Source of the DNA: Acidimicrobiia bacterium
Lineage (GTDB): Bacteria > Actinomycetota > Acidimicrobiia > Spongiisociales > UBA5794
Length of the DNA: 64,000 nt
Assembly (NCBI GenBank): GCA_030431785.1
Contig: JAUIIM010000002.1
Coordinates: 37,927 to 101,926 of the forward strand
Direction of reading: 5' to 3'
Position numbers and translations under genes: made by a program. The notes beneath the pieces were generated by a model. That model searched no databases. It was not told where the DNA came from and worked only from the letters and a program-made list of their open reading frames with translations. Shown in pieces: positions 1-64,000 of this stretch. How positions within the stretch are numbered: position 1 is the first letter of the stretch; every line of letters starts with the position of its first letter.

Positions 1-1970
1 ACCTCGTCGCGGAGACGAGCGGCATACTCGAACCGCAGCTCGGATGCGGCCTCGTTCATCTCATCCTCGAGACTCTGGATGAGTCGACGGAGATCGGGAG
101 TCGTGAGGTTCAGGGGCTCCCGTCGACGCAACTCGCTGGCTCGTCGATCGCCCGCAGGGCTGTCCGACGACGCAACCAATTCCAGGATGTCCGACACCTT
201 CTTGCGGATCGTCTGCGGATCGATCCCGTGTTCCTCGTTGTACTCGAGCTGGCGTTGTCGACGTCGGTTCGTCTCGCTGATGGCCGAACGCATCGAGTCC
301 GTGACCTCGTCGGCGTACATGATCACGGAACCGTCCACGTTGCGTGCAGCACGTCCGATCGTCTGGATCAGACTCGTCCCCGAGCGGAGGAACCCCTCCT
401 TGTCCGCATCGAGGATGGCGACGAGTGCAACCTCAGGGAGGTCGAGGCCCTCTCGCAGCAGGTTGACCCCGATGAGTACGTCGTACTCACCGAGCCGCAG
501 GTCACGGAGGATCTGTACGCGCTCGAGCGTGTCGATGTCGCTGTGGAGATATCGCGCCCGCGTCCCCAACTCCAGTAGATAGTCGCTCAGGTCTTCGGCC
601 ATCTTCTTCGTCAAGGTCGTCACGAGGACACGCTGATCTGCCTCGGCTGCCGCCTGGATCTCCCCGACGAGATCATCGATCTGGCCCTTCGTCGGTCGCA
701 CGATCACCTCGGGGTCCACCAAACCGGTTGGCCGGATGATCTGCTCGACGACCTGCTCAGACTCGCGGATTTCCCATTTGCTCGGAGTCGCCGACAGCAG
801 GACCGCTTGGTTCACCCGCGAGTACCACTCGTCGAATGTCAGTGGCCGGTTGTCGAGCGCCGAAGGCAACCGGAACCCGTGTTCGATGAGTACGTCCTTG
901 CGCGACTTGTCCCCCGCGTACTGACCGTTGATCTGCGGCACGGTCACGTGACTCTCGTCGAGCACCATCAAGAAGTCGTCAGGGAAGTAGTCGAGCAACG
1001 TGAACGGCGCCTCGCCGGGCGTGCGTCCGTCCAGGTACCTTGAGTAGTTCTCGATACCGGAGCAATACCCGACTTCGCGCATCATCTCGATGTCGTAGTG
1101 CGTCCGCATCCTGAGACGTTGCGCCTCGAGCATCTTGCCGGACGCCTCCAACTCGGCCAGGTGGGTCTCGAGCTCCGCCTCGATCCCGGTGATCGCACGT
1201 TCGAGGATCTCCCCGGAGGTCACGTAGTGCGTCGCCGGGTAGACGAAGACCTCGCTCATCTCCTCGATCACCTCACCGGTGATGGGGTTCATCCTGCTGA
1301 TCCGCTCTACCTCATCCCCCCAATACTCGACCCGTACGATGGTCTCGTCGTAGGTAGGGAACACTTCGAGTGTGTCTCCCTTGACACGGAATGTCCCTCG
1401 GGTCAGGTTGATCTCGTTCCGGTCGTACTGCACGTTGACGAGGCGTTTGATTGCCTCGTCCAGCGCAAACTCCACACCCGTAACCAGCCGGAGGAGTTGT
1501 CCTTCATAGTGCTCCGGTGAACCGAGTCCGTAGATCGCTGACACCGAGGCGACGATGATGACATCGCGTCTCGTAAGCAGCGCCGCGGTCGCGGCGTGTC
1601 GCAGCCGATCGATCTCGTCGTTGACCGTCGATTCCTTCTCGATGTACGTGTCCGTCTGTGCGATGTACGCCTCGGGCTGGTAGTAGTCGTAGTAGGAGAC
1701 GAAGTACTCGACACGGTTGTTCGGGAAGAATTGTCGATACTCATTGGCGAGCTGCGCAGCCAAGGCCTTGTTCGGCGCAAGCACCAGTGTCGGCTTCTGT
1801 ACCTGCTCGATCGTCCACGCGATCGTGGCCGACTTCCCCGAACCGGTGATCCCCAGCAGCGTCTGGAACCGGTCGCCGCGTTCGATCCCTTCGACCAAGC
1901 GGCTGATCGCCTCGGGTTGATCACCGCTCGGCTGGAAATCGCTGACGACTTCGAATGGGACGTACTTCAC
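1..1970 (-). CDS. uvrB: excinuclease ABC subunit B (UvrB), C-terminal end cut by window edge
   Basis: Not in the ORF track because it runs off the left edge. Manual minus-strand translation from GTG at 1970 gives [37 protein letters not shown] (Walker A)..[15 protein letters not shown]. Near the edge it gives [36 protein letters not shown] (UVR region). Codon phase at both ends agrees. Confidence 0.92.
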
Positions 1971-2554
1971 AGGGACAGCTCTCGTGCGAGCGCTCTGACC
2001 TGATCACGGAGATCGGACAGCGAGCCTGTGTTCTCGATGACCGCATCAGCCCAGTCCCTCCAGAGGTCGTCATCAGCCTGGGTTCCCACCCGTGCGCGGA
2101 CGTCCGACTCGATACCACCCCTGGCAACGGCCCGTTGCACACGTTCCTCGCTTGGTGCGACCACGGCGATGCGGTACCAGCCGTCGTCGAACATACCGAT
2201 GACCGGAACCTCGACGGCCACCCATGCTGACCCGGCCGCTGCACTCTGACGTTCGATGTCGGCGCGAATACCCGGATGCGTGATGGCCTCGAGCGCATGG
2301 AGCTCACCAGGATCGGTGAACACGATCGCGGCGAGGGCAGGGCGAGAGACGATGCCGCCGTCAGCAACCTCGGGCCAGCGCTCGATCACTGCATCCTTTA
2401 CCGGTCCCGCCTCAGCCAACAGCCGATGACCGACACGATCCGCTTCGATCACCTGGTAGCCGGCTTCCTCGAGGGCACGAAGTACGGTCGACTTGCCCGC
2501 CCCGATTCCTCCACCGACGAGGACCCGTCTACCTTGGTTGCCACGATCTCGCAT
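1967..2554 (-). CDS. coaE: dephospho-CoA kinase
   Basis: Lies in ORF 1967..2602 with P-loop [12 protein letters not shown] prefer the ATG at 2554 ([16 protein letters not shown]) because a 2602 start would overlap the divergent kinase gene. Its stop overlaps the uvrB GTG start (GTGA). Confidence 0.85.
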
Positions 2555-2577
2555 GGGTTGGACTGTACTCTGCGCCT

Positions 2578-4077
2578 GTGACAGGACGACAGGCGTGGAC
2601 ACGACGGCTCACGATCGCTTCGTATGCGATCCACATCTTTGCGCTCGTCACCGCTGTCATCGCATCAGGTATCCCGAATGGCTTCGACGCATCAGCGATC
2701 ATCGGGGCTGCCATCGCATCGGTCGGGGTCGCCGTCTCGTTCCTCGCCCGACTCCCCTTCCCGACGCGCTCGACCCGCGAGGTCGTGGTGCTGGCTACCT
2801 CCGTCTCCACCTATTCGATCGCTTGCGGTCTGACGGGTGGATTCGCCAGCGCTTTTGCCATCCTCCCGGTCGCCACGATCTTCTTGGCAGCAATAGGTGC
2901 TGGCATGACCGCTGCACTCCCAACGGCTCTCCTGTCGATCCTCGGCGTCACCGTCGCATCCATGGCAGGCGGCGATGCGGAGCTGACCGGTTCGACCATT
3001 CGGATCTCTGCGTTCTACCTCCTCACCGCCCTGGCATTCGGAGAGGTGCGGAGAGCCTTGTTCGAGCAAACGACGAACCCCGATGCCGTCGCAGCAGCCG
3101 ATGCAAGTGAGACACGGCTCGCAAGTCTGGAGACGACGCACGAGCTGCTGGAGGGTTTGGTCCGTGTTGCCACGTCGCCGGACATCAATGCGGTCGCCTC
3201 CGCCCAGGATGCGATCCGCGACGCCCAGCTCATCGCACCGAGCGACGCTGCGATCCTCCGGACGAGGAACGGGACCGTATTGGCGCGACGCGGCGACCCG
3301 AACACTGCTACGCCGACCACCGTCATCATGACCGGTGGCGAAGACCTAGGGATCGAACTCACCCTGTGGCCCTCATCAGGAGCGATCACCGACGACCAGC
3401 GCGAGATGCTCGCCGATGCGCTCACCCCGGTCCAGCTTGCGATCGAGAACGACGAGATGGTCTCGACCCTTGCTGGCGTAGCCGTCCAACGGGAGCGGGT
3501 GCGCCTCGCTCGCGAACTCCACGACGACGTAGCCCCGAGCGTCGCAAGTGTGGGACTCACCCTCGACATGCTCATCGCTTCCGGGCAACTCGACTCCGAA
3601 CAGCAACGCAACATCGAGGCCACCCGGACGAACGTCACCCGGCTGGTGGATCGGATCCGGGCACAGGTGCAGGACCTCCGAGCCGACCGCTCTGGGTCCC
3701 TGACCGAGCATGCGCACTCCCTCGTCGCTGAAGTCGACGCCGACGGGCCAAGCGTGATCGTCAGTCTCGACGAACGGGTACCGCCCCGCCCTGCAGTCGC
3801 CGACGAGCTTCGGTCCATGATCACCGAGGCCTTCCGGAACGCCATCAACCATGCCGAGGCGACATCGATTCGGATCGAGGGCTCGATCGATGAAGACGGG
3901 GGCTCGGTACGGGTGATCGACAACGGACGAGGGTTCGACACCACGACACAGCCAACGGGCCACTTCGGGATCCCAGGCATGCAAGAGCGTGCGGGCCTGA
4001 TCGGTGCGACCATAGACGTCACGAGCAAGATCTCCGACGGTACGATCGTCGCAATCAACTGGAGGTACCCGGTTTGA
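2578..4077 (+). CDS. sensor histidine kinase, NarL/HisKA_3 type, multi-TM N-terminus
   Basis: ORF track. The first ~170 aa are hydrophobic. H-box ARELHDDVAPSV, N-box FRNAINHAEA, G-box DNGRGF, GIPGMQERA. GTG start, exact start uncertain. Confidence 0.85.
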   Translation: MTGRQAWTRRLTIASYAIHIFALVTAVIASGIPNGFDASAIIGAAIASVGVAVSFLARLPFPTRSTREVVVLATSVSTYSIACGLTGGFASAFAILPVATIFLAAIGAGMTAALPTALLSILGVTVASMAGGDAELTGSTIRISAFYLLTALAFGEVRRALFEQTTNPDAVAAADASETRLASLETTHELLEGLVRVATSPDINAVASAQDAIRDAQLIAPSDAAILRTRNGTVLARRGDPNTATPTTVIMTGGEDLGIELTLWPSSGAITDDQREMLADALTPVQLAIENDEMVSTLAGVAVQRERVRLARELHDDVAPSVASVGLTLDMLIASGQLDSEQQRNIEATRTNVTRLVDRIRAQVQDLRADRSGSLTEHAHSLVAEVDADGPSVIVSLDERVPPRPAVADELRSMITEAFRNAINHAEATSIRIEGSIDEDGGSVRVIDNGRGFDTTTQPTGHFGIPGMQERAGLIGATIDVTSKISDGTIVAINWRYPV

Positions 4078-4718
4078 ACCACGCCATCCGTGTCGCCATC
4101 GCCGACGATCACCAGATCCTTCTCGACGGACTCGAACAGGCTCTCGACTCGCTCCCGGACATCCAGGTCGTCGCTACCGCCTCAAACGGGGCAGAGCTCA
4201 CGGATGTCGTCGCCCGCTTTGAACCCGATGTGCTGCTCGTCGACGTCGAGATGCCCGGTTCGTCCGGTATCTCGACGATCAGCGCTATCGATTCGCTTCC
4301 TCCGACGATCGTCGTCACCATGCACACCGCCGACGAGTACGCATCTGCGGCGAAGGACGCCGGCGCCGTCGGGTTCCTGTCGAAAGGCGCACCCCTTCCG
4401 CAACTCGCCGCCGCCGTGCGGGCTGTCCGCAACGGCGTGAACCTCTTCGAATCGGAAGATCTGGCAGCGACCCTCGACGAGTACCGGCTGCCGACCCTCA
4501 CGAAGGCTGCCGATTCGATCACCGACCGCGAACGCGACGTCCTCAAGTGCCTGGTCCAAGGGATCAGCAGAACCGAAGACATTGCGGACGAGCTCTACAT
4601 CTCGCAAAAGACGGTCAAGAACCATCTCGCCTCGATCTATGAGAAGCTCGGGGTCAACGATCGCGCCCAAGTCGTCGTCGAAGCCATGAAACTCGGCCTC
4701 GACCGCGACTGGGAGTAG
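4074..4718 (+). CDS. response regulator, NarL/LuxR family (REC + LuxR HTH)
   Basis: VAIADDHQILLDGL, DVLLVDVEMPG and C-terminal LTDRERDVLKCLVQGISRTEDIADELYISQKTVKNHLASIYEKLGV. TTG start overlaps the kinase stop (TTGA). Confidence 0.9.
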   Translation: MNHAIRVAIADDHQILLDGLEQALDSLPDIQVVATASNGAELTDVVARFEPDVLLVDVEMPGSSGISTISAIDSLPPTIVVTMHTADEYASAAKDAGAVGFLSKGAPLPQLAAAVRAVRNGVNLFESEDLAATLDEYRLPTLTKAADSITDRERDVLKCLVQGISRTEDIADELYISQKTVKNHLASIYEKLGVNDRAQVVVEAMKLGLDRDWE

Positions 4719-4827
4719 CGACCGGCCATCGACCCGGAAATCCGCGAATAGGTCGAACGACCCCTAAAGATTCTGGTCCGGATGCCGTACATTGAGTCAC
4801 GGATCGCCTTGTATAGGAGGAAAAGAA

Positions 4828-4998
4828 ATGCTTCGTCTGTGGACCGCCTTCCAGGCATACGTTCAGCGCGAAGAGGGTGCCAGCATGGTGGAATACGCCT
4901 TGCTCGTCGCACTGATCGCAATCGTGGCCATCGTGGCCGTCACGCTCGTCGGTACTTCCGTCAGCGAAGAGTTCCAGTCGATTTCCGACACGCTCTAG
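4828..4998 (+). CDS. flp: Flp family type IVb pilin precursor
   Basis: ORF 4792..4998. AGGAGG at 4815-4820 lies 7 nt before the ATG at 4828. Flp processing motif G/ASMVEY followed by hydrophobic ALLVALIAIVAIVAV. Confidence 0.85.
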   Translation: MLRLWTAFQAYVQREEGASMVEYALLVALIAIVAIVAVTLVGTSVSEEFQSISDTL

Positions 4999-5022
4999 TC
5001 CACGACCACACATCTACTCGCA

Positions 5023-5052
5023 CGAAGGGAGTCGGTTCGCCGGCTCCCTTCG
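5023..5052. terminator. 13-bp stem / UUCG-loop hairpin between convergent flp and membrane-protein genes
   Basis: CGAAGGGAGTCGG-TTCG-CCGGCTCCCTTCG. All 13 positions pair (one G-U). It sits 25 nt after the flp stop and could work in both directions. Confidence 0.6.
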
Positions 5053-5115
5053 TCGTTGTGGAACGAAGACATGGAGAACCTCCCAACGTCTGGCGCCGAG
5101 CGGCTGGGGCAGGAC

Positions 5116-6489
5116 TCAGGTTCCCGGGGCGTAGAAGAGGGTGAAGTATTCCGTCTCGTTGGCGATCGTCCACCCGTCCTCGACCAGACGCTCCATGAGC
5201 GGCCAGTCCGGCTGCACGAGTGCACTGTCGAAGTCATACTCGGCGAAGACGTCCGTATAGGTCCCGGCAACCGCATCGGCGAACTGCTCGAGGCGCTCCA
5301 CTCCATACAGCTCGGCGCGGTCATCGATCCAGACCAATCGCTCCGGATACTCGCGGTAGATCAGATAGCCACCGACGGCGGTGTCGTAGAACGTGTTTCT
5401 CCCTCCCATGGCAGCACGCGTCGCCGTGTCGGGGAATCGCTCGGGAAGCAACGTTCCGTTCGCCGCACTCACCATCGGAAACAGCGCCATGACGGCGACG
5501 AGCGCCACCGCGACCTTCGGAATCAGTGAGCTTCCGGACGCCTTCGGCACCCGAATCGGTGGGATCGCAGCAGCTGCGTACGGAAGCAGCACGATGGTCG
5601 CCGGCACCACGGTGCGTCTGCTCGTCACACCGAGGAAGAGGAACGGGACGATGACCCACAAGTCTCGCGGTCGCAGAGCACCCCGCATGCCCGCGACGAC
5701 GAGGCCGACCACAACGACCACGTACGGCATCTGTGCGGGGGAACCAAAGTCGGGAACCTTCCACTCCTGCATCAACGCAAGCGCATCCTGGGCACCTAGG
5801 AAATCCACGACGACACCCCACGTTCCCAGGCCGTGCGGGGTCGCCAGGGATGCAACGAGTGACAAGACACCCACCATGAACAGCCGTCGGTCCATCGTGC
5901 GTAGCCAATGGAGGACGATGATGAGGCCGCCGATGATCCAGCTCCCGTGGACCCCTGCCCACACCCACATGATCGGGACCACGAGCCAGAGTAGGTCGTC
6001 ACGGTTCTGGAACACCACGACGAGGGCAGCGAGCAGCACGAACGAGAGGATCACAGGACGCGGTTGGAGGAACGGTCCGTAGAGCCATACCGCCCCCACG
6101 AGGACGAGGGCCGTCGAGACGGGGGAAGGTGAACGCCGGTACACGGCAAGCCCCGAGAAGAGCAACAACGCGATGGAGCAACCGAAGACGAACCAGTTGG
6201 CCCACCCCAGCCCCGAAAACCACTGCTCAGCCTGTGCGTAGCCCAGCTCGGCGAGCCATGACTGTGTGCGCCAAGAGGCCCCGAGTTCGGTGAAGGAGAA
6301 GATGTCGTGATCGAGTACGCGACCGAGGTCCGCTTGGACGGCTCCGGCACGGATGTGCCAGAGGAACGAGTTGTCGCGAATCGCACCCGATGCGAGGAAC
6401 GCGACTAGGAACACCGGTACGACGGGGAGGGCATGCACGATGCGGAGACGTGACGCCGACGATGCCCGCGACGGCCGACCGACAGTCAT
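5116..6489 (-). CDS. polytopic membrane protein, GT-C-glycosyltransferase-like (hypothetical)
   Basis: 457-aa ORF with ~10 hydrophobic segments, an early loop containing a DHD..FSF acidic motif, and a soluble C-terminal ~110 aa. Its ATG lies 3 nt after the tadC stop. Family assignment is by architecture only. Confidence 0.6.
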   Translation of the reverse strand: MTVGRPSRASSASRLRIVHALPVVPVFLVAFLASGAIRDNSFLWHIRAGAVQADLGRVLDHDIFSFTELGASWRTQSWLAELGYAQAEQWFSGLGWANWFVFGCSIALLLFSGLAVYRRSPSPVSTALVLVGAVWLYGPFLQPRPVILSFVLLAALVVVFQNRDDLLWLVVPIMWVWAGVHGSWIIGGLIIVLHWLRTMDRRLFMVGVLSLVASLATPHGLGTWGVVVDFLGAQDALALMQEWKVPDFGSPAQMPYVVVVVGLVVAGMRGALRPRDLWVIVPFLFLGVTSRRTVVPATIVLLPYAAAAIPPIRVPKASGSSLIPKVAVALVAVMALFPMVSAANGTLLPERFPDTATRAAMGGRNTFYDTAVGGYLIYREYPERLVWIDDRAELYGVERLEQFADAVAGTYTDVFAEYDFDSALVQPDWPLMERLVEDGWTIANETEYFTLFYAPGT

Positions 6490-6492
6490 GCG

Positions 6493-7398
6493 CTACAGCA
6501 GGGTGTTCGAGATGTTGATGGCGGCGGGACCGAGGATGACGATGAAGATCGACGGGAAGATGCAGATGAGCATCGGGAAGATCATCTTCACCGGTGCCGC
6601 GAATGCCTTCTCTTGGATGCGCTGACGGCGACGAACACGCATCTCCTCCGCTTGTACGCGGAGCATCCGTGCGATCGACACACCGAACTGATCGGCTTGG
6701 ATCAGCGACAGGATGAACGAGTTGAGGTCATCGACATCCGTGCGTTCCGCCATGTTCCTCAGTGCTTCATGGCGGGACACACCGACACGCGTCTCGGACA
6801 GCATCCGCTTGAACTCGGTTGCCAGTTCGCCGGGAACGGTCTGTACGACTCGACCCATCGCCGACTCGAACCCGAGACCGGCTTCCACCGAGATCACGAG
6901 CAGGTCGATGATGTCAGGAAGCTCCTTCTCCATCGTGGCCCGGCGGTCATCGATGGCTCGACTGAGGATTGCCTCGGGACCGAAGAATCCCATGACGAGC
7001 AACAGACCGCCTACCGCAAACTTCAACATCGGTCCGTTCACGAGCGGTGTGACGAAGAACACCGCTACGACGCCGACGACGAGTGAGATGATACGGATCG
7101 CGGCCCAGGTGTTCCCGTCCATGCGGTCGGACCATCCCGCCCACACGATCTTCTTCTGCGCTCGCTCAACCCATCCGACGGGCGTGAAACGCAACGCAAA
7201 CCGGCCGAGCCCGGAGACGACCGGGGCGACGGCACGGGTCGAGAAGTCCTCCTGGAGCTTGTCCTCGCGGGAGCTCAGGCTTGCGACACGGGCACCGGAA
7301 CGGTTCCTTTGGGAACGGACGACACCGTTGCCGATGTACACGGCAAGCGCACCAACGGTGATCGAGACGGCAAGGACGGCGAAGAGCAAAGGATCCAT
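6493..7398 (-). CDS. tadC: type II secretion system F-family protein (TadC)
   Basis: ORF track. T2SSF-like core (ELPDIIDLLVISVEAGLGFESAM) with flanking TM segments, located after tadB. Confidence 0.8.
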   Translation of the reverse strand: MDPLLFAVLAVSITVGALAVYIGNGVVRSQRNRSGARVASLSSREDKLQEDFSTRAVAPVVSGLGRFALRFTPVGWVERAQKKIVWAGWSDRMDGNTWAAIRIISLVVGVVAVFFVTPLVNGPMLKFAVGGLLLVMGFFGPEAILSRAIDDRRATMEKELPDIIDLLVISVEAGLGFESAMGRVVQTVPGELATEFKRMLSETRVGVSRHEALRNMAERTDVDDLNSFILSLIQADQFGVSIARMLRVQAEEMRVRRRQRIQEKAFAAPVKMIFPMLICIFPSIFIVILGPAAINISNTLL

Positions 7399-8459
7399 CA
7401 GGCATCCACCTGCACGATCTTCTGCATCCAGAAGATGCCAACGAGGATGAACACACCGCCTCCGATCAGCAGCCCGATACCTACACCGGTCGTGATCAAC
7501 GGTTCGACGTATCCGGGATTCGTCGCCCAGATGAATGCAAACAAGAAGAGCGGCATGATCGACAGGACGATTGCTGAGATACGGCCCTCAGCTGTCAATG
7601 CTTTCATCTCTCGACGAAGTCGGTTCCGCATCACCATCGTCTCGGCGGTCGTTTGGAGTACCTCGGCGAGGTTACCGCCGACCTCCCGCTGGATGTTGAT
7701 GGCGAGTACGGTCCATTCGAAGTCCTGCGACGACATCCGAATTGCGATGTCGTTCATGGCATCATCGATGCTCTTCCCGAGTCGGATCTCGGCGATGGCG
7801 CGACCGAACTCGCGACGGGTCGGCTCTGGTGCTTCCTCACCGACGGCCTCGACTGCTTGGAGCAGCGAGTAGCCGGCGCGAAGGGACGTGGCGATCAGGT
7901 TGAGGGTGTCGGGAAGCTGGTCCTCAAACTTCTTCCGCTGTCGGGCGGCGACCTGGTTCACGAACATCAATGCACCCAACAGGACGATGAAGCCAGCGAT
8001 TGCTCCCCAGAGGAGCGAGCGCGTGAGCGCCGTGACCACGAGTCCGAACAGGATCGCCAAGGCGAGTGCGGCGATGATCGCTTCACCCGATTTCAGTGGC
8101 AGGTCGGCTGTTTCGAGCGCTGCTTCGATCTTGTTCGTTGCTCCACGCTTCTCCGCTGCGGATTCCGCAGAACGCGCAGCTCGACGGAGAAAACGGAACT
8201 TGGCGAAGAGTCCGCTCGATCCATCGGCCTCTGCGGAATAGGTCGTCAACCGAGTGTTGATGGATGCTTCCGTCCTCGATCGAGTCGACCCGAAGAGGAT
8301 GATGAAGAGCAAGAAGACCGCGATTGCAGCACCGAGTGATGCCAGTAGCACCAGCATCGATCCCGACGACGAGGCCGCCGTCTCCGAGGTCTGCGCGAGG
8401 GCGGGGCTGGCCGTGAGGACCAGCATCATGACGCCCAGGAGTACGGTGAGACGCTTCAT
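7398..8459 (-). CDS. tadB: type II secretion system F-family protein (TadB) with N-terminal signal/extension
   Basis: Signal-like MKRLTVLLGVMMLVLTASPALA. T2SSF core QLPDTLNLIATSLRAGYSLLQAV. Start overlaps the tadA stop (ATGA); stop overlaps the tadC start by 1 nt. Confidence 0.8.
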   Translation of the reverse strand: MKRLTVLLGVMMLVLTASPALAQTSETAASSSGSMLVLLASLGAAIAVFLLFIILFGSTRSRTEASINTRLTTYSAEADGSSGLFAKFRFLRRAARSAESAAEKRGATNKIEAALETADLPLKSGEAIIAALALAILFGLVVTALTRSLLWGAIAGFIVLLGALMFVNQVAARQRKKFEDQLPDTLNLIATSLRAGYSLLQAVEAVGEEAPEPTRREFGRAIAEIRLGKSIDDAMNDIAIRMSSQDFEWTVLAINIQREVGGNLAEVLQTTAETMVMRNRLRREMKALTAEGRISAIVLSIMPLFLFAFIWATNPGYVEPLITTGVGIGLLIGGGVFILVGIFWMQKIVQVDA

Positions 8460-9805
8460 CGCTGTGCAAACGGTTCCGGATGGAAGATCTCAGCCGGCAG
8501 ATGGATTCCGTAGTTCTCGAGATGATCGGAGAACGAAGGACGGATCCCGGTTGCCTTCAGGCGACCCTTGTACTTGCCGTTGTCGTCGAAGCCCATGCCG
8601 TAGTCGAAGAGCATCAGGTCCTGGAGCGTGATGATGTCACCCTCCATGCCGACAACCTCCGTCACGTGGGTGATACGCCGAGTTCCGTCACGCAGACGGT
8701 GGACATGAACGATGAGATCGAGTGCGGACGCAACCTGCTCACGGATTGCACGGACCGGAAGGTCCATTCCTGCCATCAACACCATCGTCTCGATACGAGC
8801 GAGGGTGTCGCGAGGAGCGTTGGAGTGAACGGTCGTAAGTGATCCGTCGTGACCGGTGTTCATGGCCTGGAGCATGTCCAACGCCTCACCGCCACGGACC
8901 TCACCGACGATGATTCGATCGGGACGCATACGCAGGGTGTTCCGCACGAGGTCACGGATGGTCACCTGGCCGGTTCCCTCGATGTTCGCCGGACGGGACT
9001 CGAGCGTGAGGACGTGCGTCTGGTTCAGCTGGACCTCGGCAGCGTCCTCCACGGTGATGATGCGCTCATCGGCCGGGATGAAGTTCGAAAGTACGTTGAG
9101 GAGCGTCGTCTTACCGGAACCTGTGGATCCGGAGACGATGACGTTCAACCGGCCTTCGACACATCGCTTGAGCAGACTGGCGACTTGCTCGCTCATCGTG
9201 TTGTTGGCGACGAGGTCATCAACGGTGAATGGATCGACGGCGAACTTACGAATCGTGACGAACGGTCCGCCGATCGCCAGCGGGTGGATGATGGCGTTGA
9301 CGCGGGATCCGTCGGGAAGACGTGCATCGACCATCGGCGTGGACTCGTCGATACGACGGCCGACCTGCCCGACGATCTTTTCGATGATGCGCTCGAGGTG
9401 GTTCGCATCGACGAATCGGGTGTCCGTCTTCGTGAGGCGTCCTCCGCGCTCTACCCAAACGGAGTGGGGTCCGTTGACCATCACCTCGGTGACGGCCGGG
9501 TCTGCGAGATACGGGTCGATCGGACCGTACCCGAGGACATCGTCCGCGATCTCCTGGAGGAGCGCCATACGATCGGCACGAGCCAGCGGAACGGACTGTT
9601 CCTGCTCGAGTGCCCATTCGAGCATCTCCATGACGCGGAGCTTCAGCTCTGCGTCGGACATCTGTGCACTGTAGAGCGTCGGTCCGAGACCCTCGACCAC
9701 CTTGTAGTGCAGCTTCCGACGGAGATCCTGCTTGACCTCGGTCTTCTGACCTGCGCCTACGTCTTCGGTGTCGCGGGCTGCTTTTACCCTATCGGCAAGT
9801 GACAT
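8456..9805 (-). CDS. tadA: CpaF/TadA family pilus assembly ATPase
   Basis: Walker A GSTGSGKTTLLN, Walker B/Asp box IITVEDAAE and His box GHDGSLTTVHSN. Typical VirB11/CpaF length. Confidence 0.93.
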   Translation of the reverse strand: MSLADRVKAARDTEDVGAGQKTEVKQDLRRKLHYKVVEGLGPTLYSAQMSDAELKLRVMEMLEWALEQEQSVPLARADRMALLQEIADDVLGYGPIDPYLADPAVTEVMVNGPHSVWVERGGRLTKTDTRFVDANHLERIIEKIVGQVGRRIDESTPMVDARLPDGSRVNAIIHPLAIGGPFVTIRKFAVDPFTVDDLVANNTMSEQVASLLKRCVEGRLNVIVSGSTGSGKTTLLNVLSNFIPADERIITVEDAAEVQLNQTHVLTLESRPANIEGTGQVTIRDLVRNTLRMRPDRIIVGEVRGGEALDMLQAMNTGHDGSLTTVHSNAPRDTLARIETMVLMAGMDLPVRAIREQVASALDLIVHVHRLRDGTRRITHVTEVVGMEGDIITLQDLMLFDYGMGFDDNGKYKGRLKATGIRPSFSDHLENYGIHLPAEIFHPEPFAQR

Positions 9806-9839
9806 CGGCTCTCCCTCCGTATGCGGTCACCGGGTGCTC

Positions 9840-11030
9840 CTAGCGGAACCAGCCCCGTTTGGTGTCTTGTTCTTCTTCGACCGCTTCGCCCTCGAACACA
9901 AGGGCTGCGACGGCACGCAGATCTTTCGCCGGTCGGGACCTCGGATACAACGAGATCACGGGCTCGCCTTCGTTCACTGCCCTCGGCACCAACCTATCAG
10001 ACGCAATCGCTGCCTGAACCTCGAGACCGAGCGCACGTTCGAGCTCATCGATGTCGAGACGGGCCTTCGAATTCACACGGTTGAGGACGAGCTTGATCTT
10101 CTCGAACGGGAACTTGATGAGTTCCAACGTGTCGAGTGCGAGCTTTGCGTTCTTGACCGCCGGGAGATCCATGTCCACGACGAGGAGAACAGCATCGGAG
10201 CGCTCGAGGATCGAGAGCACCGGTTCGTCCAGGAAGGGAGCGGTGTCGATGACGATGTAGTCGAACATGCGCTTGAGCATGCCGATCGTCTTCACCACGA
10301 CCTGTGTCGAGACCTCGTCGGCGAGCGACGGCTCGAGGGGGGCAGACAGGACGCGCATGCCCGAGCTGTGGGTTGCGAGAAGGCTGTCGAGAAGCGCCTC
10401 GTCCAACTTGTCGATGTCGCGGGCGGCATCGACGATCGTGTGCTGTGGCTCCACCTGGAGCGAGATGCAGACGTCACCGAACTGAAGATCGGCATCGAGC
10501 ACGACCACTCGTTCCGGGGCATCCGACATCGCGGCAAGACCCAACGCCGTGTTGACGGTCGTCATCGTCTTACCAGCGCCGCCCTTCGGCGACATGATCG
10601 TGATGACTTTCCCGATCTTGGTCTTCGCCGCACCCCCGGTCTGGATCATCGTCTCGACCTTCTCGATGTGGTTCAACATCGAGGAGACCTTCTGTCCGTC
10701 GAGGGGCATGTCCACGACGTCTTTGTAACCGACACGGATGGCTGCGCGGAGTACGTCGAGCGTTGGTTTCTCGGCTGCGAGCACGAGGGGCAACGTCGGC
10801 TGGATGTCCAGCAGCTGCGCCGCCTCTGCTACGCCGGCTTCGTGACCGAACCCGGGACCGATGATCGCCAACTCGATGCCCTCTTCGACCAGCTTCCGCT
10901 GGGCGTCGGACACGTTGCGGGCGGTGTAGACCTTGTGGCCGTCGAGCAGCCCAAGGATGGTCTCCGTTGCCGCGGCGTCCGTGTCGACGACGAGGATCGA
11001 GCGGGTGGCGATACCGGGGTCACTCGGCAT
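9840..11030 (-). CDS. tadZ: TadZ/CpaE-like ATPase (atypical receiver domain + MinD/ParA-like domain)
   Basis: Deviant Walker A MSPKGGAGKTMTT. N-terminal receiver-like ILVVDTDAAATE. The track ORF extends to 11261 through Arg/Ser-rich junk overlapping cpaB. The ATG at 11030 overlaps the cpaB stop by 11 nt. Confidence 0.85.
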   Translation of the reverse strand: MPSDPGIATRSILVVDTDAAATETILGLLDGHKVYTARNVSDAQRKLVEEGIELAIIGPGFGHEAGVAEAAQLLDIQPTLPLVLAAEKPTLDVLRAAIRVGYKDVVDMPLDGQKVSSMLNHIEKVETMIQTGGAAKTKIGKVITIMSPKGGAGKTMTTVNTALGLAAMSDAPERVVVLDADLQFGDVCISLQVEPQHTIVDAARDIDKLDEALLDSLLATHSSGMRVLSAPLEPSLADEVSTQVVVKTIGMLKRMFDYIVIDTAPFLDEPVLSILERSDAVLLVVDMDLPAVKNAKLALDTLELIKFPFEKIKLVLNRVNSKARLDIDELERALGLEVQAAIASDRLVPRAVNEGEPVISLYPRSRPAKDLRAVAALVFEGEAVEEEQDTKRGWFR

Positions 11031-12012
11031 TGAGCACCAACCCGACCTCTGCGGCGATCCGATCGAGGAGACCGAACAGGTCATCCACGACCACCGGCTG
11101 TGCGTCGTACGGGACGTACGTGCTGTCTGCTGGCAGGAGCGACAGCGCAACCGTCGTGTACTGCTTTGCGAACTCGATGATCTCAGCTTGCTGCGGCGTG
11201 ACCTCGAAGACGTAGACCTGCGCACCCTGTGGTTCGAGACCGGTTGCGAGCGGTGCAACACGAGTGTCTGGTCCGACCGCGATCACCTGGATCTCCTGGA
11301 GGATGGTCTCGGTGATGGCGTAGGTCGTGGGCAGTGCGTCGAGCAGGTTCGTCGGCGTTTCATCCTCGGGGTTGTCGACGGGCTCCTCAGGAGTCTCGAT
11401 GCCCTCTTCAACGAGCTCTTCGAAGAAGAGGTCACGAAGCTCGTCATTGCTCACGAGTTGGAGGAAGTCGAACGGAGACACCTCAGTCGAGGCGAGGATA
11501 TTGACGTTGTCACCCGGACGGATGAACGAACCACTGGCGTCCGGAGCATCGAGCAGCATCGAGATCGCCACCTTGCCTTCGGCTATGGATTCGTTCAGGC
11601 GTGTTTCCGTGTCTGCGACATCGACGAATGAATCCTGGGCGATCAGCTGACCTGCGGCGATCGGCCCGGCAGCGACGTTGCCGTCGAGGACGGATGCGAG
11701 GTCGGACGGGTTGCGAGGGCAACCGTATTCGTTCGGATCCTTCGATGCGTTGTCGCCGGCTGCGCCGAGGCACAGGATCGACGATCCCTCGAACACGACG
11801 TTCTGGCGAAGCGCCGTCGATTCCGCAATGCTCGGCTCGGCATCGATGCCCGCGGTGCGGGCAGGGATGTCCTGGACGGCGCGGTAGACGATCACCTCGG
11901 AGATATCACTCCGGATGTCGTCTTCCACGTTCGTCAGGTACTGGTAAAGGGCGAAACCCGAAATCCCAGCGAGCAGCACGGCAATGACAAGTACAAGAGT
12001 CCGGCGCCCCAT
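11020..12012 (-). CDS. cpaB: Flp pilus assembly protein CpaB/RcpC family
   Basis: N-terminal TM (TLVLVIAVLLAGISGFALY) followed by SAF-like and beta-rich regions. First gene of the tad operon, with GGAGGA 9 nt upstream of the ATG. Confidence 0.75.
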   Translation of the reverse strand: MGRRTLVLVIAVLLAGISGFALYQYLTNVEDDIRSDISEVIVYRAVQDIPARTAGIDAEPSIAESTALRQNVVFEGSSILCLGAAGDNASKDPNEYGCPRNPSDLASVLDGNVAAGPIAAGQLIAQDSFVDVADTETRLNESIAEGKVAISMLLDAPDASGSFIRPGDNVNILASTEVSPFDFLQLVSNDELRDLFFEELVEEGIETPEEPVDNPEDETPTNLLDALPTTYAITETILQEIQVIAVGPDTRVAPLATGLEPQGAQVYVFEVTPQQAEIIEFAKQYTTVALSLLPADSTYVPYDAQPVVVDDLFGLLDRIAAEVGLVLNAE

Positions 12013-12137
12013 ATCAGATCTTCCTCCAGAGGTGTCCTGAAACGTTCTGCGCGCGAATCAACACGATGTTGTTCGCACATCCATGAGAGGTTGGCACACG
12101 CCACGGTGTCCGGTCAAGGACTCCGACGGCGCATCGG

Positions 12138-13706
12138 TCAGCTACGACCGATCCCACGCTCTTTGAGCTCGGCGAGAATTGCTTCGAGAGATGAGTCTGC
12201 GGAGAACCCTGGGGCCTCGTCTGTAGATTCTTCTTCACGTTGGAATTCCCTCCGACGGGGTCGGCTTGGCTGTTGATCGCCCCACGAGGAGCGCTCCTCC
12301 CACTCAGGGAGAGCCTGCTTGATGGACAGGCTTACCCGTCGTCTGTCGGCATCGATCTCGGTGACCTTTACCGTTACTTCCTGACCGAGCGAAAGTTCCA
12401 ATTCAGGACTTTCCACGTGATGCATCGCGATCTCGGACACATGGACCAGACCTTCGACTCCATCACCGACCGAAACGAAGGCTCCGAAGGGAACCGTCTT
12501 GGTGACCTTCCCCGGGACGATCGCTCCGACATCGGTCGCACGAGCGAACGTCTCCCACGGATCCTCAGCGGTCTGACGGATCGAGAGGCTGATCCGTTCA
12601 CGGTCATAATCGACCTCGAGCACCTTGACTTTGACCTGGTCCCCGACCGTGACGATCTCGCCTGGGTGGTTCACATGACGCCATGAGAGCTCCGAGACAT
12701 GGACCAATCCGTCCATCCCGCCGAGATCCACGAAAGCACCGAAGTTGACGACACTCGAGACGACACCGGGGCGCACATCGCCCTCCTTGAGGTCCTCGAG
12801 GAATGCCTGGCGCTGTTCGGCCTGTTCCTCTTCGAGATAGGCACGACGCGACAGCACGACGTTGTTGCGGTTCCGGTCGAGTTCGATGACCTTCGCCTCG
12901 ATCGTCTCACCGACGAACGGCTGGAGGTCGCGGACACGACGGAGGTCGACGAGCGACGCTGGGAGGAAGCCGCGGAGACCGATGTCCACGATGAGACCGC
13001 CCTTGACGACTTCGATCACGTGACCCTCGACGGTGCCGCCAGCGTTCATCACGCCTTCGATGCGTCCCCAGGCACGCTCATACTGTGCTCGCTTCTTGGA
13101 GAGCACAAGGCGACCCTGGTCGTCTTCCTTCTGGAGGACGAGAGCTTCGATCTCTTCGCCGACCTTCACCACATCGTCCGGGTTTGCGTTGTTGCGGACG
13201 GAAAGCTCGTTCGGTGGGATCACACCTTCCGACTTGTAGCCGATGTCGACGAGGACCTCGTCCGGGTCGACACGGACCACGGTGCCTGCGACGATGTCGC
13301 CTTCTTTGAACTCGAACACCGTTTGCTCGACCGCGGCGGCGAAATCGTCAGCGCTCAGATCGTCGGGGACGTCCCCGATCGTCTTCGGAGCGCTGATGGC
13401 TGGGCGATCGCCGGCGGGAGACCGTGGTGCCGGTTCGTCTTCAGCCTTCTCCTCAGCCTTCTCAGGCGCGTCGGCAGACGCTTCAGGTTCGTCGGTGACG
13501 CTGGCCGCTTCTTCGCCAGCATCAGCGTCCGCTGCATCCGAAACCGGGGTCGCCTCAGGAGTCTCTTCGGTCGACTCGGCTGCTGGCGCCTCAGCGGCGG
13601 GCTCTGTGGCCGTTCCCTCCGCGACAGCCGTCTCGGCTGCCTCATCGGTGGTCACGGGTACTTCTGCCTCGGTGGTCTCGAGGACTTGGTCGTTGTCGTT
13701 GGGCAT
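12138..13706 (-). CDS. rpsA: 30S ribosomal protein S1 with ~105-aa acidic N-terminal extension
   Basis: Four S1 repeats (GDIVAGTVVRVDPDEVLVDIGYKSEGVIP, GTVEGHVIEVVKGGLIVDIG, VRPGVVSSVVNFGAFVDLGG, IVPGKVTKTVPFGAFVSVG). AAGGAGA upstream of the ATG at 13706. Confidence 0.93.
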   Translation of the reverse strand: MPNDNDQVLETTEAEVPVTTDEAAETAVAEGTATEPAAEAPAAESTEETPEATPVSDAADADAGEEAASVTDEPEASADAPEKAEEKAEDEPAPRSPAGDRPAISAPKTIGDVPDDLSADDFAAAVEQTVFEFKEGDIVAGTVVRVDPDEVLVDIGYKSEGVIPPNELSVRNNANPDDVVKVGEEIEALVLQKEDDQGRLVLSKKRAQYERAWGRIEGVMNAGGTVEGHVIEVVKGGLIVDIGLRGFLPASLVDLRRVRDLQPFVGETIEAKVIELDRNRNNVVLSRRAYLEEEQAEQRQAFLEDLKEGDVRPGVVSSVVNFGAFVDLGGMDGLVHVSELSWRHVNHPGEIVTVGDQVKVKVLEVDYDRERISLSIRQTAEDPWETFARATDVGAIVPGKVTKTVPFGAFVSVGDGVEGLVHVSEIAMHHVESPELELSLGQEVTVKVTEIDADRRRVSLSIKQALPEWEERSSWGDQQPSRPRRREFQREEESTDEAPGFSADSSLEAILAELKERGIGRS

Positions 13707-13814
13707 GTAAAGGTTGGTCTCCTTGGAAATACAGATTGCCTGCGGGCGCGAACGAATGGCCCGTAGGCACTACGGAGTGTACACGGAACCGCCCCGAATG
13801 TGGAGCCCAGTTCC

Positions 13815-13856
13815 CGACGAACGACGAACGACCAATGAACGATGACCAACGAACGA
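13815..13856. repeat. degenerate heptamer tandem array (CGACGAA-type, 6 units)
   Basis: CGACGAA CGACGAA CGACCAA TGAACGA TGACCAA CGAACGA read directly. Lies in the polA-rpsA intergenic region (rpsA leader). Confidence 0.85.
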
Positions 13857-13914
13857 GCCCCAGCGGCACGAGAGTCGTCCTTGCGGCGAAGCGCACGACG
13901 TCGTACCTTCGTCG

Positions 13915-13942
13915 TTTGTCCTTTGTCCTTTGTCCTTTGTCC
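13915..13942. repeat. perfect heptamer tandem repeat TTTGTCC x4 (GGACAAA on the rpsA sense strand)
   Basis: Four exact consecutive units read directly, 19 nt downstream of the polA stop. Confidence 0.95.
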
Positions 13943-13960
13943 TCTGTAGGCGCAGCCGGG

Positions 13961-16582
13961 TCAGTGTCCTGCCGCTGCCAGGTCCTTGCCGGCGCCATAG
14001 GAGACCTTGAGTGGCACGATGAGCTCGGTGACGTGTTCCATCGTGGTGATCGTCGTGTCGGTCACTTCGTCGAGTTCCTCGTCCGGGACTTCGATCACCA
14101 GTTCGTCATGGATCTGGAGCAACATCTCCGCCGAGGAGCCTGCCGACCGGAGCCGGGTATCGAGATCGATCATCGCCTTCTTGATGATGTCGGCAGCAGA
14201 ACCCTGGATGGGAGCGTTCAATGCCATCCGCTCCCCCATCTGGCGGTCTCTCGTCCTCCGGCTATGAAGTTCGGGGAGATAGCGTCTGCGGCCGAGGATC
14301 GTCGTCGTGTAGCCGGTCTGCTTCGCTTCCTCGACGATGCCGCCCATGTACGCCTGCACCCCGGGGAACTGGGCGAAATAGGCATCGATGTGCGCCTGGG
14401 CCTCGCTGCGATCGATATCGAGCCGTTGTGCCAGTCCGTATGCCTCCATGCCGTACAGGAGCCCGAAGTTGATCATCTTGGAGGTGCGCCGCATCTCGTC
14501 GGTCACCGCATCCAGCTCGACGCCGTTGACTCGGGCAGCCGTGGCTGCATGGATGTCGATGTCGTCAAGGAACGCTGCGACGAGACCGGGGTCTTCCGAG
14601 AGGTGTGCGAGGATCCGAAGCTCGATCTGGGAGTAATCGGCCACGAGCAGCGAACAGCCGTCTGCAGCGACGAACGCCCGCCGGATCGCACGCCCTTCTT
14701 CGGATCGGGCAGGGATGTTCTGGAGATTGGGACGTTCCATCGAGAGCCGCCCGGTCGCGGCTCCCACCTGATTGAACCTCCCGCGGACTCTGCCGTCGTC
14801 GTCGACGAGATCGAGCAACGCATCGACGTACGTCGACCGGAGCTTGTCGAGCTCCCGATACTTGAGCAGGTTGGCAACGATGTCATGCTCCCCCGCCAAC
14901 TTTTCGAGCACCGACGCATCCGTCGACGGGACACCTTTGGGTGTCTTCTTGACCACCGGCAAACCGAGTTGGTCGAAGAGGACCGACCGGAGTTGCTGTG
15001 TCGAGTTGATGTTGAAGGTCGAACCGGCGAGCTCGTGGATGTCTACCTCGAGCTGTGCGATCCGTGCCACGAGGTCGTCGTGGAGTTCGGAGAGGAGATC
15101 CGTGTCCATCTGGACGCCGGCATGTTCCATCTCCGCGAGGATCGTGATCAGCGGGAGCTCGACGTCCTGGAACAGTGCGAGACCACCACGGCCCTCCATC
15201 TGTGCACGGAGCGGGTCGACGAGACGTTCTACAGCGAGTGCGCGCCGTGCAGGTGTTTCGAGGTCAATCGCGCTCTCGTCGAAAGAGAAGGCAGCCTGTG
15301 ACCCCTCCCCTTCGCCACGGTCGACCTCGTCGACATCGATCCCGAGTTCCCGGTGCGCCAGATCCTCGAGACTCGGCGCACGCTGCGCCGGATTGATCAC
15401 GTACGCGGCGAGCAGCGAATCGAAGGCGACGAGCGGAACCGACAGATCCGCCTCCCGCAGCGCGACGAGGAATGGCTTGACGTCGTGCCCCTGTACACCA
15501 CCCTCGCGGGCAAGTTCGTCCAGAAGCGTCGGGGCATTGGTGAGGGGCACGTAGACACACGGGTCGCCGGCGACGACGAAACCGAGCAGATCCCCGTCGG
15601 ACCACACGGGATCGACTGCGATGGGGGCATCTGTCGACAGCTTCGCTGCCGCATCGGTGTCCGTCGCGGTGACCACCTCGACATCCACGACCGCCCGCTC
15701 GGCCTCGGTGACCCCACCGAGCTCTTCGAGCCGCTGCCAGAGACTCCGGAATGCGAGGTCGTCGAACAGCGACCGCACAGTGTCGCGGTCAAACGGTCGG
15801 AGCACGAGGTCGCTCGGTTCGATCTCAGGGATCGCAACATCGTGCACCATCGTCATCAGCTCACGATTGAGAAACACCTGATCACGGGCCACCTCGAGGT
15901 TTTCGCGCAGCTTCGGTGTCAGGTCTCCGAGTGCGTCGTAGAGGTCTTCGAGGCTCTCGAACTGGTTGATGAGTTTCGCCGCAGTCTTCTCCCCTACCCC
16001 TTGGACGCCGGGCAGGTTGTCGGACGAGTCGCCACGCAACGCTGCATACTCGACGTATCGATCCGGGGTGATCCCATACCGTTCCTCGATCCATGCAGGC
16101 GTCGCTTGGACCACGTCGGAGATCCCCCGCCGTGTGTACAGGATCGTCATCGCATCGGAAGAAAGCTGGAATGCGTCACGGTCGCCGGTGACGATGCACA
16201 CGTCGTAGCCGAGGTTCCGTCCTTGGTCAGCAAGGGTCGCAATCACATCGTCGGCTTCGAACCCGGCAACGCTGACCTGCGGCACCTCCATGGCCTCGAG
16301 GACTTCGCGGATCAGTGGGAGCTGCGACCGGAACAGGTCAGGGGCCGACTCCCGCGTTGCCTTGTACTCGGGATACCGCTCCGTCCTGAACGTCGGCTCC
16401 TTACGGTCCCATGCAACGGCCAACGCATCGGGGTTCTCGTCGTCAAGCAGCTTGATCAACATCGAGGTGAACCCGAAGACGGCGTTGGTCACTTGTCCGC
16501 TGGGAGTCGCAAGGTCCGGTGGGAGCGCATAGAACGCCCGATAGGCCAACGAATGTCCGTCGAGAAGCGCCAACTTGGTCAT
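13961..16582 (-). CDS. polA: DNA polymerase I
   Basis: 5' nuclease N-terminus MTKLALLDGHSLAYRAFYA. Pol motifs DYSQIELR, RRTSKMINFGLLYG, QIHDELV. The track ORF starts at GTG 16609 inside a heptamer array, so I prefer the ATG at 16582. Confidence 0.93.
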   Translation of the reverse strand: MTKLALLDGHSLAYRAFYALPPDLATPSGQVTNAVFGFTSMLIKLLDDENPDALAVAWDRKEPTFRTERYPEYKATRESAPDLFRSQLPLIREVLEAMEVPQVSVAGFEADDVIATLADQGRNLGYDVCIVTGDRDAFQLSSDAMTILYTRRGISDVVQATPAWIEERYGITPDRYVEYAALRGDSSDNLPGVQGVGEKTAAKLINQFESLEDLYDALGDLTPKLRENLEVARDQVFLNRELMTMVHDVAIPEIEPSDLVLRPFDRDTVRSLFDDLAFRSLWQRLEELGGVTEAERAVVDVEVVTATDTDAAAKLSTDAPIAVDPVWSDGDLLGFVVAGDPCVYVPLTNAPTLLDELAREGGVQGHDVKPFLVALREADLSVPLVAFDSLLAAYVINPAQRAPSLEDLAHRELGIDVDEVDRGEGEGSQAAFSFDESAIDLETPARRALAVERLVDPLRAQMEGRGGLALFQDVELPLITILAEMEHAGVQMDTDLLSELHDDLVARIAQLEVDIHELAGSTFNINSTQQLRSVLFDQLGLPVVKKTPKGVPSTDASVLEKLAGEHDIVANLLKYRELDKLRSTYVDALLDLVDDDGRVRGRFNQVGAATGRLSMERPNLQNIPARSEEGRAIRRAFVAADGCSLLVADYSQIELRILAHLSEDPGLVAAFLDDIDIHAATAARVNGVELDAVTDEMRRTSKMINFGLLYGMEAYGLAQRLDIDRSEAQAHIDAYFAQFPGVQAYMGGIVEEAKQTGYTTTILGRRRYLPELHSRRTRDRQMGERMALNAPIQGSAADIIKKAMIDLDTRLRSAGSSAEMLLQIHDELVIEVPDEELDEVTDTTITTMEHVTELIVPLKVSYGAGKDLAAAGH

Positions 16583-16593
16583 GATGGCAGAGT

Positions 16594-16628
16594 ACTCAGT
16601 ACGCAGCACTCAGCACTCAGTACCGAGA
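16594..16628. repeat. heptamer tandem array ACTCAGY-type (5 units)
   Basis: ACTCAGT ACGCAGC ACTCAGC ACTCAGT ACCGAGA. Begins 12 nt upstream of the polA ATG. Confidence 0.9.
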
Positions 16629-16643
16629 ACGCAAGCGTCCGGC

Positions 16644-16688
16644 CGAGGCTCGAGGCTGTGTACTTTGTACTCAGTACTTCGTAGTCGC
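16644..16688. repeat. two further heptamer arrays (CGAGGCT x2; TACTNNG x4)
   Basis: CGAGGCT CGAGGCT at 16644-16657. TACTTTG TACTCAG TACTTCG TAGTCGC at 16661-16688. Confidence 0.85.
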
Positions 16689-16704
16689 TGAGCGAAGCTC
16701 AGCG
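16686..16704 (-). terminator. short hairpin directly after the tadG-like stop
   Basis: CGCTGAGC-GAA-GCTCAGCG (8-bp stem) ends 1 nt from the stop codon at 16705-16707. No U-tract. Confidence 0.35.
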
Positions 16705-18303
16705 TCACTCGACGATCTTGACCGGGTTGCCCTCGACCCGGGCCGACCACGTGGTCGTGTCGTTCGAGTTCGCCGTGTAGTTGTAGTCGATCTTCCACCA
16801 GCAACCCGGCACGGTCCCGACGGTGCAGGTGTATGTGTCCGGGATCCGGATCCGTACCGTGACCAAGTGGTTGTTGTAGATGGCGCTACCGCCGCCGGTC
16901 GTGGTCTGGATGGTGCAGGCGCCCGGCGAGCCACTATTGCCGTTGGTCGCTGACCATTCGCACGGGAGGGGGTTCCCTCCATTGACGGACGGTGGAGGGT
17001 CGACGGACATCCATGCAGCTGCATTCGACTCACCCGGATCCCAGAGTTCGATGACAAGGTCTTTGCCCTTGTGGATCGGATCCACCTCGGCGAGATAGAA
17101 CGACGTGTCGGCGACAGCACCCTGGACATTCGAGTAGATCGCCATGTCACCCAGGCCGTAGATGCGGGCCGTTGCGCCGCCGGTCGCCTTCATCGACCAG
17201 CGGTTCAGCCCCTGTTCGCCGTCGTTCTTGATCAGGACCCGGATGGGATACGTCCCTTCGGCGAGATTCCGGGTGCACACCGGATCCCAAAGGTCGTCGA
17301 GGTCGCTGATCGCACCCTTCGGATCTGCGATGGGGCCGTTGGTATTGAGGTAGGCGTCGTAGTCGGCGAAGGTCGTGTTGTTGTTCGCCGTGGGCATGAG
17401 TGCATCCCTCGGCTCGAACTCCGAGTAGCAGAGCACCGTGTTGTCCGACGTGTCGAGCGGCGTGGGGTCTGAGTCGTAGAGGATCCAGACCGTCGTCGGA
17501 CCGGGGCTGCCACCGCGAGGGTTGTCACCGACGAGGACGAAGTCTCCGCCTCCCCGCGTGAACTGACCGTCGAACACCTGGAGTGTCACCGACCCTGCAC
17601 TCGTGACTTCGAGACCGTAGAGGTAGCCACCGGAGTTCGAGGAGGTCGACCCGATCGTCGGCGGCGAGTACACCGTCGGTCGGGCCTCATGGTTCGCGGT
17701 ACAACCCGAGCCGGAGCCGGATCCGAGACACTGTGATGCATACCGGTCACCCATGCTCCGGCCGGTGTAGTAGCCGTGGATGTTGCCCCAGAAGTTCGGC
17801 AGGTGTCCGGTGGTCGGATCGTTCCCGAACTCTGGTTCGGGGCTGCCGAGCGGCAGCGGTGTCACGTACTCCGCCACTGCGGTCTTCGTCACGTCCACCG
17901 TGTTGAGACCAAAGATCCGCATGAAGAAGGTGTCCACCGGTTGGGTGATCGTCACCCGGAGCTGCTGGTTGTTCGCCACGGCGGTCGAGTCCGAAACGGC
18001 ATCCGCAGGCGTGACCGTCGCCCCCGAGGCGAGGTTGAACCCGTTCTCCGACGCCGATTGGATCGCGTTGAAGAATGCGTTGGCTTGATCGTCCGGTTCG
18101 TAGATCACTCCCGACAACGCAGCGGCATCCGCACCGTGTTGGATACGGATCCCGTTCCAGAAGAGCCATCCGAGATCGATGGCGAATCCAGCCATCCCCA
18201 TGAACACGGTCAGCATGCCTGCGGCGAGAACGAGGACGGCACCGCGTTCCTTCGAACGCATGGATTCCCAGTTGTCACGAACCGATGTCAGGAGGCGTCG
18301 CAT
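16705..18303 (-). CDS. TadG-like (Tad_N domain) pilus-associated protein
   Basis: N-terminus ERGAVLVLAAGMLTVFMGMAGFAIDLGWLF is typical of the TadE/G-like family. Large Gly/Thr/Asn-rich extracellular part. No vWA DxSxS motif seen. Confidence 0.75.
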   Translation of the reverse strand: MRRLLTSVRDNWESMRSKERGAVLVLAAGMLTVFMGMAGFAIDLGWLFWNGIRIQHGADAAALSGVIYEPDDQANAFFNAIQSASENGFNLASGATVTPADAVSDSTAVANNQQLRVTITQPVDTFFMRIFGLNTVDVTKTAVAEYVTPLPLGSPEPEFGNDPTTGHLPNFWGNIHGYYTGRSMGDRYASQCLGSGSGSGCTANHEARPTVYSPPTIGSTSSNSGGYLYGLEVTSAGSVTLQVFDGQFTRGGGDFVLVGDNPRGGSPGPTTVWILYDSDPTPLDTSDNTVLCYSEFEPRDALMPTANNNTTFADYDAYLNTNGPIADPKGAISDLDDLWDPVCTRNLAEGTYPIRVLIKNDGEQGLNRWSMKATGGATARIYGLGDMAIYSNVQGAVADTSFYLAEVDPIHKGKDLVIELWDPGESNAAAWMSVDPPPSVNGGNPLPCEWSATNGNSGSPGACTIQTTTGGGSAIYNNHLVTVRIRIPDTYTCTVGTVPGCWWKIDYNYTANSNDTTTWSARVEGNPVKIVE

Positions 18304-18311
18304 CTTCTCCC

Positions 18312-19016
18312 CTACGGTGAGGACGTTCCGAAAACGTCGGGTTCAAGTCGGATCAGGGCTCGCTCGGTCAGGTCCCGGTCGACGCCGGGGATCAGTCCGG
18401 TCACGGCAGTGTGGTGATAACGAACTTCGATACCCATGACGTCGAGACCTCCGCCGGATGGTTCGAGCGTGGTGTCACGACTCGATGGCACCCACGGGCC
18501 ACCGTACGTGGCCGGCCCCGGGTTCGGGTCGGGACAGGGCGTCCATCGGCAGGGAACGAGCGGTGTGAACGAATACGTGTTGACGGATCCAGCGACCTTG
18601 GCGCCCGTGGTCTCGTTGGCCTTGAAGATCTGCACGCTGATGAGCACTGAGGAATCGACCTGGTCGTACAGCCCGGCTTCGAGAGCCTCGAGGATCGCCA
18701 TGTCGGCAGCGTCCCTGGTCCCCATGGTCGCTCCGGTCCTCGCGGCCGAGGAGGTGGCGGAAGCGATCGTCATCTTCTCCTTGAACAGGAGACCGTATTC
18801 GACGATGCCGAAGACCAACAGGATCAGCAGTGGGAGCACGATCGCCATCTCCACGATGGCGGCGCCCCGCTCGTCCTTGTTTCGGTGGAGCCCGAATATC
18901 GCCACTTCAAAACCTCGATCGCCAGCTGTCGGATTGCTACGCATCGTATCCGCGAAACCACTCATTGTCCACAGCGGTTCCGACGGTCGCTCTGCGCGTT
19001 CTTCCCGTTCGAACAT
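18312..19016 (-). CDS. TadE-like pseudopilin/pilus assembly protein (start uncertain)
   Basis: Contains ERGAAIVEMAIVLPLLILLVFGIVEYGLLF (TadE N-terminal motif) about 50 aa into the track ORF. The true start is probably downstream of 19016 (for example the ATG at 18944). Confidence 0.7.
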   Translation of the reverse strand: MFEREERAERPSEPLWTMSGFADTMRSNPTAGDRGFEVAIFGLHRNKDERGAAIVEMAIVLPLLILLVFGIVEYGLLFKEKMTIASATSSAARTGATMGTRDAADMAILEALEAGLYDQVDSSVLISVQIFKANETTGAKVAGSVNTYSFTPLVPCRWTPCPDPNPGPATYGGPWVPSSRDTTLEPSGGGLDVMGIEVRYHHTAVTGLIPGVDRDLTERALIRLEPDVFGTSSP

Positions 19017-19107
19017 TATCGGTCAGAAACCCCGGTACTTGAATGGGTTCAGCGACCCAAGCGGGTGGTTTACCGGTGGACGGACTGTCTAGGCATCCAC
19101 CCTTCGC

Positions 19108-19135
19108 ACTTCGACGGCGCATGCACCGTCGAAGT
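19108..19135 (-). terminator. 10-bp stem hairpin just downstream of tRNA-Leu
   Basis: ACTTCGACGG-CGCATGCA-CCGTCGAAGT, 3 nt after the tRNA 3' end on the minus strand. Confidence 0.5.
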
Positions 19136-19138
19136 TCG

Positions 19139-19221
19139 TACCGGGAGGGGGACTTGAACCCCCACGGGCTTGCGCCCAGTGGATTTTGAGTCCACCGCGT
19201 CTACCATTCCGCCATCCCGGC
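19139..19221 (-). tRNA. tRNA-Leu (anticodon CAA)
   Basis: Minus strand reads GCCGGGATGGCGGAATGGTAGACGCGGTGGACTCAAAATCCACTGGGCGCAAGCCCGTGGGGGTTCAAGTCCCCCTCCCGGTA. It has a 7-bp acceptor stem, anticodon stem GUGGA/UCCAC with loop CUCAAAA, a long variable arm and T-arm GGGGG-TTCAAGT-CCCCC. No encoded CCA. Confidence 0.93.
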
Positions 19222-19297
19222 TGGGACCGCGAGCGTACCGCACCTGCTGCTCTTTCACTTCCGCAAACACGGTCTCACACCGGATCGCCTGGCCACA

Positions 19298-20110
19298 TCA
19301 CCCGTCGATCGCCGACCGCAGTTCCGAGACGAACATCCGTAGTGCATCGGCCGCCTGCACAGTGGTCGAGGATTCCATCACACGGCGGACCACGGCCGTC
19401 CCGACGATCACCCCGTCGCCGTGCCGGGACGCCGCTGCAGCCTGTTCCGGTGTCGAGATGCCGACACCGAATACGACAGGCACGTCCGACCTTGCCCGGA
19501 TACGGGCAGCAAGTGCATGGATGTTCTCGGATGCGGCATCGCGTTCTCCCGTGACACCGACCTCGGCAATCGCATAGACGAATGCTGGTTCGGTCTCTAG
19601 GACCGCATCGAGACGCTCGTCGGTCGTCGTCGGGGCAGCGAAAGCAACCATCCCGACGCCCTCCTCCGCCGCAGCTGCGCTGAACGGTGCAGCCTCGTCG
19701 ATCGGAAGGTCGGGGATGATCACGCCGTTGATCCCGCGTTCGGCTGCCTGTGCGAAGAACTCCCGGACGCCGGATCTCAGCACCGGGTTCACGTAGGTCA
19801 TCGCAAGGACCGGCGTCTGTGTCGTCTCCCGGACAGCGGCCGCGACCCCGAGCGCATCGGGAAGGGTGATCCCTTGGGCGATGGCACGGTGACCGGCAGC
19901 CATGATGACCGGCCCGTCCATCAACGGATCGGCATACGGGATGCCGATCTCGAAGCCGTCGGCGCCCGCATCCGCCATCGTCTTGAACAGCTCGACCGAC
20001 GCGACGGGGTCAGGGAGCCCGGCCGTCAGGAACGGGAGCAGCACCCCACGACCCGCCTCCCTTGATTCGGCGAACATTCGATCCAGTGCGGTACGAGGTC
20101 GATCACCCAT
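19298..20110 (-). CDS. trpA: tryptophan synthase alpha chain
   Basis: [29 protein letters not shown]. The track ORF extends to 20323 inside trpB. The ATG at 20110 overlaps the trpB stop (ATGGGTGA). Confidence 0.9.
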
Positions 20111-21287
20111 CGACGCCCGCGATCTGTTGGACATCCTTGTCGCCGCGCCCGGAAAGGTTGAGGACGACCGTCTTGCCTGCCAGTTGCGCCTGTTCTCGGA
20201 CGATCCACGCAAGACCGTGGCTCGACTCGAGGGCAGGAATGATGCCTTCCGTCTCCGACAGGAGGTGGAAGGCTTCGACTGCTTCGTCATCCGATACCGA
20301 CACATAGTCCACCAAACCCGCATCCTTGAAGTAGGAGTGCTCGGGTCCGACGCCCGGGTAGTCGAGTCCGGCAGAGATCGAGTGTGCTTCGAGGACCTGC
20401 CCCCATTCGTCCTGGAGCATGTAGGTCATCGATCCGTGCAGGACACCGGGTGATCCGTGACCGAGCGAGGCACCGTGCTTGCCCGTCTCGATACCGAAAC
20501 CCGCAGCCTCGACTCCGACGAGGGAAACGCCTTCGACGCCTGCGAACGGATAGAAGACGCCCATGGCATTGGATCCGCCACCGACGGGCGCAACGATGAC
20601 ATCGGGAGATGGTTTGCCCGCTGCGCCGTCGAGATCGGCTGCGAGCTCCTCCCCGATCACCTTCTGGAACTCGCGGACGATCCACGGGAACGGGTGCGGC
20701 CCGACGACCGATCCGATGATGTAGTGCGTGTCCTCGACCGTGGCGACCCAGTCGCGCAGCGCCGCAGAAACCGCATCCTTCAGTGTTCCCGCTCCGTCAG
20801 AGACCGAAACGACCTCTGCTCCGAGCAGCTTCATCCGGTAGACGTTGAGGGCCTGGCGCTCGATGTCCTTCTCGCCCATGAACACGACGCAATCGAGTCC
20901 GAGCAATGCACACGCAGTGGCAGTGGCGACACCGTGCTGCCCCGCACCCGTCTCTGCGATGACGCGACGCTTGCCCATCCGTTTCGTCAGTAGACCCTGA
21001 CCGATGGTGTTGTTGATCTTGTGAGCTCCGGTGTGGGCCAGGTCCTCACGTTTGAGCCACAGGTCAAGACCGAGCTGGTCCGAGAGGCGCTTTGCGTGAT
21101 AGGTCGGTGTCGGTCGGCCGACGTACCGGGTCCGGAGGTCGTTGAGTTCCGCATGGAACTCCGGGTCGCCCCACGCATCCTCGAATGCGGCTTCCAACTC
21201 TTCGAGCGCAGGCATCAGTGTCTCCGGGGCAAAGGCGCCACCGAACTGCCCGAACCGTCCCGCTTCATCGGGTCTGCTGTAGGTCAT
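20103..21287 (-). CDS. trpB: tryptophan synthase beta chain
   Basis: [16 protein letters not shown] (PLP lysine), GGGSNAMG, and full-length similarity to the TrpB pattern. Confidence 0.95.
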
Positions 21288-21889
21288 GCTTGTTTCGCCC
21301 TCTCGATGAAGTCGAGGATCCTACCGGGGTCCTTCACGCCCGGCGCCGACTCGAGCCGGCTCGATGCATCGACACCGAACGGCCGCACGGAAGCGACCGC
21401 TGCAGCGATGTTGTCGGGTCCGAGCCCGCCGGCGAGGACAAAGGGCCCTCCAACTCCGTCGAGGAGGGACCAATCGAACTGCTTCCCTGTTCCCCCGTGC
21501 ACCTCTTGGGATGCGGTGTCGTAGAGCGGCATCGCCGGAGGAGCCACGTGGACATCACGTGGGCTCACCTCACCGACCGGTACCGGGAGCAAGCTGAGGT
21601 ATCCGGCGTCGACGGCCACTGCGGAGACCTCGGCAGCATGCGCACCATGATTCTGGATTCCGTCCGCACCGACCTCGTCTGCGAGCGACAAGGCTTGATC
21701 GGGCGTCAACCCCACGGTGACGATGAATGTCGACACGGCGACGCTCTTTGCACACTCACGAGCGAAATCGGCGGTGACACGACGCGGTGACCCCTCCGCG
21801 AAGTTGAATCCGACAGCGTCGGCTCCTCCCTCGGCTGCCGCCGCCAGCGCACGCTCATCGGTGATCCCGCAGATCTTGACCCAGGTCAT
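21284..21889 (-). CDS. trpF: phosphoribosylanthranilate isomerase
   Basis: [42 protein letters not shown]. Start and stop are coupled to the neighbouring genes. Confidence 0.9.
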
Positions 21890-22653
21890 CTCGCAGCCTT
21901 CAGCGCAGCGACCAGCGTGCGAGGATCGTCGGCGCGTACGAGCGCCTCACCGACGAGGATGGCGTCGTATCCGGCGTTCGCCATTCGGGCCGCACCGGCC
22001 GGATCGGACACACCGGACTCACCGATCGAAACCACGTGATCCGGAATCAACGGCGCTGCGTTCTCAGCGACCGACAGGTCGGTCACGAACGTGTGGAGAT
22101 CCCGATTGTTCACACCGACGATCGGAGCGTCGAGTGCCAACGCCCGCCCCACTTCGTCGAGTGTGTGCGCTTCGACGATCGCACTCATCCCTGCCTCACC
22201 GGCCACGCCGAGCAGTTCTTCGATCTGCCCGTCGCCGAGTGCCGCGACGATCAACAACACGGCGTCGGCTCCCGATGCGCGTGCTTCCCAGATCTGAGCA
22301 CCGTTTCGGGTGAAATCCTTGCGGAGGACCGGAACGTCCACCGCGGTTCGGACCGCAGCGAGGTCGTCGAGCGAGCCAGCGAAGAAGTACGGCTCCGTCA
22401 GCACGGAGATGGCATCGGCGCCCCCCGCCACGTAAGAAGCCGCACGGTCATCGGGACGGATCTCCATGTCGATGTCACCGGCGGACGGAGATCGGCGCTT
22501 GATCTCGGCGATCACCGACAGGCCGGGTCCGCGTAGCGCAGCCAGAAAGTCTCGCGGTGGCGGCATCGCCTCGGCCCGCGCACGGAACTCCTCGAGCTTC
22601 GTGGCTGCGACGAGCGCTCGCTCGTCGGCACTCGAGAGGATCTTCGTGAGCAT
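21886..22653 (-). CDS. trpC: indole-3-glycerol phosphate synthase
   Basis: VIAEIKRRSPSAG, VLRKDF, VEAHT, VGVNNRDL, ESGV. Confidence 0.92.
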   Translation of the reverse strand: MLTKILSSADERALVAATKLEEFRARAEAMPPPRDFLAALRGPGLSVIAEIKRRSPSAGDIDMEIRPDDRAASYVAGGADAISVLTEPYFFAGSLDDLAAVRTAVDVPVLRKDFTRNGAQIWEARASGADAVLLIVAALGDGQIEELLGVAGEAGMSAIVEAHTLDEVGRALALDAPIVGVNNRDLHTFVTDLSVAENAAPLIPDHVVSIGESGVSDPAGAARMANAGYDAILVGEALVRADDPRTLVAALKAAR

Positions 22654-22698
22654 TCCGCCATGCTATCGGCGTCCTGGAGGTCGCCAGCCCCGACGAGA

Positions 22699-23355
22699 TC
22701 AGGGCTTCAATCGATACCCCACGCCACGGATCGTCTCGATCGCCAGTCCGGGGAAGCGCCTGCGGAGTTGTCGAACATGGACGTCCACAGTCCGTGGTTC
22801 TCCGGTGTAGTCCCACCCCCAGACGGCGTCGAGGATCTGGGAGCGACTCAGGGCCAGACCGACATGCTCGGCGAAGTACCAGAGAAGGTCGAACTCCCTT
22901 GTTGTGGGACGGACGACCGATCCGTCGTCGAGACGCACCTCACGCCGGGCACGGTCGATCACGACACCACGTACCACGATGGTGTCTCCTTCTCCCTGTG
23001 GCTGCAGTTCGCACAGGCGCAGCACAGCCTGAAGGCGGGCAACGACCTCGCGATCCGAACATGACGGGTCCAGGTGACCGATCGCACCGTTCTCATACGC
23101 CGCAATCCGATCGGGTGCTGATCCTTCAGCATCACAGAACACGACCGCTGCCCGGGTCCGCGAAACGATCGTCGCGACGAGATCACCTGTCGGCGGGTTG
23201 TCGCTGCGGCCGATGATGACGATCCGAGACGAGTCACAGTCCGTCGACGATTCGAATGCAGCTGTGGCGAACGTCAGACCGAGCCTTCGAACGGAGGACT
23301 CGACGCACTGCATCATCTCGTGGGTAGGACCCACCATCAGCACGTCGGTATCCAC
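22699..23355 (-). CDS. OmpR/PhoB-family winged-helix regulator with degenerate (pseudo) receiver domain
   Basis: The C-terminal wHTH is canonical (RPTTREFDLLWYFAEHVG..SRSQILDAVWGWDYTGEPRTVDVHVRQLRRRF..IETIRGVGYRL). The N-terminal domain has VLMVGPTHE, RIVIIGRSD and GHLDPS where the acidic pocket, phospho-Asp and Lys normally sit. GTG start. Confidence 0.8.
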   Translation of the reverse strand: MDTDVLMVGPTHEMMQCVESSVRRLGLTFATAAFESSTDCDSSRIVIIGRSDNPPTGDLVATIVSRTRAAVVFCDAEGSAPDRIAAYENGAIGHLDPSCSDREVVARLQAVLRLCELQPQGEGDTIVVRGVVIDRARREVRLDDGSVVRPTTREFDLLWYFAEHVGLALSRSQILDAVWGWDYTGEPRTVDVHVRQLRRRFPGLAIETIRGVGYRLKP

Positions 23356-23476
23356 GGTCGACCTCCATCACGTTCTCGACGGTCACCGACGCTATCGGGA
23401 GAGCCTGAGACACGGATGAAAGACCACGGAGAAGATGATGAGGTCGAGGGCTGAGAGACCTGCCGCCTCGGACGTC

Positions 23477-24997
23477 CTAACGCAGGTCGCTGGACGCCTC
23501 GACGGCGGCCAGGACCGCTGCCGCCTTGTTCACGCACTCCTGGTACTCCGCGCCGGGATCGGAATCGACGACGACCCCCGCACCGGCTTGTACCCAAGCG
23601 GTGGTGCCGTCGACGACGCAGGTGCGCAATGCGATCGCTGTGTCGAGCGAACCGGAGAAGTCGACATATCCGACAGCACCGGCATACGGACCACGGGCAG
23701 TCGGCTCCAGCTCGTCGATGATCTCCATCGCCCGGACCTTGGGGGCACCACTGACCGTGCCGTGCGGGAACGTCGCCCTCAGGACGTCGATCGGTCCCTT
23801 CCCGGATGCGAGCTTGCCACTGACGCCACTCACGATGTGCATCACATGCGAATAGCGCTCGATCACCATGAGGTCGTCGACATGGACCGACCCATGCTCA
23901 CACACACGTCCGAGGTCGTTGCGTGCGAGATCGATGAGCATCGTGTGTTCGGCACGCTCTTTGGGATCGGCGAGGAGCTCTGCTTCCAATCGCTGGTCCT
24001 CTTCCTCGGTAGCGCCCCGCGGCCGCGTGCCAGCGATCGGACGCGAGTAGGCGATGCCGTCACGCACCCGGGACATGAGCTCCGGGGAGGAGCCGACGAT
24101 CGCCGTCGAGCCCGACTTGACCAAGAACATGAACGGGGACGGATTGACGAGCCGTAGGGCGCGGTACAGCGCAAACGAGTCGCCGTGGAAGTCCACCTCG
24201 AAACGGAGCGAGGGCACGATCTGGAACGCATCGCCAGCGATGATGTATTCGACCGCCCGTCTTACGGATCGCTCGAAGTCCTCCCTCGTCATATTCGCCT
24301 GAGCAACGGGGCGTGCGTCGAACTTCGGTCGTCCGGAGGCGACCGATCGCACCGGAGCCGCGAGTGCTTCACCTGCCGCCCGGAGTTCGGTCAGCGCCTG
24401 TTCGTAGTCCGACACGGGATCGCCCCCGACGAACACGTTGCGGAACAGCGTGATCGAATCTCTGAGCCGGTCGAACGCGGCAACGCCACCGGCGAACTGC
24501 CAGAGCATCTCGGGTAGACCACGGTCGTCGTGCGGCCGATCCGGCAGGTGCTCCACGTACCGCACTGCGTCGTACGCCAGGTAGCCGACAGCTCCCGAGT
24601 GGAGCGGGGGCACGGCGCCCGGAAGATTCATCTCGTCAGGCTCCGGCGTGGTGAACCGATCGAGAAGGTCCTCCAACACCTCGAGCGGATCCCCATCCGC
24701 TATCGGAATCGACGGATCGTCGACGCTGGCAGTTCCGTCGTGTGACGTCAGGGTGAACGCCGGATCCCAGCCGATGAACGACCAACGGGCCCAACGCTCC
24801 CCCCCTTCGACCGACTCGAGGAGAAACCCGTCGCCGTCCCCGACCAGCCGTTCATACACGGACACCGGCGTCAGGTGATCTGCGACGACCTCGATCGCGA
24901 CAGGGACCACGGCGAATCGCTCAGCAAGGGCGAGAAAGGCAGCATGGTCCAGCGAGGCATTCATGGAGTGGGACAGTAGTTCCCCGACATCCGACAT
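23477..24997 (-). CDS. trpE: anthranilate synthase component I
   Basis: LLESVEGGERWARWSFIG, GAVGYLAYD, IAGTRPRG, and C-terminal GGAVGYVDFSG..DTAIALRT. Start is ambiguous: the ATG at 24997 lies inside a heptamer repeat, and the ATG at 24964 (MNASLDH) is the alternative. Confidence 0.92.
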   Translation of the reverse strand: MSDVGELLSHSMNASLDHAAFLALAERFAVVPVAIEVVADHLTPVSVYERLVGDGDGFLLESVEGGERWARWSFIGWDPAFTLTSHDGTASVDDPSIPIADGDPLEVLEDLLDRFTTPEPDEMNLPGAVPPLHSGAVGYLAYDAVRYVEHLPDRPHDDRGLPEMLWQFAGGVAAFDRLRDSITLFRNVFVGGDPVSDYEQALTELRAAGEALAAPVRSVASGRPKFDARPVAQANMTREDFERSVRRAVEYIIAGDAFQIVPSLRFEVDFHGDSFALYRALRLVNPSPFMFLVKSGSTAIVGSSPELMSRVRDGIAYSRPIAGTRPRGATEEEDQRLEAELLADPKERAEHTMLIDLARNDLGRVCEHGSVHVDDLMVIERYSHVMHIVSGVSGKLASGKGPIDVLRATFPHGTVSGAPKVRAMEIIDELEPTARGPYAGAVGYVDFSGSLDTAIALRTCVVDGTTAWVQAGAGVVVDSDPGAEYQECVNKAAAVLAAVEASSDLR

Positions 24998-25007
24998 CCG
25001 ACATCCG
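24984..25007. repeat. heptamer repeat CCGACAT x3 (ATGTCGG on the trpE sense strand)
   Basis: Three exact units plus a partial fourth, read directly. Each unit carries an ATG on the trpE strand. Confidence 0.95.
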
Positions 25008-25030
25008 GTCGGAGGGAACCAGACTTGCCG

Positions 25031-25777
25031 CTACACCTCGGCGAGGTCCTCGAGACCGAGACGGACGAGGAGTTCGGTGAACCAACTCGAGAGCTCGACG
25101 ATGTTGCCGGACACCATCAGCCAACCGAAGAACGCAAGCAGCAGACCGGACGCGACGGTGATCTGGGTGAGATAGCGCCTCACCCAATTGAAAGCAGAGA
25201 ACGCCTTGGCGAGGAGAAGTGAGGTGAGAAGGAATGGAATCCCGAGTCCGAGACTGTAGAAGAACAGCACGATCATGCCTTCTCCCACCGTGTCGCTACT
25301 GGCACCGAGCGCAAGCGCTGAGGCGAGGAACGGCCCGATGCACGGAGTCCAACCGAAGGCAAACGCGGCGCCCATGATCGGTGGTCCGAAGAGACCTAGA
25401 CGCGACGCCTTCGAGGATTCGATGCGTCGGTCCTTCAGGAGCGGCATCAGCCACGACGGAGTCCAGATGGCCGTCACCGCGATGAACACGCCCATGGCGA
25501 TGATCACCCAGCCGGCGATGACCGTGAAGATCGACTGGTTCAGGAACGAGGACAAGCTCGTCGCCGTCGCACCGAGCGAGACGAACACCAGGGTGAACCC
25601 GAGGACGAACAGTGCGGTGCGCCCGACCACGCGGCGCATGGACACCTCTCCCGACGACAGCTCGACCATGTCGTAGCCCGACATGAGGGAGATGTACCCG
25701 GGCAGCAACGGCAACACGCACGGCGACACGAACGATGCCGTACCGGCCAGCACGGCCGCGATGAGTGAGACTTCCAT
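25031..25777 (-). CDS. ccdA: cytochrome c biogenesis protein CcdA (DsbD-family thiol-disulfide transporter)
   Basis: MEVSLIAAVLAGTASFVSPCVLPLLPGYISL and second-half GWTPCIGPFL. The track ORF extends to 25975 through the repeat array, so I prefer the ATG at 25777. Confidence 0.88.
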   Translation of the reverse strand: MEVSLIAAVLAGTASFVSPCVLPLLPGYISLMSGYDMVELSSGEVSMRRVVGRTALFVLGFTLVFVSLGATATSLSSFLNQSIFTVIAGWVIIAMGVFIAVTAIWTPSWLMPLLKDRRIESSKASRLGLFGPPIMGAAFAFGWTPCIGPFLASALALGASSDTVGEGMIVLFFYSLGLGIPFLLTSLLLAKAFSAFNWVRRYLTQITVASGLLLAFFGWLMVSGNIVELSSWFTELLVRLGLEDLAEV

Positions 25778-25837
25778 GGATCCTGACCTGTTCGTCTTCC
25801 AATGCAACGTTACGACGACCGCTGTTGTTCCGGGATT

Positions 25838-26009
25838 GAGGGATAAAGAGACGAAGGGACAAAGGGACGAAGGGAACAAAGGACAAAGGACAAAGGAACA
25901 AGGGACGAAGGGAACAAGGGAAGAAAGGGAGACGGGGACACGGGGAACAAGGGAAGAAGGGAAGACGGGGAACAAGGCAACACGGGAATGGGAGGTGGGG
26001 CGATGGGGA
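25838..26009 (+). repeat. purine-rich ~8-nt tandem array (NNAAGGGA-type, ~20 units)
   Basis: Read directly: ..CGAAGGGA CAAAGGGA CGAAGGGA ACAAAGGA CAAAGGA CAAAGGA ACAAGGGA CGAAGGGA ACAAGGGA AGAAAGGGA GACGGGGA CACGGGGA ACAAGGGA AGAAGGGA AGACGGGGA... I count 17 runs of G3 or longer on the + strand. Confidence 0.95.
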
Positions 26010-26045
26010 TCCGGTGCTGGTCACAAAGAACGGGGGTGTGCTCGG

Positions 26046-27299
26046 ATGGGGTTACCCTGCAACGCCATGACCATGTCCCCCTACGGGCCGCACGTCGCGC
26101 CCACACAACGCGTGCCAGCCTCAGTGCGCCGAGTGATCTTCCTCACCGCACTCATCGGATTCGTCGCCGGATACGGTGCGAGCCAGATGTCCCACACCCT
26201 CCCGTTCGCCCGGAATTCTCTCGATCTCACCGAAGGTCAGATGAGCACCATCTTTGCCGGTGTACGCGCTGCATCACTCCTCGGCGTCGTGTTTGCGATC
26301 ATGGCGGACCGGATCGGACGGAGGAAGCCTCTCCTCGGTGCATTCGTCGTCTTGTGTTTCGGGAGTCTCGCCACCGCATTCATCCCGTCCGTGCCCGCCT
26401 ATGTCCTGGCACAGGCGTTCGTGCGAATCGCCGTCGTTGCGATCGCAGCGATTTCCATCGTGCTCATCGCCGAGGAGACCCCCGCAGGCAACCGGGCCAT
26501 CGCTCTCGGCATCTACGGTCTTGCCGGGTCTCTCGGCGTCGGCCTCGGCCTCGTCTTGCTGCCGATCGCCGAAGGAAGCGACGAGGCGTGGCGCATCCTG
26601 TTCGGGATCGCATCGCTCGGCCTCCTCATCGTTCCGCTGCTCGCACGATTCCTCCCTGAATCGAAGGCATTCGTGCCGGCTCCTCCGTTCCCGTTCCTGA
26701 AGGCACTCTCCATGGGACTCGGCAAGCACTTCTGGCCGTTGGCCGGTGTCGCGTTCTTCGTCGCTGCGTTCTCCAGCCCGGCGTTCGATTTTGTCCTCGA
26801 GCGCCTGATCAACGACCTCGCATGGGACACCGGGGCGGCACGCTTCCTCTTGATCGTGTTCTCCGGAGTCGGCACTGTTGGGCTCCTCGTCGGCGGGCGC
26901 CTGGCCGACCGCATCGGACGCCGACCGACCACCGCCATCGCCTTGGCGATAGGACTCGTCGGAGGCGTCGGGTTCTACCTGCTCGATTCGGGCTGGTTCC
27001 TCGCCATCTCGATCTTCCTCGCAACATTGGGGGCCACGATGCTCACGCCGTCGTTCGCAGCACAGAAGGCCGAGCTCTTCCCAACCCGACTCAGGTCGAC
27101 CGCCGGTGGATGGATCACGAACTCCGGCATCGTGGGTTCGATTGCGGGCTTCACGGTGGGCGGGATGATGATCGACCGATATGGGCTCGCCACGACGGTT
27201 GCGGCGCTCTCGCTCGGACTGCTCATCTCGATCTTCCTGAACCTCAGACTGCCGGAGACGAGGGGGATGGATCTCGTCCGGCGGCCAGAACCCCGTTGA
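26046..27299 (+). CDS. MFS transporter
   Basis: Twelve hydrophobic segments. The MFS loop signature occurs twice (IMADRIGRRKP and GGRLADRIGRRPT). The track ORF starts at 25683 through the repeat array. The real start is the ATG at 26046 or 26067. Confidence 0.85.
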   Translation: MGLPCNAMTMSPYGPHVAPTQRVPASVRRVIFLTALIGFVAGYGASQMSHTLPFARNSLDLTEGQMSTIFAGVRAASLLGVVFAIMADRIGRRKPLLGAFVVLCFGSLATAFIPSVPAYVLAQAFVRIAVVAIAAISIVLIAEETPAGNRAIALGIYGLAGSLGVGLGLVLLPIAEGSDEAWRILFGIASLGLLIVPLLARFLPESKAFVPAPPFPFLKALSMGLGKHFWPLAGVAFFVAAFSSPAFDFVLERLINDLAWDTGAARFLLIVFSGVGTVGLLVGGRLADRIGRRPTTAIALAIGLVGGVGFYLLDSGWFLAISIFLATLGATMLTPSFAAQKAELFPTRLRSTAGGWITNSGIVGSIAGFTVGGMMIDRYGLATTVAALSLGLLISIFLNLRLPETRGMDLVRRPEPR

Positions 27300-28602
27300 G
27301 ATACCACCACGCGAGAGTGACGAGCCTCACCACCGTCAACACCCCGAGCGCCGTCCAAACCCCGACGAGCGAATCGCCGATCACCAGCAACGAGGCAACC
27401 GTTGCGACACTCGCCAGCACCATGAACCCTGCCAGATAGCGGAACACCGCGGCACCGATGGCAACGCCGTCCCAGACGTACACGAGGGCGGTGAGCGGCT
27501 GCAGGATCACAACGAACGGATAGATCGACCACAGGGCGTCGGTGACCTCGGGTTCGAGCGAGAAGAGCCGGGGAATCAGGGGTGCCGCAGCAACCGTCAG
27601 GACCGACAGCCCGACACCTGTCATCAGCCCGAGTGCCAGCAACCGGTTCGACACATCCCGCGCTGCGGAAGGGTCCTCGGCTCCGAGGTCCGAACCCACC
27701 ATCGCCGTCGCTGCCACGGCGAACGAATCGAGGACGAACGCGAGAAACAGCCAGACTTGGAGCGCGACCTGATGCGCGGCCGTGTCGACCGCCCCCAACT
27801 GGCTCGCAAACCACGTGGTGGCGGTGATCGCCGTGAGCAGAGCGATCGATCGGATCATCATGGGCCATCCCTTGGCGACCACACTCCCCGCCCGGACGCT
27901 GTCCCACGTCACGGATCCACGTCCGATGCCAAGCGTTGGGCGGTCACGGACGAGGATCAACCACAGGAACCAGACGGCGGCAGTCGCCTGTGCGAACACG
28001 GTGGCCCAGGCTGCCCCGGCGATCCCGAGCCCGAAGCCGAAGATGAGGATCGGGTCGAGCACGAGATTGATCGCATTCATGCCGACAGCGACGACGAGCG
28101 GAGTCCGCGTGTTGTGATAGCCGCGATAGATGCCATGTCCGGCCGTGGTCACCAACATCACCGGGAGGGCGAGGAACCGGATGCGCAGGTAGATCGTGGC
28201 GTCGTCGATCACCTCCGGAGCTGCGCCGAACCAACTCGCGATCACCGGTGCGGCGAGGACGAACACCGCAGCCAGCACCACGCCGATCACTGCGGACACA
28301 CCGAGACCCCCGACTGCGATCGCTCCCGCACGCCCGAGCTCGTTCCTTCCGTACTCGGCAGCGATCAGCGGTGTCAGCGTCATCTGGATGAAGTTGAAGA
28401 CCGAGAACACCGCGGCGAACACGGCTCCTGCGATGGCAAGCGCTGCCAATGCTTCGGTTCCGAGCCGTCCGACCCATGCCGTGTCGACGATCGTCACCAC
28501 GGGGTCGATCGCAAGTGTCCCGAGGGCAGGCCATGCGAGAGCAGCGATCGCCCCATCGCGCACATTGCGACGGAACGCCGCACGTATCGATGCGAAGGTC
28601 AC
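27244..28602 (-). CDS. MATE family efflux transporter
   Basis: N-terminus WPALGTLAIDPVVTIVDTAWVGRLGTEALAALA is typical of MATE/DinF, with ~12 TM segments. I prefer the GTG at 28602, which overlaps the nth stop (GTGA). The track start at 28731 lies inside nth. Confidence 0.85.
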   Translation of the reverse strand: MTFASIRAAFRRNVRDGAIAALAWPALGTLAIDPVVTIVDTAWVGRLGTEALAALAIAGAVFAAVFSVFNFIQMTLTPLIAAEYGRNELGRAGAIAVGGLGVSAVIGVVLAAVFVLAAPVIASWFGAAPEVIDDATIYLRIRFLALPVMLVTTAGHGIYRGYHNTRTPLVVAVGMNAINLVLDPILIFGFGLGIAGAAWATVFAQATAAVWFLWLILVRDRPTLGIGRGSVTWDSVRAGSVVAKGWPMMIRSIALLTAITATTWFASQLGAVDTAAHQVALQVWLFLAFVLDSFAVAATAMVGSDLGAEDPSAARDVSNRLLALGLMTGVGLSVLTVAAAPLIPRLFSLEPEVTDALWSIYPFVVILQPLTALVYVWDGVAIGAAVFRYLAGFMVLASVATVASLLVIGDSLVGVWTALGVLTVVRLVTLAWWYLNGVLAAGRDPSPSSPAV

Positions 28603-29282
28603 GAGGTCGGTCGCCGGGTCTTCGGCTCGAAAGGGCAGCGGTCCCGCAACGCACAGTCCCAGCATCGTGGGGTACGCGCATCGCAGGTGTCGCGTCCGAA
28701 CTGGATCATGCGCATCGATGCGCCACCCCACTGATCCTTGCGAAGCAGGCCCATGAGATCGAACTCGATCTTCACGGGATCAGTGTGCTCGGTGAGCCCC
28801 AGACGGTTCGAGACCCGTTTGACGTGGGTGTCGACGGCGATCGCCGGCTCGTTCCACATCTCCGCGAGGACCACGTTGGCCGTCTTCCGGCCCACCCCCC
28901 GCAACGTCACCAGTTCGTCCCGGTCCATCGGGACCTCACCGCCGTATCGGTCAACGAGATCACCTGCGAGGGCGATGATCGACTTGGTCTTCTGACGGTA
29001 GAAGCCCGTGGAGAAGATGATTTCTTCGACGTCCTCCGGGTTCGCACCAGCGAGGTCTTCCGGGGTCGGGTAGCGCTCGAAGAGGACGGGAGTGACGGCG
29101 TTGACGTTCTCGTCCGTCGTCTGCGCCGACATCACGGTCGCAACGAGGAGTTGCCATGCGTCGTCGTAGGCAAGGGCAGTCCCCATCTCCGGATACAACT
29201 TCACGAGGCGGTTGTAGATCACGCGAGCGTTGCGCTTCTCTTCTGTCGTGAACTCCGGGATGATCTCTTTCGATGCAGCCAT
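28599..29282 (-). CDS. nth: endonuclease III
   Basis: LLVATVMSAQTTD, HhH LVTLRGVGRKTANVVL, catalytic DTHV, and Fe-S cluster loop CDARTPRCWDCALRDRC. The ATG at 29282 is preferred over the longer track ORF. Confidence 0.92.
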   Translation of the reverse strand: MAASKEIIPEFTTEEKRNARVIYNRLVKLYPEMGTALAYDDAWQLLVATVMSAQTTDENVNAVTPVLFERYPTPEDLAGANPEDVEEIIFSTGFYRQKTKSIIALAGDLVDRYGGEVPMDRDELVTLRGVGRKTANVVLAEMWNEPAIAVDTHVKRVSNRLGLTEHTDPVKIEFDLMGLLRKDQWGGASMRMIQFGRDTCDARTPRCWDCALRDRCPFEPKTRRPTS

Positions 29283-29315
29283 ACCGAGCGATGGTACCGC
29301 CGGTATCGTGGGCTC

Positions 29316-29759
29316 ATGATCGTCGAGTCCACCACCATCGACCGGCTTCGTGGCTCCTACGCGAGCTGTTTCGGGTGCGGGCTGGACAACCTGCACGGGC
29401 TGCAGCTGGACGGGTTCGAACGCGACGGCGACCGCGTGACGACGGTTGTGGAGATCCCTGAGCGTTTCTGCGGTTTCGAGGGTGTCGTCCACGGCGGAGT
29501 TGTCGCCACGACCCTCGACGAGATCTCCGCATGGGCAGCGATGCTCACCGAGGGGGTGTTCGTGTTCACCGCACGGCTGGACATCTCCTACCGGAGAAAG
29601 GTTCCGGCATCGGAACGTCTCGAACTGCGCGCCGTCGTGCGAGAACGCCGGAGCCGTAGGTTGGCGATCGAAGCCGAGCTATGTGCCGATGACGTCACAC
29701 TGGCCTCTTCCGAAGGGCTATTCGTCGTGGCCGGTGCGATCGACGATCTGATCGATTAG
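29316..29759 (+). CDS. PaaI-family (hotdog fold) thioesterase
   Basis: C-terminal 147 aa of track ORF 28449..29759: CFGCGLDNLHGLQL.., VVHGGVVATTLDEISAWA. The upstream 289 aa are antisense to nth/MATE and were rejected. Confidence 0.75.
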   Translation: MIVESTTIDRLRGSYASCFGCGLDNLHGLQLDGFERDGDRVTTVVEIPERFCGFEGVVHGGVVATTLDEISAWAAMLTEGVFVFTARLDISYRRKVPASERLELRAVVRERRSRRLAIEAELCADDVTLASSEGLFVVAGAIDDLID

Positions 29760-30205
29760 CCGAACATGGCGGCGACAGCGACGCCGAACGCAATGAAGGC
29801 GAACCCGCCGATGACCTGCCAGAACGCCCGTGGGTTGGCCTCGGGCCGTAGTCCCTCGCGGAGTCGGTCCTGGGGCGATCGACGCTGCCGGCCCGTCCAC
29901 GACTCCCCGAGGTCTTCGTCCGCCTCGTCAGTCCTCCGCGAACCGAACATCGCTCCGGCCGCACCGATACCGAGACTGGTGTAGCCGCCGCCGGTCGCAC
30001 CACCGGCAAGCAACATGACGATGCCGATCGTGACGATCGTGTACCCGACCGCTGCTCCCACAGCGACATCCCAGATCAGGGAGATGACGAAGCCGATGAC
30101 GATCCCTGCTCCAACCCCGGCACCGAACACCGCGAGGTACTCAGGAAGGCGATCCCGAAGGGGAAGCTCGATCTCGTCTGGAGCGTCACTGAAGTCGTTG
30201 GTCAT
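29756..30205 (-). CDS. hypothetical membrane protein (Gly/Ala-rich TM segments)
   Basis: ORF track. Three to four hydrophobic segments and a charged central loop. No family recognised. Confidence 0.55.
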   Translation of the reverse strand: MTNDFSDAPDEIELPLRDRLPEYLAVFGAGVGAGIVIGFVISLIWDVAVGAAVGYTIVTIGIVMLLAGGATGGGYTSLGIGAAGAMFGSRRTDEADEDLGESWTGRQRRSPQDRLREGLRPEANPRAFWQVIGGFAFIAFGVAVAAMFG

Positions 30206-30216
30206 CGCAAACGAGG

Positions 30217-30480
30217 CTACCTGACGCGACTGCGCTCCATGCGCTGAAGCAGCCGGACACAGCCAGCGATCGCAAACCCGAGAGCGGTGGCGACGGCGAC
30301 GAGGATCAGCCCGAGTTCCAGAATCGCAAAGGGCGACGTGCTACACGTGCCGAGTCCGTCCGGACACAAACCGAGCCCGGAACCACCGAGGACCAGGTCG
30401 AACAGGGCGATCGCCGGGAGCGCCACCACGACGGCGAACGCCGCGATCAGTGCACCGAGAACGAACCGGATGGCGGTCAT
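30217..30480 (-). CDS. hypothetical small membrane protein (2 TM, Cys-containing loop)
   Basis: ORF track. MTAIRFVLGALIAAFAVVVALPAIALF..CPDGLGTC..ILELGLILVAVATALGFAIAG. Lies 12 nt upstream of the next membrane-protein gene. Confidence 0.5.
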   Translation of the reverse strand: MTAIRFVLGALIAAFAVVVALPAIALFDLVLGGSGLGLCPDGLGTCSTSPFAILELGLILVAVATALGFAIAGCVRLLQRMERSRVR

Positions 30481-30487
30481 GCGGGCA

Positions 30488-30612
30488 GGATAGGACGAGG
30501 ATCACGGGAGCAAGGGACAAAGGGACAAAAGGGACGAAGGGACAAAGGACAAGGGACGAAGGGACAAAGGGAGCAAGGGACAAAGGGACGAAGGGACGAA
30601 GGGACGAAGGGA
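30488..30612 (+). repeat. GGGACRAA-type octamer tandem array (~13 units)
   Basis: Read directly: CAAGGGA CAAAGGGA CAAAAGGGA CGAAGGGA CAAAGGA CAAGGGA CGAAGGGA CAAAGGGA GCAAGGGA CAAAGGGA CGAAGGGA CGAAGGGA CGAAGGGA. There are 13 G3 runs between 30506 and 30611. Confidence 0.95.
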
Positions 30613-30651
30613 TCGTGGATCATGGATCATGGATCATGGATCGTGGATGGA
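30610..30651 (+). repeat. GGATCRT heptamer tandem array (6 units, 5 GATC sites)
   Basis: GGATCGT GGATCAT GGATCAT GGATCAT GGATCGT GGATGGA, read directly. It abuts the octamer array. Confidence 0.95.
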
Positions 30652-30653
30652 TG

Positions 30654-30690
30654 TCCGACCATCCGACAATCCGACAATCCGATCATCCAA
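30654..30690 (+). repeat. TCCGAYMA octamer tandem array (4 units plus a partial unit)
   Basis: TCCGACCA TCCGACAA TCCGACAA TCCGATCA TCCAA, read directly. Confidence 0.9.
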
Positions 30691-30755
30691 TTTTTGACGC
30701 TGCCTGCTGGGACGCGGTGCCCGCTATCGTGCGATGCGTGTCCGAGACTCCACCG

Positions 30756-32387
30756 ATGAACCCGTTCCACGTCGAATCGTTCACCGACGCCGAGGCCGCG
30801 ATCCTCAACCGCTACTTCACGAACCTCGACCAGCCCGTGTTCGGCATCACCGGCCTCCCCGAGGTCGTCAAGGGGGCGCTCTTCGCCCGATACAGCCGGT
30901 CGCCCAAGTCCGTCCGACGGCTCTTCCTCGACGAGTTCATCGAAGACGGTGAAACCGGGATCGCAGCCATCGCCGCCCACACCGGGGCGGGTGATCCGTT
31001 GGGGCGGGATCGGGCAGAGCGGCTGTATGACACCGTGTTCACCCAGTACGGGGACGACTCGGTCGCCCAGCTGGGCGGTGCCCACCTCGCCGTCGAGCAG
31101 GCATCGAACATCCTGACGAAGGTCCTGGAGTGGGGTCGCCTCGCTTCGTACCTCGAGCAATCGACCAGGTACATCTTCTACGACCAGCCCCTTGGTGGCC
31201 GATACCGGTATCACACCCCCGCGGAACTCACCGACGACGCACGAGCCACCTACACGCAACACATGGATCGGATGTTTGCGACGTACTCGGATGTCGTGGC
31301 TCGACTCGTCGCCTACTACGAGAAGCTGTACCCGAAGCACGACGGCGACTCTGCGTTCGTATGGCGGTCGACCATCCGAGCACGTGCCTGTGACGACGCA
31401 CGGGGCCTACTCCCAGCCTCGACACTCTCGAATGTCGGGATCTTCGCCTCCGGGCAGGCGTACGAAGCCTTGCTGCTACGGATGCGAGCCCATCCGCTCG
31501 CCGAGGTCCGCTGGTTCGGCGATCTCATGCTCGCCGAACTCCGCAAGCTGATCCCTTCGTTCATGAAGCGAGTGGACGTGCCGGATCGCGGCGGGGTCTG
31601 GTCGCACTACCTCGGCGACATCGACCGGTCGATGCGCGAACTCGCTGCATCCATCGAGATGGACCAGCCATCGGCACCGACCGTGCAACTGGTCGAGTTC
31701 GACCCGGAAGGCGAACGCAAGGTCGCTGCTGCTGCGTTGTATCGCTATTGCAGCGCGTCGGACGCCGTCATCCGCGATGCCGTCGCAAAAATGTCCGAGA
31801 CGGAAATCGATGAAATCTTCGATGCCTACGTCGGGAATCGGACGAACCGTCGACACAAGCCCGGACGTGGCATGGAACAGACCTTCTATCGCTTCGACAT
31901 CCTGTGCGACTACGGCATCTTTCGGGATCTCCAACGGCACCGGATGATGACGATCGAATGGCAACCGCTCTCCCCCGCCCACGGATACGTGACCCCACCG
32001 TCGATCGATGACATCGGGGCGACCGACACGTGGGACGAGGCGATGGCGGCGTCCGCCGATCTCTACGAGGCGATCAGCGCGGCAGCGTCGAGCGACCTTG
32101 CCCAGTATGTCGTCCCGTTCGCCCAGAACATCCGCTTCATCATGAATCTCAACGCTCGAGAAGCGTTCCACCTGATCGAGCTCCGCACGCAGCAGGGTGG
32201 ACACCCCGACTACCGACGCGTCTGCCAAGAGATGCATCGCCAGATCCGCGAGGTCGCAGGACACCAGCGGATTGCCGATGCGATGTCGTTCGTCGACTAC
32301 GACAACTACGACCTGGGCCGTCTGGAGACCGAACGGCGGGCTGCGGCCAAGCGGGCGGCCGCCGGTCTTGGCGATCCCTCAGCGTGA
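30756..32387 (+). CDS. ThyX-like (Thy1 domain) protein, long ~543-aa form
   Basis: ALFARYSRSPKS in the N-terminal half. FRDLQRHRMMT and HLIELRTQQGGHPDYRRV in the C-terminal half recall ThyX motifs. The track ORF starts at 30450 through the repeat arrays. I prefer the ATG at 30756 (MNPFHVESF). Confidence 0.7.
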   Translation: MNPFHVESFTDAEAAILNRYFTNLDQPVFGITGLPEVVKGALFARYSRSPKSVRRLFLDEFIEDGETGIAAIAAHTGAGDPLGRDRAERLYDTVFTQYGDDSVAQLGGAHLAVEQASNILTKVLEWGRLASYLEQSTRYIFYDQPLGGRYRYHTPAELTDDARATYTQHMDRMFATYSDVVARLVAYYEKLYPKHDGDSAFVWRSTIRARACDDARGLLPASTLSNVGIFASGQAYEALLLRMRAHPLAEVRWFGDLMLAELRKLIPSFMKRVDVPDRGGVWSHYLGDIDRSMRELAASIEMDQPSAPTVQLVEFDPEGERKVAAAALYRYCSASDAVIRDAVAKMSETEIDEIFDAYVGNRTNRRHKPGRGMEQTFYRFDILCDYGIFRDLQRHRMMTIEWQPLSPAHGYVTPPSIDDIGATDTWDEAMAASADLYEAISAAASSDLAQYVVPFAQNIRFIMNLNAREAFHLIELRTQQGGHPDYRRVCQEMHRQIREVAGHQRIADAMSFVDYDNYDLGRLETERRAAAKRAAAGLGDPSA

Positions 32388-32591
32388 CAGAGGGATCCTG
32401 AGGACGAGCTCGGTTCCGTCGACTTCCCACGCGGCCGACGAGACCAACGTGTAGTCGAGATAGTCCTGTTCCGCTGCCTCGATGAACTGCTTGCGTGCTT
32501 CACCTTCGAGGGGTGGGATGCCCCGTTCCTTGACAGCTTTCGCACGGCGGGCGAATCGCTCGAGGAAGTCGTCCATATCGAGTGTGGCCAT
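32379..32591 (-). CDS. small hypothetical cytoplasmic protein (70 aa)
   Basis: Track ORF 32379..32639. I prefer the ATG at 32591 (MATLDMDDFLERFARRAKAVKERG), which has GGAG upstream. Charged, helical-looking; no family recognised. Confidence 0.45.
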   Translation of the reverse strand: MATLDMDDFLERFARRAKAVKERGIPPLEGEARKQFIEAAEQDYLDYTLVSSAAWEVDGTELVLRIPLSR

Positions 32592-32688
32592 CGTCAACTC
32601 CGGAGTTCGCGTCTCCGAAGCGTAGGCAAGGAAGAACACCCAAGGCTCAGCCGCAACGGCGAGGCACTGCTCCGCCTACGCTCTCTCC

Positions 32689-33543
32689 ATGCTCACATCG
32701 AAGCTTGTCCTCGTCTCAGGCAAGGGTGGTACCGGCAAGTCAGCCGTGACGGCGGGACTCGCACTTGCCCGGGCCCGACGCGGCGAACGCGTTCTCGCCG
32801 TCGACCTCGGTGACGGACTCGGACTCCACGAGCATCTCGGTACCGGAGTGCTCGACTACGAAGCTCGCAAGGTCAGGCCCGGCGTCTTTGCGCTACGGAT
32901 GGAGCGCGCCGCAGCGCTCGACGAGTACCTCAAGACGCAGCTGCGCGTGCCGTCGAACGCACCGACGGGAGCCGTGACATCAGCATTGTCGGTGCTCGTC
33001 GACACCGCCCCCGGTGTGCGGGAGATCATCAGCATCGGCAAGCCCGTGTACGAGGTGTGGGGTGGTGAATGGGATGCCGTCCTCGTGGACTGCCCGTCCC
33101 TCGGACAGTTCCAGTCCTACCTGCGTGCCCCTGCCGCCATCACGGACCTCGTACCGACGGGCAACGTCCGACGCCAGGCCGGGCGGCTTTCCGACACGAT
33201 CAGCGATCCGGAGACCACGGCCATCGTCCTTGTCGCCCACCCGGAAGAACTTGCCGTCAACGAGGCCGAAGAGGCGCGCTCGCTCATCAGGGCCGAAGGT
33301 GTGGGACCCGAGCCAGCGATGGTGCTCAACCGGGTCGTTGTCGACAACGGTGTGGACGACGAGCTTGCCCGTTCCGCACCCGCCGGCCCACTCCGCGAGG
33401 CCGCCGTACATCAAGTCCAGATCCGTGCCCATCAGCAGACCTGGCGCACCGCGATGGTGGCCTCCTACGAGTTCCCCTTCTTCATCGGCGTCCACACCCC
33501 ACGCGAGATCGCCGAGAAGCTCGCCGACGAGGTGGAACGATGA
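32689..33543 (+). CDS. ArsA/Get3-like P-loop ATPase (first of pair)
   Basis: Deviant Walker A SGKGGTGKSAVTAGLA, Walker B VLVDCPS. Paired with a second ArsA-like gene, as in the mycobacterial Rv3679/Rv3680 arrangement. Confidence 0.8.
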   Translation: MLTSKLVLVSGKGGTGKSAVTAGLALARARRGERVLAVDLGDGLGLHEHLGTGVLDYEARKVRPGVFALRMERAAALDEYLKTQLRVPSNAPTGAVTSALSVLVDTAPGVREIISIGKPVYEVWGGEWDAVLVDCPSLGQFQSYLRAPAAITDLVPTGNVRRQAGRLSDTISDPETTAIVLVAHPEELAVNEAEEARSLIRAEGVGPEPAMVLNRVVVDNGVDDELARSAPAGPLREAAVHQVQIRAHQQTWRTAMVASYEFPFFIGVHTPREIAEKLADEVER

Positions 33544-34568
33544 CCCATGTGGTCATCGTCACCGGGGCCGGCGGTGTCGGCAAGACGACGATCGCCGCAG
33601 CCCTTGCGATCCAGTACGCACGAACCGGAGCGCGGACGATGGTCATCACCATCGATCCGGCGAAGCGTCTGGCCGATGCGTTGGGCGTCGGAGAACTCCG
33701 CAACGATCCAGCCCCGGTACCCGAGGAACCGGGGCTCGATGCGGCGATGCTCGACGTCACTGCCTCGTGGGAGGACATCATCCACCGCTACGCCGATCCT
33801 GACGTCGCCGCCCGTCTGTTGGTCAACCCGTACTTCCGTGCCATCGCAGATCGCTTCCCCGCTGCCCAGGCGTATGCCGCCGGCGAGCGGATGGCATCCA
33901 TCGTCGAATCGGGCCACTACGACGTCCTCGTCCTCGACACACCGCCCTCCGGCGGAGGCATCGACTTCTTCCGCGCTCCAAAGGGCACCAGAGACCTGGT
34001 CTCGGGACGTCTCCTGAAATGGCTCACCGGGTCGCATCTACCCGGGCGCAGTGTTCTGTTCCGCCTCACCGCACGACCGATACTGAGGATCGCTGACACG
34101 GTCCTCGGTGGCCCGATGCTCTCAGATGTAGCGGATTTCCTTCTCGACCTTCGTACGACCTACGACCAACTAGCGAACCGGTCGAAGGCCATCGAACGCC
34201 ATCTCGGGCGGGCACAGGTCCATGTCGTGACCACGGCAGACCCTGCACCGTTGCACGAGACGAGACGGTTCTTCGACGAGCTTGCGACCGTCAACATCGA
34301 ACCGACCGCGATCATCTTCAACAGGATGCTGCCTTCCACGTGGCTCGGTCCGGTCGACGTACCGGAGGGGACGAACCCGCTGCTGGTCACCAACCTTGCG
34401 TCGTGGGCCGCAGAGTCGAGACGTCAACGCGACGCTGCACGAGAGCTCGAGACTCGCCACGGGGTTCCTGTGCATCGCATCGAGTGGGCGGTACCACCGC
34501 CCACGGGACTCGATCAACTCGCCGCACTGGTCGATGGGCGGGATCTCCTGACGGAGCTACATCACTGA
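33540..34568 (+). CDS. ArsA/Get3-like P-loop ATPase (second of pair)
   Basis: MTHVVIVTGAGGVGKTTIAAALA, TIDPAKRLADALG, VLVLDTPPSGG. The ATG at 33540 overlaps the upstream stop (ATGA). The track ORF start at 33069 is rejected. Confidence 0.85.
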   Translation: MTHVVIVTGAGGVGKTTIAAALAIQYARTGARTMVITIDPAKRLADALGVGELRNDPAPVPEEPGLDAAMLDVTASWEDIIHRYADPDVAARLLVNPYFRAIADRFPAAQAYAAGERMASIVESGHYDVLVLDTPPSGGGIDFFRAPKGTRDLVSGRLLKWLTGSHLPGRSVLFRLTARPILRIADTVLGGPMLSDVADFLLDLRTTYDQLANRSKAIERHLGRAQVHVVTTADPAPLHETRRFFDELATVNIEPTAIIFNRMLPSTWLGPVDVPEGTNPLLVTNLASWAAESRRQRDAARELETRHGVPVHRIEWAVPPPTGLDQLAALVDGRDLLTELHH

Positions 34569-37500
34569 GGTCGGACCGAACAGCTCACGGAGCTCGGCGA
34601 ACAACGCCGACCGAGGACTGACCGCGTACTCTGAGCTGACCCGGACTACCCGCACTCCCTGTTCGCTCGTCATGTGGACGTAGACCGGCGACGGTCCCGG
34701 ATGGTTCGAAAGGACATCACGCAGCTTTTGTGCGACCGTTGCCGACATTCTCGATGCCGCGACCTTGACACGGACGCTCGCATCCGTCGACAGTTCCGGT
34801 TCGCTGACCCCTTGCACGATGAACTTGACGTCGTCCCCGCGGTGGTCGACCCTGCCCCGCAGGATCAGGACCGCATCCTGTCGGATCATGGGGCCGTACT
34901 CGGCGACGGTCTTGGGGAACGCGACGGCTTCGACGGAACCCGACAGACCTTCCACGGTGAAGTACACCATCGGATCACCGCCTCGTGTGAAGCGACGATT
35001 CAACGCCCCGACGACACCACCGATGGTCGCTTGCGCTCGGTCTTCCTTTTCCCACAACTCCGGGATCTCGGTGTTGGTGAGGGACGCCATGGCGTTCTCC
35101 ACTCCGAGAAGCGGATGGTCGGATATGTAGAGACCGAGCATCTCCTTCTCGAACCCGAGCTTGATCTTCTTCTTCCACTCGTGGTCAGGGATCTCCGGCT
35201 GGACCTCTCCGACGTCGGACGAGGCACCGCCGAAGAGGCTGAACTGGCCGGCTTCCTCTGCACGTCGCCGATCCACGTTGGCGTCGATCACCAGAGGGGC
35301 GATCTCGAACAACCCGCGTCGAGGGTGGCCGAGATTGTCGAAAGCGCCTGCCTTGATCATGGATTCGATGGTCCGCTTGTTCAACACCTGGACGTCGACA
35401 CGGTCGATGAAGTCGAAGAAGTCCTTGTATGGGCCGTTCTCCATCCGCTCGGCGACGATGAGGTCCGTGACCTTCTCCCCTACGTTGCGGACAGCCGACA
35501 GACCGAAGATGATCTTCCCGTCGTGTGCGAGGAAATCCCGCTCGGACACGTTGACACCGGGCACTTCGACCGAGATCCCCATCATGCGACACTCATGCAG
35601 GTAGGCCGCCGTCTTGTCCTTGTCTCGCTTGACCGCCGTCAACAGCGCTGCCATGTACTCGGTCGGATAGTGCACCTTGAGCCACGCGGTCTGGTACGCC
35701 ACCAGCGCATACGCGGCTGAGTGCGACTTGTTGAACCCGTATCCGGCGAAGTGCTCGATGAATCCGAACAGGTCCTTTCCGAGCTGCTCGTCGTATCCCT
35801 GGACCACGGCACCTGCGACGAACAGCTCCCGCTGCTCGGCCATCAGCGCAGGGATCTTCTTCCCCATCGCCTTCCGCAGGTTGTCCGCCTCCGGCAGCGA
35901 GAACCCGGCGATCACCTGGGCGGCCTGCATGACCTGTTCCTGGTAGACCATGACGCCGTAGGTGTCGTCGAGCACCTGCGCAAGGTCCGGATGGAGGTAC
36001 TCGACTTCTTCCTTGCCGTTCTTCCGGTCCGCATACGTGAGGTGCATGTTCGCACCGAGCGCTCCCGGGCGGTACAGGGCGTTGAGTGCGATGAGGTGTT
36101 CGAACACGTCGGGTTGGAGATTGCGCATCAGGGCGCGCATCGGTCCGCCCTCGAACTGGAAGACGCCGACGGTGTCGCCGGCGCGGAACATCTCGAACAC
36201 CTTCTCGTCGTCGAGTGGGATCGAGTCGATGTCCGGACGGGAGCCCGTATTCCGTTCGATAAGCTCGAGCGCACGTTCGATGGTCGCGAGATTCCGGAGG
36301 CCGAGGAAGTCCATCTTGAGCAGCCCGAGCGCCTCGACCCCGTGCATCTCGTACTGGGTCACGACTTCGCCGTCCTCACCCTTTCTCTGGATGGGCACGA
36401 TGTGCGTGAGCGGTTCCGGCGAGATCACCACCGCAGCAGCATGGATGGAGTCCTGACGTCGCAGCCCTTCGAGACCTCGCGCGGTTTCGAGGATCTCGCG
36501 CGCACCGTCCATCGTCTCGATCAGATCCCGCAGACCTGCCGCGGCCGTGTAGTGGTCGCGTACGTCCTGTGGTGTGTCCGGCCCCGGCGGCGTGAGGCAC
36601 TGGCCGATCGTGGCCTCTTTGCCGAGGATGGCCGGCGGCATCGCCTTTGCCAGCTGGTCGCCCGCTGAATAGGGGTAGTCGAGGACGCGGGCGGCATCAC
36701 GTATGGCCTGTTTCCCCTTGATCGTGGAGAACGTGATGATCTGGGCGACATGATCGGATCCGTACTTCTCCGCGGTGTACTTGATCATGTCCCCCCGGTA
36801 CCGCTCATCGAAGTCCATGTCGATATCGGGCATCTCCTTGCGGCCCGGGTTCAAGAAGCGTTCGAAGATCAAGCCATAGGCGAGCGGATCCAGGTCGGTG
36901 ATCCGGAGACAGTATGCGACGATCGAACCGGCAGCACTCCCCCGGCCGGGTCCGGTACGGATGCCGTTGGCGGCCGCATAGGCGATCAGGTCCCAAACGA
37001 TCAGGAAGTAGGAGGAGAAGCCCATGTCGGAGATCACGCGGAGTTCGTAGTCGATCCTGTCCTGGGTTTCCTGGTCGAGCGAGCCGTACCGTTCCCTCGC
37101 CCCCGCCATCACCAGCTCGCGGAGATAGGAATCCTCATCATGTCCCTCGGGCACGTCGAAGGGGGGAAGCAGGACCTGATCGAGATCGAGTTCGACGTTG
37201 GCTCGCTCTGCAATCCATAGCGTGTTTTCGCACGCCCCCGGGTAGTCGTCCGAGGGGAAGAGGGCACGCATCTGTTCGGCAGACTTGACGTAGAACTCTT
37301 GCGAGTGGAACTTGAACCGGTCCTCGTCCGCCTTGACCGAGCCCGTCTGGATGCACAACAACGCATCGTGGGCGTCCGCCTCGTGGGCATACGTGTAGTG
37401 CGAATCGTTCGCTGCCAACAGCGGTATGTCGAGACGGCCCGAGATGTCGAGAAGGTCGGCCATGATCTTGCGCTGCGCCGGGATCCCATGGTCCTGGATC

Positions 37501-38060
37501 TCCATGAAGAAGTTGTCGCGACCGAAGATGTCCTGGTACATCGCGGCTGTTTCCAATGCCTTGTCGAAGTCGCGCTCGGTGCCCTTCTGGTCGTCGTCGG
37601 CGGCTTCGTCGACACCGAGCAGCTGTGGAACATGTCCGCCCAGGCAACCGGTCGTTGCGATGAGTCCTTCGGAGTGCTCGGCGAGGAGCTCGGCATCGAC
37701 GCGCGGCTTGTAGTAGTAGCCCTCGAGATAGGCGCGGGAGGCAAGCTGCATCAGGTTGCGGTAGCCGGTCTCGTTCTCGGCGAGGATCGTCGTGTGGTAC
37801 CGGACGTCGTCGCGTCGAGGCAGGCGATCGTGGCGCGACCCCGGTGTCAGGTATGCCTCCAGCCCGATGATCGGCTTCACGCCGACATCGCGTGCCGCCT
37901 TCACGAAGTCGACGACACCGTAGAGGACACCGTGGTCCGTGATCGCGACAGCGGGTTGTCCATCGGCGGCGACTGCTTCGACGAGATCTGCAACGCGGGC
38001 GGCACCGTCGAGCATCGAGAACTCGGTGTGTACATGGAGGTGAGCGAAGCTGTCAGCCAT
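34557..38060 (-). CDS. dnaE: DNA polymerase III alpha subunit
   Basis: PHP domain FAHLHVHTEFSMLDGA, palm/fingers GRKEMPDIDMDF, FNKSHSAAYA, and OB-fold tail. 1167 aa. Confidence 0.96.
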   Translation of the reverse strand: MADSFAHLHVHTEFSMLDGAARVADLVEAVAADGQPAVAITDHGVLYGVVDFVKAARDVGVKPIIGLEAYLTPGSRHDRLPRRDDVRYHTTILAENETGYRNLMQLASRAYLEGYYYKPRVDAELLAEHSEGLIATTGCLGGHVPQLLGVDEAADDDQKGTERDFDKALETAAMYQDIFGRDNFFMEIQDHGIPAQRKIMADLLDISGRLDIPLLAANDSHYTYAHEADAHDALLCIQTGSVKADEDRFKFHSQEFYVKSAEQMRALFPSDDYPGACENTLWIAERANVELDLDQVLLPPFDVPEGHDEDSYLRELVMAGARERYGSLDQETQDRIDYELRVISDMGFSSYFLIVWDLIAYAAANGIRTGPGRGSAAGSIVAYCLRITDLDPLAYGLIFERFLNPGRKEMPDIDMDFDERYRGDMIKYTAEKYGSDHVAQIITFSTIKGKQAIRDAARVLDYPYSAGDQLAKAMPPAILGKEATIGQCLTPPGPDTPQDVRDHYTAAAGLRDLIETMDGAREILETARGLEGLRRQDSIHAAAVVISPEPLTHIVPIQRKGEDGEVVTQYEMHGVEALGLLKMDFLGLRNLATIERALELIERNTGSRPDIDSIPLDDEKVFEMFRAGDTVGVFQFEGGPMRALMRNLQPDVFEHLIALNALYRPGALGANMHLTYADRKNGKEEVEYLHPDLAQVLDDTYGVMVYQEQVMQAAQVIAGFSLPEADNLRKAMGKKIPALMAEQRELFVAGAVVQGYDEQLGKDLFGFIEHFAGYGFNKSHSAAYALVAYQTAWLKVHYPTEYMAALLTAVKRDKDKTAAYLHECRMMGISVEVPGVNVSERDFLAHDGKIIFGLSAVRNVGEKVTDLIVAERMENGPYKDFFDFIDRVDVQVLNKRTIESMIKAGAFDNLGHPRRGLFEIAPLVIDANVDRRRAEEAGQFSLFGGASSDVGEVQPEIPDHEWKKKIKLGFEKEMLGLYISDHPLLGVENAMASLTNTEIPELWEKEDRAQATIGGVVGALNRRFTRGGDPMVYFTVEGLSGSVEAVAFPKTVAEYGPMIRQDAVLILRGRVDHRGDDVKFIVQGVSEPELSTDASVRVKVAASRMSATVAQKLRDVLSNHPGPSPVYVHMTSEQGVRVVRVSSEYAVSPRSALFAELRELFGPTSVM

Positions 38061-38262
38061 TGAGGACCATCATCGAATCACACGCATGTAAGCATGTTCC
38101 CATCGTTGTTCGCAGCGGTCGCCCAGAGCGGAATTCGGTGCGAAGTCGCGTCGTCTCCCGCGCCGCCTAAGGTACTACCCCGACGGGCACTCGCGGAACG
38201 CTTTCGGCAGACCGTACCCGTCGCGTACACGAATCCAGAACGAGCAGTGATAGGGAGACATC

Positions 38263-39288
38263 GTGGGTGTTGTCGGAGTCCTGACCGGAGGCGGGGATTG
38301 CCCCGGCCTCAACGCCGTCATCCGTGGCGTCGTGTGCCGTGCCGAAGAGCACGGATTCGATGTCGTGGGTATCCGCGATGGGTGGGAAGGGCTCATGACC
38401 GACCGCGTCGTCCCGCTCGACCGCGACGACGTCCGGGGCATCCTCGGCCGTGGAGGCACAATCCTCGGAACCTCACGTATGGATCCCTATGTGCACGGCG
38501 ACGGACTTGCGTCGTGCGAGAAGACGCTCAACAGCAACGGCATCGACCGCATCGTCGTCGTGGGCGGCGACGGCACACTCCGCTCCGCCATGGGATTGGC
38601 CGACGAGGGTCTCCACGTGATCGGCGTGCCCAAGACGATCGACAACGACATCGCAGGAACCGACGTCACCTTTGGATTCGAGACTGCCGTACAGATCGCC
38701 ACCGATGCGATCGACCGGCTGGCCACGACGGCAGAAGCACACAACCGAGTCGTGGTCGTCGAGGTGATGGGCCGCACGAAAGGCTGGATCGCTACCCATG
38801 CGGGGATCGCCGGTGGCGCCGACTATGTCATCGTCCCCGAGTTCGAGTACGACATCGATGAGGTCGTCAACACGATCCGCTCGCGCCACCGTTCCGGCCG
38901 TCGCTACTCCATCGTCGTCGTCGGCGAAGGGATCGAGCCGCCACCGGGCTACGACACCGGCGAGGCGAAGAAGGATGCGTTCGGGTTCGAACGCCTTGGC
39001 GGGGTCGCCTACCAGGTCGCTGCTGCGATCGAAGACCAGACGAACTTCGAGACCCGGGTGTCGGTACTGGGACACATCCAACGGGGCGGGACTCCCGTGG
39101 CCTCCGACCGAGTGCTCGCCACACGACTCGGCGTGGCCGCTGCCGACTTCGCCGCCAAGGATCTGTCGAACGTCATGGTTGCGGTTCGGGGCACCGAGAT
39201 CGTCCCTGTCCCGATCCAGGAGGCATGCGCTGACATCCGCGGTGTCCCCGAAGATCTCTTTGCGACGGCCCGCACCTTCTTCGGCTAG
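38263..39288 (+). CDS. pfkA: 6-phosphofructokinase
   Basis: GVLTGGGDCPGLNAVIRG, VVVGGDGTL, GVPKTIDNDI, MGRTKGWIA, LGHIQRGG. GTG start. GGDGT (Gly at the position that distinguishes ATP from PPi) suggests ATP dependence, but K in PKTIDND is shared with PPi enzymes. Confidence 0.9.
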   Translation: MGVVGVLTGGGDCPGLNAVIRGVVCRAEEHGFDVVGIRDGWEGLMTDRVVPLDRDDVRGILGRGGTILGTSRMDPYVHGDGLASCEKTLNSNGIDRIVVVGGDGTLRSAMGLADEGLHVIGVPKTIDNDIAGTDVTFGFETAVQIATDAIDRLATTAEAHNRVVVVEVMGRTKGWIATHAGIAGGADYVIVPEFEYDIDEVVNTIRSRHRSGRRYSIVVVGEGIEPPPGYDTGEAKKDAFGFERLGGVAYQVAAAIEDQTNFETRVSVLGHIQRGGTPVASDRVLATRLGVAAADFAAKDLSNVMVAVRGTEIVPVPIQEACADIRGVPEDLFATARTFFG

Positions 39289-40760
39289 CGGGTGCCCATC
39301 GGCGGCGCCTTCTTCACCTTCGGCTTCGCCTCAGGCTCGGTGACGATCGGTTCAGCCTGTCCCAACTCGTCGAGCGCATGGACGAGTGCTCCGGCGAACC
39401 GCCGTGGATCCACCACGACATCCCGTGCGGTGTTGAGACCGATGTGGATCTTCCCCATCAACGAGAACATGGCGACACCGATCCCATGACTCTGCCAGAG
39501 CGGGACCAGCGGGTAGGTACCGAGCATGGGTGACCCTGCGAGGTAGAGGGGGAACTGCGGGCCCGGAACATTCGTGACCGTCATGTTGAACGGTCGGGCA
39601 CGAGCAGCCAGTCGTGCCCCGAGCGAGACGAGTACCGCGGGTGCTCCCGTTGCCCCCGAGACCAACGTTGAGGCTCCCAGCGCCTGGTCTGTCTCCTTGA
39701 GTTCCGTGGTGGCAGCCGACACCGCCGCTAGCCGTTTGGTGGCATCCGGTTCGGCGACCGGTAACTCGATGAGCCACATCGCTACCTGATTTCCGAGCGT
39801 TCCACGATCCGATGCTGCGCGAACCGAGACCGGTGCCATGACACGGAACTCGATCCCTTCGACCGCCGATTCGTCCCCGTCGGCGTCATCGATCAGATAC
39901 CTCCGGACGGCCCCTGCGACAACACCGAGCATGACGTCGTTCACGGTCACGGAATGCCGGTTCTTGATCTCCTTCACGTCCTCGAGCGAGACATCGACCC
40001 ATTCGAATGTCCGGCCCGGCCCCACGTCGCCGTTCAGTGCCGTCTTCGCCGAGGGCGTCAGCCACCCGGAACCGAGGGAAGCAGCGGATGCCTTGGCGCG
40101 GTGGGCCCAATCTGTGGCGACGTCACCGATACCCGATGCGACGGAGGGCAGATCGGTCACCGACGAGACGACGGATGAGATCACCCGCGATACCTCCTTC
40201 ACGGCAAGTTCGCTGCCGGTCGGTGCGGGCCGCGGCGTCCACGGTTCGGGAGCACCGACCTCGGTCTCGTCGGTGAAGTCGAGGATCACCGCCATGAGAT
40301 CGATCCCGGACACACCGTCGATCATGCAGTGGTGGATCTTCGTGATCACCGCAAAACCTCCGTCGGCGAGCCCTTCGACCACGATGAACTCCCACAACGG
40401 CTTCGAACGATCGAGCTGCTGCGACATCAACCGGCCCGCCAGCGCCTTCAGCTGGTCATCCGTACCGGGATGTGGGAGGGCGGTGTGCCTGACGTGATAG
40501 TCGAGGTGGAAGTGCTCGTCGTCGACCCACACCGGATGACGCTCGAGCGGTACGGTGGCGAGCCGCTGCCGGTACCGCGGGATGAGGTGGAGTTTTGCCT
40601 CGATCATCCGTCGGATCAAGTCGATGTCGACACCCTCGCCTTCGGTGGCAGGGCCCGGTCCGAAGAGCGCCACGGCGCCAACGTGCATGTGCGTGGAGCG
40701 CGTTTCCAGAGCGAGGAACGATGCGTCCAGATTCGAGAGTCGTTCGTAGTGAGCAGTCAC
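39285..40760 (-). CDS. wax ester synthase/diacylglycerol acyltransferase (WS/DGAT)
   Basis: Catalytic HHCMIDGVSG motif, N-terminal ERLSNLDASFLALE and C-terminal NVPGPQFPLY. Start overlaps the rluD stop. Confidence 0.9.
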   Translation of the reverse strand: MTAHYERLSNLDASFLALETRSTHMHVGAVALFGPGPATEGEGVDIDLIRRMIEAKLHLIPRYRQRLATVPLERHPVWVDDEHFHLDYHVRHTALPHPGTDDQLKALAGRLMSQQLDRSKPLWEFIVVEGLADGGFAVITKIHHCMIDGVSGIDLMAVILDFTDETEVGAPEPWTPRPAPTGSELAVKEVSRVISSVVSSVTDLPSVASGIGDVATDWAHRAKASAASLGSGWLTPSAKTALNGDVGPGRTFEWVDVSLEDVKEIKNRHSVTVNDVMLGVVAGAVRRYLIDDADGDESAVEGIEFRVMAPVSVRAASDRGTLGNQVAMWLIELPVAEPDATKRLAAVSAATTELKETDQALGASTLVSGATGAPAVLVSLGARLAARARPFNMTVTNVPGPQFPLYLAGSPMLGTYPLVPLWQSHGIGVAMFSLMGKIHIGLNTARDVVVDPRRFAGALVHALDELGQAEPIVTEPEAKPKVKKAPPMGTR

Positions 40761-41710
40761 AATGGCGTCCCGTCGACGTCGCTTGCCGTCCCAGCGTCAG
40801 GGCTTCCGAGCGACCCCACGCTATCAGAAAGGTCCTTTGGGAGTGGAGACGTGACATCGATCTCGACGTCGTCGATCGGGTGCGAGAACACGAGTTGTCT
40901 GGCATGAAGCCACGGGCGACCGGGGTCACCCCGCCCTCCGGCACGACCGTAGGAACGATCACCGACGATTGGGTGCTCGATTGCCTGCATGTGCACGCGT
41001 ATCTGATGGGTTCGTCCCGTGTCGAGGTGCACCGAAAGCAGCGTTCGGGAGAGCTCTGGCCAACTCGCAAGGCGGCGGTAGTGCGTTGTCGCTTCCCGGC
41101 CGTCGGCGACCGTCGTCATGCGGGTGCGATTCCGCGGATCGCGACCGATCGGTGCTTCGATCGTTCCGGTTGCATTCGAGAACGACCCGGTGACCAAGGA
41201 GAGGTACCGTCGAGTGATCGACCGCCGCTTGATCATCCCCACGAGCGCACCGTAGGCATCCGCTGACCGAGCGACGACGAGGAGGCCGGAGGTGTCCCGA
41301 TCGAGTCGATGCACGATCCCCCACCGACCCTCCTGGCCAACGCCTTCGATGTCGGGATATCTGGCGAGCAGCCCGTTGACGAGTGTGGGACCCGTGGCAC
41401 CAGCTCCCTTGTGGACCACCACCCCGGCAGGTTTGTCGACGACCAACAACGATGCGTCCTCGTGGAGTACCTCGAACGGAACCCCGTCATCCGGCTCGAT
41501 CCGTGGCAAAGCCGCCTTGATGACCGCAACGATCTCTGCACCGGATTCGACGCGTTCGGAGGGCTTGACGACCGTGCCGCCGATCATGACCTCGCCGGCG
41601 TCGATCGCAGCACGCACCGTGCTCCTCGAGACATCCGCCATCCGCGCGACGACGACGTCCACGCGTTCACCGGACAGTTCCTCCGGCACGATGAGACGTT
41701 TCGTCGTCAT
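40757..41710 (-). CDS. rluD: RluA-family 23S rRNA pseudouridine synthase
   Basis: S4-like N-terminus, catalytic HRLDRDTSGLLVVA, RTHQIRVH. Confidence 0.9.
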   Translation of the reverse strand: MTTKRLIVPEELSGERVDVVVARMADVSRSTVRAAIDAGEVMIGGTVVKPSERVESGAEIVAVIKAALPRIEPDDGVPFEVLHEDASLLVVDKPAGVVVHKGAGATGPTLVNGLLARYPDIEGVGQEGRWGIVHRLDRDTSGLLVVARSADAYGALVGMIKRRSITRRYLSLVTGSFSNATGTIEAPIGRDPRNRTRMTTVADGREATTHYRRLASWPELSRTLLSVHLDTGRTHQIRVHMQAIEHPIVGDRSYGRAGGRGDPGRPWLHARQLVFSHPIDDVEIDVTSPLPKDLSDSVGSLGSPDAGTASDVDGTPL

Positions 41711-42255
41711 CAGGAGCGGCTTGGTAGGAATGCCAAGAGCAACAGGAGGATCACACCGCAGGTGATCGCGGTGTCAGCGACGTTGAACGTGGCGAAGAAC
41801 GAGAAGTCGATGAAGTCCACGACCGCCCCGTCCAGAAACCCCTCTCCACGGGCGATTCGGTCGATCAGGTTCCCGATGGCGCCACCGAGCACCAGACCGA
41901 GTGCGACCGCCTCACCACCACGAGACGAGTCGTTCAGTACGAACATGATCATGGCGATGACACCGAATGCGACCAGCGCAAGGACCGGACCACCACCCGA
42001 GAACATCGAGAACGCCGCTCCGGTGTTGTACGTCAGGCGGAGCTGGAAGAAGCCGTCGATGATGACAATGGGACCGTCAGCCAATGCCTCAGTAGCCCAC
42101 CACTTGGTGAGTTGATCGAGGAGTACAACTACCGCACCCACGACGAGTGCGAGCTGGACGTTGCCTAGACGCGGTTTGCGGCCTCCACCGTCGTGGTCGC
42201 GTATGGGAGTGCCTCCAGTCGCGCCACCGGTATCGGGTCCCCGGTCACTTCGCAT
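41710..42255 (-). CDS. lspA: lipoprotein signal peptidase (signal peptidase II), start uncertain
   Basis: LDQLTKWW, NTGAAFS, GGAIGNLIDR, FNVADTAI. The long N-terminal extension overlaps the dksA-like gene by about 90 nt. Confidence 0.88.
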   Translation of the reverse strand: MRSDRGPDTGGATGGTPIRDHDGGGRKPRLGNVQLALVVGAVVVLLDQLTKWWATEALADGPIVIIDGFFQLRLTYNTGAAFSMFSGGGPVLALVAFGVIAMIMFVLNDSSRGGEAVALGLVLGGAIGNLIDRIARGEGFLDGAVVDFIDFSFFATFNVADTAITCGVILLLLLAFLPSRS

Positions 42256-42536
42256 ATCCCGTACAGGCCTTTCTCCATGCGGTCCTGAGCGTGCTTTACA
42301 CGAGACAGTAGGTCACGTGCGTTCTGGACCATCGAAAGATCCATCTCCATCTCGACGGCGATCGCTCCCCCGTCGACATTGTCGGGATCGGCGTTTCGAT
42401 CGGCTGATCCTTCAGCGAGGCGTGACTCTTCACGAGCGCGGTCGTGCTCGTCGATGATCTCTTCGAGGCGCAGACGCTCGTCTTCGAGCCGTTTCCTGAG
42501 CCGTTCCAAGGTTGACTTCGCAAGCTTTCTGCCCAT
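42165..42536 (-). CDS. TraR/DksA-family protein with degenerate zinc finger
   Basis: Coiled-coil N-terminus (LERLRKRLEDERLRLEEII) and C-terminal GLYGICEVTGDPIPVARLEALPYATT carrying one Cys instead of the C4 finger. AGGGAGG precedes the ATG at 42536. The track ORF start at 42671 is rejected. Confidence 0.75.
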   Translation of the reverse strand: MGRKLAKSTLERLRKRLEDERLRLEEIIDEHDRAREESRLAEGSADRNADPDNVDGGAIAVEMEMDLSMVQNARDLLSRVKHAQDRMEKGLYGICEVTGDPIPVARLEALPYATTTVEAANRV

Positions 42537-42699
42537 CACACCTCCCTGTGGAGCCGGAAAGATAGCATTTGCGCGCCCAAATTCGGGGCGGTTCCGGATC
42601 AGGCCGCCGAGCTCATCTCCGCGTGCGCGTCGACGCCGCGACCGCAGGAGGACGCTGTGGACGTGACACACCGGTAGACTTCACCACGCAACGACGAGG

Positions 42700-42932
42700 A
42701 CACGATCGTCGGTAGCCATGCGCAAGCGAATCGGGAGATGGTGTGAGCCCGAACGCACGGTACCGACGACCATCACCTCCGAGCTGTGGGAAGAACAGGT
42801 TCCTGCCTCAGTAGAACCCACCGATTCGCCCTCGCACGGGTAGACGAGCGGCCGGAGTATCCGGCAAGCCGGGTGGTACCGCGGTTCCCCCGTCCCGGCA
42901 CCTGAAGACACAGGTGACCAGCGAGGACAGCC
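42700..42932 (+). promoter_or_regulatory. T-box leader of ileS
   Basis: Conserved T-box sequence AAGCCGGGTGGTACCGCGG at 42866-42884 with the UGGU bulge. GCCGGG (42868-73) and CCCGGC (42894-99) can close the antiterminator-like helix. A CACCTG/CAGGTG hairpin lies at about 42899-42920, just before the GAGG SD and the GTG at 42933. The 5' boundary is approximate. Confidence 0.75.
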
Positions 42933-45900
42933 GTGAGCACGAACAGCACATTTCCACCCGTCGGGTCCGCCGTCGAACTCCCAGCGCTCGACCGCCGCAT
43001 CCTTGCGTTCTGGGACGACATCGACGCATTCAAGACGTCCGTGACCCTCCGCGCCGACGCCCCGGAGTACACGTTCTACGACGGCCCCCCGTTCGCCACC
43101 GGATCACCCCACTACGGGCACATCCTGCAAGGTGTCGTGAAGGACATCGTGCCGCGCTACTGGACGATGCGTGGCTACCGCATCGAACGTCGCTTCGGTT
43201 GGGACACCCACGGCCTTCCGGTCGAGATGGAGGTCGAGAAGCAGCTCGACGTGTCCGGACCGCGAGAGATCGCAGATCTCGGTGTGGACGTGTTCAACGA
43301 AGCATGCCGGGCCATGGTCAATCGGACGACCGAGGATTGGTACGACATCACCGCCCGGATCGGGCGGTGGGTCGATTTTGACGACGACTACAAGACCATG
43401 GACGTGGACTTCATGGAGAGTGTCTGGTGGGTCTTCGGTGAACTCTGGAAACGCGGACTCGTGTACCGCGATTTCAAGGTGCTCCCCTACTCATTCGGGG
43501 CTACGACGCCACTGTCGAACTTCGAAGCGAACATGGACTACCGCGATGTGGACGACCCGGCGATCACCGTCGCCCTTGAAGTCGTCGACGGCACCGGACC
43601 GGTCGAACAGGGCCACAAACTCCTGATCTGGACGACGACCCCTTGGACGCTTCCGGGCAACCTCGCAGTCGCGGTCGGGGAAGAGCTCACGTACGCCCTC
43701 GTCGAACACCCTGAGTGGGACGGTCGGTTCTGGGTCGCCGAGGACCGGGTCGATACCGTCTTCGGGGATGACGCCACCGTCGTCGACACGGCGTCTGGAC
43801 GCGCACTGCTCGGGACCAGCTACGCACCGCCGTTCGACTACTTCCTCGACGAGCGTACGAACGGGGCCTTCGTCGTGATCGCATCCCCCGAAGTGACCGT
43901 GGATGAAGGAACCGGACTCGTCCATATGGCACCGGCCTACGGCGAGGCGGACTTCTCCGCCCTCAAGGCTGCTGGGATCGAAAGTCTCGTGGATCCGATC
44001 GACATGGAGGCTCGCTTCACGGATGCGGTGCCTGAGGTCCAGGGCGAGAACGTGAAGGATGCGGACAAGACACTGATCCGCATGCTCAAAGAACGCGGAA
44101 CGCTGTTCGACCGAGCAACGATCAACCACTCGTATCCGTTCTGTTGGCGCACCGGGACCCCGCTCATCTACAAGGCAATCCCGACGTGGTTCGTCGCCGT
44201 CGAGCAGTTCCGGGACGAGATGGTCGCTGCCAACGAGACGATCCATTGGGTCCCAGAAGCCATCGGTGCAAATCGCTTCGGCAACTGGCTCGAGAACGCC
44301 CGGGACTGGGCGATCAGCCGCAACCGCTACTGGGGCTCGTGTATCCCGGTGTGGGAGTGCGACAGCTGTGGTGAGCAGGTCTGTGTCGCGAGCCGACAGG
44401 AACTGCTCGACCTCTCCGGAGTACTGGTCGACGATCTCCACAAACAGTTCGTGGATGCGGTGACCTGGCCATGCGCAGGCGGTGACGGGACCATGACGCG
44501 GGTACCCGAGGTACTCGACTGCTGGTTCGAGAGCGGTTCGATGCCCTACGCACAGATCCACTACCCGTTCGAGAACAAAGAACGCTTCGAGGAGCGCTTC
44601 CCCGCCGACTTCATCGCGGAAGGGCTCGACCAGACGCGGGGATGGTTCTACACCCTCCTCGTCCTCTCGACCGCGATCAGGGGGACGACACCGTTCGAGA
44701 ACTGCGTCGTGACCGGCATGATCCTCGCCGAGGACGGCCGCAAGATGTCGAAATCCCTCAAGAACTATCCCGATCCCTCCCATGTGATCGATGCGTTCGG
44801 TGCCGATGCGCTGCGTGCCTACCTCATCAACTCCCCTGTGGTCCGAGGTGAGCCGCTCCGCTTCTCCGAGGACGGCGTGCGTGAGGTGGTCCGGACGGTT
44901 CTTCTTCCGCTCTGGAATGCGTACTCGTTCTTCACCACCTACGCATCCGCAGATACGATCACGCCCGCCGACCTCGCTGCTGCGCCTCCCCTCGCTGAGC
45001 GACCAGAGATCGACCGATGGATCGTGTCCGTCCTCCAGTCACTCGTCGAGCAGGTCAACGAGGAGATGGAGTCGTATCACCTGTTCTCCGTCATCCCGCC
45101 GATCATCGGCTTCGTCGAGTACCTCACGAACTGGTACATCCGACGCTCACGGCGGCGGTTCTGGAGTCATCGCACGGACACCGACGACGCCGACAAACTT
45201 GCTGCCTTCGCGACGCTGTACGAGGTGTTGACGACCTTCGCTCGGGTAGCTGCGCCGGTGCTGCCCTTCATCACCGAAGAGCTCTATCAGGGCCTGGTGC
45301 CGCCGGTGGAACCCGATGCGCCGCGTAGCGTCCACCACACCGACTATCCGGAAGCGGATACCGCATCGATCGATCGGGCACTCGAACAGTCGATGGCGAC
45401 CGTGCGAACCGTCGTGACGATGGGTCGGGCGCTCCGCAAACGAGAAGCGCTACGGGTACGCCAACCGTTGCGAACCGTCACGATCGTGACTCGTTCCGAG
45501 GAGGAACGGAACGCCGTGCTCAGCCACGCCGAGTTGGTCGCAGAGGAATTGAACGTCCACGCAGTGGAAGTCCATGCCGACGAAGCCGGACTCGTCGACG
45601 TCACGGCGAAGGCCGATTTCAAGAAGCTCGGGCCACGTCTCGGCCCACGGACCAAGACGGTGGCGACAGCGATCGATGCGCTCGACCATCAGGCCGTGGT
45701 CGAACTGCTCGACGGGGCAACGCTCACGATCGAGGGTGAACCCATCACCGCCGACGATGTCGTCGTCACGCGTATCCCCCGAGCGGGAACCGTGGTCGCA
45801 TCCGAAGGATCGCTCTCGGTCGCTCTGGACTGTGCACTCGATGACGACCTCGTAGCTGAGGGCCTCGCCCGGGAAGTGATCAACCGTATCCAGGGATTGC

Positions 45901-46106
45901 GTCGGGATCTCGAACTCGACGTGACCGACCGTGTCACCGTCGAGTACGCAACCGATTCCACAGCACTCACCGAGGCGATCGAACGCCACATCGATCTGAT
46001 CGCAGGGGAAGTGCTCGCCGACGACGTGACGGCCTCGTCGCTCGGTGGCGATCCGGTCGACCTGGGCGACCATCAGGTGACATTCAGGATCACTCCGACG
46101 GGCTAG
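42933..46106 (+). CDS. ileS: isoleucine--tRNA ligase (long, type-2-like form)
   Basis: HIGH motif PHYGHIL, KMSKSLKN, editing-domain WTTTPWTLPGN. 1057 aa, GTG start. Confidence 0.96.
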   Translation: MSTNSTFPPVGSAVELPALDRRILAFWDDIDAFKTSVTLRADAPEYTFYDGPPFATGSPHYGHILQGVVKDIVPRYWTMRGYRIERRFGWDTHGLPVEMEVEKQLDVSGPREIADLGVDVFNEACRAMVNRTTEDWYDITARIGRWVDFDDDYKTMDVDFMESVWWVFGELWKRGLVYRDFKVLPYSFGATTPLSNFEANMDYRDVDDPAITVALEVVDGTGPVEQGHKLLIWTTTPWTLPGNLAVAVGEELTYALVEHPEWDGRFWVAEDRVDTVFGDDATVVDTASGRALLGTSYAPPFDYFLDERTNGAFVVIASPEVTVDEGTGLVHMAPAYGEADFSALKAAGIESLVDPIDMEARFTDAVPEVQGENVKDADKTLIRMLKERGTLFDRATINHSYPFCWRTGTPLIYKAIPTWFVAVEQFRDEMVAANETIHWVPEAIGANRFGNWLENARDWAISRNRYWGSCIPVWECDSCGEQVCVASRQELLDLSGVLVDDLHKQFVDAVTWPCAGGDGTMTRVPEVLDCWFESGSMPYAQIHYPFENKERFEERFPADFIAEGLDQTRGWFYTLLVLSTAIRGTTPFENCVVTGMILAEDGRKMSKSLKNYPDPSHVIDAFGADALRAYLINSPVVRGEPLRFSEDGVREVVRTVLLPLWNAYSFFTTYASADTITPADLAAAPPLAERPEIDRWIVSVLQSLVEQVNEEMESYHLFSVIPPIIGFVEYLTNWYIRRSRRRFWSHRTDTDDADKLAAFATLYEVLTTFARVAAPVLPFITEELYQGLVPPVEPDAPRSVHHTDYPEADTASIDRALEQSMATVRTVVTMGRALRKREALRVRQPLRTVTIVTRSEEERNAVLSHAELVAEELNVHAVEVHADEAGLVDVTAKADFKKLGPRLGPRTKTVATAIDALDHQAVVELLDGATLTIEGEPITADDVVVTRIPRAGTVVASEGSLSVALDCALDDDLVAEGLAREVINRIQGLRRDLELDVTDRVTVEYATDSTALTEAIERHIDLIAGEVLADDVTASSLGGDPVDLGDHQVTFRITPTG

Positions 46107-46130
46107 CGGTCTGCGCCTAGACGACGTCGA

Positions 46131-46403
46131 CTAGAAGAACCAATCCAAGACGACCGGCACGAGTTGGATCCCGATGATCAGGATGATCGGTGAGAGATCG
46201 AGTGCGGCACCGCCGACCCGAACCGGTGGCACGACGGCTCTTATAGGGCGAAGCATCGGCTCGACGAGGCGGTTGAGGAACTCGTACACCTTCCGGATCG
46301 GGTGGTCGAACGGCATCCGCCCGAAGACGACGATCCAGCCGAGCACGATCCAGACGATCAGACCGAGGGTGATCAGCCTGACGATGCCGTAGACGACATC
46401 CAC
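46131..46403 (-). CDS. YggT family membrane protein
   Basis: LNRLVEPMLRPIRAVVPPVRVGGAALDLSPIILIIG is the YggT pattern. The track ORF starts at TTG 46430 inside sepF. The GTG at 46403, 1 nt after the sepF stop, is preferred. Confidence 0.8.
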   Translation of the reverse strand: MDVVYGIVRLITLGLIVWIVLGWIVVFGRMPFDHPIRKVYEFLNRLVEPMLRPIRAVVPPVRVGGAALDLSPIILIIGIQLVPVVLDWFF

Positions 46404-46404
46404 G

Positions 46405-47043
46405 CTAGTGATCGTCCCCGAAGAGCCCAAGGCGAGCGAGACGCTCCTGCTCGTTGAGTCCGAGCGAGACTCCGGTCGGTGTGACGAGGATCACGCCCTG
46501 TGCGGTCTTGGACATCTTGCCGTCCAATGCGTACGTCAAGCCGGACGCAAAGTCGACGATGCGACGCACCATCTCTGGCTCCGTGGAGCGGAGATCGAGC
46601 ACGACACTCCGACCGGCCCGAATCGAGTCGGCCAGACTCTGTGCGTCTGAGAAGTTGCGCGCCACGATGATTTGGGACTCAGGCTCTGAGCGGTGGGCTG
46701 CGGTGGATCGTTCTGCGTGCTCGTTCGTCGGATGGACGTACAAGCCGGCCTCGGCATGCGTCGGATCGGACGAGACGGGCCGGCGGGTCGCTGCGGGTGG
46801 CTCCACGCGTCGTCCGGCGAGTTGCCCCGGGGGACGTACGGAGCTGGTCGGAGAAGCGGGAGGGACGACCTGCCGAGGCGCATCGCCCGGGTACGGCGCA
46901 CTGGGTGGTGGGGGTGTCGGTCGCTGTGGTGCCGGTTCGATCGGCCGAACTTCACCGACCGTCGGCTCGACGTAGTCGGGACCCTGTTCCTCTTCATCGA
47001 CGAGACCGAGATAGAAAAGGGTCTTGTTCCAAAGTGACGCCAT
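46405..47043 (-). CDS. sepF: cell division protein SepF
   Basis: N-terminal MASLWNKTLFYLGLVD (membrane-targeting helix), a Pro-rich linker, and a C-terminal core IIVARNFSDAQSLADSIRAGRSVVLDL. Confidence 0.9.
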   Translation of the reverse strand: MASLWNKTLFYLGLVDEEEQGPDYVEPTVGEVRPIEPAPQRPTPPPPSAPYPGDAPRQVVPPASPTSSVRPPGQLAGRRVEPPAATRRPVSSDPTHAEAGLYVHPTNEHAERSTAAHRSEPESQIIVARNFSDAQSLADSIRAGRSVVLDLRSTEPEMVRRIVDFASGLTYALDGKMSKTAQGVILVTPTGVSLGLNEQERLARLGLFGDDH

Positions 47044-47144
47044 GGTGCCTTCTTGGTCTCCGTTGCTTCCGTGCGTTCAGGGAAAGATAGCCGTTCCCAT
47101 CGGGTTTGCGTGGTTTGGGCGACCTCGGGACAGCGACGACCGAC

Positions 47145-47801
47145 CTAGCGCTCCACGGGCCCGAAGATGGCGGTGCCGACACGGACCATCGTCGATCCCT
47201 CTTCGATGGCCACTTCGTAGTCGTTCGACATCCCCATCGAACACACCGTCATTGACGGATGGTCGCCTCGGAGCGCATCGAACACCCGACGTAGGGTAAC
47301 GAAATAGGGGCGGGCTTGCTCGGGGTCGTCGACCATCGGAGGGATCGCCATCACCCCCGCCACCTCGACTCCGGCACCGATGACCTCGTCGGCGAGGCGA
47401 GGCGCCTGGTCCACCGCGAATCCGCCCTTCTGCGGCTCGTCACCGACGTTGAACTGGAGGAGCGCCTGAGGGCCACGGTCGGGCCATCTCGTGAGTAGTT
47501 CGAGACGATCGAAGGAGTGCACCATGGAGGCGTGCTCGGTCACGCTCCGGACCTTGCGACGCTGGAGCGGTCCGATGAAGTGCCATTCGATGTCGTCGGG
47601 TAGCCCGGCCTCCATCCGAGCCGCCAAGCCTTGCTGTCGGTTCTCGCCGAAGACACGCTGGCCGAGTGTGTAGGCAACGCGTACGGCATCATCGGGTCGA
47701 CCCTTGGAGACCGCCACGAGGGTCACGGCGCCGGGGTCCCTCGCGCTCCTCGATGTCGCCGCCGCGACTCGTTCACGTACCTCTTCGAGCCCTAGATCCA
47801 T
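47145..47801 (-). CDS. YggS-family pyridoxal phosphate homeostasis protein
   Basis: TLVAVSKGRP (PLP lysine), FGENRQQ, WHFIGPLQRRK, SMGMSNDYEVAIEEGSTMVRVGTAIFG. The ATG at 47801 is preferred over the track start at 47864. Confidence 0.88.
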   Translation of the reverse strand: MDLGLEEVRERVAAATSRSARDPGAVTLVAVSKGRPDDAVRVAYTLGQRVFGENRQQGLAARMEAGLPDDIEWHFIGPLQRRKVRSVTEHASMVHSFDRLELLTRWPDRGPQALLQFNVGDEPQKGGFAVDQAPRLADEVIGAGVEVAGVMAIPPMVDDPEQARPYFVTLRRVFDALRGDHPSMTVCSMGMSNDYEVAIEEGSTMVRVGTAIFGPVER

Positions 47802-48406
47802 ACGATGCTCACTTGCCGCTCCGGCGTCGCATCTCTGCGATACGACGCAAAACGGTCGTCGCACATCGTGCAGATCTCAAGATCGATGAACTCGGTGGCG
47901 GCGGGGACCTGGCTGCGGATCGCACGTGCGAGGTCGACGCTGGAACGCCCCTCGGTGGTCGTCGAACCGAAGCCCCCACACGCTTCGATCACCTCCTGGC
48001 CGACTTCGTAGCAACACCGACGGATGTGCGGACCGAGGACAACGGTCCGGGGCTCGTCGGGGAGGCTGCTGACCGTCGAACGAACGACGCCGTTTGCGAC
48101 GCCTCTCCAGCCGGCGTGTGCGATCCCACGCGATGTGGCGCTGATGACCGCCACCGGAACACAATCGGCGGTGCCGATCGCAAGGGGAAGTCCGTCGGTT
48201 GCGGTCATCAGCCCATCGGCCTCTCCATGGTTGCCCGGCGCATCGACCTTCAGGACGACGTTTCCGTGTACCTGATCGACGATCGCCCATTCCGAATCGA
48301 TGTCGAGGGACTCGGCAATGCGACGGCGTGCGTCTGCGGAACTCCGACCGTCGCCGTCGAGGAGCTCACCGAACGCCACGCCGGGGATCCCCGGCAGCAG
48401 GATCAT
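47792..48406 (-). CDS. pgeF: YfiH/PgeF-family laccase-domain (peptidoglycan editing) protein
   Basis: [23 protein letters not shown], and C-terminal CTMC. Start overlaps the ftsZ stop (ATGA). Confidence 0.85.
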
Positions 48407-49491
48407 CCCTGGACGAAGCCGGGGATGTCCATCGTGTCGTCGGAGTCGCCACCTTCGCCGTCCTCGCCGTCGAGGATGGAAGGCTTCGAAATCCTGCCCG
48501 AGGCCACTCCCTGCGTCGGCGACGTGTATCCGCCGCGGCGGTCACGGTCGAACCCGGCCGCGATGACGGTGACACGCATCTCGTCGCCGAGTGTCTCGTC
48601 GATGACCGAACCGAAGATGATGTTCGCATCTGCGTCCGAGTGATCGGAGATGAGCGTTGCCGCGGTGTTGACTTCCTGGAGGGACATGTCCCTGGGCCCG
48701 GCGATCGAGAGGAGTACACCACGTGCACCCTCCATCGATGTTTCGAGCAACGGACTCGAGATGGCCTTTTCGGCTGCCTGCTGAGCACGGCTATCGCCCG
48801 TCGAAGTACCGATACCCATCACGGCGGATCCGGCATCGGACATCACGGTCTTCACATCGGCGAAGTCGACGTTGATGAGACCCGGTGTCGTGATCAGTTC
48901 CGTGATCCCTCGTACGCCGGAAGTCAGGACCTCGTCGGCCATGCGGAACGCATCGGTGACGGGCGTTGACTCGTCGGCAATCTCAAGGAGACGCTCGTTC
49001 GGGATGATGATCAACGTATCGACGGCTGCCTTCAGTGCTTGGATGCCTTGTTCGGCCTGCACCGACCGACGCCGTCCCTCGAAGCCGAACGGCCTCGTCA
49101 CGACGCCAACGGTGAGTGCCTCGAGACTGCGGGCGACCTCGGCGACGACGGGAGCGGCACCGGTGCCGGTTCCTCCGCCTTCACCAGCGGTGATGAACAC
49201 CATGTCTGCGCCTTCGAGCGCCTGCTCGATCTCTTCGCGGTGGTCCTCGGCTGCTTCACGCCCGACTTCCGGGTTCGCACCCGCACCAAGTCCTCGTGTT
49301 GCTTCGCGACCGATATCGAGCTTGAGGTCGGCATCAGACATGAGCAACGCCTGTGCATCCGTGTTCACCGCGATGAACTCGACGCCTCCGACGCCTGATT
49401 CGATCATTCGGTTGACCGCGTTGACGCCGCCACCACCGACTCCGACGACCTTGATCACTGCAAGGTACGTGCTCGGGGTCCTGTTCTCCAT
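48403..49491 (-). CDS. ftsZ: cell division GTPase FtsZ
   Basis: [27 protein letters not shown]7 loop [29 protein letters not shown] precedes the ATG at 49491. Confidence 0.95.
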
Positions 49492-49553
49492 CTGCAAACC
49501 TCCCGGGGAAGTATCGCTCAACCTTAGCGCCGTAGTCGAGGTTGACAACGGCC

Positions 49554-50321
49554 TTATTCTTCAGCCTCAACTTCAGGTTGAGGGTTGCTCACTGCAGGAC
49601 GCAGCGGTGCCACGACATTGATGACCGCACCGGGAGTGAGCCCGGTGTCGAGTAGCGTCGCGACGACGACTGCTTTGTCCTCCAACTCTGTCGGTCGACC
49701 GAGGATCACTCGATACCCGTCGACCGTCGCCACGAGTCCCCCGTCCTCCTCGGCGATCGATACCCCTGCTTCGAGGTCATCGCGTAACGCATCTGCGAAC
49801 TCGATCGCACCGAGGATCAGCGGGTTCACGATCTCATAGCCGGGTCGCACCGGCCCCGTGTCGATCATGATCCGTGCGGCATCGACCACCGGACCGTCAC
49901 CCGGCACCACGGACCCGTCGAGAGCTACCTGGACCCATCCGTCGCCGGAACGAACCGACGCCATCGGGACATGCTCGGTGACATCGATCGCCAAGCCACC
50001 CGGCCATGAACGGCGAACCTCGACACTGGCGACCCACGGGTCTTCGAGGATCGCAGCCTCGATCGCATCCCTTGCGACATCCATCGTGGGCGTACCGACA
50101 CCCATGCCGAGGGACGCCACGGCCGCCAGCGGATCCGACTGCTGGGCACCCTGCACGTCCACCGATTTGATCGAGAGCAACGGACTCCGGACGAGCCATA
50201 CGGCACCCACCACGACGAGCACGATCCCGATCGTGATGAGGACACCTTTGAGACGCCCGCGGGCGCGGTCCTCCTGGACACCCTTTCGGCGTTCTGCCAG
50301 TTTTGGTTCGATGGCGGTCAT
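49554..50321 (-). CDS. ftsQ: cell division protein FtsQ (POTRA domain)
   Basis: Single TM ([18 protein letters not shown]), a POTRA-like [10 protein letters not shown], and its position between murB and ftsZ. Confidence 0.8.
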
Positions 50322-51229
50322 GTCGTCGATCCGTCGTCGTCGCTGAAGTCGCCGATGAATCGGATCTCGGGTTCGAGCATGATGCCCGTCTCCTCGGCGA
50401 CGTGTTGTTGGATGGTACGAACGAAGGCATGGATGTCGGTGGCTTTCGCTCCCCGCTCAGCGGTCAGGAAGTTGGCGTGGAGGGGCGAGACCGTCACCGG
50501 TCCCACGGACGTGCCCTTGAGCCCGAGACGATCGATGATGGACCCGGCAGCCTCGTCCGCCGGATTCTTGAATACGGATCCCGCGTTGAATGTCCCGCCC
50601 GGCTGGTGTTCCTTGCGCCAGCGGGTGATCTCACGGAGCTCGGCTTCGAGGTCCTCGGGCTCGGCGCTTCCGGTGCGGAACCGTCCCTGGACGACGAGGT
50701 CGTCGTCCGTCAAGTTGGAGTGTCGATACGAGAGGTCGAGTGCCGATGCGCTTCGGCGCGTCATCTCCCCCGACCTGAGGTCGAGGATGGTCGCTTCGAT
50801 GAGGACCTCACTGGTCTGGGAACCATGCCCGCCGGCGTTCATGCGGACGGCACCTCCGACAGATCCGGGGATACCGACGTAGAACCCGAGCCCGGAACGA
50901 CCGTGTTGGGCTGCGAATCGAGCCAGGACGGGCAAAGGAGCCGCGCCGCCGGCGACGATGAGATCGGCACCGACGATATCCACGGCAGTGAAAGCGCCGG
51001 CCATACGTATCACCAGACCGGCGACACCGGCATCGGAGATCACGACGTTGCTCCCGCGTCCGAGCACGGTGATCGACATACCACGCGGTGTGGAAGCCAG
51101 GACTGACCGCAACTCTTCGAGGTCCGTCGGCTCGACGAAGAACTCCGCGGGACCTCCGACCTTGTAGGTGGTCATCGGTCCAAGCGCCACATTGCTCCGG
51201 ACCGCAGGGTGATCGATCGCGCCGGTCAT
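50318..51229 (-). CDS. murB: UDP-N-acetylenolpyruvoylglucosamine reductase
   Basis: TTYKVGGPAEFF, LGRGSNVV, GIPGSVGGAVRMNAGGHG, AGSVFKNP. Confidence 0.92.
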   Translation of the reverse strand: MTGAIDHPAVRSNVALGPMTTYKVGGPAEFFVEPTDLEELRSVLASTPRGMSITVLGRGSNVVISDAGVAGLVIRMAGAFTAVDIVGADLIVAGGAAPLPVLARFAAQHGRSGLGFYVGIPGSVGGAVRMNAGGHGSQTSEVLIEATILDLRSGEMTRRSASALDLSYRHSNLTDDDLVVQGRFRTGSAEPEDLEAELREITRWRKEHQPGGTFNAGSVFKNPADEAAGSIIDRLGLKGTSVGPVTVSPLHANFLTAERGAKATDIHAFVRTIQQHVAEETGIMLEPEIRFIGDFSDDDGSTT

Positions 51230-52590
51230 GGCGAACTCAGCTCACCGACCAGATCCGGGACGATCGCGTTGACATCGCCGGCGCCCATCAGCACGATGAC
51301 GGATCCTTCGGTGGCAAGTGCGAGAACACGATCGGGAAGGTCGGCGACCCTCGGCACATATGAGGCGACGCCGCCAGCGGCCTCCACCGCTTCGACCACG
51401 ATTCGACCCGAGACACCGATGATCGGGGGCTCACCTGCGGAATACACATCGGTCACGAAGACGTGATCGGCCAGGGCAAGCGGCTCCCCGAACAACGGAG
51501 CGAGGTCGGCCGTGCGCGTGTAGCGATGCGGCTGGAACACAGCGATGACCGACCCACTGCTCCCCTCGCGCGCCGCACCGAGTGTCGCCCCGACCTCGGT
51601 CGGATGGTGGGCGTAGTCGTCGACGATCGTCACGCCATTCACACTGCCGGCGATCTCGTACCGTCGGCGGACCCCGGCGAAGCCAGAGAGTGCTTCGGCG
51701 ATCGCCTCTGGGTCCTCTCCCAGGGCAGCGGCGAGCGCGATCACCCCGGCCGCATTGGACGCCAGATGGCGACCCGGCTTGGGGAGATCGACCGGGTACG
51801 TTCCGTTGGGACCGTTGAGTTCGAAGACGGCTCGCCCCTCGCGATGCTCGAACTCGCGGATGCTCCAGTCGGCATTCGTATCGAACCCGTAGCTGGTGAC
51901 CTCGATCCGCTGTGCGAGGCGACGGACTCCAGCGTCATCGATACAGGCGACTCGCGGTCCGTCCACACGACCCACCACCTGCGCAAAGGCATCTTCGAGA
52001 CCGGCGAGCGTGCCGTAGTGATCGAGGTGGTCAGCCTCGATATTGGTGACGAGCACGGCATCGAGATCCAGATGCCGGAAGGTCCCGAACGCTTCATCCG
52101 CCTCGAGTACGAACCGGTGGTCCGAACCAACATGGGAACCGGTGTTGGGTCCGATCATCGTTCCGCCGACGAGGAACGTCGGATCTCCCCCGGTACCCAA
52201 CAGTGCCGTGACGAGCAACGCACTCGACGTCGTCTTGCCGTGCGTGCCGGCGAGCCCGATCGTCGGGACTTCCTTGGTCATCGCGGCGAGGAGCGTCGGA
52301 CGCCGCCATGTCATGGCACCGGCGTCGACCGCCGCACGCCACTCCGGGTCCGTCTCGGGGACCGCCGACGAGGCGACCACGAGGTCGACGTCGGGGATCC
52401 GCTCGACACGGTGCCCTACCCAGGTCTCGACACCCACCTCGGCGAGACCATCGAGCATGCGCCCCGGCTTGAGATCAGAGCCTGTCACGGCGTGACCCTG
52501 CTGGGACAGCAGCTTCGCCAGCCCGGACATCCCTGCTCCGCCTGCGCCGATGATGTGGATGCGATGTGGGATGGAATCATGCGCGTTCAT
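51226..52590 (-). CDS. murC: UDP-N-acetylmuramate--L-alanine ligase
   Basis: IHIIGAGGAGMSGLA, GLAGTHGKTTSS, DDYAHHPTE. Confidence 0.95.
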   Translation of the reverse strand: MNAHDSIPHRIHIIGAGGAGMSGLAKLLSQQGHAVTGSDLKPGRMLDGLAEVGVETWVGHRVERIPDVDLVVASSAVPETDPEWRAAVDAGAMTWRRPTLLAAMTKEVPTIGLAGTHGKTTSSALLVTALLGTGGDPTFLVGGTMIGPNTGSHVGSDHRFVLEADEAFGTFRHLDLDAVLVTNIEADHLDHYGTLAGLEDAFAQVVGRVDGPRVACIDDAGVRRLAQRIEVTSYGFDTNADWSIREFEHREGRAVFELNGPNGTYPVDLPKPGRHLASNAAGVIALAAALGEDPEAIAEALSGFAGVRRRYEIAGSVNGVTIVDDYAHHPTEVGATLGAAREGSSGSVIAVFQPHRYTRTADLAPLFGEPLALADHVFVTDVYSAGEPPIIGVSGRIVVEAVEAAGGVASYVPRVADLPDRVLALATEGSVIVLMGAGDVNAIVPDLVGELSSP

Positions 52591-53662
52591 CGATCAACTC
52601 CAGTACTCGATTGGCGACCGTGTCCGCCGCGGTTCGGTGGACGGATGGCCGGAACGACGCCATCATCAACCCTCTCGCCTCTGCGTCATGCATCAACCGG
52701 TTGACGGTGTCGACGATTCGGTCGGTCTGCTCCTGCTCGATGACCTCGACGGCACCTGCGTCTTCGAGACCCCCGGCGTTGCGCGCCTGATACCCACGCC
52801 CTGCCGGGAGCGGAACGACGACCGCAGGCGTCGCTGTGGCATCGATCTCGGCAATCGTCATGGCTCCCGACCGCGACAGGACGAGGTCCGCAGCGGCATA
52901 CACATCGACCATGTCCTCCTCGAACGGGACGATGACCCAGTCGGCGACCCCGTCACTCGCATCGGCGAGGGACTCGGCGTGCGCTTGGCCACAGAGATGG
53001 AGAAGTGTGAACCGTCGATCCGGGTCACGACCGAGCCGCTCTCCGATCTCGTTGAGCGCTGCCGCACCAAGGCTGCCGCCGATGATGGCGAGCACCTCTG
53101 CGTCAGGGGCGATCCCGTACTTCTCCCTCGCGGGCATGCGCAGCGCCGCGCGGTCGAAGTCGGTGAACGATCGGCGCAACGGGTTCCCGACCACCTCCCC
53201 ACGGCGCAGACGTTCGGTGGACTGCTCGAAGGCGACCAACACGGAATCCGCACGACCGGCGATCATCCGATTCGCAAGACCGGGCACTGCGTTCGCCTCA
53301 TGGAGGACGAGTGGGATCGACATCTTCCTTGCCGCAAGCGCAGCCGGACCCGAGACGTATCCACCGAAGACGACCATGGCCTCGACGCCCGCCTCTTCGA
53401 TTTCTGCGGCGATGGACCGTTGTGCCGACCTCACCTTGGCCGGAAGACGGACGTTGTCCATGGAGAGTGATCGACGGATGCCATGGATGTTGACCGACAC
53501 GAGGCGGTACCCGGCATCGGGGATCACCGTCTTCTCCATGCGGTCACCCCCGAAGAAGACGATGGACGACCGATCGATGCCAGCGTCGACGAATGCGTCG
53601 GCGACGGCAATCGCCGGATAGATGTGTCCCCCTGAGCCCGCTGCCGCGATTCCGATCCCCAT
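52577..53662 (-). CDS. murG: undecaprenyldiphospho-muramoylpentapeptide beta-N-acetylglucosaminyltransferase
   Basis: MGIGIAAAGSGGHIYPAIAVA, GGSLGA, SRSGAMTIAE. The track ORF start at 53854 lies inside ftsW, so the ATG at 53662 is preferred. Confidence 0.92.
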   Translation of the reverse strand: MGIGIAAAGSGGHIYPAIAVADAFVDAGIDRSSIVFFGGDRMEKTVIPDAGYRLVSVNIHGIRRSLSMDNVRLPAKVRSAQRSIAAEIEEAGVEAMVVFGGYVSGPAALAARKMSIPLVLHEANAVPGLANRMIAGRADSVLVAFEQSTERLRRGEVVGNPLRRSFTDFDRAALRMPAREKYGIAPDAEVLAIIGGSLGAAALNEIGERLGRDPDRRFTLLHLCGQAHAESLADASDGVADWVIVPFEEDMVDVYAAADLVLSRSGAMTIAEIDATATPAVVVPLPAGRGYQARNAGGLEDAGAVEVIEQEQTDRIVDTVNRLMHDAEARGLMMASFRPSVHRTAADTVANRVLELIDERA

Positions 53663-53664
53663 GC

Positions 53665-54852
53665 TCAGGATGCGTTCGCCGGTTCCACGACCCGACTCCT
53701 CGAGGACCGTGCGATGTTCACAAGGACGCCGACCGCGGCAAGGTTCACGAGCATCGCGTTGCCTCCAGACGAGATGAATGGCAGCGGGACGCCGGTGATC
53801 GGCAGGATCGCAACGACGCCGCCGATGTTGACGATCGCTTGGATCGTGAACCACGAGACGATGCCGATGGCGAACAGGCGACCGAACATGTCGGGAGCCC
53901 GATACGCGATGGATACCCCGACCACGGCGAGCAGTGCGAACAGCATGATCACGACGGTCGCACCTGCAAAACCGGTCTCCTCACCGATGATCGCAAAGAT
54001 GAAGTCCGTATGGGCGTTGGGCAACCAGGACCACCGGGCGCGGCTCTGACCGAGCCCCACACCGAACAGGCCGCCCGTTCCGAGGGCGACCATCGACTGC
54101 ACCGCCTGGAGCCCGCTGTTCTGCGCGTCGGCAAACGGATCGAGGAAGCTCAGCAGACGGGCCTTGCGATACGGGGCCGCCATCGCCATCGCTGCCATCG
54201 CCGCGCCACCGAGGCCGGCGAGACCGAGGACGAACCGAACAGGAACCGCCGAGGCGAACAACATGACGAACGCAGGTGCGACGATCAGCATCACGTTGCC
54301 GAAGTCCGGCTGAGCAAGCAGCAGGAGACTCACCGACCCGAGGATCGCCGCAACCGGCGCCAGGACGTGCCCCAGAGAGCGGAGCAGCACTCCCTTCTTC
54401 GTCAGCACCGCTGCGAGCAACGCCAGTGTGGAGAATTTCGCAAACTCGGCGACCTGGACCGTGACCGGACCGACGACGATCCACCGAGTTGCACCACCGC
54501 GCGTCGAACCGACAGCGACGGTCACCACGAGACCTACGAGCGTGAGCATGAACATGAGCGGGGCGTACTTCTGCCAGACGCGATAGGGCACCAGCGAGGT
54601 GACGACGAGCGCGGCCACGCCCAGCGCGACCCACATGACCTGCTTCGTGAAGAGGGCGAACTGTCCCGAATCCGCCTTGAGGGAGACGACCGACGAGGCA
54701 CTCAACATGGCCCCGAGACCGACGGTCAGCAGCATCGCAACGATCACCAGCAGGAAGATCGCCCTCCGCGATCCGGCGGAGCGCACCGCAGCAACGGTCC
54801 TCGGATGACGAGGACTGCGCACCCCCCTCTGCCGGTCTACTACGTCTGTCAT
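53665..54852 (-). CDS. ftsW: SEDS-family peptidoglycan polymerase FtsW
   Basis: Ten-TM profile. QPDFGN, HTDFIFAIIGEETGF, GVPLPFISSGGN. Confidence 0.92.
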   Translation of the reverse strand: MTDVVDRQRGVRSPRHPRTVAAVRSAGSRRAIFLLVIVAMLLTVGLGAMLSASSVVSLKADSGQFALFTKQVMWVALGVAALVVTSLVPYRVWQKYAPLMFMLTLVGLVVTVAVGSTRGGATRWIVVGPVTVQVAEFAKFSTLALLAAVLTKKGVLLRSLGHVLAPVAAILGSVSLLLLAQPDFGNVMLIVAPAFVMLFASAVPVRFVLGLAGLGGAAMAAMAMAAPYRKARLLSFLDPFADAQNSGLQAVQSMVALGTGGLFGVGLGQSRARWSWLPNAHTDFIFAIIGEETGFAGATVVIMLFALLAVVGVSIAYRAPDMFGRLFAIGIVSWFTIQAIVNIGGVVAILPITGVPLPFISSGGNAMLVNLAAVGVLVNIARSSRSRVVEPANAS

Positions 54853-56135
54853 CGCACCGCTCCCCGCGAAAGCGCCTCGACGAGGGCTTCAAATCGTTCG
54901 CCGCGTTCAGCGTAGGAGGTGAACTCGTCGAAACTGGTGCACCCCGGGGACAGCAACACCGTGTCGCCGGTCTTCGCATCGCGGCGTGCGGCTTCGACAG
55001 CGTCTGCCATCGTCGGATGCACACTCACGGGTCGCGTCGCCGACCGGGCGATCTCGTCAGCCGCCTCGCCGAACGCATAAACATGGACGACGGAGTCGAC
55101 ACCGCCGATCGCTGACAGATCCAATCCCTTGTTCCTGCCGCCTGCGAGGAGACGCACGGAGGACATTCCTGATGCAGCCGCCACGGTTGCGTGCGGGTTC
55201 GTCGCCTTCGAGTCGTTCACCCAACGGACGCCGGCGATGTTGCCGACCTCCGATCGACGGTGTTCTCCGAACTCGAAGGAAGCCAAGCTGGATGCGATGC
55301 CGTCCATCGTGGCGCCGACGTGACCTGCGAGGGTGGCGGCGACCACGAGGTCGAACATGTACGACGCATCGACCGCAGGGGCTTCGACCCGTTCGTCGCC
55401 GAGCACGATGAAGCCGTCGTCGACACCGTTCCCACCGGCCGGAAGCCGGCTGCCCGAGCACTCGACGGTGCGCGCTGGCAGGTGCCGAGCGATATCCATG
55501 AGCCTCTCGTCATCGGCGTTCGCCGCAAACAGGTCGTCGGGGTCTTGGCGTGCGCCGATCGACGCCTTCGCCTCGATGTACTCCTCCATCGAGGCATGCC
55601 AGTCGAGGTGGTCAGGGGCGATGTTCAGAATCGTCGCGGCCGCCGGTTGGACCCGCATGTAGGTCAGCTGGAAGGAAGAAAGCTCGGCAACCACCACCTC
55701 GGGCCAATCTTCGATGTCGGACAGTGGGGCACCGATGTTCCCGGCTGCAATGGCCGACACGCCGGAAGAATCAAGCATGCGCGCCGTCTCGGAGACGACG
55801 GTCGACTTTCCGTTCGTCCCGGTCACGGCGACGAGCTTGGACGTTGTACCTTCCAACCCGAAGCCAGCTTCGGTGATGACAGGGACACCAGCGTGCGCTG
55901 CTGACACGAGAGGCGGCGAGACAGGCGCGAACCCGGGACTGGTCACGACACGATCGACATCCGCCAACGAAGTGGCGTCCCACTCCCCTGTCCCGAGCGG
56001 GACGTTGGACAGGTCGGAGGGCAGCACTGCATCGGGTCGCTCATCGAACATCTTCACGTCCATCCCGCGGCGAAGGGCGGCGCGTGCGGCGGCGACTCCG
56101 CTGACACCCGTGCCGAGGACAAGGACGGTGGTCAT
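54849..56135 (-). CDS. murD: UDP-N-acetylmuramoylalanine--D-glutamate ligase
   Basis: VLVLGTGVSGVAAA, VTGTNGKSTV, GGRNKGLD. The ATG at 56135 overlaps the mraY stop (ATGA). The track 5' extension is rejected. Confidence 0.92.
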   Translation of the reverse strand: MTTVLVLGTGVSGVAAARAALRRGMDVKMFDERPDAVLPSDLSNVPLGTGEWDATSLADVDRVVTSPGFAPVSPPLVSAAHAGVPVITEAGFGLEGTTSKLVAVTGTNGKSTVVSETARMLDSSGVSAIAAGNIGAPLSDIEDWPEVVVAELSSFQLTYMRVQPAAATILNIAPDHLDWHASMEEYIEAKASIGARQDPDDLFAANADDERLMDIARHLPARTVECSGSRLPAGGNGVDDGFIVLGDERVEAPAVDASYMFDLVVAATLAGHVGATMDGIASSLASFEFGEHRRSEVGNIAGVRWVNDSKATNPHATVAAASGMSSVRLLAGGRNKGLDLSAIGGVDSVVHVYAFGEAADEIARSATRPVSVHPTMADAVEAARRDAKTGDTVLLSPGCTSFDEFTSYAERGERFEALVEALSRGAVR

Positions 56136-57190
56136 TGGACGATCTGCCCGGGTCCGGCGACCCAATCCGCATAGAAGATCCCGACACCGATCGCCACCAT
56201 GATCCCGGCGAGGATCCAGAAACGGATGATCACCGTCGTCTCCGGCCACCCCTTCAGCTCGAAGTGGTGGTGGATCGGGGTCATCCGGAATATCCGCCTC
56301 CCGAAGCCGCGGAAGGAAATCACCTGCATGATCACCGAGACGGTCTCCATCACATAGAGACCCCCGAGGATGATCAGAAGAAGTTGCGTGTTCGTGAGGA
56401 GTGCGAATGCAGCGATCGCCCCACCGATGGCGTGGGAGCCAGTGTCGCCCATGATGATCTGTGCGGGTGCGGCGTTCCACCACAGGAACGCAAGTACAGC
56501 GCCGAGTGCGGCGGCGGCGAGCACGGCGATGTCGACGACGCCGTCGATGTCGTAGAACCCTGCATTCCTCGACTGCCAGTAGGCGATGAGCACATAGGCG
56601 CCGAACACCAACGCACTCGATCCCGCGACGAGTCCGTCAAGACCGTCCGTCAGGTTCACGCCGTTCGCCGTCGCAGTGAGCATGAAGAGGACGAGGAGGA
56701 AGAAGAGGATCGGACCGAGATCGATACCGAGCGGTCGCACGAACGACAGCTCCGTGCTCACCCCGGCCCGGACAGCCCCCCACGCAAAGACCGCGGCGAT
56801 GGTCAGCTGTCCAAGGAACTTCCAACGCTTCGAAAGTCCTTCGTTGCGTTTCCTGGCGAACTTCACGAAGTCGTCGAGGAACCCGACCAGTGCCATCCCC
56901 AGGATCGCAAACAGCGCAAGGAGCGCTTTCGGCTCCACCTCGATCGGAAAGAACCCGAAGCCCGAGTCGAAACTGAAGATGCGGAAGTGCGAGAGGAAGT
57001 AGCCGATGGTGACTCCGAGGACGATGACGACTCCGCCCATGGTCGGGACACCTTGTTTGTGGAGATGGCCCTCGAGTTCCGTCTGGATGAACTGGCCGAT
57101 GCTTCGACGTCGGAGCGCACCGATCGCGAGCGGGGTGAGCAGGATCACGACGACGAAGGCGACGGTGGCGGACATGAGGAGGGCGATCAC
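56132..57190 (-). CDS. mraY: phospho-N-acetylmuramoyl-pentapeptide transferase
   Basis: KQGVPTMGG, NGVNLTDGLDGL, MGDTGSHAIGG, PIHHHFE. Confidence 0.95.
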   Translation of the reverse strand: MIALLMSATVAFVVVILLTPLAIGALRRRSIGQFIQTELEGHLHKQGVPTMGGVVIVLGVTIGYFLSHFRIFSFDSGFGFFPIEVEPKALLALFAILGMALVGFLDDFVKFARKRNEGLSKRWKFLGQLTIAAVFAWGAVRAGVSTELSFVRPLGIDLGPILFFLLVLFMLTATANGVNLTDGLDGLVAGSSALVFGAYVLIAYWQSRNAGFYDIDGVVDIAVLAAAALGAVLAFLWWNAAPAQIIMGDTGSHAIGGAIAAFALLTNTQLLLIILGGLYVMETVSVIMQVISFRGFGRRIFRMTPIHHHFELKGWPETTVIIRFWILAGIMVAIGVGIFYADWVAGPGQIVQ

Positions 57191-58524
57191 TTTGCATGCT
57201 CCCTGATGAGGTCGAGGGCGAGCGTTTCAAGACCGGCTGACCGGGAAGCCTTGACGAGAACGATGTCGCCGGGTCGCACGATGCGTGCAAGGCTATCTGC
57301 GGCGGACGCGATTCCCGGGACTTTCCGAACCAGTTCCGGAGCGCCGAGAGCGTATCCGTGGTCGACGCCTACCACGATCACCTCTTCGTAGTCGAGGTCG
57401 GCGGCCAGCGCTCCGATGCGTCGATGCTCGAGCTCACACAACGGACCGAGCTCGGCCATGGGGCCGAGGACGGCGATGTGGCGTCCATCCATCTGGGCCA
57501 AGGTGCGCAGGGCTGCCTCGACGGACTGCGGGTTTGCGTTGTAGGCGTCGTTGACGATGGTCACGTCGCCGGATCGGATGTCCATGCGCCAATCCGACCC
57601 GATCGCACCTTCGAGCCCGATCGCAAACCCGTCGAGGTCCTGCTCCAGCGCCACAGCGACGCCGATCGCTGCTCCAGCGTTGAGGGATTGATGGAGACCG
57701 GCAACCGCAAGATGGAGGTCGCGATTCCAATCCGCGACGGTCACTTCGAAGCTCGGCCTTCCCGCATCGTCGAGACGGGGCCTGCCGACGATGATGTCTG
57801 CATCCTCTTCCTCCCCGAAGGTCACCGTCCGCTCCTTCGGGTGTCGATGGAGATCGAGATGAGCCGTCGGAAGGACAGCGACGCCATCCGGGCCGAGGAG
57901 TTCGACGAGTTCATACTTGGCATCGGCCAGACCCTGAGGAGAACCGAACGTCTCCATGTGGACGACACCGAGATTCGTGATGACGGCTACATCCGGGCGT
58001 ATCGCATCTTCGAGCCATCGGATGTGACCGGGCCCTCTGCTCCCGACTTCGAGGACGAGCACCGATGCGTCCGAGGGTGTGTCGAGAACGGTCAGCGGGA
58101 CCCCGATCTCGTTGTTGTAGCTGCGTCGCGATGCGGCGGAGCCCGGGATCGCCGACGCAACGAGGTCCTTGGTCGTCGTCTTCCCTGTCGAGCCGGTGAT
58201 CGCCACGACAGGCATGGTCAGCTCATCGCGTCGCCGTGCAGCAAGCCTGAGCAACGCGGCTCCGGTGTCCTCCACCTCGATCCGTGGCACGGCATCGGAT
58301 TTGCCGTGGTGCACGATGGCAGCAGCGGCTCCGTCCTCCACTGCCTGAGCCGCAAACCGGTTCCCATCGAGACGTTCACCCTCGATGGCGACGAAGAGCA
58401 CACCGGCACCCACCGAGCGACTGTCCGTCGATACGGAGGTGACGCGGATGCTCCCCTCACCGATCAGGGTGCCATCGAGATGGTCGGCGATCGATTGCAG
58501 CGACCAGTCGAATCGGTCGGTCAT
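57187..58524 (-). CDS. murF: UDP-N-acetylmuramoyl-tripeptide--D-alanyl-D-alanine ligase
   Basis: AITGSTGKTTTKD, NNEIGVP, DAYNANP. Confidence 0.93.
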   Translation of the reverse strand: MTDRFDWSLQSIADHLDGTLIGEGSIRVTSVSTDSRSVGAGVLFVAIEGERLDGNRFAAQAVEDGAAAAIVHHGKSDAVPRIEVEDTGAALLRLAARRRDELTMPVVAITGSTGKTTTKDLVASAIPGSAASRRSYNNEIGVPLTVLDTPSDASVLVLEVGSRGPGHIRWLEDAIRPDVAVITNLGVVHMETFGSPQGLADAKYELVELLGPDGVAVLPTAHLDLHRHPKERTVTFGEEEDADIIVGRPRLDDAGRPSFEVTVADWNRDLHLAVAGLHQSLNAGAAIGVAVALEQDLDGFAIGLEGAIGSDWRMDIRSGDVTIVNDAYNANPQSVEAALRTLAQMDGRHIAVLGPMAELGPLCELEHRRIGALAADLDYEEVIVVGVDHGYALGAPELVRKVPGIASAADSLARIVRPGDIVLVKASRSAGLETLALDLIREHAK

Positions 58525-60002
58525 CGCTCACCCGCCGATCGCCGATCGGCTGCCACACGCACCTCAGTCGCATCGTCGAACGGCACGATCTCACCGTTGA
58601 CTTCCTGACCCTGCTCGTGACCCTTGCCGAGGATCAACACCGCATCGCCCGGCTCGGCGATCTGTATCGCTCGCCTGATCGCCGTGCGGCGATCGAGCAC
58701 GAGCTCGACGACAGACCGGTCGGATTCGGAGGCACCAGCAGCGACCTCGTCGGCGATGGAGCGGGGGTCCTCGGACCTCGGATTGTCGGTCGTCACGATC
58801 ACGACGTCGCTGTTGTTCGCCGCCTCGGCCCCCATCGTCCGTCTCTTGTCACGGTCCCTGTCCCCCCCGGCACCGACGACCGCGATCACGCGGCCCTCGG
58901 TCATTCCCCTCGCTGCGGCAGTCACCGTGGCCACGGCGTCCGGTGTGTGGGCATAGTCGACGTAGATCGACGCACCATCGACAGTGGCGACGAGCTCCAT
59001 GCGTCCCCGGACCGTTCCGAGCGTGGCGATACCGGTTGCAAACTGCTGCGGGGAGATCCCACTCCTCTTTGCGACGCCATAGGCCACAGCGGCGTTCACG
59101 GCGTTGAAGTCACCGGGAAGCGGCACCCGCATCGACACCCCCTCGATCTCGATCTCCGTGAACGAGGCTGCGTGTTCGACGAGGCGACATACGAGGTCGA
59201 CATGGTCGGCGTTCGCGGTGCCGTCGATCGCAATCGTCGTGACGGGGATATCGAGTGCAGGGACCAGGGTCGCACCGTATGGATCGCCGACGTTGATCAC
59301 CGCGCTTGCGGCCATGGACGGGGAGAACAGCTTGGACTTCTCGGCGAAGTATTCGTCCATCGATCCGTGGAAGTCCAGATGGTCCTGGCTCAGGTTCGTA
59401 TACGCGGCGATGTCAAAACCGACGCCGGCGACACGGTGAAGGGCAAGAGCATGCGACGAGACCTCCATGACGACGACGGTGACGCCTTCATCACGCATCC
59501 GTGCCAGAAGTCGTTGGAGATCCGTACTTTCAGGAGTCGTGCGAGCGAGCGGGATCGAGGTTCCGCGAATCCGTGCGCCGAGCGTTCCGATCACCGCGAC
59601 GGAGATCCCGACCTCGCGGAATACGGCTTCGAGCATCGAGCAGACCGTGGTCTTGCCATTGGTCCCCGTCACGCCGATCATCGACATCGTCGTGTCCGGG
59701 AACCCGTGCACTGCACGTGCGAGATGCCCCATCGCAGCCCTGGTGTCGCTCACGACGATCTGTGGCACGTCGACATCCGACCGGACATCGACCATCACGG
59801 CGGGAGCACCCCGGGTAGCGACCTCCGCCAGGAAGTCATGGCCGTCGACGCGACTGCCACGCACCGCCACGAAGATCGTCGACTCGTTCACGGCACGCGA
59901 GTCGTGCGTCACATCGGACACCTCGACGAGAGCGTCGTCGACGTCGATGATCCCCGGAAGGTTCGAAGCGAGCGTGGAGAGCGATGTCTGGATCGTCTCC
60001 AT
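58521..60002 (-). CDS. murE: UDP-N-acetylmuramoyl-L-alanyl-D-glutamate--2,6-diaminopimelate ligase
   Basis: GVTGTNGKTT, VMEVSSHAL, DYAHTPDA, and a DNPRSE motif (meso-DAP type). The ATG at 60002, 1 nt after the ftsI stop, is preferred. Confidence 0.93.
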   Translation of the reverse strand: METIQTSLSTLASNLPGIIDVDDALVEVSDVTHDSRAVNESTIFVAVRGSRVDGHDFLAEVATRGAPAVMVDVRSDVDVPQIVVSDTRAAMGHLARAVHGFPDTTMSMIGVTGTNGKTTVCSMLEAVFREVGISVAVIGTLGARIRGTSIPLARTTPESTDLQRLLARMRDEGVTVVVMEVSSHALALHRVAGVGFDIAAYTNLSQDHLDFHGSMDEYFAEKSKLFSPSMAASAVINVGDPYGATLVPALDIPVTTIAIDGTANADHVDLVCRLVEHAASFTEIEIEGVSMRVPLPGDFNAVNAAVAYGVAKRSGISPQQFATGIATLGTVRGRMELVATVDGASIYVDYAHTPDAVATVTAAARGMTEGRVIAVVGAGGDRDRDKRRTMGAEAANNSDVVIVTTDNPRSEDPRSIADEVAAGASESDRSVVELVLDRRTAIRRAIQIAEPGDAVLILGKGHEQGQEVNGEIVPFDDATEVRVAADRRSAGER

Positions 60003-60003
60003 G

Positions 60004-61791
60004 TCATTCCTTGTCCGGTGCGACACCGAGCTGGTGCAGGGCATTCTGAGCTACCTCGGCGAATACCGGTGCGGCCGATGCGCCACCCAGACTCAGACTC
60101 GTACCGTCCGCAAGCTGTCCCTTCGGGGTGTCGAGGACGACGGCGACCACGACCTTCGGATCGTCGAGCGGTGCCATCCCGATGAAGGAGGCATAGGTGT
60201 CGTTGGAGTACTCACCAGCTTCGACATCGAACTTGTTCGTGGTACCGGTCTTCCCGCCTGCGGTGTAGTCGGTCAAAGAGGCCCGAGAGCCGGTTCCGAT
60301 GTCGATGACCCGGCCGAGCATGCCGCGCACCGTCTGTGCAGTCTCATCGGACAGGACGCGACGCTCCCGGGGGTTGGTGACGATCCGACTGCCATCCGGT
60401 TGCACGATTTCCGAGACGAGATAGGGCTCGATCCATAGCCCGTCGTTGGCCACGGCCGCATAGACCGCGGCCATCTGGAGCGGGGTGGTGTGCACGGCGT
60501 AGCCGATGGCGATCGACGACCCCGAGGTGATGTTCCACTGCGACGTCGGTGCCAGGATCCCATGACGTTCCCCCGTCACATCGAGACCGGTCTTCTGCCC
60601 GAGCCCGAACTCGGTGAGGTACTCGTAGTGCTTCTCGGAACCGAGTCGACGTTGGATCTCGATCGTGCCGACGTTCGACGAACGGGCGACGACGTCCGAG
60701 ACGGTCATCCATTCCGGGTTGTTGCCGTGATCCTCGTACGTGAACTCGCCGATCTCGACCTCCGGCGGTGTGTCGATGTGGGTGTCCGGTTCGACCACCC
60801 CCTCTTCCAACGCCGCGGCCACCGTGAGAAGTTTCAACGTCGATCCGGGTTCGTAGACGTCCGACACGGCACGATTCCGGAGAAGCTCAGGGGTTGCCTG
60901 CGACCGATCGTTGAGATCGAGCCCCGGTGCCGACGCCATGGCAAGCACTGCACCGGTCTCCGGATCCAGGACGACGATCGCACCACCCGCTGCGTCGGTG
61001 AGTTGTAGGGCCTTCGTGAGCGCCTGCTCTGCTGCGAACTGGATCTCACGATCGATCGTCGTGATGATGTCGGATCCGGGTGTCGCTGGCTCTACGAGCA
61101 CATGTCCCTGCGGGATCACGCGACCCTGTGGGTCACGTTCGACGATGCGCCGCCCCGGTTCACCTTCCAGCTCGGAATCGAAGGTCATCTCGAGTCCCTC
61201 GATCCCACTCCCCGTCTCGTACGATGTCAGACCGATCACCTGTGCGGCGACGGAACCTGCCGGATAGACGCGCAGGGGCTGCTCGCGATAGAACACACCG
61301 GTGATGCGTTCGGATCGCTCGACATCGTTGTTGTAGTCGGCGATGGCGTCCTCGATCTGCGACTTGGTGGCGTTGTCCACCCGCATTGCCACCTCGGCAT
61401 ATCTATCGCCTGAGCTCCAGCCCTCCGTGAGCTCGGCTGCGAACTCGTCGAGCGGGTCGTCGGCAAACGGGGCGAGGACCTCGGCGGTCTCGACGGGGTC
61501 GGCAAGCATTGATGGGTCCACGACGACGTTCCACCCGTCGATCTCGAGCGCGAGCTCGACACCATCGCGATCGAAGATCGTCCCACGGGCCGGGGTGATC
61601 GATTGCTCTTGGATCCGCTGCTCGAACCCGACACTCGCAAGCTCGACGGCCTGCGCCCCCTGGAGGTCGAACAGGCGATAGCCGATGACGCCCCAGACGA
61701 CGAGGAAGGCGACCCCGACGATGAGGAGTTTGAGGTCACCCGGACGCCAGATGCGGGCAGGGCTCATCGAACCGTTCCCGGGTTCTGCCAC
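60004..61791 (-). CDS. ftsI: penicillin-binding protein 2B/FtsI-type transpeptidase
   Basis: N-terminal TM, a PBP dimerisation region, then SxxK (GSTLKLL), SxN (RSSNVG) and KTG (GGKTGTT). Confidence 0.92.
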   Translation of the reverse strand: MAEPGNGSMSPARIWRPGDLKLLIVGVAFLVVWGVIGYRLFDLQGAQAVELASVGFEQRIQEQSITPARGTIFDRDGVELALEIDGWNVVVDPSMLADPVETAEVLAPFADDPLDEFAAELTEGWSSGDRYAEVAMRVDNATKSQIEDAIADYNNDVERSERITGVFYREQPLRVYPAGSVAAQVIGLTSYETGSGIEGLEMTFDSELEGEPGRRIVERDPQGRVIPQGHVLVEPATPGSDIITTIDREIQFAAEQALTKALQLTDAAGGAIVVLDPETGAVLAMASAPGLDLNDRSQATPELLRNRAVSDVYEPGSTLKLLTVAAALEEGVVEPDTHIDTPPEVEIGEFTYEDHGNNPEWMTVSDVVARSSNVGTIEIQRRLGSEKHYEYLTEFGLGQKTGLDVTGERHGILAPTSQWNITSGSSIAIGYAVHTTPLQMAAVYAAVANDGLWIEPYLVSEIVQPDGSRIVTNPRERRVLSDETAQTVRGMLGRVIDIGTGSRASLTDYTAGGKTGTTNKFDVEAGEYSNDTYASFIGMAPLDDPKVVVAVVLDTPKGQLADGTSLSLGGASAAPVFAEVAQNALHQLGVAPDKE

Positions 61792-61841
61792 CTGCCGTCA
61801 GCGCTCGGCATGGTCGATTGCATGTTCGGTCCTTCGTCGTC

Positions 61842-62252
61842 CTAGGGCGTTGTCTCGGTGAATGCCTGCGTCGGGGTCTCGACCATCGGTGACTCGGTCG
61901 GGGCTGGGATCGCAGTGCCACCCAGACCTTCGACCACGACGGGAACGCGTTGGTCCGGGTAGGTGAGTCCGAGGCGCTCCGCTTCGGTTGCGATACGCAG
62001 CGGATCCTGGAGCCTGGCCTGTTCGAGCCTGAGGTCGAGCTGGACCGACTCAGCCTGCTCGATGCGTCGCTCGATCGACTCCAGCTCGAACGCCGTCTCG
62101 TCCAAGGCGATCCGTAGATAGATCATGAGGAAGAACAGCCCGATGACCGCGAGCACGAAGAGGGCGAGCGGGAAGATGCGCGGCCCGCGTTCGGCGGTTG
62201 CGACACGGGTCCTGCGTCCTGCGAAAGGTCGAACGAGCGTGCGCGTCGTCAC
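61842..62252 (-). CDS. ftsL: FtsL-like septum formation protein
   Basis: Single TM (IFPLALFVLAVIGLFFLMIYL) followed by a coiled coil (ELESIERRIEQAESVQLDLRLEQARL), and its position between rsmH and ftsI. Confidence 0.7.
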   Translation of the reverse strand: MTTRTLVRPFAGRRTRVATAERGPRIFPLALFVLAVIGLFFLMIYLRIALDETAFELESIERRIEQAESVQLDLRLEQARLQDPLRIATEAERLGLTYPDQRVPVVVEGLGGTAIPAPTESPMVETPTQAFTETTP

Positions 62253-63196
62253 GATGCCACCCGCTCGAGCACACGCAACACCGCGGAGCGAGCACGCGGA
62301 TTGCGACCCACTTCATCCGGCGACGCTTTGATCGCTCTTCGTGTAGGTACCGAGAACGCGGGCTCCCTCCCGCATGCGCACGCGGGGAGGTCCGGAGGAC
62401 AGATGCATCCCTGCGTCGCAACGTCGAACGACTGTTTGACCATGCGGTCCTCGAGGGAGTGGTAGGACATCACGACAAGCCTCCCACCGGGAGCAAGACG
62501 AGCCTGACACTCGTCGAGCGTCGCGGCGAGCGACCCGAGTTCGTCGTTGACGGCGATACGGAGAGCTTGGAACGTACGGCGCGCCGGATGGCGACCACGC
62601 CGGGCAGCTGCCGGAACAGCTTCGGCCACGCACCGCGCCAGCTCCGTGGTCGAGGAGAGCGGCCGCTCGCGGACGATCGCATCAGCGATCCGAGCCGCAA
62701 AGCGCTCTTCGCCGTATTCACGGAGGATGCGTACGAGTTCGTCGCGTGGGGCTTCGTTGACGATGGTCGCTGCGTTGCGGTCCGCGTCGGGCCCCATTCG
62801 CATGTCGAGCGGTCCGTCGTGGTGATAGGAGAAACCCCGGTCCGCGACATCGAGTTGGTGGGACGAGACGCCGAGATCGAGGAGGATCCCGTCCACCTGC
62901 CCAGGCGGGCCGGGTTCCGGGAGCTCGCCGATGTCTCCGTCCAGCACCTTTCCGATGTCGCGGTGGTTCGCAGCCACGACCGAGAGGCGGTCGTGGTCGA
63001 ACGATTGGTCGAGCGCGTCCGGATCACGATCGAGACCGATGAGATGAGCATCGGGATATGCGGCAAGAAGTGCACGGCTATGCCCTCCCCCGCCGAATGT
63101 CCCGTCCACGATCCATCCGTGAGCGGCTGTCGACAGCCACTCCACGGTCTCGGCGACCATCACCGGCTGGTGATACGACGATGCGGGCTGAACCAT
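62249..63196 (-). CDS. rsmH: 16S rRNA (cytosine1402-N4)-methyltransferase
   Basis: HQPVMVAETVEWL, DGTFGGGGHS, LLDLGVSSHQLD, SYHSLEDR. The ATG at 63196 is preferred over the track start at 63256. Confidence 0.92.
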   Translation of the reverse strand: MVQPASSYHQPVMVAETVEWLSTAAHGWIVDGTFGGGGHSRALLAAYPDAHLIGLDRDPDALDQSFDHDRLSVVAANHRDIGKVLDGDIGELPEPGPPGQVDGILLDLGVSSHQLDVADRGFSYHHDGPLDMRMGPDADRNAATIVNEAPRDELVRILREYGEERFAARIADAIVRERPLSSTTELARCVAEAVPAAARRGRHPARRTFQALRIAVNDELGSLAATLDECQARLAPGGRLVVMSYHSLEDRMVKQSFDVATQGCICPPDLPACACGREPAFSVPTRRAIKASPDEVGRNPRARSAVLRVLERVAS

Positions 63197-63322
63197 GGTC
63201 AGCCCCCCGGAGCGCTGGCGCCAACTTGGAAGCGGGCGGAGTAAGGGGCCTCCCAATTGGCATCCGGGGGACTGACCATGAGCCAGCCCGAGCTACGTCG
63301 TTTCGTGAAGCGATCGACCATG

Positions 63323-63754
63323 TCATATGCCTTCCTCCGACAGGGCGTCCTCGATGCCCGCGTAGTACTCGTCGGCCTCCGCGGCCACCGTGTTCCACGT
63401 GTCGGTGTCCCAGATCTCGACCCGATCGGACACCCCGACGACGGTGACGTCCTTGCCGAGTCCCGCATACACACGCAGCGGCTCGGGGATCTGGCACCGT
63501 CCGGCCTTGTCCATGTTCTGGTCGGACGCCGACGCAAAGAACGAGCGGGAGTAGTTCCTCGCTCGCTTGTCGGTTCGAGGAAGACGACGGACGCGTTCGG
63601 ATTCCTGATCCCACACGTCCATCGGGAAGACATAGAGACACCGCTCCTGACCCTTGGTCACAACGAGACCGCGTTCGAGCCCATTGCGGAACTTGGCCGG
63701 CATCACTATGCGGCCTTTGTCGTCCAGCGAATGGCTGTACTCGCCGAGGAACAT
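63323..63754 (-). CDS. mraZ: transcriptional regulator MraZ
   Basis: MFLGEYSHSLDDKGRIVMPAKFR and a second DKAGRCQIP repeat (two SpoVT/AbrB-like halves). Confidence 0.93.
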   Translation of the reverse strand: MFLGEYSHSLDDKGRIVMPAKFRNGLERGLVVTKGQERCLYVFPMDVWDQESERVRRLPRTDKRARNYSRSFFASASDQNMDKAGRCQIPEPLRVYAGLGKDVTVVGVSDRVEIWDTDTWNTVAAEADEYYAGIEDALSEEGI

Positions 63755-63799
63755 CGTTCGGTGTCTCCATCATCCATCTCTCCATCGTGGAAGTCTCCT

Positions 63800-63825
63800 C
63801 CCACGACGCCCCACTATGCCCCACT
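63800..63825 (-). promoter_or_regulatory. candidate MraZ operator: three GTGGG direct repeats at 10-nt spacing
   Basis: On the + strand CCCAC occurs at 63800-04, 63810-14 and 63820-24. The minus strand reads GTGGGGcataGTGGGGcgtcGTGGGA. The boxes lie 46-71 nt upstream of the mraZ ATG. Confidence 0.6.
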
Positions 63826-63953
63826 TCGCGCCATTTGTCAACACAAAGCCGCCACAACGACCCCGACCCCTCCCCGAGGACGTCGGGCACCGAATCGTCG
63901 ACGGACACGCCGCCTGCGACTTTCTGTCGCACGGTGCCGGTAGCGTCCCGTCC

Positions 63954-64000
63954 ATGGCCATCATCGAAGCGGAGGGGCTCCGCAAGACCTACAAGGAGAT
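63954..64000 (+). CDS. possible ABC transporter ATP-binding protein, 5' fragment only
   Basis: ATG at 63954 gives MAIIEAEGLRKTYKE, the stereotyped start of ABC ATPases. Only 15 codons are in the window. Confidence 0.4.
   Translation, partial: MAIIEAEGLRKTYKE

What the first reader, a model, noticed from the sequence alone, without database searches (positions are those of the whole stretch)
22699..23355. OmpR-family regulator with a dead receiver domain embedded between trpE and trpC
The 218-aa protein has a textbook OmpR/PhoB winged-helix DNA-binding domain. In its N-terminal domain the positions expected to carry the acidic pocket, the phospho-acceptor Asp and the conserved Lys read VLMVGPT, IVIIGRSD and GHLDPS. 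Phosphorylation-dependent control therefore looks impossible.

No partner kinase is adjacent. The gene sits inside an otherwise purely biosynthetic operon (trpE-X-trpC-trpF-trpB-trpA) with short intergenic gaps. In many actinobacteria this slot holds a small membrane protein, not a regulator.

A pseudo-receiver could have been repurposed as a ligand-sensing domain (tryptophan, anthranilate or chorismate?), giving a dedicated trp regulator of a kind I do not recognise from described systems.
Basis: partly seen in the sequence, partly recalled or inferred. Interest (0 to 1): 0.62.

Follow-up and report, generated by a model that had tools for sequence, protein, structure and literature searches.

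The report
Kinase-less regulator with dead receiver
This gene is what remains of a two-component signalling pair: the sensor kinase gene was deleted in this one Acidimicrobiia species and the regulator lost its whole phosphorylation site but kept its DNA-binding half under selection, so it is a clear new example of a known class and not a new tryptophan sensor.

Summary
ORF 22699-23355 (-) encodes a 218-aa OmpR/PhoB-type protein. Its winged-helix domain is intact. Its receiver has lost the acidic pair, the phospho-Asp, the Thr and the Lys, and no kinase gene is adjacent.

Relatives carry a canonical regulator plus histidine kinase in this same slot:
- Other genera of the family: ccdA-trpE-ygfZ-like-RR-HK-cytochrome c-trpCFBA.
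- Seven other species of the genus: ccdA-trpE-RR-HK-trpCFBA.
- Five other families of the order: ccdA-(ygfZ-like)-RR-HK with no trp genes.

Several relatives have lost the pair entirely. This species deleted only the kinase.

Identity to same-genus orthologues is 12% for residues 1-62, 36% for 63-118 and 64% for the DNA-binding domain. Canonical orthologues share 80%, 86% and 77%. A strain about 4.5% diverged gives pN/pS 0.19 (p = 3.5e-4). The likely ancestral autoregulatory box (TTCACA-N5-CTTACA) is eroded here and absent from the rest of the genome.

Best reading: an orphaned aspartate-less regulator that probably still binds DNA without phosphorylation. The rival is a slowly decaying relic. 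Nothing ties it specifically to tryptophan. It is a new member of a known kind, closest to Campylobacter CosR after loss of CosS.

The parts
22699..23355 (-). Whole ORF of the orphan aspartate-less OmpR/PhoB-type regulator (218 aa, GTG start, TGA stop at 22699-22701)
   Evidence: the near-identical P0002 from an independent assembly shows the same layout
23002..23355 (-). Pseudo-receiver, residues 1-118. All five catalytic residues are replaced (G9/P10, G49, C74/D75, P97). The first 62 residues are 12% identical to same-genus orthologues and residues 63-118 are 36% identical.
   Evidence: Residues 1-68 find only their own cluster among 1.84 billion representatives. The beta-alpha pattern is kept in AlphaFold2 models.
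22702..22977 (-). Winged-helix DNA-binding domain, residues 127-218. The recognition helix RTVDVHVRQLR is intact. Three otherwise invariant residues of the alpha2-alpha3 loop are changed (Y181W, F184T, T187P).
   Evidence: Pfam Trans_reg_C. 64% identity to same-genus orthologues. 45 of 52 invariant columns kept. pN/pS 0.13 between strains.
23362..23366 (-). GGAGG ribosome-binding site 6 nt upstream of the GTG start
23417..23433 (-). Eroded remnant (TTCTCC-N5-CTTTCA, 9 of 12 core positions) of the direct-repeat box TTCACA-N5-CTTACA. The intact box lies about 60 nt upstream of the regulator gene in all canonical same-genus loci.
   Evidence: 4.4 bits here against 14-25 bits in canonical loci
23402..23407 (-). 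CAGGCT at the position of the ancestral -10-like hexamer (TACTGT/TACGCT in same-genus loci). The first T is lost.
   Evidence: read from the aligned upstream regions; inference
22654..22698 (-). 45-nt junction where the roughly 1.4-kb histidine kinase gene of relatives is missing. Its 3' part is homologous to the sequence just upstream of trpC in relatives.
   Evidence: The junction is also present in a roughly 4.5%-diverged strain (contig 22618-22823).
22660..22665 (-). TAGCAT, a -10-like hexamer 6 nt upstream of the trpC ATG. It is conserved in same-genus loci and is a probable own (leaderless) promoter of trpCFBA.
   Evidence: conservation shown; promoter function inferred
23477..24997 (-). 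trpE (anthranilate synthase component I), upstream neighbour
21886..22653 (-). trpC (indole-3-glycerol phosphate synthase), downstream neighbour, followed by trpF 21284-21889, trpB 20103-21287 and trpA 19298-20077
25031..25774 (-). ccdA-like (DsbD_TM) gene. Its start coordinate is approximate. It is the neighbour most widely linked to this regulator-kinase pair across the order.

Best explanation
**What it is.** The gene is the orphaned half of a two-component system. The ancestor of this family carried a canonical OmpR/PhoB-type regulator and its membrane histidine kinase between trpE and trpC. A YgfZ-like gene and a small c-type cytochrome gene flanked them.

**What happened (shown).**
- The genus lost the two flanking genes.
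- This species then deleted the kinase gene cleanly.
- With no phosphodonor, selection on the phosphorylation pocket and on the beta5 'DD' motif ceased. The N-terminal half of the receiver diverged beyond recognition, although it seems to keep the beta-alpha pattern.
- The winged-helix domain stayed under purifying selection.

**How it most likely works (inferred).**
- The protein still acts as a DNA-binding transcription factor whose activity no longer depends on phosphorylation.
- Its activity is probably set by its amount. Its own autoregulatory box and -10 element are eroded and no terminator separates it from trpE, so it is probably made by read-through from ccdA-trpE.
- Its targets are unknown.
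- It is not a tryptophan-specific sensor by any evidence obtained here.
For: **Orthology by synteny.**
- Canonical regulator plus kinase occupy the same slot in 7 same-genus species and most genera of the family.
- The own genome holds no closer paralogue and no relocated kinase.

**Divergence is strongly uneven across the protein.**

| Segment | Window vs genus | Canonical, within genus |
|---|---|---|
| Residues 1-62 | 12% | 80% |
| Residues 63-118 | 36% | 86% |
| DNA-binding domain | 64% | 77% |

- Flanking trp and ccdA genes lag the within-genus mean by only 0-11 points.
- Invariant columns kept: 3 of 20, 14 of 31 and 45 of 52 in the three segments.
- Uniform neutral decay would not spare one domain.

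**Selection between strains.**
- Residues 78-218: 13 synonymous and 7 non-synonymous differences, pN/pS 0.19, p = 3.5e-4.
- DNA-binding domain alone: pN/pS 0.13.

**The frame is maintained.**
- It is open and indel-free in strains up to about 8% diverged.
- One strain changes the start from GTG to TTG, which is still a start codon.
- A good ribosome-binding site and coding-like GC3 cover the degenerate part.

**Fold.** The AlphaFold2 model with an alignment has pLDDT 86 and matches full-length OmpR/PhoB regulators. These include the phosphorylation-independent CosR, HP1043, RitR and GlnR.

**Precedent.** C. jejuni CosR lost CosS and its Asp (PMC3938529). Many pseudo-receiver regulators act as constitutive dimers (PMC12632262).
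Against: **Signs of decay.**
- The candidate ancestral binding box upstream of the gene is eroded (9 of 12 core positions, 4.4 bits) and the ancestral -10 is damaged.
- The own genome shows no enrichment of the box (24 hits against 28-36 in controls at 10 of 12 or better). No target can be named.
- Seven otherwise invariant positions of the DNA-binding domain have changed. Three are in the alpha2-alpha3 loop, which contacts RNA polymerase in characterised family members (the role of the loop is from general knowledge).
- The beta5 'DD' of the alpha4-beta5-alpha5 dimer face is lost, so constitutive dimerisation is not assured.
- pN/pS of 0.19 is well above that of trpC and trpE in the same strain pair (0 of 13 differences non-synonymous).
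- The module is dispensable. It was lost outright in G008, G017, G012, G014, G020 and G001, and is frameshifted in G002.

**Limits of the data.**
- The strain data come from low-depth Logan contigs, not reads.
- The N-terminal 62 residues have too few differences to test (about 5 non-synonymous to 4 synonymous).
Confidence: 0.55

Rival explanations
1. Decaying relic. After the kinase was deleted the regulator lost its function. The gene is a transcribed passenger between trpE and trpC that has not yet been disrupted or deleted. Conservation of the DNA-binding domain reflects limited time, or weak residual selection such as avoidance of a toxic misfolded product.
For: - The pair was lost repeatedly and independently in relatives, and a 10-bp duplication frameshifts the regulator in G002.
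- The autoregulatory box and -10 are eroded, and the box occurs nowhere else in the genome.
- Seven invariant residues of the DNA-binding domain have changed.
- pN/pS is higher than in the neighbours.
- The terminal branch is about 25 times the median.
- Long open frames arise easily in DNA of 63% G+C.
Against: - Divergence is not uniform. Residues 1-62 are saturated at 12% identity, yet the DNA-binding domain keeps 64% identity and 87% of invariant columns. That is close to the lag seen in housekeeping neighbours.
- pN/pS is significantly below 1.
- There are no indels or stops in several diverged strains, and the start codon is preserved through a GTG-to-TTG change.
Confidence: 0.3
2. The pseudo-receiver has been repurposed as a small-molecule sensor for tryptophan, anthranilate or chorismate, and the protein regulates the flanking trp genes.
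For: - It sits between trpE and trpC.
- Ligand binding by pseudo-receivers is documented in other systems (PMC12632262).
- Residues 1-68 are unlike anything else known, so a new pocket cannot be excluded.
Against: - The position is inherited from a kinase-dependent system.
- In five other families of the order that system is not next to trp genes.
- No conserved regulator box lies upstream of trpE or trpC.
- trpC has its own conserved -10-like element.
- The form is confined to one species-level lineage among 41 relatives and 5.8 billion protein clusters.
- No selection signal is detectable in the N-terminal 62 residues.
Confidence: 0.07
3. Thiol or redox switch. The five cysteines gained in the pseudo-receiver and linker (C17, C40, C74, C99, C115) allow disulfide-dependent dimerisation, as in RitR or HP1021. 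This would fit the redox theme of the ancestral neighbourhood (ccdA, c-type cytochrome).
For: - The protein has five Cys against 1-2 in all 21 orthologues, none of them in the DNA-binding domain.
- Redox-regulated pseudo-receiver regulators exist (PMC12632262; RitR structures appear among the fold matches).
Against: - By my own estimate, random drift at this base composition gives roughly 3% Cys codons. The enrichment is therefore what relaxed constraint alone would produce.
- No relatives exist in which to test conservation of any Cys.
- None of the strain variants speaks to it.
Confidence: 0.05

Closest known systems
CosR of Campylobacter jejuni (OmpR-type orphan; the cognate kinase CosS is kept only in non-thermotolerant Campylobacter), PMC3938529
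   Same: - The evolutionary scenario is the same within one genus: relatives keep an adjacent kinase and a phosphorylatable Asp.
- One lineage lost the kinase gene and the Asp and kept the regulator.
- It is an OmpR/PhoB-type winged-helix output.
- CosR is the top structural match.
   Different: - CosR changed mainly the Asp (D51N) and is essential, with known targets.
- Here all five catalytic residues are gone and half of the receiver sequence is unrecognisable.
- The candidate autoregulatory site is eroded here, and essentiality and targets are unknown.
HP1043 (HsrA) of Helicobacter pylori and ChxR of Chlamydia trachomatis: phosphorylation-independent OmpR/PhoB regulators with degenerate receivers (PMC8345958, PMC3960148)
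   Same: - Highly degenerate receiver, no kinase, intact winged helix.
- They offer a plausible mode of action as a constitutive DNA binder.
   Different: - Those proteins are conserved across their species or genus and form constitutive alpha4-beta5-alpha5 dimers.
- Here the form is confined to one species-level lineage.
- The beta5 'DD' of that interface is replaced (GAIGH), and dimerisation is untested.
Pseudo-receiver (PsR) and aspartate-less receiver (ALR) domains as a class (PMC12632262, PMC4395418)
   Same: [quoted passage not shown]
   Different: The domain is so diverged that PF00072 no longer detects it. It would be missed by the Pfam-based surveys that define the class.
RitR of Streptococcus pneumoniae (redox-sensing ALR regulator)
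   Same: OmpR-type ALR regulator. A cysteine (C115) lies near the alpha5/linker region.
   Different: There is no evidence that any of the five Cys is conserved or functional, and no related sequences exist in which to test this.

Membership tests
OmpR/PhoB-family transcription factor (winged-helix output) | C-terminal Trans_reg_C (PF00486) winged-helix domain | tested here: met
   - E 2.9e-22, 79 bits against a cut-off of 26.2.
- PDB sequence matches to VbrR, RegX3 and PrrA.
- Fold matches.
Canonical two-component response regulator | Receiver domain recognised by PF00072 with the DD, D, T/S and K residues | tested here: not met
   - No PF00072 hit at E 0.1 or better.
- G9/P10, G49, C74/D75 and P97 stand at the five positions.
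Canonical two-component response regulator | Cognate histidine kinase (adjacent or elsewhere) | tested here: not met
   - Only 45 nt separate the gene from trpC.
- The best kinase hits in the own genome are 30-35% identical paralogues. The genome is 95% complete.
Pseudo-receiver / aspartate-less receiver atypical regulator (definition of PMC12632262) | Domain homologous to a receiver | tested here: met
   - It is the positional orthologue of canonical regulators.
- Residues 58-118 align to regulator models.
- The beta-alpha pattern is kept in both AlphaFold2 models. The model built with an alignment is biased by canonical rows.
Pseudo-receiver / aspartate-less receiver atypical regulator (definition of PMC12632262) | [quoted passage not shown] | tested here: met
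   All five are lacking.
Pseudo-receiver / aspartate-less receiver atypical regulator (definition of PMC12632262) | Still functional (binds DNA or regulates) without phosphorylation | not testable with these tools
   Only indirect evidence: the DNA-binding domain is under purifying selection.
Kinase-loss orphan of the CosR type | Close relatives keep the orthologous regulator with an adjacent cognate kinase and an intact Asp | tested here: met
   Seven same-genus loci and more than 12 loci from the family and order show regulator plus kinase with the canonical LLDLGLPG motif.
   - Linked in the family and in G028.
- Not linked in five other families of the order, where the pair sits by ccdA and a YgfZ-like gene without trp genes.
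   - The only conserved box lies upstream of the regulator gene itself.
- None was found upstream of trpE or trpC in 16-kb loci or in the window.
   No computation run here bears on this.

The most novel reading that the evidence does not exclude
The receiver did not simply decay but was remodelled into a new input domain. Residues 1-68 have no detectable relative among 1.84 billion representatives. Such a domain would sense a metabolite, a thiol or redox state through the five gained cysteines, or a protein partner. It would let a kinase-free regulator control the ccdA-trpE or trpCFBA transcription units. That would be a very young, datable birth of a one-component regulator from a two-component one, with every intermediate gene order still alive in sister species.
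Probability: 0.1. Interest if true: 0.6.

Novelty: new member of a known kind. Interest (0 to 1): 0.3.

Why it matters
Pseudo-receiver regulators are common, but how they arise is rarely visible. Here one conserved neighbourhood preserves the whole series:
- the full module (YgfZ-like gene, regulator, kinase, cytochrome c);
- regulator plus kinase;
- regulator alone with a dead receiver (this species);
- nothing at all.

A frameshifted regulator occurs in yet another species. The case shows that the DNA-binding domain can stay under selection while the receiver diverges past the reach of PF00072. Pfam-based surveys of pseudo-receivers will therefore miss such cases.

The case also corrects an annotation trap. 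Position between trp genes does not make this a trp regulator. It does not reveal a new mechanism.

Tried and rejected
- **Frameshift, compensated frameshift or inversion hiding a canonical N-terminus.** tblastn of 21 canonical orthologues against all six frames of 22600-23600 found only noise outside the ORF's own frame. Rejected.
- **N-terminus taken from another protein family.** phmmer of residues 1-68 against 1.84 billion representatives found only the protein's own cluster. The hydrophobic strand pattern stays in register with canonical receivers. In-situ divergence is preferred.
- **Assembly artefact.** The same layout occurs in independent Logan contigs from several studies, including diverged strains. 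Rejected.
- **Kinase or canonical regulator relocated in the genome.** Only 30-35% identical paralogous kinases and 41-44% identical paralogous regulators were found. Rejected, within 95% completeness.
- **Internal start codon giving a shorter protein.** Not needed. A GGAGG site precedes the annotated GTG, GC3 is coding-like in the first 62 codons, and no in-frame start lies between codons 15 and 72.
- **Known RNA leader or riboswitch for trp control.** Rfam at E 0.1 or better over 18500-27000 gave only a tRNA.
- **Sigma-70 consensus and terminator scan of 19000-26500.** It found no promoter-like site and no terminator within the cluster. This is uninformative for an actinobacterial promoter type.
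- **Regulon search with the ancestral box.** There is no enrichment in the own genome, and canonical genomes hold one site each. No targets could be proposed.
- **Naming the ancestral system.** Neither regulator nor kinase reaches any NCBIfam equivalog cut-off.
- **Phylogenetic placement.** The window's terminal branch is too long for a reliable position, and the own-genome paralogue rows were poorly extracted. Orthology rests on synteny.

Full report
**1.

The ORF at 22699-23355 on the minus strand encodes 218 aa from a GTG start.
- A GGAGG site lies 6 nt upstream. GC3 in the first 62 codons is 75%, like the neighbouring genes.
- Pfam finds only the winged-helix Trans_reg_C domain (E 2.9e-22). 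Response_reg gives no hit even at E 0.1.
- NCBIfam full-length regulator models and PDB sequences align only from about residue 58-70 onwards.

Alignment with the closest canonical relatives shows that every catalytic position is replaced:
- The acidic pair E/D is now G9/P10.
- The phospho-Asp is now G49.
- The Thr is now C74 or D75, depending on the alignment.
- The Lys is now P97.
- The beta5 motif GADDY is now GAIGH.

The neighbours are trpE (121 nt upstream) and trpC (45 nt downstream), followed by trpF, trpB and trpA. A ccdA-like gene lies 33 nt upstream of trpE. No kinase is adjacent.

**2. It is not an artefact**
- No other frame or strand carries a canonical N-terminus.
- An independent Logan assembly has the same 7.4-kb layout at 99.96% identity.
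- The sequence occurs in contigs from aquaculture, biofloc, marine, invertebrate and biofilm metagenomes of at least seven studies.
- One strain about 4.5% diverged spans the regulator-trpC junction without a kinase.

**3. What relatives carry in the same place**

A search of 5.8 billion protein clusters found only the protein's own 99% cluster as a full-length relative. All other hits are canonical response regulators, about 55% identical over the C-terminal 70%. Their contigs and the genomes of 41 relatives show the same neighbourhood.

| Group | Gene order |
|---|---|
| Five other families of the order | MatE-MFS / ccdA-(YgfZ-like)-RR-HK, no trp genes |
| Other genera of the family, and G028 | ccdA-trpE-YgfZ-like-RR-HK-cytochrome c-trpCFBA |
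| Seven other species of the genus | ccdA-trpE-RR-HK-trpCFBA |
| This species | ccdA-trpE-RR*-trpCFBA |

The slot is unstable:
- G008 (same genus) and G017 have trpE directly followed by trpC.
- G012 and G014 keep the YgfZ-like gene and the cytochrome c gene but have excised the pair.
- G020 keeps only cytochrome c.
- G001 (same genus) has a 466-aa oxidoreductase-like gene on the opposite strand.
- G002 (same genus) has a 10-bp tandem duplication that frameshifts the regulator.

The own genome holds no relocated orthologous kinase or regulator. The window's gene is therefore the positional orthologue of an ordinary regulator whose kinase has been deleted. The ancestral system reaches no named NCBIfam equivalog.

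**4. How the protein has changed**

Identity by segment:

| Segment | Window vs same genus | Canonical, within genus |
|---|---|---|
| Residues 1-62 | 12% | 80% |
| Residues 63-118 | 36% | 86% |
| DNA-binding domain | 64% | 77% |

- For trpE, trpC, trpF, trpB, trpA and ccdA, the window lags the within-genus mean by only 0-11 points. The DNA-binding domain has therefore evolved at nearly the normal rate while the receiver collapsed.
- I took the columns conserved at 95% or more in 43 canonical sequences. The window keeps 3 of 20 in residues 1-62, 14 of 31 in residues 63-118 and 45 of 52 in the DNA-binding domain.
- The recognition helix RTVDVHVRQLR is intact. Y181W, F184T and T187P change the alpha2-alpha3 loop.
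- Residues 1-68 have no detectable relative among 1.84 billion representatives except the protein's own cluster.
- The hydrophobic strand pattern stays in register, and even the single-sequence AlphaFold2 run predicts a beta-alpha alternation (pLDDT 48).
- With an alignment the model reaches pLDDT 86 with a shortened alpha2. That alignment is dominated by canonical rows, so this is weak evidence.
- Foldseek returns full-length OmpR/PhoB regulators, including the atypical CosR, HP1043, RitR and GlnR.
- In a tree the window's terminal branch is 5.1 changes per site against a median of 0.2. Its placement is unreliable.

**5. Is it still under selection?**

Logan contigs of a marine metagenome carry a strain about 4.5% diverged.
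- Residues 78-218 differ by 13 synonymous and 7 non-synonymous changes. This gives pN/pS 0.19, with a binomial p of 3.5e-4 against neutrality.
- The DNA-binding domain alone gives pN/pS 0.13.
- In the same strain pair, the trpC and trpE fragments show 13 synonymous and 0 non-synonymous changes.

The gene is therefore constrained, but less so than its neighbours.

For residues 1-62 the pooled data from three other strains are about 5 conservative non-synonymous changes (S21A, V22L, R23Q, V46I, I48V) to 4 synonymous changes. That is too few to test.
- No indel or stop was seen in any strain.
- In the most diverged strain (about 8%) the start changes from GTG to TTG, which is still a start codon.

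These are low-depth contigs, not reads.

**6. Regulatory DNA**

All seven same-genus loci with a regulator gene (including G002) have a direct repeat TTCACA-N5-CTTACA about 60 nt upstream of that gene.
- It matches 11 or 12 of 12 core positions and is followed by a TAnnnT hexamer.
- Other genera have CTTACA-N5-CGAACA at the same place.
- It is the only strong site in each 16-kb locus and essentially the only one in each genome.

This looks like the autoregulatory site of the pair. That is an inference from repeat phasing and position.

In the window:
- The homologous site reads TTCTCC-N5-CTTTCA (9 of 12; 4.4 bits against 14-25 bits).
- The hexamer reads CAGGCT.
- The own genome shows no enrichment of the box.

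Just upstream of trpC, the sequence GATAGCATGG, whose TAGCAT hexamer ends 6 nt before the start codon, is conserved in the window and in same-genus loci. This suggests that trpCFBA has its own, probably leaderless, promoter. The slot between trpE and trpC would then lie between transcription units, not inside one operon. Rfam finds no leader or riboswitch.

**7. Interpretation**

The data fit kinase loss followed by release of the receiver from constraint, with continued selection on the DNA-binding domain.
- I put about 0.55 on a still-functional, phosphorylation-independent DNA-binding regulator whose level is set by read-through from ccdA-trpE.
- I put about 0.30 on a slowly decaying relic.
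- I put about 0.05 on a cysteine redox switch. The protein has five Cys against 1-2 in orthologues, but by my estimate that excess is what drift at this base composition would give.

**8. Comparison with known systems**

By the definitions of PMC12632262 this is an atypical regulator with an aspartate-less pseudo-receiver.
- The closest documented scenario is CosR of C. jejuni, whose kinase CosS and phospho-Asp are kept only in other Campylobacter species (PMC3938529).
- HP1043 and ChxR are functional analogues.
- This case differs from them in three ways: the degeneration is more extreme (PF00072 no longer detects the domain), the form is restricted to one species-level lineage, and the candidate operator is eroded.

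I did not test that note.

The verdict is a new member of a known kind, of modest interest.

Noticed in passing
window 22660-22665 (-); same position in L043, L044, L045, L047, L049: A -10-like hexamer (TAGCAT or TACCAT, within GATAGCATGG) ends 6 nt before the trpC start codon. It is conserved across the genus whatever gene lies upstream. This suggests a leaderless trpCFBA transcript with its own promoter.
   Followed up: partly
L046 (G002, same genus) about 7855-7885: The canonical regulator gene carries a 10-bp tandem duplication (CACGCTGATC twice). It shifts the frame and gives an early stop, while the kinase downstream looks intact. This is either a second, independent decay of the same system or a MAG error.
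   Followed up: partly
L069 (G001, same genus) 468-1868, strand opposite to trpE and trpC: In this species the slot between trpE and trpC holds a 466-aa gene that looks like an FAD-dependent oxidoreductase (GGGAAG motif) instead of the regulator-kinase pair. I did not run it against Pfam.
   Followed up: no
L010-L012, L050-L054, L060, L061 (family relatives): An unnamed two-component system is conserved between trpE and trpC across the family. A YgfZ/CAF17-like folate-binding protein and a small c-type cytochrome flank it, and ccdA lies next to it. Each genome has a single direct-repeat box upstream of the regulator gene. The theme points to respiration or cytochrome maturation, but its signal and regulon are unknown.
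   Followed up: partly
L046 about 10000-10100 (between the kinase gene and trpC in G002): There is a run of TCTGTCC/TCTGTCT heptamer repeats. It is the same kind of intergenic simple-sequence array that earlier notes describe in this window at 25838-26009 and 30488-30690.
   Followed up: no
window 23355: In the most diverged strain seen (run X15, about 8% different) the start codon is TTG instead of GTG, so a start is preserved.
   Followed up: yes
window 19139-19221 (-): A tRNA gene lies directly downstream of trpA (Rfam, 59 bits).
   Followed up: no

Follow-up and report, generated by a model that had tools for sequence, protein, structure and literature searches.

The spacer between ccdA and a divergently transcribed MFS transporter gene in an uncultured Acidimicrobiia bacterium contains a purine-rich tandem array of G-runs, which raises the question whether such an array is an element maintained by selection or a product of slippage. 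Here, the array is examined in a stretch of 64,000 nt (referred to as the window; coordinates are those of the window unless a contig is named) and at the corresponding sites of related genomes. Array 1, as it is termed below, is probably a slippage-generated, lineage-specific expansion of the spacer between two back-to-back promoters, with effects that are at most incidental and quantitative; a role as a conserved regulatory element is not supported.

Architecture of the array

Array 1 (25838..26009, + strand), described by means of Tandem Repeats Finder, G-run counts and shuffles, comprises about 22 units of the octamer AAGGGACR and its variants of 7-9 nt. The composition of the + strand (A72 C19 G77 T4) amounts to 87% purine. 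G-runs of at least three nucleotides number exactly 17 on this strand, and C-runs of that length are absent. The sequence-only reading had described an array of about 170 nt whose + strand has 17 G-runs and whose minus strand has essentially none, built from some 20 copies with drifting variants; its description of the repeat is borne out. Tandem Repeats Finder assigns a period of 8 (15.6 copies at 25839-25962 and 16.9 copies at 25854-25988, with 74-76% matches) as well as higher-order periods of 16, 25, 33 and 38, which indicate block duplications. When the array is cut after every G-run, 22 units result: eleven of 8 nt, three of 7 nt and three of 9 nt, the rest being degenerate ends. The periodic core extends from 25839 to 25988 and is followed at the 3' end by a tail of degenerate, G-rich sequence, the final ~20 nt of which (GGGAATGGGAGGTGGGGCGATGGGGA) lack periodicity, and one extra degenerate unit (GGGATTGA, 25832-25839) is found on the left.

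The tandem structure is far above chance. The 17 G-runs compare with 8.4 ± 1.8 in shuffles of the array's own composition (maximum 15, n = 2000) and with an average of 2.2 per 172-nt window across the 64 kb. The two-unit pattern AAGGGACRAAGGGAC, with up to two mismatches allowed, matches 15 times in the window versus 0.22 times expected, and all 15 matches fall within array 1 or a second array at 30.5 kb (array 2). As a head-to-tail array of a 5-11-nt unit that is longer than expected by chance, array 1 has the defining features of a long simple-sequence repeat.

Array 1 is non-coding: it lies between the true starts of ccdA (25031..25777, - strand; 248 aa, DsbD_TM family; start at 25777) and of the MFS gene (26067..27299, + strand; 410 aa, MFS_1; start at 26067), the basis being Pfam, homologues and conserved promoter motifs. 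The matches to DsbD_TM/CcdA on the - strand and to MFS_1 on the + strand agree with the earlier identification of the divergent neighbours. Because array 1 is free of stop codons, the open reading frames called by the ORF tool cross it uninterrupted from either side, running on from ccdA to 25975 (25031..25975, - strand) and back from the MFS gene to 25683 (25683..27299, + strand); the false N-terminal extensions of both neighbours, which had been suspected before, are real. A further short repeat, CCGACAT x3.4 between the ccdA stop and the trpE start (24984-25007), provides the ATG (24997) that the ORF tool takes for the start of trpE, likely a false one. Arrays of this kind hence mislead ORF tracks in two ways, by spurious N-terminal extensions and by spurious start codons.

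Promoters of the spacer

The positions of the two promoters follow from motifs conserved in relatives. The putative ccdA promoter (25805..25831, - strand) is of the ECF-sigma type and consists of GGAAC (25831-25827), a gap of 17 nt and CGTTG. The motif GGAAC-N17/18-CGTT(G), presumably the ECF sigma consensus of the SigH/SigR/SigE type, precedes the ccdA start by 27-67 nt at 56 of 63 loci, namely in the window and in 55 relatives, and its conservation suggests that ccdA may be part of a thiol or envelope stress regulon across the clade. For the MFS gene, the candidate promoter element is the -10-like hexamer TACCCT (26053..26058, + strand), an instance of G(G)TAnnCT, which is conserved in nearly all relatives. 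The hexamer is located 43 nt beyond the end of array 1 and only 8 nt before the MFS ATG, a spacing that would leave the MFS mRNA leaderless or nearly so. In relatives, the distance between box and start of the MFS gene is about 25-40 nt; an 87-aa ORF at 30480 and several array-adjoining genes of relatives also look leaderless.

Array 1 starts 6 nt from the ccdA -35 element (25827-25831), upstream of it, and thus lies between back-to-back ccdA and MFS promoters, in accord with the divergent promoter region to which it had been assigned. The gap between the ccdA -35 and the MFS -10 element has a median of 26 nt in relatives (range 9-233, n = 54) versus 221 nt in the window, because array 1, which contributes 172 nt of these, sits between the two promoters. 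As it is upstream of both core promoters, the array is probably outside both mRNAs and part of neither the ccdA nor the MFS 5' UTR. On its + strand it contains five GGAAC pentamers, the same pentamer as in the neighbouring ECF-type -35 element on the other strand; none of them is followed by CGTT, and array 2 contains no GGAAC. The five pentamers may be coincidence or decoy sites.

This arrangement bears on two functional readings. A phase-variation repeat is rejected, the array being neither in a reading frame nor between -35 and -10 elements; its position upstream of the ccdA -35 and the MFS -10/-35 elements excludes classical on/off switching. A gentler variant is that gain or loss of units alters the distance or the upstream contacts of both promoters and thereby tunes expression heritably, as in the case of the octanucleotide VNTR ACAGATAC (x2-20) between clbR and clbB in the colibactin island (PMC7364221). 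This 8-bp tandem repeat is likewise situated between divergently transcribed genes, and 5 versus 20 units change expression about 2-fold (PMC7364221); moreover, array 1 abuts the ccdA -35 element at a distance of 6 nt. The clbR-clbB repeat, however, is strain-polymorphic and located inside the clbR 5' UTR, where its 2-fold effect was measured, whereas array 1 appears upstream of both promoters, and its imperfect units (74-76% matches) would lower the slippage rate. In addition, Logan contigs of the same organism from three runs (SRR24075711-13; L001, L201-L203, L234-L235) are identical to the window over the stretches compared, also where they overlap the arrays; they break inside the arrays, however, all seven retrieved contigs having an end in array 1, 2 or 3. 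Expression tuning by unit number is quite improbable here. The contig ends also illustrate that such arrays break short-read assemblies and thereby hide their own copy number.

The second functional reading places the array in a transcript, as a purine-rich 5' leader or small RNA whose Shine-Dalgarno-like AAGGGA/AAAGGA sequences would serve as a ribosome standby site or as a CsrB/RsmZ-like sponge. In its favour, the units are similar to the ribosome-binding site that the organism itself uses before rpsA (AAGGAG), the MFS gene has the G-rich strand as its sense strand, and a third array (array 3, see below), in the 3' region of polA, is probably transcribed. Against this, the conserved MFS -10 box is downstream of array 1, 8 nt before the ATG, and the array is absent from relatives. 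CsrB-type RNAs show GGA motifs in hairpin loops, but RNA folding of the array 1 region was no better than that of shuffles on both strands (z +0.49 and +0.16). Rfam yielded a single tRNA in the whole window at gathering thresholds and no match in 25650-26200 at E ≤ 1. A promoter or terminator inside or bracketing array 1 was not found either, in a consensus scan that covered the sigma-70 type only and missed the ECF-type and TAnnCT motifs. A sponge RNA of the CsrB/RsmZ type was rejected on these grounds (neither promoter nor terminator of its own found, no Rfam match, z +0.49), and a transcribed element of any of the kinds named is very unlikely.

Sister arrays in the window

A scan of the 64 kb for purine- or pyrimidine-rich sequence revealed only four extreme stretches: array 1, 30503-30615, 13906-13945 (pyrimidine-rich on the + strand) and a 9-nt repeat at 56.7 kb (GAAGAGGAA x2.9). 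The second of these contains array 2 (30512..30612, + strand), in which AAGGGACR is repeated 12.8 times with 85% matches, corresponding to 14 units by G-run cutting. Its neighbours are the 87-aa membrane ORF (- strand, ATG at 30480, leaderless type) and a divergent thyX-like gene (+ strand, ATG at 30756). The third contains array 3 (13906..13947, - strand), a heptamer version of the repeat, ACAAAGG x6, which begins 13 nt past the polA stop, with the rpsA start some 200 nt further on. The same unit family therefore occupies three intergenic loci within the window: the kinship with the 30.5-kb array that had been proposed holds, the unit being common to both, and is extended by the heptamer array at 13.9 kb, which the sequence-only reading did not contain. 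An origin of the three arrays by segmental duplication is ruled out, since their flanks are unrelated and the arrays are accordingly not copies of one larger segment.

Shorter repeats accompany the three arrays. Two of them abut array 2 (30610..30682, + strand): GGATCRT x5.6, followed by TCCGACAA x3.6. The former creates five GATC sites exactly 7 bp apart, and a Phycisphaerae genome (L021, L028) has similar composites, in which a purine-rich octamer array precedes CCGCAAT/CGTCAAT heptamers. Other short intergenic heptamer or octamer arrays in the window are CCGACAT between ccdA and trpE, ACTCAGY and GTACTYN before polA, and CGACGAA-type units before rpsA; the repeats upstream of polA (ACTCAGY x3.9 plus GTACTYN repeats) are located at 16594-16690. 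The thyX-like gene (30756-32387), whose adjacency to the 87-aa ORF is kept in relatives, encodes 543 aa with two matched Thy1 stretches; the protein, about twice the length of the 191-residue Thy1 Pfam model, looks longer than single-domain ThyX.

The array in relatives

The best non-self matches of the MFS protein are from Acidimicrobiia metagenome-assembled genomes and reach at most 83% identity. A profile scan of metagenome contigs yielded 80 loci, in 64 of which ccdA is upstream of and divergent from the MFS gene. None of the relatives with this synteny (about 60) has a purine-rich array in the ccdA-MFS spacer, and neither do the two with 79% MFS identity and complete intergenic regions (L199, L200). 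The contig of the closest relative (GCA_020439145.1, 83%) begins 16 nt before the MFS ATG and does not cover the rest of the spacer. Three relatives nevertheless have repeats of their own in the spacer: CACAGAC x4 plus CCCGGAC x6 in L120 (855-934), GTCCGTC x4.4 plus GGTCTGT x3 in L121 (68-137) and a degenerate purine-rich stretch in L141 (~3894-3931).

The sites of the sister arrays present the same picture. The spacer between the gene for the 87-aa protein and thyX contains no array in about 12 relatives examined, nor in L199 and L200; it is ~100 bp long with a conserved promoter in 7 of 12 relatives and longer in the other five, L199 and L200. In L205, the polA-rpsA spacer has a repeat of its own, CTCAACG x4, at the corresponding position directly behind the polA stop; in L206 it has none. 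The change of repeat at one site between relatives that is seen for array 1 thus applies likewise to arrays 2 and 3: repeat-bearing sites recur between lineages, the unit sequence does not. The claim that the arrays represent a selected element rather than slippage is not supported, given that all three are absent from relatives with the same synteny and that unrelated units are found at the same sites. The sequence-only reading had itself named absence from close relatives of otherwise identical synteny as evidence against its proposal, and because syntenic relatives without the arrays exist, this evidence applies to all three.

DNA structure and protein binding

Four or more G3+ tracts with short loops, the sequence criterion for quadruplex formation, are present in arrays 1 and 2. 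Array 1 has three canonical G3+N1-7 motifs and a mean G4Hunter score of 1.16, with sub-windows of 1.5 or above, and array 2 has 12 G-runs, three motifs and a score of 1.05. Negative supercoiling accumulates between divergent promoters according to the twin-domain model, and both arrays are situated between such promoters. Upon underwinding of the spacer by divergent transcription, the G-rich strand could fold into G-quadruplexes, with an i-motif or an open strand opposite, and the array would act as a supercoil sink, an insulator or a modulator of one or both promoters. The 17 G-runs and three motifs of array 1, the 12 and three of array 2 and the in vitro folding of comparable G-rich heptamer repeats into quadruplexes (PMC4692102) favour such non-B DNA. 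Array 3, on the other hand, has GG runs only, a G4Hunter score of 0.38 and no quadruplex motif, the heptamers of relatives at the same sites lack G-runs altogether, and the array is not conserved in relatives. Since array 3 and the heptamers of relatives are without quadruplex potential, this potential is not the property that recurs. The published quadruplex-type repeats, moreover, prefer four units, as opposed to 12-22 here, and are under-represented between divergent ORFs (PMC4692102). Overall, a function through non-B DNA is unlikely. H-DNA formed by a homopurine mirror repeat is rejected, the tract of array 1 being interrupted by C about every 8 nt (19 C, 4 T).

The recurrence of one core at three loci in 64 kb could alternatively reflect a landing platform for a lineage-specific DNA- or RNA-binding protein that recognizes AAGG(G)AC, the arrays forming a regulon-like network or a set of sites for a nucleoid protein. 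A conserved core combined with variable spacer positions (R at position 8 of the octamer; TCCGC-NN and ACTTG-NN in relatives) does resemble binding sites, and protein binding has likewise been put forward, as an idea only, in the cases of TAACTGA (PMC4679880) and of the Geobacter elements with 7- and 8-nt units (PMC2700814). The neighbours of the three arrays, however, have no common theme (ccdA, MFS, thyX, rpsA, polA), array lengths are very uneven (42-172 nt), one and the same site carries different units in different relatives, and no candidate protein was identified. A shared binding protein is consequently an improbable explanation of the arrays.

Repeats in the clade and in other phyla

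Within the clade, tandem repeats are frequent and have a preferred period. Of the 25 tandem arrays of 3.5 copies or more in 451 kb of sequence from Acidimicrobiia relatives (L118-L197), 20 have period 7, and many different units are represented (GAGGTCT, TCCGCNN x24, TACTTGN, GACTTGC, AACTGGC, GAGCTAT, GGCTGAC, CAACCAG and others); the array of 24 TCCGCNN copies is located at 7241-7407 of L128. The arrays are often composite and often begin 16-30 nt from the start codon of a divergent gene of the leaderless type. Orthologous TACTTGN arrays vary both in copy number (5.7-7.9) and at one position of the unit. According to crude gene calls, 10 of 20 classifiable arrays are in divergent, 9 in co-directional and 1 in convergent spacers, with 31%, 48% and 21% expected from intergenic length, a weak trend in favour of promoter-bearing spacers. 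A GC3-based gene caller, which mis-called rpsA and ccdA, was set aside.

Beyond the clade, a three-unit pattern of the octamer matches at least 116 stretches in species-representative GTDB genomes, and the matches listed are mostly from Phycisphaerae, Desulfobacteraceae, Acidobacteriota and Bacteroidota. A cross-phylum conserved element, by common ancestry or by function, is rejected by a control in viral contigs: four composition-matched scrambled octamers were found at 9, 4, 2 and 4 loci versus 7 for AAGGGACR. As scrambled octamers are equally frequent there, the sharing of the unit across phyla needs no special explanation.

The same survey bears on the claim of an orientation logic, by which the G-rich strand is the sense strand of the + gene. 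In a divergent spacer either strand is sense to one of the neighbours, so that the orientation of arrays 1 and 2 is uninformative and only array 3 is informative. Among the 73 listed GGGAC-type arrays of other phyla with two callable neighbours, there is neither an orientation bias nor a promoter-side bias (++ 24, -- 16, -+ 16, +- 17; crude longest-ORF gene calls). The proposed logic thus reduces to an automatic consequence of the divergent setting. In Phycisphaerae and other phyla, many of the GGGAC octamer arrays have an inverted copy no more than a few tens of nucleotides further on (L033, L045, L047, L081, L087, L117, L014, L043), and array and inverted copy together could form a very long hairpin; nothing comparable to such an inverted copy exists in the 64-kb window.

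Comparison with known repeat systems

Among the long simple-sequence repeats of most bacterial genomes, and of large, high-G+C ones in particular, those with heptanucleotide units are the most abundant, and polymerase slippage has been put forward as their cause (Mrazek 2007, as summarized in PMC4679880 and PMC4692102). Array 1 belongs to this class of repeats with 5-11-nt units, which includes quadruplex-capable G-rich ones. As far as these two summaries of the survey go, the likeness consists in the dominance of heptamers (20 of 25 arrays in relatives), the high-G+C, non-pathogenic genomes, the intergenic location and the presence of several unit families per genome, whereas the differences are a main unit of 8 nt, the long and degenerate arrays and a lineage outside that survey. 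The STRR heptamers of cyanobacteria, reportedly described by Mazel in 1990, are said to fall within the same class.

The closest parallels are the dispersed G-rich heptamers GGGAATC of Xanthomonas and GGGGA(C/T)T of Nostoc, which form quadruplexes in vitro (Rehm et al. 2015; PMC4692102). No function is known for these heptamers, and at a given intergenic site they differ from one close relative to the next (PMC4692102). The arrays described here share with them head-to-tail units of 7-8 nt, one G-run per unit, the quadruplex motif, neighbours without a functional theme, and differences in length and sequence between relatives at the same intergenic site. In contrast, the main unit here is an octamer of another sequence in an Acidimicrobiia host, and arrays comprise 12-22 units (22 and 14 by cutting) instead of the preferred four. 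Both G-rich arrays of the window are located between divergent ORFs, a position that is under-represented in the genomes studied by Rehm et al. Furthermore, their repeats are mostly transcribed whereas array 1 is probably not, and one family member here has GG runs only. Their heptamers occur at many dispersed non-coding loci per genome with 2-26 units each, compared to three loci in 64 kb here.

Two other systems have units of similar size at many loci. The TAACTGA heptamer occurs as dispersed direct repeats in marine Beggiatoaceae (MacGregor 2015; PMC4679880), and, like the unit described here, it is dispersed over intergenic regions of a genome (many in Beggiatoaceae, three in the 64 kb here), is common to several phyla and is found near ribosomal-protein genes, among others. 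TAACTGA repeats, however, comprise 2-6 copies in fixed orientation a few nucleotides from start codons, suggesting a translational role, while the arrays described here have 6-22 copies, are upstream of promoters and follow no orientation rule. Geobacter metallireducens harbours multicopy tandem elements, GGACCGG x4 at 49 loci and GTTGCTYN x4 at 48 sites (PMC2700814). These, too, are short tandem arrays of 7-8-nt units; they recur at tens of loci, are unique to one species of the genus and have a function that is only guessed, but they have a fixed number of 3-5 units and often form paired sites on opposite strands, as opposed to the long, variable and unpaired arrays of the window.

Origin of the array and implications

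Slippage probably accounts for array 1 in the following manner: within a short promoter spacer, and after the split from the available relatives (at most 83% protein identity), replication slippage together with unequal exchange of one-unit and multi-unit blocks would have expanded an octamer AAGGGACR, whose slipping G- and A-runs would give rise to the 7- and 9-nt variants. The unit family was seeded at three or more intergenic sites of the genome, as is typical for such families in other bacteria, and the clade as a whole is rich in tandem heptamers with a fast turnover of the unit sequence. Array 1 would then be carried as mostly untranscribed spacer DNA. Its only certain effect is the move of the promoters from a few tens of bp to ~220 bp apart; if expression is affected at all, the change is likely a quantitative and incidental one.

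Three observations count against this account or sit uneasily with it. Independent slippage alone does not predict one core at three loci in 64 kb, which calls for a dispersal process or a sequence-specific factor. Array 1, though degenerate (74-76% matches), is nearly free of T (4 of 172) and has one G-run per unit, which could indicate constraint. Finally, the strong dominance of period 7 in the clade is without a proven mechanism. These puzzles (common core, T-poverty, period 7) are general to the repeat class and not peculiar to the locus.

A reading that would assign them a meaning is that AAGG(G)AC arrays are a lineage-specific cis-acting insulator, quadruplex-forming or factor-bound, which was recruited to uncouple promoters that are a median of 26 bp apart in relatives. 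This is distinctly unlikely; if it were true, the repeated colonisation of promoter spacers by different heptamers would be a matter of selection and not of mere tolerance. With array 1 as a probable product of slippage, the ccdA-MFS locus reveals no new regulatory system. It is a natural example of a promoter pair whose spacing, a median of 26 bp in relatives, has grown to 221 bp, and it places uncultured marine-type Acidimicrobiia, with their fast-turnover tandem heptamers and octamers just upstream of core promoters, among the bacteria in which such repeats occur, extending the phenomenon from Xanthomonas, cyanobacteria, Geobacter and Beggiatoaceae.

What the first reader, a model, noticed from the sequence alone, without database searches (positions are those of the whole stretch)
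30488..30690. Three abutting short-tandem-repeat arrays fill the divergent region upstream of the ThyX-like gene
About 200 nt between a minus-strand membrane-protein operon and the ThyX-like gene is almost entirely tandem repeat. It holds ~13 GGGACRAA octamers, then 6 GGATCRT heptamers (5 GATC sites at 7-nt spacing), then 4 TCCGAYMA octamers.

Unit lengths are not multiples of three, so this is not a peptide repeat, even though the block has no stop codon and the ORF track fuses it to the downstream gene. The first array has 13 G3 runs with mostly 5-nt spacers on the strand that would be the ThyX-like mRNA leader. That is a textbook multi-G-quadruplex configuration.

The AAGGGA/AAGGA units also look like iterated Shine-Dalgarno or GGA protein-binding motifs, as in Csr/Rsm-type sponge RNAs. 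Heptamer intergenic arrays are known as STRR elements in heterocystous cyanobacteria. I am not aware of an equivalent described for high-GC actinobacteria. Possible roles, all speculative, are a G4 switch, a regulator or RNA-binding-protein landing pad, or a slipped-strand contingency locus.
Basis: partly seen in the sequence, partly recalled or inferred. Interest (0 to 1): 0.72.

Follow-up and report, generated by a model that had tools for sequence, protein, structure and literature searches.

The report
Hypervariable short-repeat tract between two promoters
The 180-base block is a real, non-coding cluster of three abutting 7- and 8-base tandem repeats in an uncultured Acidimicrobiia bacterium that changes far faster than its flanks between near-identical strains; it is a new example of a known kind of bacterial microsatellite, and nothing here shows a G-quadruplex or RNA switch.

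Summary
**Observation: confirmed.**
- Window 30506-30685 holds 13 GGGACRAA-type octamers, 5 GGATCRT heptamers plus one degenerate unit, and 4 TCCGAYMA octamers.
- They lie in the 275-nt divergent spacer between an 87-aa membrane-protein gene (start 30480, minus strand) and the ThyX-like gene (true start 30756).
- An independent short-read assembly reproduces array 1 exactly.

**Strain comparison is the key result.**
- Three alleles exist among strains 98.7-99.98% identical.
- One strain differs at 2 positions in 11.7 kb outside the block and at about 33 columns within about 95 nt inside it.
- Relatives at about 75% protein identity have no repeats in this spacer.

**Position argues against an RNA role.** Each strand of the spacer has only one TANNNT (-10-like) hexamer. 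Both lie next to their own genes and outside the arrays. The arrays therefore probably sit upstream of both core promoters and are not an mRNA leader.

**No support for structure or sponge.** There is no Rfam hit and no hairpin structure. G4Hunter is 1.07, below the usual 1.2. Sister arrays use GGACAAA, which has only G2 runs.

**Best reading.** This is a slippage-generated, hypermutable long-unit simple sequence repeat (SSR) filling unconstrained promoter-spacer DNA. It is the same kind as cyanobacterial STRR and Xanthomonas GGGAATC repeats. A tuning role for the flanking promoters is possible but untested.

**Verdict.** New member of a known kind; modest interest.

The parts
30506..30608 (+). 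Array 1: 13 octamer-type units (GGGAGCAA / GGGACAAA / GGGACGAA, one GGACAA). Purine-rich on the + strand; 12 G3 runs plus one in the hybrid unit at 30609.
   Evidence: TRF; regex counts; exact copy in independent assembly L037; only about 6-7 units in L032.
30609..30653 (+). Array 2: hybrid unit GGGATCGT, then GGATCRT x5 (GATC every 7 nt), then degenerate GGATGGATG.
   Evidence: TRF. Replaced by about 11 GGCTCAY-type units (TRF 11.4 copies) in L032. A GGCTCAY x4 + GGATCAT x2 mix in L038/L039.
30654..30685 (+). Array 3: TCCGAYMA x4. It shares the ATCCGAC core with the heptamer array at 24984-25007.
   Evidence: TRF. Four units in L032; three, with substitutions, in L038.
30686..30700 (+). A/T-rich TCCAATTTTTGACG segment next to array 3. 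It is polymorphic: replaced by TGATTCGACG, with a 15-nt gap, in L038/L039.
30725..30730 (+). TATCGT, the only TANNNT on the + strand of the spacer. Candidate -10 of the ThyX-like gene, 25 nt before its ATG.
   Evidence: TACGGT lies upstream of the thyX start, at variable distance, in L033/L034/L035. Inferred, not mapped.
30487..30492 (-). TATCCT (read on the minus strand), the only TANNNT on that strand. It ends 6 nt before the ATG of the 87-aa gene, giving a candidate leaderless promoter.
   Evidence: The same TANNNT-6/7 nt-start layout occurs in L034 (TAGCAT), L035 (TAGCCT) and L013 (TAGCGT). Inferred, not mapped.
30217..30480 (-). 87-aa predicted membrane protein with no Pfam family. First gene of the minus-strand pair; its divergent pairing with the ThyX-like gene is conserved across Acidimicrobiia.
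29756..30205 (-). 149-aa predicted membrane protein with no Pfam family. Second gene of the minus-strand pair.
30756..32387 (+). ThyX-like gene (543 aa). Pfam Thy1 domain at residues 311-501; scores below the TIGR02170 cut-off.
25839..25988 (+). Sister array of the same unit family (AGGGACAA / GGACAAA / GGGAASAA, about 16 units). It lies in the divergent spacer between a DsbD-like gene (start 25777, minus) and an MFS transporter gene (start 26067, plus).
   Evidence: The only TANNNT hexamers (25812 minus, 26053 plus) lie outside the array.
13906..13947 (-). Sister array: GGACAAA-type units on the minus strand (TRF period 7, 6.0 copies; 4 exact GGACAAA). It starts 14 nt after the stop of the upstream minus-strand gene and has only G2 runs.
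13815..13856 (.). A second 7-mer array (CGACGAA / CGAACGA type) in the same co-directional intergenic region.
24984..25007 (.). CCGACAT x3.4 heptamer array (ATCCGAC core, as in array 3) at the 5' edge of the Chorismate_bind gene.
16594..16620 (.). ACTCAGC x3.9 heptamer array in the intergenic region, or at the extreme 5' edge, of the gene 13961-16609.

Best explanation
**What it is.** The block is a compound, hypermutable simple sequence repeat (SSR, microsatellite-type) tract with long units of 7-8 nt.

**Origin and maintenance (inferred).** It arose, and keeps changing, through replication slippage or unequal recombination.

**Where it sits (shown).**
- It occupies the least constrained DNA of a divergent intergenic region, the spacer between two back-to-back core promoters.
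- One is a probable leaderless promoter for the 87-aa membrane-protein gene. The other is the ThyX-like gene's promoter.
- Relatives have a compact 50-170-nt spacer here. This lineage has added about 180 nt of repeats between the promoters.

**Transcription (inferred).** The arrays are non-coding and most likely lie upstream of both transcription starts, so they are not part of either mRNA.

**Consequence (inferred).** The tract is mostly neutral filler. At most it changes the distance and upstream DNA seen by the two promoters.

**Wider context (shown).** It is one locus of a lineage-wide tendency. Other 7- and 8-nt arrays, some with the same units, sit in neighbouring intergenic regions.
For: **Structure.** Three head-to-tail arrays with periods 8, 7 and 8.

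**Non-coding.** The periods are not multiples of 3, and homologues start at the residue encoded at 30756.

**Hypermutability.**
- L032 versus the window: 66 of 170 differing alignment columns fall in 30505-30688, which is 1.6% of the 11.3-kb alignment.
- L038 versus the window: 2 differences in about 11.7 kb outside the block, against about 33 differing columns in about 95 nt inside it.

**Unit turnover typical of slippage.**
- The array 2 boundaries (GGGATCRT ... GGATGGATG) are shared by the window and L032. The interior differs: GGATCRT x5 in the window and about 11 GGCTCAY-type units in L032.
- L038, whose 5' end is cut by the contig start, has a mix of both unit types and ends in GGGGTGACG.
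- Array 1 has 13 units in the window and about 6-7 in L032, with the first three identical.

**Recent, lineage-specific gain.** There are no repeats in the orthologous spacer of L033/L034/L035 (about 75% protein identity) or of most Acidimicrobiia. Their spacers are about 50-170 nt.

**Position.** There is exactly one TANNNT per strand in the spacer, each next to its own gene and outside the arrays. The sister array at 25839-25988 has the same layout.

**No specific element detected.** No Rfam match. No structure better than shuffles. No consensus sigma-70-type promoter or terminator.

**Lineage-wide trait.**
- Nine arrays of period 7, 8 or 10 in six intergenic regions (or at their edges) of the window.
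- Four to six heptamer arrays in or at the edge of intergenic regions of L035, and further arrays in L013 and L016.
- Unit sequences are diverse: GGATCAT, GGCTCAY, ATCCGAC, ACTCAGC, CGACGAA, AGCTAAC and others.

**The octamer is not special.** Composition-matched control octamers are as frequent as GGGACRAA in viral contigs, 3 hits each.

Against: - **Unit families recur.** They recur within 64 kb more than random nucleation would predict: GGGACAAA/GGACAAA at three loci and ATCCGAC at two. In L013 several arrays share a GTCTCA core. Pure local slippage does not explain this.
- **Spacer length is preserved.** The two complete alleles have almost the same total spacer length, 275 versus 276 nt, although array 1 shrank and array 2 grew by about 55 nt each. 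This could mean selection on spacing, or it could be coincidence with n = 2.
- **The A/T-rich segment also varies.** It lies at about -40 to -50 of the predicted thyX promoter, so expression could differ between alleles.
- **Promoter positions are inferred.** They rest on a single-hexamer rule and on relatives, not on mapped transcription starts. Other sigma factors are not covered.
- **L032 is low quality.** It comes from a contig whose name suggests about 2x coverage, and it carries single-base indels elsewhere. Its exact copy numbers are therefore less certain. Its unit types are confirmed by L038/L039.
Confidence: 0.6

Rival explanations
1. **Contingency-type expression tuner.** Changes in copy number and unit type alter the output of one or both divergent promoters. 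The route could be the distance or phase between them, upstream (UP-element-like) DNA, or supercoil coupling. A natural population would then carry alleles with different levels of ThyX-like protein or membrane protein. Promoter-region heptanucleotide repeats at hmw1A in Haemophilus influenzae work this way.
For: - Hypervariability between near-identical strains. Two alleles occur in neighbouring sequencing runs SRR24075711/12 versus SRR24075713.
- The arrays start at about -26 of the predicted leaderless promoter and end at about -52 of the predicted thyX promoter.
- The polymorphic A/T-rich segment lies at about -40 to -50 of the thyX promoter.
- Total spacer length is nearly constant in the two complete alleles.
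- Intergenic SSRs that modulate transcription are documented (PMC8262952 and PMC12721329, found).
Against: - The repeats are not between -35 and -10 and not inside an ORF, which are the positions where classical switches act.
- The flanking genes are a ThyX-like enzyme, small membrane proteins and, at the sister locus, DsbD-like and MFS genes. These are not the surface, restriction or host-interaction genes typical of contingency loci.
- The first three units next to the leaderless promoter are identical in the alleles.
- Similar arrays sit in convergent and co-directional intergenic regions, where no promoter is involved.
Confidence: 0.2
2. **DNA G-quadruplex element.** The G3 tracts of array 1 fold into one or more G4s on the + strand when the spacer is unwound by divergent transcription. 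The folded DNA would act as a supercoil sink, or as a block or activator for the promoters.
For: - Thirteen G3 runs, mostly with 5-nt loops. Three non-overlapping canonical G3+N1-7 matches fall in array 1, and six of the ten matches in the whole window fall in the two large arrays.
- Array 1 stays unpaired in Watson-Crick folding.
- G-rich GGGAATC-type SSRs form G4 in vitro in Xanthomonas and Nostoc (PMC4692102).
Against: - G4Hunter mean is 1.07. Only the last 27 nt reach 1.33, and more than 100 unrelated stretches in the window reach 1.2.
- Sister arrays of the same family use GGACAAA, with G2 runs, at 13906 and within 25857-25911. The G-run length is therefore not conserved.
- L032 keeps only about six G3 runs.
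- PMC4692102 found G4-type repeats under-represented between divergent ORFs and peaking at four units. Here the spacer is divergent and the array has 13 units.
- Arrays 2 and 3, and most other arrays in the lineage, are not G-rich.
Confidence: 0.1
3. **Transcribed RNA element.** The arrays would form a 5' leader with an RNA G4 or Shine-Dalgarno mimics, or a Csr/Rsm-like sponge that titrates an RNA-binding protein.
For: - Iterated AAGGGA/AAGGA motifs lie on the sense strand of the downstream gene at all three GGGACAAA-type loci.
- MacGregor proposed post-transcriptional roles for TAACTGA repeats that lie close to start codons (PMC4679880).
Against: - No candidate -10 hexamer lies upstream of, or inside, the arrays on the + strand.
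- The arrays end 70 nt before the start codon, with the predicted promoter in between.
- No Rfam family matches.
- There is no hairpin context for the GGA motifs.
- Copy number and sequence are not conserved between strains.
Confidence: 0.04
4. **Artefact or coding.** The block would be an assembly or consensus error, or an N-terminal peptide repeat of the ThyX-like protein.
For: - Mechanical ORF 30450-32387 runs through the block.
- Short-read contigs break at the arrays.
Against: - An independent assembly reproduces array 1 exactly.
- The unit types recur in three further assemblies.
- The periods are 8, 7 and 8. Homologues lack any N-terminal extension.
- The absence of stop codons follows from the near-absence of T in array 1. 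For arrays 2 and 3, my reading is that none of the unit triplets is a stop codon.
Confidence: 0.01

Closest known systems
Long-unit (5-11 nt, especially heptameric) intergenic simple sequence repeats of large, high-GC, free-living bacteria (Mrazek et al. 2007 as cited in PMC4692102; survey PMC4060949)
   Same: - Head-to-tail near-perfect units of 7-8 nt.
- Confined to intergenic DNA.
- Present in a 63% GC genome.
- Patchy distribution even among relatives.
- Copy number and sequence vary between close strains.
- No established function; polymerase slippage is the proposed origin.
   Different: - Not previously reported for Acidimicrobiia, as far as the held literature shows.
- Three different unit families abut in one spacer here.
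- Octamers are as prominent as heptamers.
G-rich GGGAATC / GGGGA(C/T)T quadruplex-forming repeats of Xanthomonas and Nostoc (Rehm et al. 2015, PMC4692102)
   Same: - G3-tract SSR dispersed at several intergenic loci.
- Extensive length and sequence variation between close relatives.
- Associated genes are ordinary metabolic genes.
- The function is unresolved.
   Different: - The unit is the octamer GGGACRAA with 5-nt A-rich loops, and G4Hunter is about 1.07.
- There are 13 units, not the preferred four.
- It lies between divergent ORFs, the class under-represented in that study.
- Sister arrays have G2 runs.
- G4 formation has not been tested.
STRR heptanucleotide families of heterocystous cyanobacteria (three tandem heptanucleotides in Calothrix PCC 7601, cited in PMC4692102)
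   Same: Genome-specific families of short tandem units that recur at many intergenic loci, with unknown function.
   Different: - Different phylum and different unit sequences.
- Unit length mixes 7 and 8 nt.
- Only 64 kb was surveyed here, so genome-wide dispersal is not shown.
Promoter-region heptanucleotide SSRs that grade expression in Haemophilus influenzae (hmw1A; PMC8262952, PMC12721329)
   Same: A 7-nt-unit SSR upstream of a gene; hypermutable copy number; alleles coexist in natural populations.
   Different: - No expression data here.
- The genes are not surface adhesins.
- The array probably lies upstream of both transcription starts, not in a 5' UTR.
- The tract combines three unit families.
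TAACTGA intergenic direct repeats of Beggiatoaceae, cyanobacteria and Bacteroidetes (MacGregor 2015, PMC4679880)
   Same: One heptamer family repeated in tandem in many intergenic regions, with a patchy phylogenetic distribution.
   Different: Those repeats lie mostly within a few nucleotides of start codons, with 2-6 copies. [quoted passage not shown]

Membership tests
Long-unit simple sequence repeat (microsatellite-type SSR) | Head-to-tail, perfect or near-perfect iterations of a short unit | tested here: met
   TRF: periods 8, 7 and 8 with 85-95% matches; regex counts.
Long-unit simple sequence repeat (microsatellite-type SSR) | Copy-number or unit polymorphism between closely related genomes, far above the flanking substitution rate | tested here: met
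   Three alleles. 66 of 170 differing columns fall in 1.6% of the L032 alignment. Against L038 there are 2 differences in 11.7 kb outside the block and about 33 columns in about 95 nt inside.
Long-unit simple sequence repeat (microsatellite-type SSR) | Units that are not multiples of 3 nt are excluded from coding sequence | tested here: met
   All arrays of period 7, 8 or 10 with at least 3 copies in the window lie in intergenic regions or at their extreme edges. Four to six of the L035 heptamer arrays lie in or at the edge of intergenic regions; one (2071-2095) lies inside a called gene. Gene boundaries in the window are my own reading, not an annotation.
STRR (cyanobacterial short tandemly repeated repetitive sequences) | Heptanucleotide unit from one of the described cyanobacterial families | tested here: not met
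   The units are GGGACRAA, GGATCRT and TCCGAYMA, of 8, 7 and 8 nt, in Acidimicrobiia. The STRR unit sequences themselves are recalled from memory and were not re-read.
STRR (cyanobacterial short tandemly repeated repetitive sequences) | The same unit family dispersed at many loci of one genome | tested here: inconclusive
   GGGACAAA/GGACAAA occurs at 3 loci and ATCCGAC at 2 loci within 64 kb. The rest of the genome is not available.
G4-forming SSR (Rehm et al. 2015) | At least four G3 tracts with short loops | tested here: met
   Three non-overlapping G3+N1-7 matches in array 1. G4Hunter is only 1.07.
G4-forming SSR (Rehm et al. 2015) | GGGNATC-type heptamer, preference for four units, location between aligned ORFs close to gene ends | tested here: not met
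   The unit is an octamer, there are 13 units and the spacer is divergent. [quoted passage not shown]
G4-forming SSR (Rehm et al. 2015) | K+-dependent quadruplex formation in vitro | not testable with these tools
   Requires CD or UV melting of oligonucleotides.
Contingency (phase-variable) locus | A hypermutable SSR | tested here: met
Contingency (phase-variable) locus | SSR placed inside an ORF or between the -35 and -10 elements, so that unit changes switch expression | tested here: not met
   The arrays lie outside the ORFs and outside the single TANNNT hexamer of each strand. The promoter positions are inferred.
Contingency (phase-variable) locus | Reversible change of expression with copy number | not testable with these tools
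   Requires reporter assays or allele-resolved transcript data.
Csr/Rsm-type sponge RNA | Match to a described sponge RNA family | tested here: not met
   Rfam 15 at gathering threshold finds only a tRNA in the window. At E<=1 the only hit in 30300-30900 is a chance miRNA match of 16.8 bits.
Csr/Rsm-type sponge RNA | GGA motifs presented in hairpin loops of a transcribed RNA | tested here: not met
   Array 1 is unpaired in the DNA fold of the + strand, which folds worse than shuffles (z = +2.6). The RNA fold was run on the minus strand only (z = +0.4). No promoter-like hexamer lies upstream on the + strand.
Csr/Rsm-type sponge RNA | A CsrA/RsmA partner protein in the genome | not tested
   Only 64 kb of the genome is available.

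The most novel reading that the evidence does not exclude
One lineage of uncultured Acidimicrobiia may carry an STRR-like system that is more than slippage noise. Genome-specific 7-8-nt unit families (GGGACAAA, ATCCGAC and others) would be seeded or spread among intergenic regions by a sequence-directed process. At divergent promoters they would act as population-level, length-compensated tunable spacers that set the expression of housekeeping genes such as the ThyX-like gene. This would be the first contingency-like long-unit SSR system in Actinomycetota.
Probability: 0.12. Interest if true: 0.6.

Novelty: new member of a known kind. Interest (0 to 1): 0.3.

Why it matters
- **Extension of a known class.** If the ordinary reading holds, the locus shows that the poorly understood class of long-unit intergenic SSRs extends to uncultured Acidimicrobiia. 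The class is so far known from cyanobacteria, Xanthomonas and Beggiatoaceae.
- **A clean natural example of the mutation rate.** Divergence per site is roughly three orders of magnitude higher inside the block than in the flanks. This estimate rests on only 2 flank differences.
- **Practical consequences.**
  - Such arrays break short-read assemblies at predictable places; the contigs here end exactly in them.
  - They create false long ORFs, such as the 645-aa 'ThyX' ORF.
  - They could serve as strain-typing markers in metagenomes.
- **If the tuning reading were true,** it would give a testable case of SSR-driven expression heterogeneity for a nucleotide-metabolism gene in a free-living, non-pathogenic bacterium.

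Tried and rejected
- **Consensus promoter and terminator scan of 30100-31000.** Nothing found. I replaced it with the actinobacterial TANNNT rule and comparison with relatives.
- **Rfam.** Nothing relevant at gathering threshold on the whole window or at E<=1 on the spacer.
- **Watson-Crick folding of the spacer.** No structure better than shuffles as DNA (+ strand) or RNA (- strand). No inverted repeats inside the block.
- **Is GGGACRAA a special, widely conserved unit?**
  - A metagenome scan found more than 120 contigs with GC from 26% to 70%.
  - Two composition-matched control octamers were as frequent in viral contigs, 3 hits each. The counts are small, but on this evidence I dropped the idea of a special unit.
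- **Dispersed single copies of the units as a binding-site regulon.** GGGACRAA occurs only 5 times outside arrays in 128 kb of both strands, about what I estimate for chance. No shuffle control was run.
- **GATC/Dam reading of array 2.** The sites are absent from the L032 allele.
- **GC skew and replication-strand reasoning.** The skew is weakly negative throughout and gives no clear signal.
- **Literature.** No paper on Acidimicrobiia tandem repeats and none containing the octamer dimers.
- **Genome-contig scan.** It returned only relatives at 49-59% identity, so the source genome itself was not available for a genome-wide survey.
Full report
**1. What is in the sequence**

The flagged block is real.

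- TRF finds three abutting arrays:
  - 30512-30612, period 8, 12.8 copies.
  - 30610-30648, period 7, 5.6 copies.
  - 30654-30682, period 8, 3.6 copies.
- Direct counting gives:
  - 13 G3 runs between 30506 and 30609: 10 GGGAC, 2 GGGAGC and one hybrid GGGATC, plus one shortened GGACAA unit.
  - Five clean GGATCRT heptamers with GATC every 7 nt, followed by a degenerate GGATGGATG.
  - Four TCCGAYMA octamers ending at 30685.
- Array 1 has a single T in 113 nt, so no stop codon can occur on that strand. By my reading, none of the triplets generated by arrays 2 and 3 is a stop either. This is why the mechanical ORF 30450-32387 (645 aa) fuses the block to the downstream gene.

**2. Context**

- The downstream gene encodes a 543-aa ThyX-family protein.
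  - Pfam Thy1 matches residues 311-501.
  - It scores 76.7 bits against TIGR02170, below the cut-off of 87.9.
  - It starts at ATG 30756. The 99% relative is 543 aa and other homologues are 527-575 aa, so there is no N-terminal extension and the repeats are not coding.
- On the other side lie two small predicted membrane proteins with no family: 87 aa (30217-30480) and 149 aa (29756-30205), both on the minus strand.
- The source organism is an uncultured Acidimicrobiia bacterium.
- The divergent pairing of the small membrane gene with the ThyX-like gene is conserved across the class, with a spacer of roughly 50-170 nt. In the window the spacer is 275 nt, of which about 180 nt is repeat.

**3. 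Strain comparison, the decisive evidence**

Three other assemblies carry this locus.

- **L037** (Logan, SRR24075713) is 99.9% identical to the window. It reproduces 30488-30604 exactly and ends inside array 1. The array is therefore not an assembly artefact.
- **L032** (ENA ERZ25072999) is 98.7% identical over 11.3 kb.
  - Of its 170 differing alignment columns, 66 lie in 30505-30688.
  - Its allele reads (GGGACAAA-type) x 6-7, then GGGATCAT, then about 11 GGCTCAY-type units (TRF 11.4 copies), then GGATGGATG, then (TCCGACMA) x 4.
- **L038/L039** (Logan, SRR24075711/12) encode a ThyX-like protein identical to the window's.
  - They differ at 2 positions in about 11.7 kb outside the block.
  - Within about 95 nt of the block they differ at about 33 columns.
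  - Their allele reads ...(GGCTCAY) x 4, (GGATCAT) x 2, GGGGTGACG, (TCCGACAR) x 2-3. The A/T-rich TCCAATTTTTGACG is replaced by TGATTCGACG.

The pattern has three parts.

- Array 2 keeps its boundaries between the window and L032 while its interior is replaced.
- L038, whose 5' end is cut by the contig start, carries both unit types.
- Array 1 keeps its first three units and then changes in number.

This is the unit turnover expected from slippage or unequal exchange. Relatives at about 75% ThyX identity (L033, L034, L035) have no repeats in this spacer.

One caveat applies. L032 comes from a contig whose name suggests about 2x coverage, and it has scattered single-base indels. Its exact copy numbers are soft, but the short-read contigs confirm its unit types.

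**4. Where the arrays sit relative to promoters (inferred)**

- Between 30380 and 30760 there is exactly one TANNNT hexamer on each strand.
  - On the minus strand it is TATCCT (30492-30487), ending 6 nt before the ATG of the 87-aa gene. This is the geometry of a leaderless transcript.
  - The same TANNNT-6/7 nt-start layout is present in L034 (TAGCAT), L035 (TAGCCT) and L013 (TAGCGT).
  - On the plus strand it is TATCGT (30725-30730), 25 nt before the thyX ATG. TACGGT lies upstream of the thyX start, at variable distance, in L033/L034/L035.
- The arrays contain no TA dinucleotide at all on the plus strand.
- The sister array at 25839-25988 shows the same arrangement. It has one TANNNT per strand (25812 minus, 26053 plus), both outside the array and next to their genes.
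- The arrays therefore fill the space between two back-to-back core promoters. They probably do not belong to either mRNA.
- This rests on a hexamer rule for actinobacterial sigma-A promoters (established knowledge) and on relatives. It does not rest on mapped transcription starts.

**5.

- **RNA or sponge.**
  - No Rfam family matches at gathering threshold on the window or at E<=1 on the spacer.
  - The spacer folds worse than shuffled controls as DNA (z = +2.6). The minus strand folds about the same as shuffles as RNA (z = +0.4).
  - No inverted repeats lie in the block.
- **G-quadruplex.**
  - The canonical regular expression matches three times in array 1.
  - G4Hunter averages 1.07, and more than 100 unrelated 25-nt stretches in this window reach 1.2.
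  - The same unit family occurs as GGACAAA, with G2 runs, at 13906-13947 and inside 25857-25911.
  - L032 keeps only about six G3 runs.
- **GATC sites.** They are not conserved between alleles.
- **Binding-site regulon.** Single copies of GGGACRAA outside arrays occur about as often as I estimate for chance. No shuffle control was run.

**6. A lineage-wide trait**

- In the window, every array with period 7, 8 or 10 and at least 3 copies lies in an intergenic region or at its edge: 13815-13856, 13906-13947, 16594-16620, 24984-25007, 25839-25988, 30506-30685 and 63764-63833.
- L035 has six heptamer arrays in 21.7 kb.
  - Four lie in intergenic regions.
  - One lies at the 3' edge of a called gene.
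  - One lies inside a called histidine-kinase gene that looks truncated.
- L013 and L016 carry other 7- and 8-nt arrays. Most other Acidimicrobiia loci have none.
- Unit sequences are diverse, which argues against one binding protein.
- Families nevertheless recur: GGGACAAA/GGACAAA at three loci and ATCCGAC at two. This is more than random nucleation would give and remains unexplained.

**7. Wider distribution**

- (GGGACRAA)3 occurs in more than 120 metagenome contigs with GC from 26% to 70%.
- Other arrays in those contigs are mainly period 8 (95) and period 7 (37).
- With crude ORF calls, the G-rich strand is the sense strand of the gene ending just upstream in 46 cases against 22. Divergent spacers are the rarest class, 6 of 44. 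This echoes PMC4692102. The window's two large arrays are thus in the atypical position.
- Two composition-matched control octamers gave the same number of hits as GGGACRAA in viral contigs, 3 each. The counts are small, but they give no sign that the octamer itself is special.

**8. Comparison with what is known**

- PMC4692102 describes G-rich heptameric SSRs (GGGAATC, GGGGAYT) in Xanthomonas and Nostoc.
  - They are over-represented in non-coding DNA and vary strongly between close relatives.
  - They form G4 in vitro, and no function has been identified.
  - The paper cites Mrazek 2007 for the excess of heptamers in large high-GC genomes and for a polymerase-slippage explanation.
  - It also cites the three Calothrix heptanucleotides (STRR).
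- PMC4060949 confirms that 4-11-nt SSRs are not suppressed in prokaryotes.
- PMC4679880 describes intergenic TAACTGA repeats.
- PMC8262952 and PMC12721329 document promoter or 5'-UTR SSRs that change expression in Haemophilus.
- I found nothing on Acidimicrobiia or on these octamers.

**9. Verdict**

The hypervariable slipped-strand element is shown. A contingency function remains untested. The mRNA-leader G4 and Csr-sponge readings are not supported.
- The best explanation is a slippage-generated, hypermutable compound SSR that fills non-transcribed spacer DNA between two divergent promoters (confidence 0.6). A promoter-tuning role is the main rival (0.2) and a DNA G4 role is a minor one (0.1).
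- Novelty: new member of a known kind. Interest: about 0.3.

Noticed in passing
L045, L071, L072, L076, L102 (metagenome contigs, GC 64-70%): Five contigs with different flanks share an element of about 190 nt. It reads (GGGACRAA)4-GGYGGCACRRAATC, then about 100 nt, then CCCGCCTTCGTCCC(TTTGTCCC...)4. The two ends are inverted arrays of four octamers. It looks like a MITE-like or structured dispersed element whose ends are octamer arrays.
   Followed up: partly
L042-L121 (80 metagenome loci with (GGGACRAA)3): With crude ORF calls, the G-rich strand is the sense strand of the gene ending just upstream in 46 cases against 22. Many arrays have an inverted C-rich partner array 30-150 nt away. Only 6 of 44 classifiable loci are divergent spacers. 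This suggests a 3'-end, terminator-like context in other phyla.
   Followed up: partly
window 24984-25007: On the minus strand the heptamer array reads (ATGTCGG)3. This places three ATG codons 7 nt apart at the 5' edge of the Chorismate_bind (anthranilate-synthase-like) gene. One of them (24997) is in frame with the alternative start at 24964. The copy number is the same in L040/L041.
   Followed up: partly
window 25976-26054: The sequence just after the sister array is more G4-prone than the flagged array. GGGGAACAAGGCAACACGGGAATGGGAGGTGGGGCGATGGGGATCC has G4Hunter 1.4-1.56. It lies immediately upstream of the predicted near-leaderless MFS promoter TACCCT at 26053.
   Followed up: no
window 30756-32387: The ThyX-like protein is about twice the usual ThyX length (543 aa). 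The Thy1 domain scores mainly in the C-terminal half, and the protein falls below the TIGR02170 equivalog cut-off. Thousands of homologues of this length exist, mostly from Acidimicrobiia.
   Followed up: no
L013 9577-9677: A distant Acidimicrobiia MAG has two abutting arrays, (GTCTCACG)4 and (TTGAGAC/TCAAGAC)7. Their cores are reverse complements of each other. They lie in the convergent intergenic region just downstream of the homologous small membrane gene. Other arrays on the same contig share the GTCTCA core.
   Followed up: partly
window 30481-30755 versus L032 2076-2351: Total spacer length is 275 versus 276 nt, although array 1 lost and array 2 gained about 55 nt each. This is either coincidence or length compensation.
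   Followed up: no
L032 6154-9658 versus window 34557-38069: The DNA polymerase III alpha gene is split in L032 (307 + 850 aa) but intact in the window and in L038 (1152-1171 aa). L032 has a single-base indel near 37160. This is probably a sequencing error in a low-coverage contig, which is a reason to treat exact L032 copy numbers with caution.
   Followed up: partly
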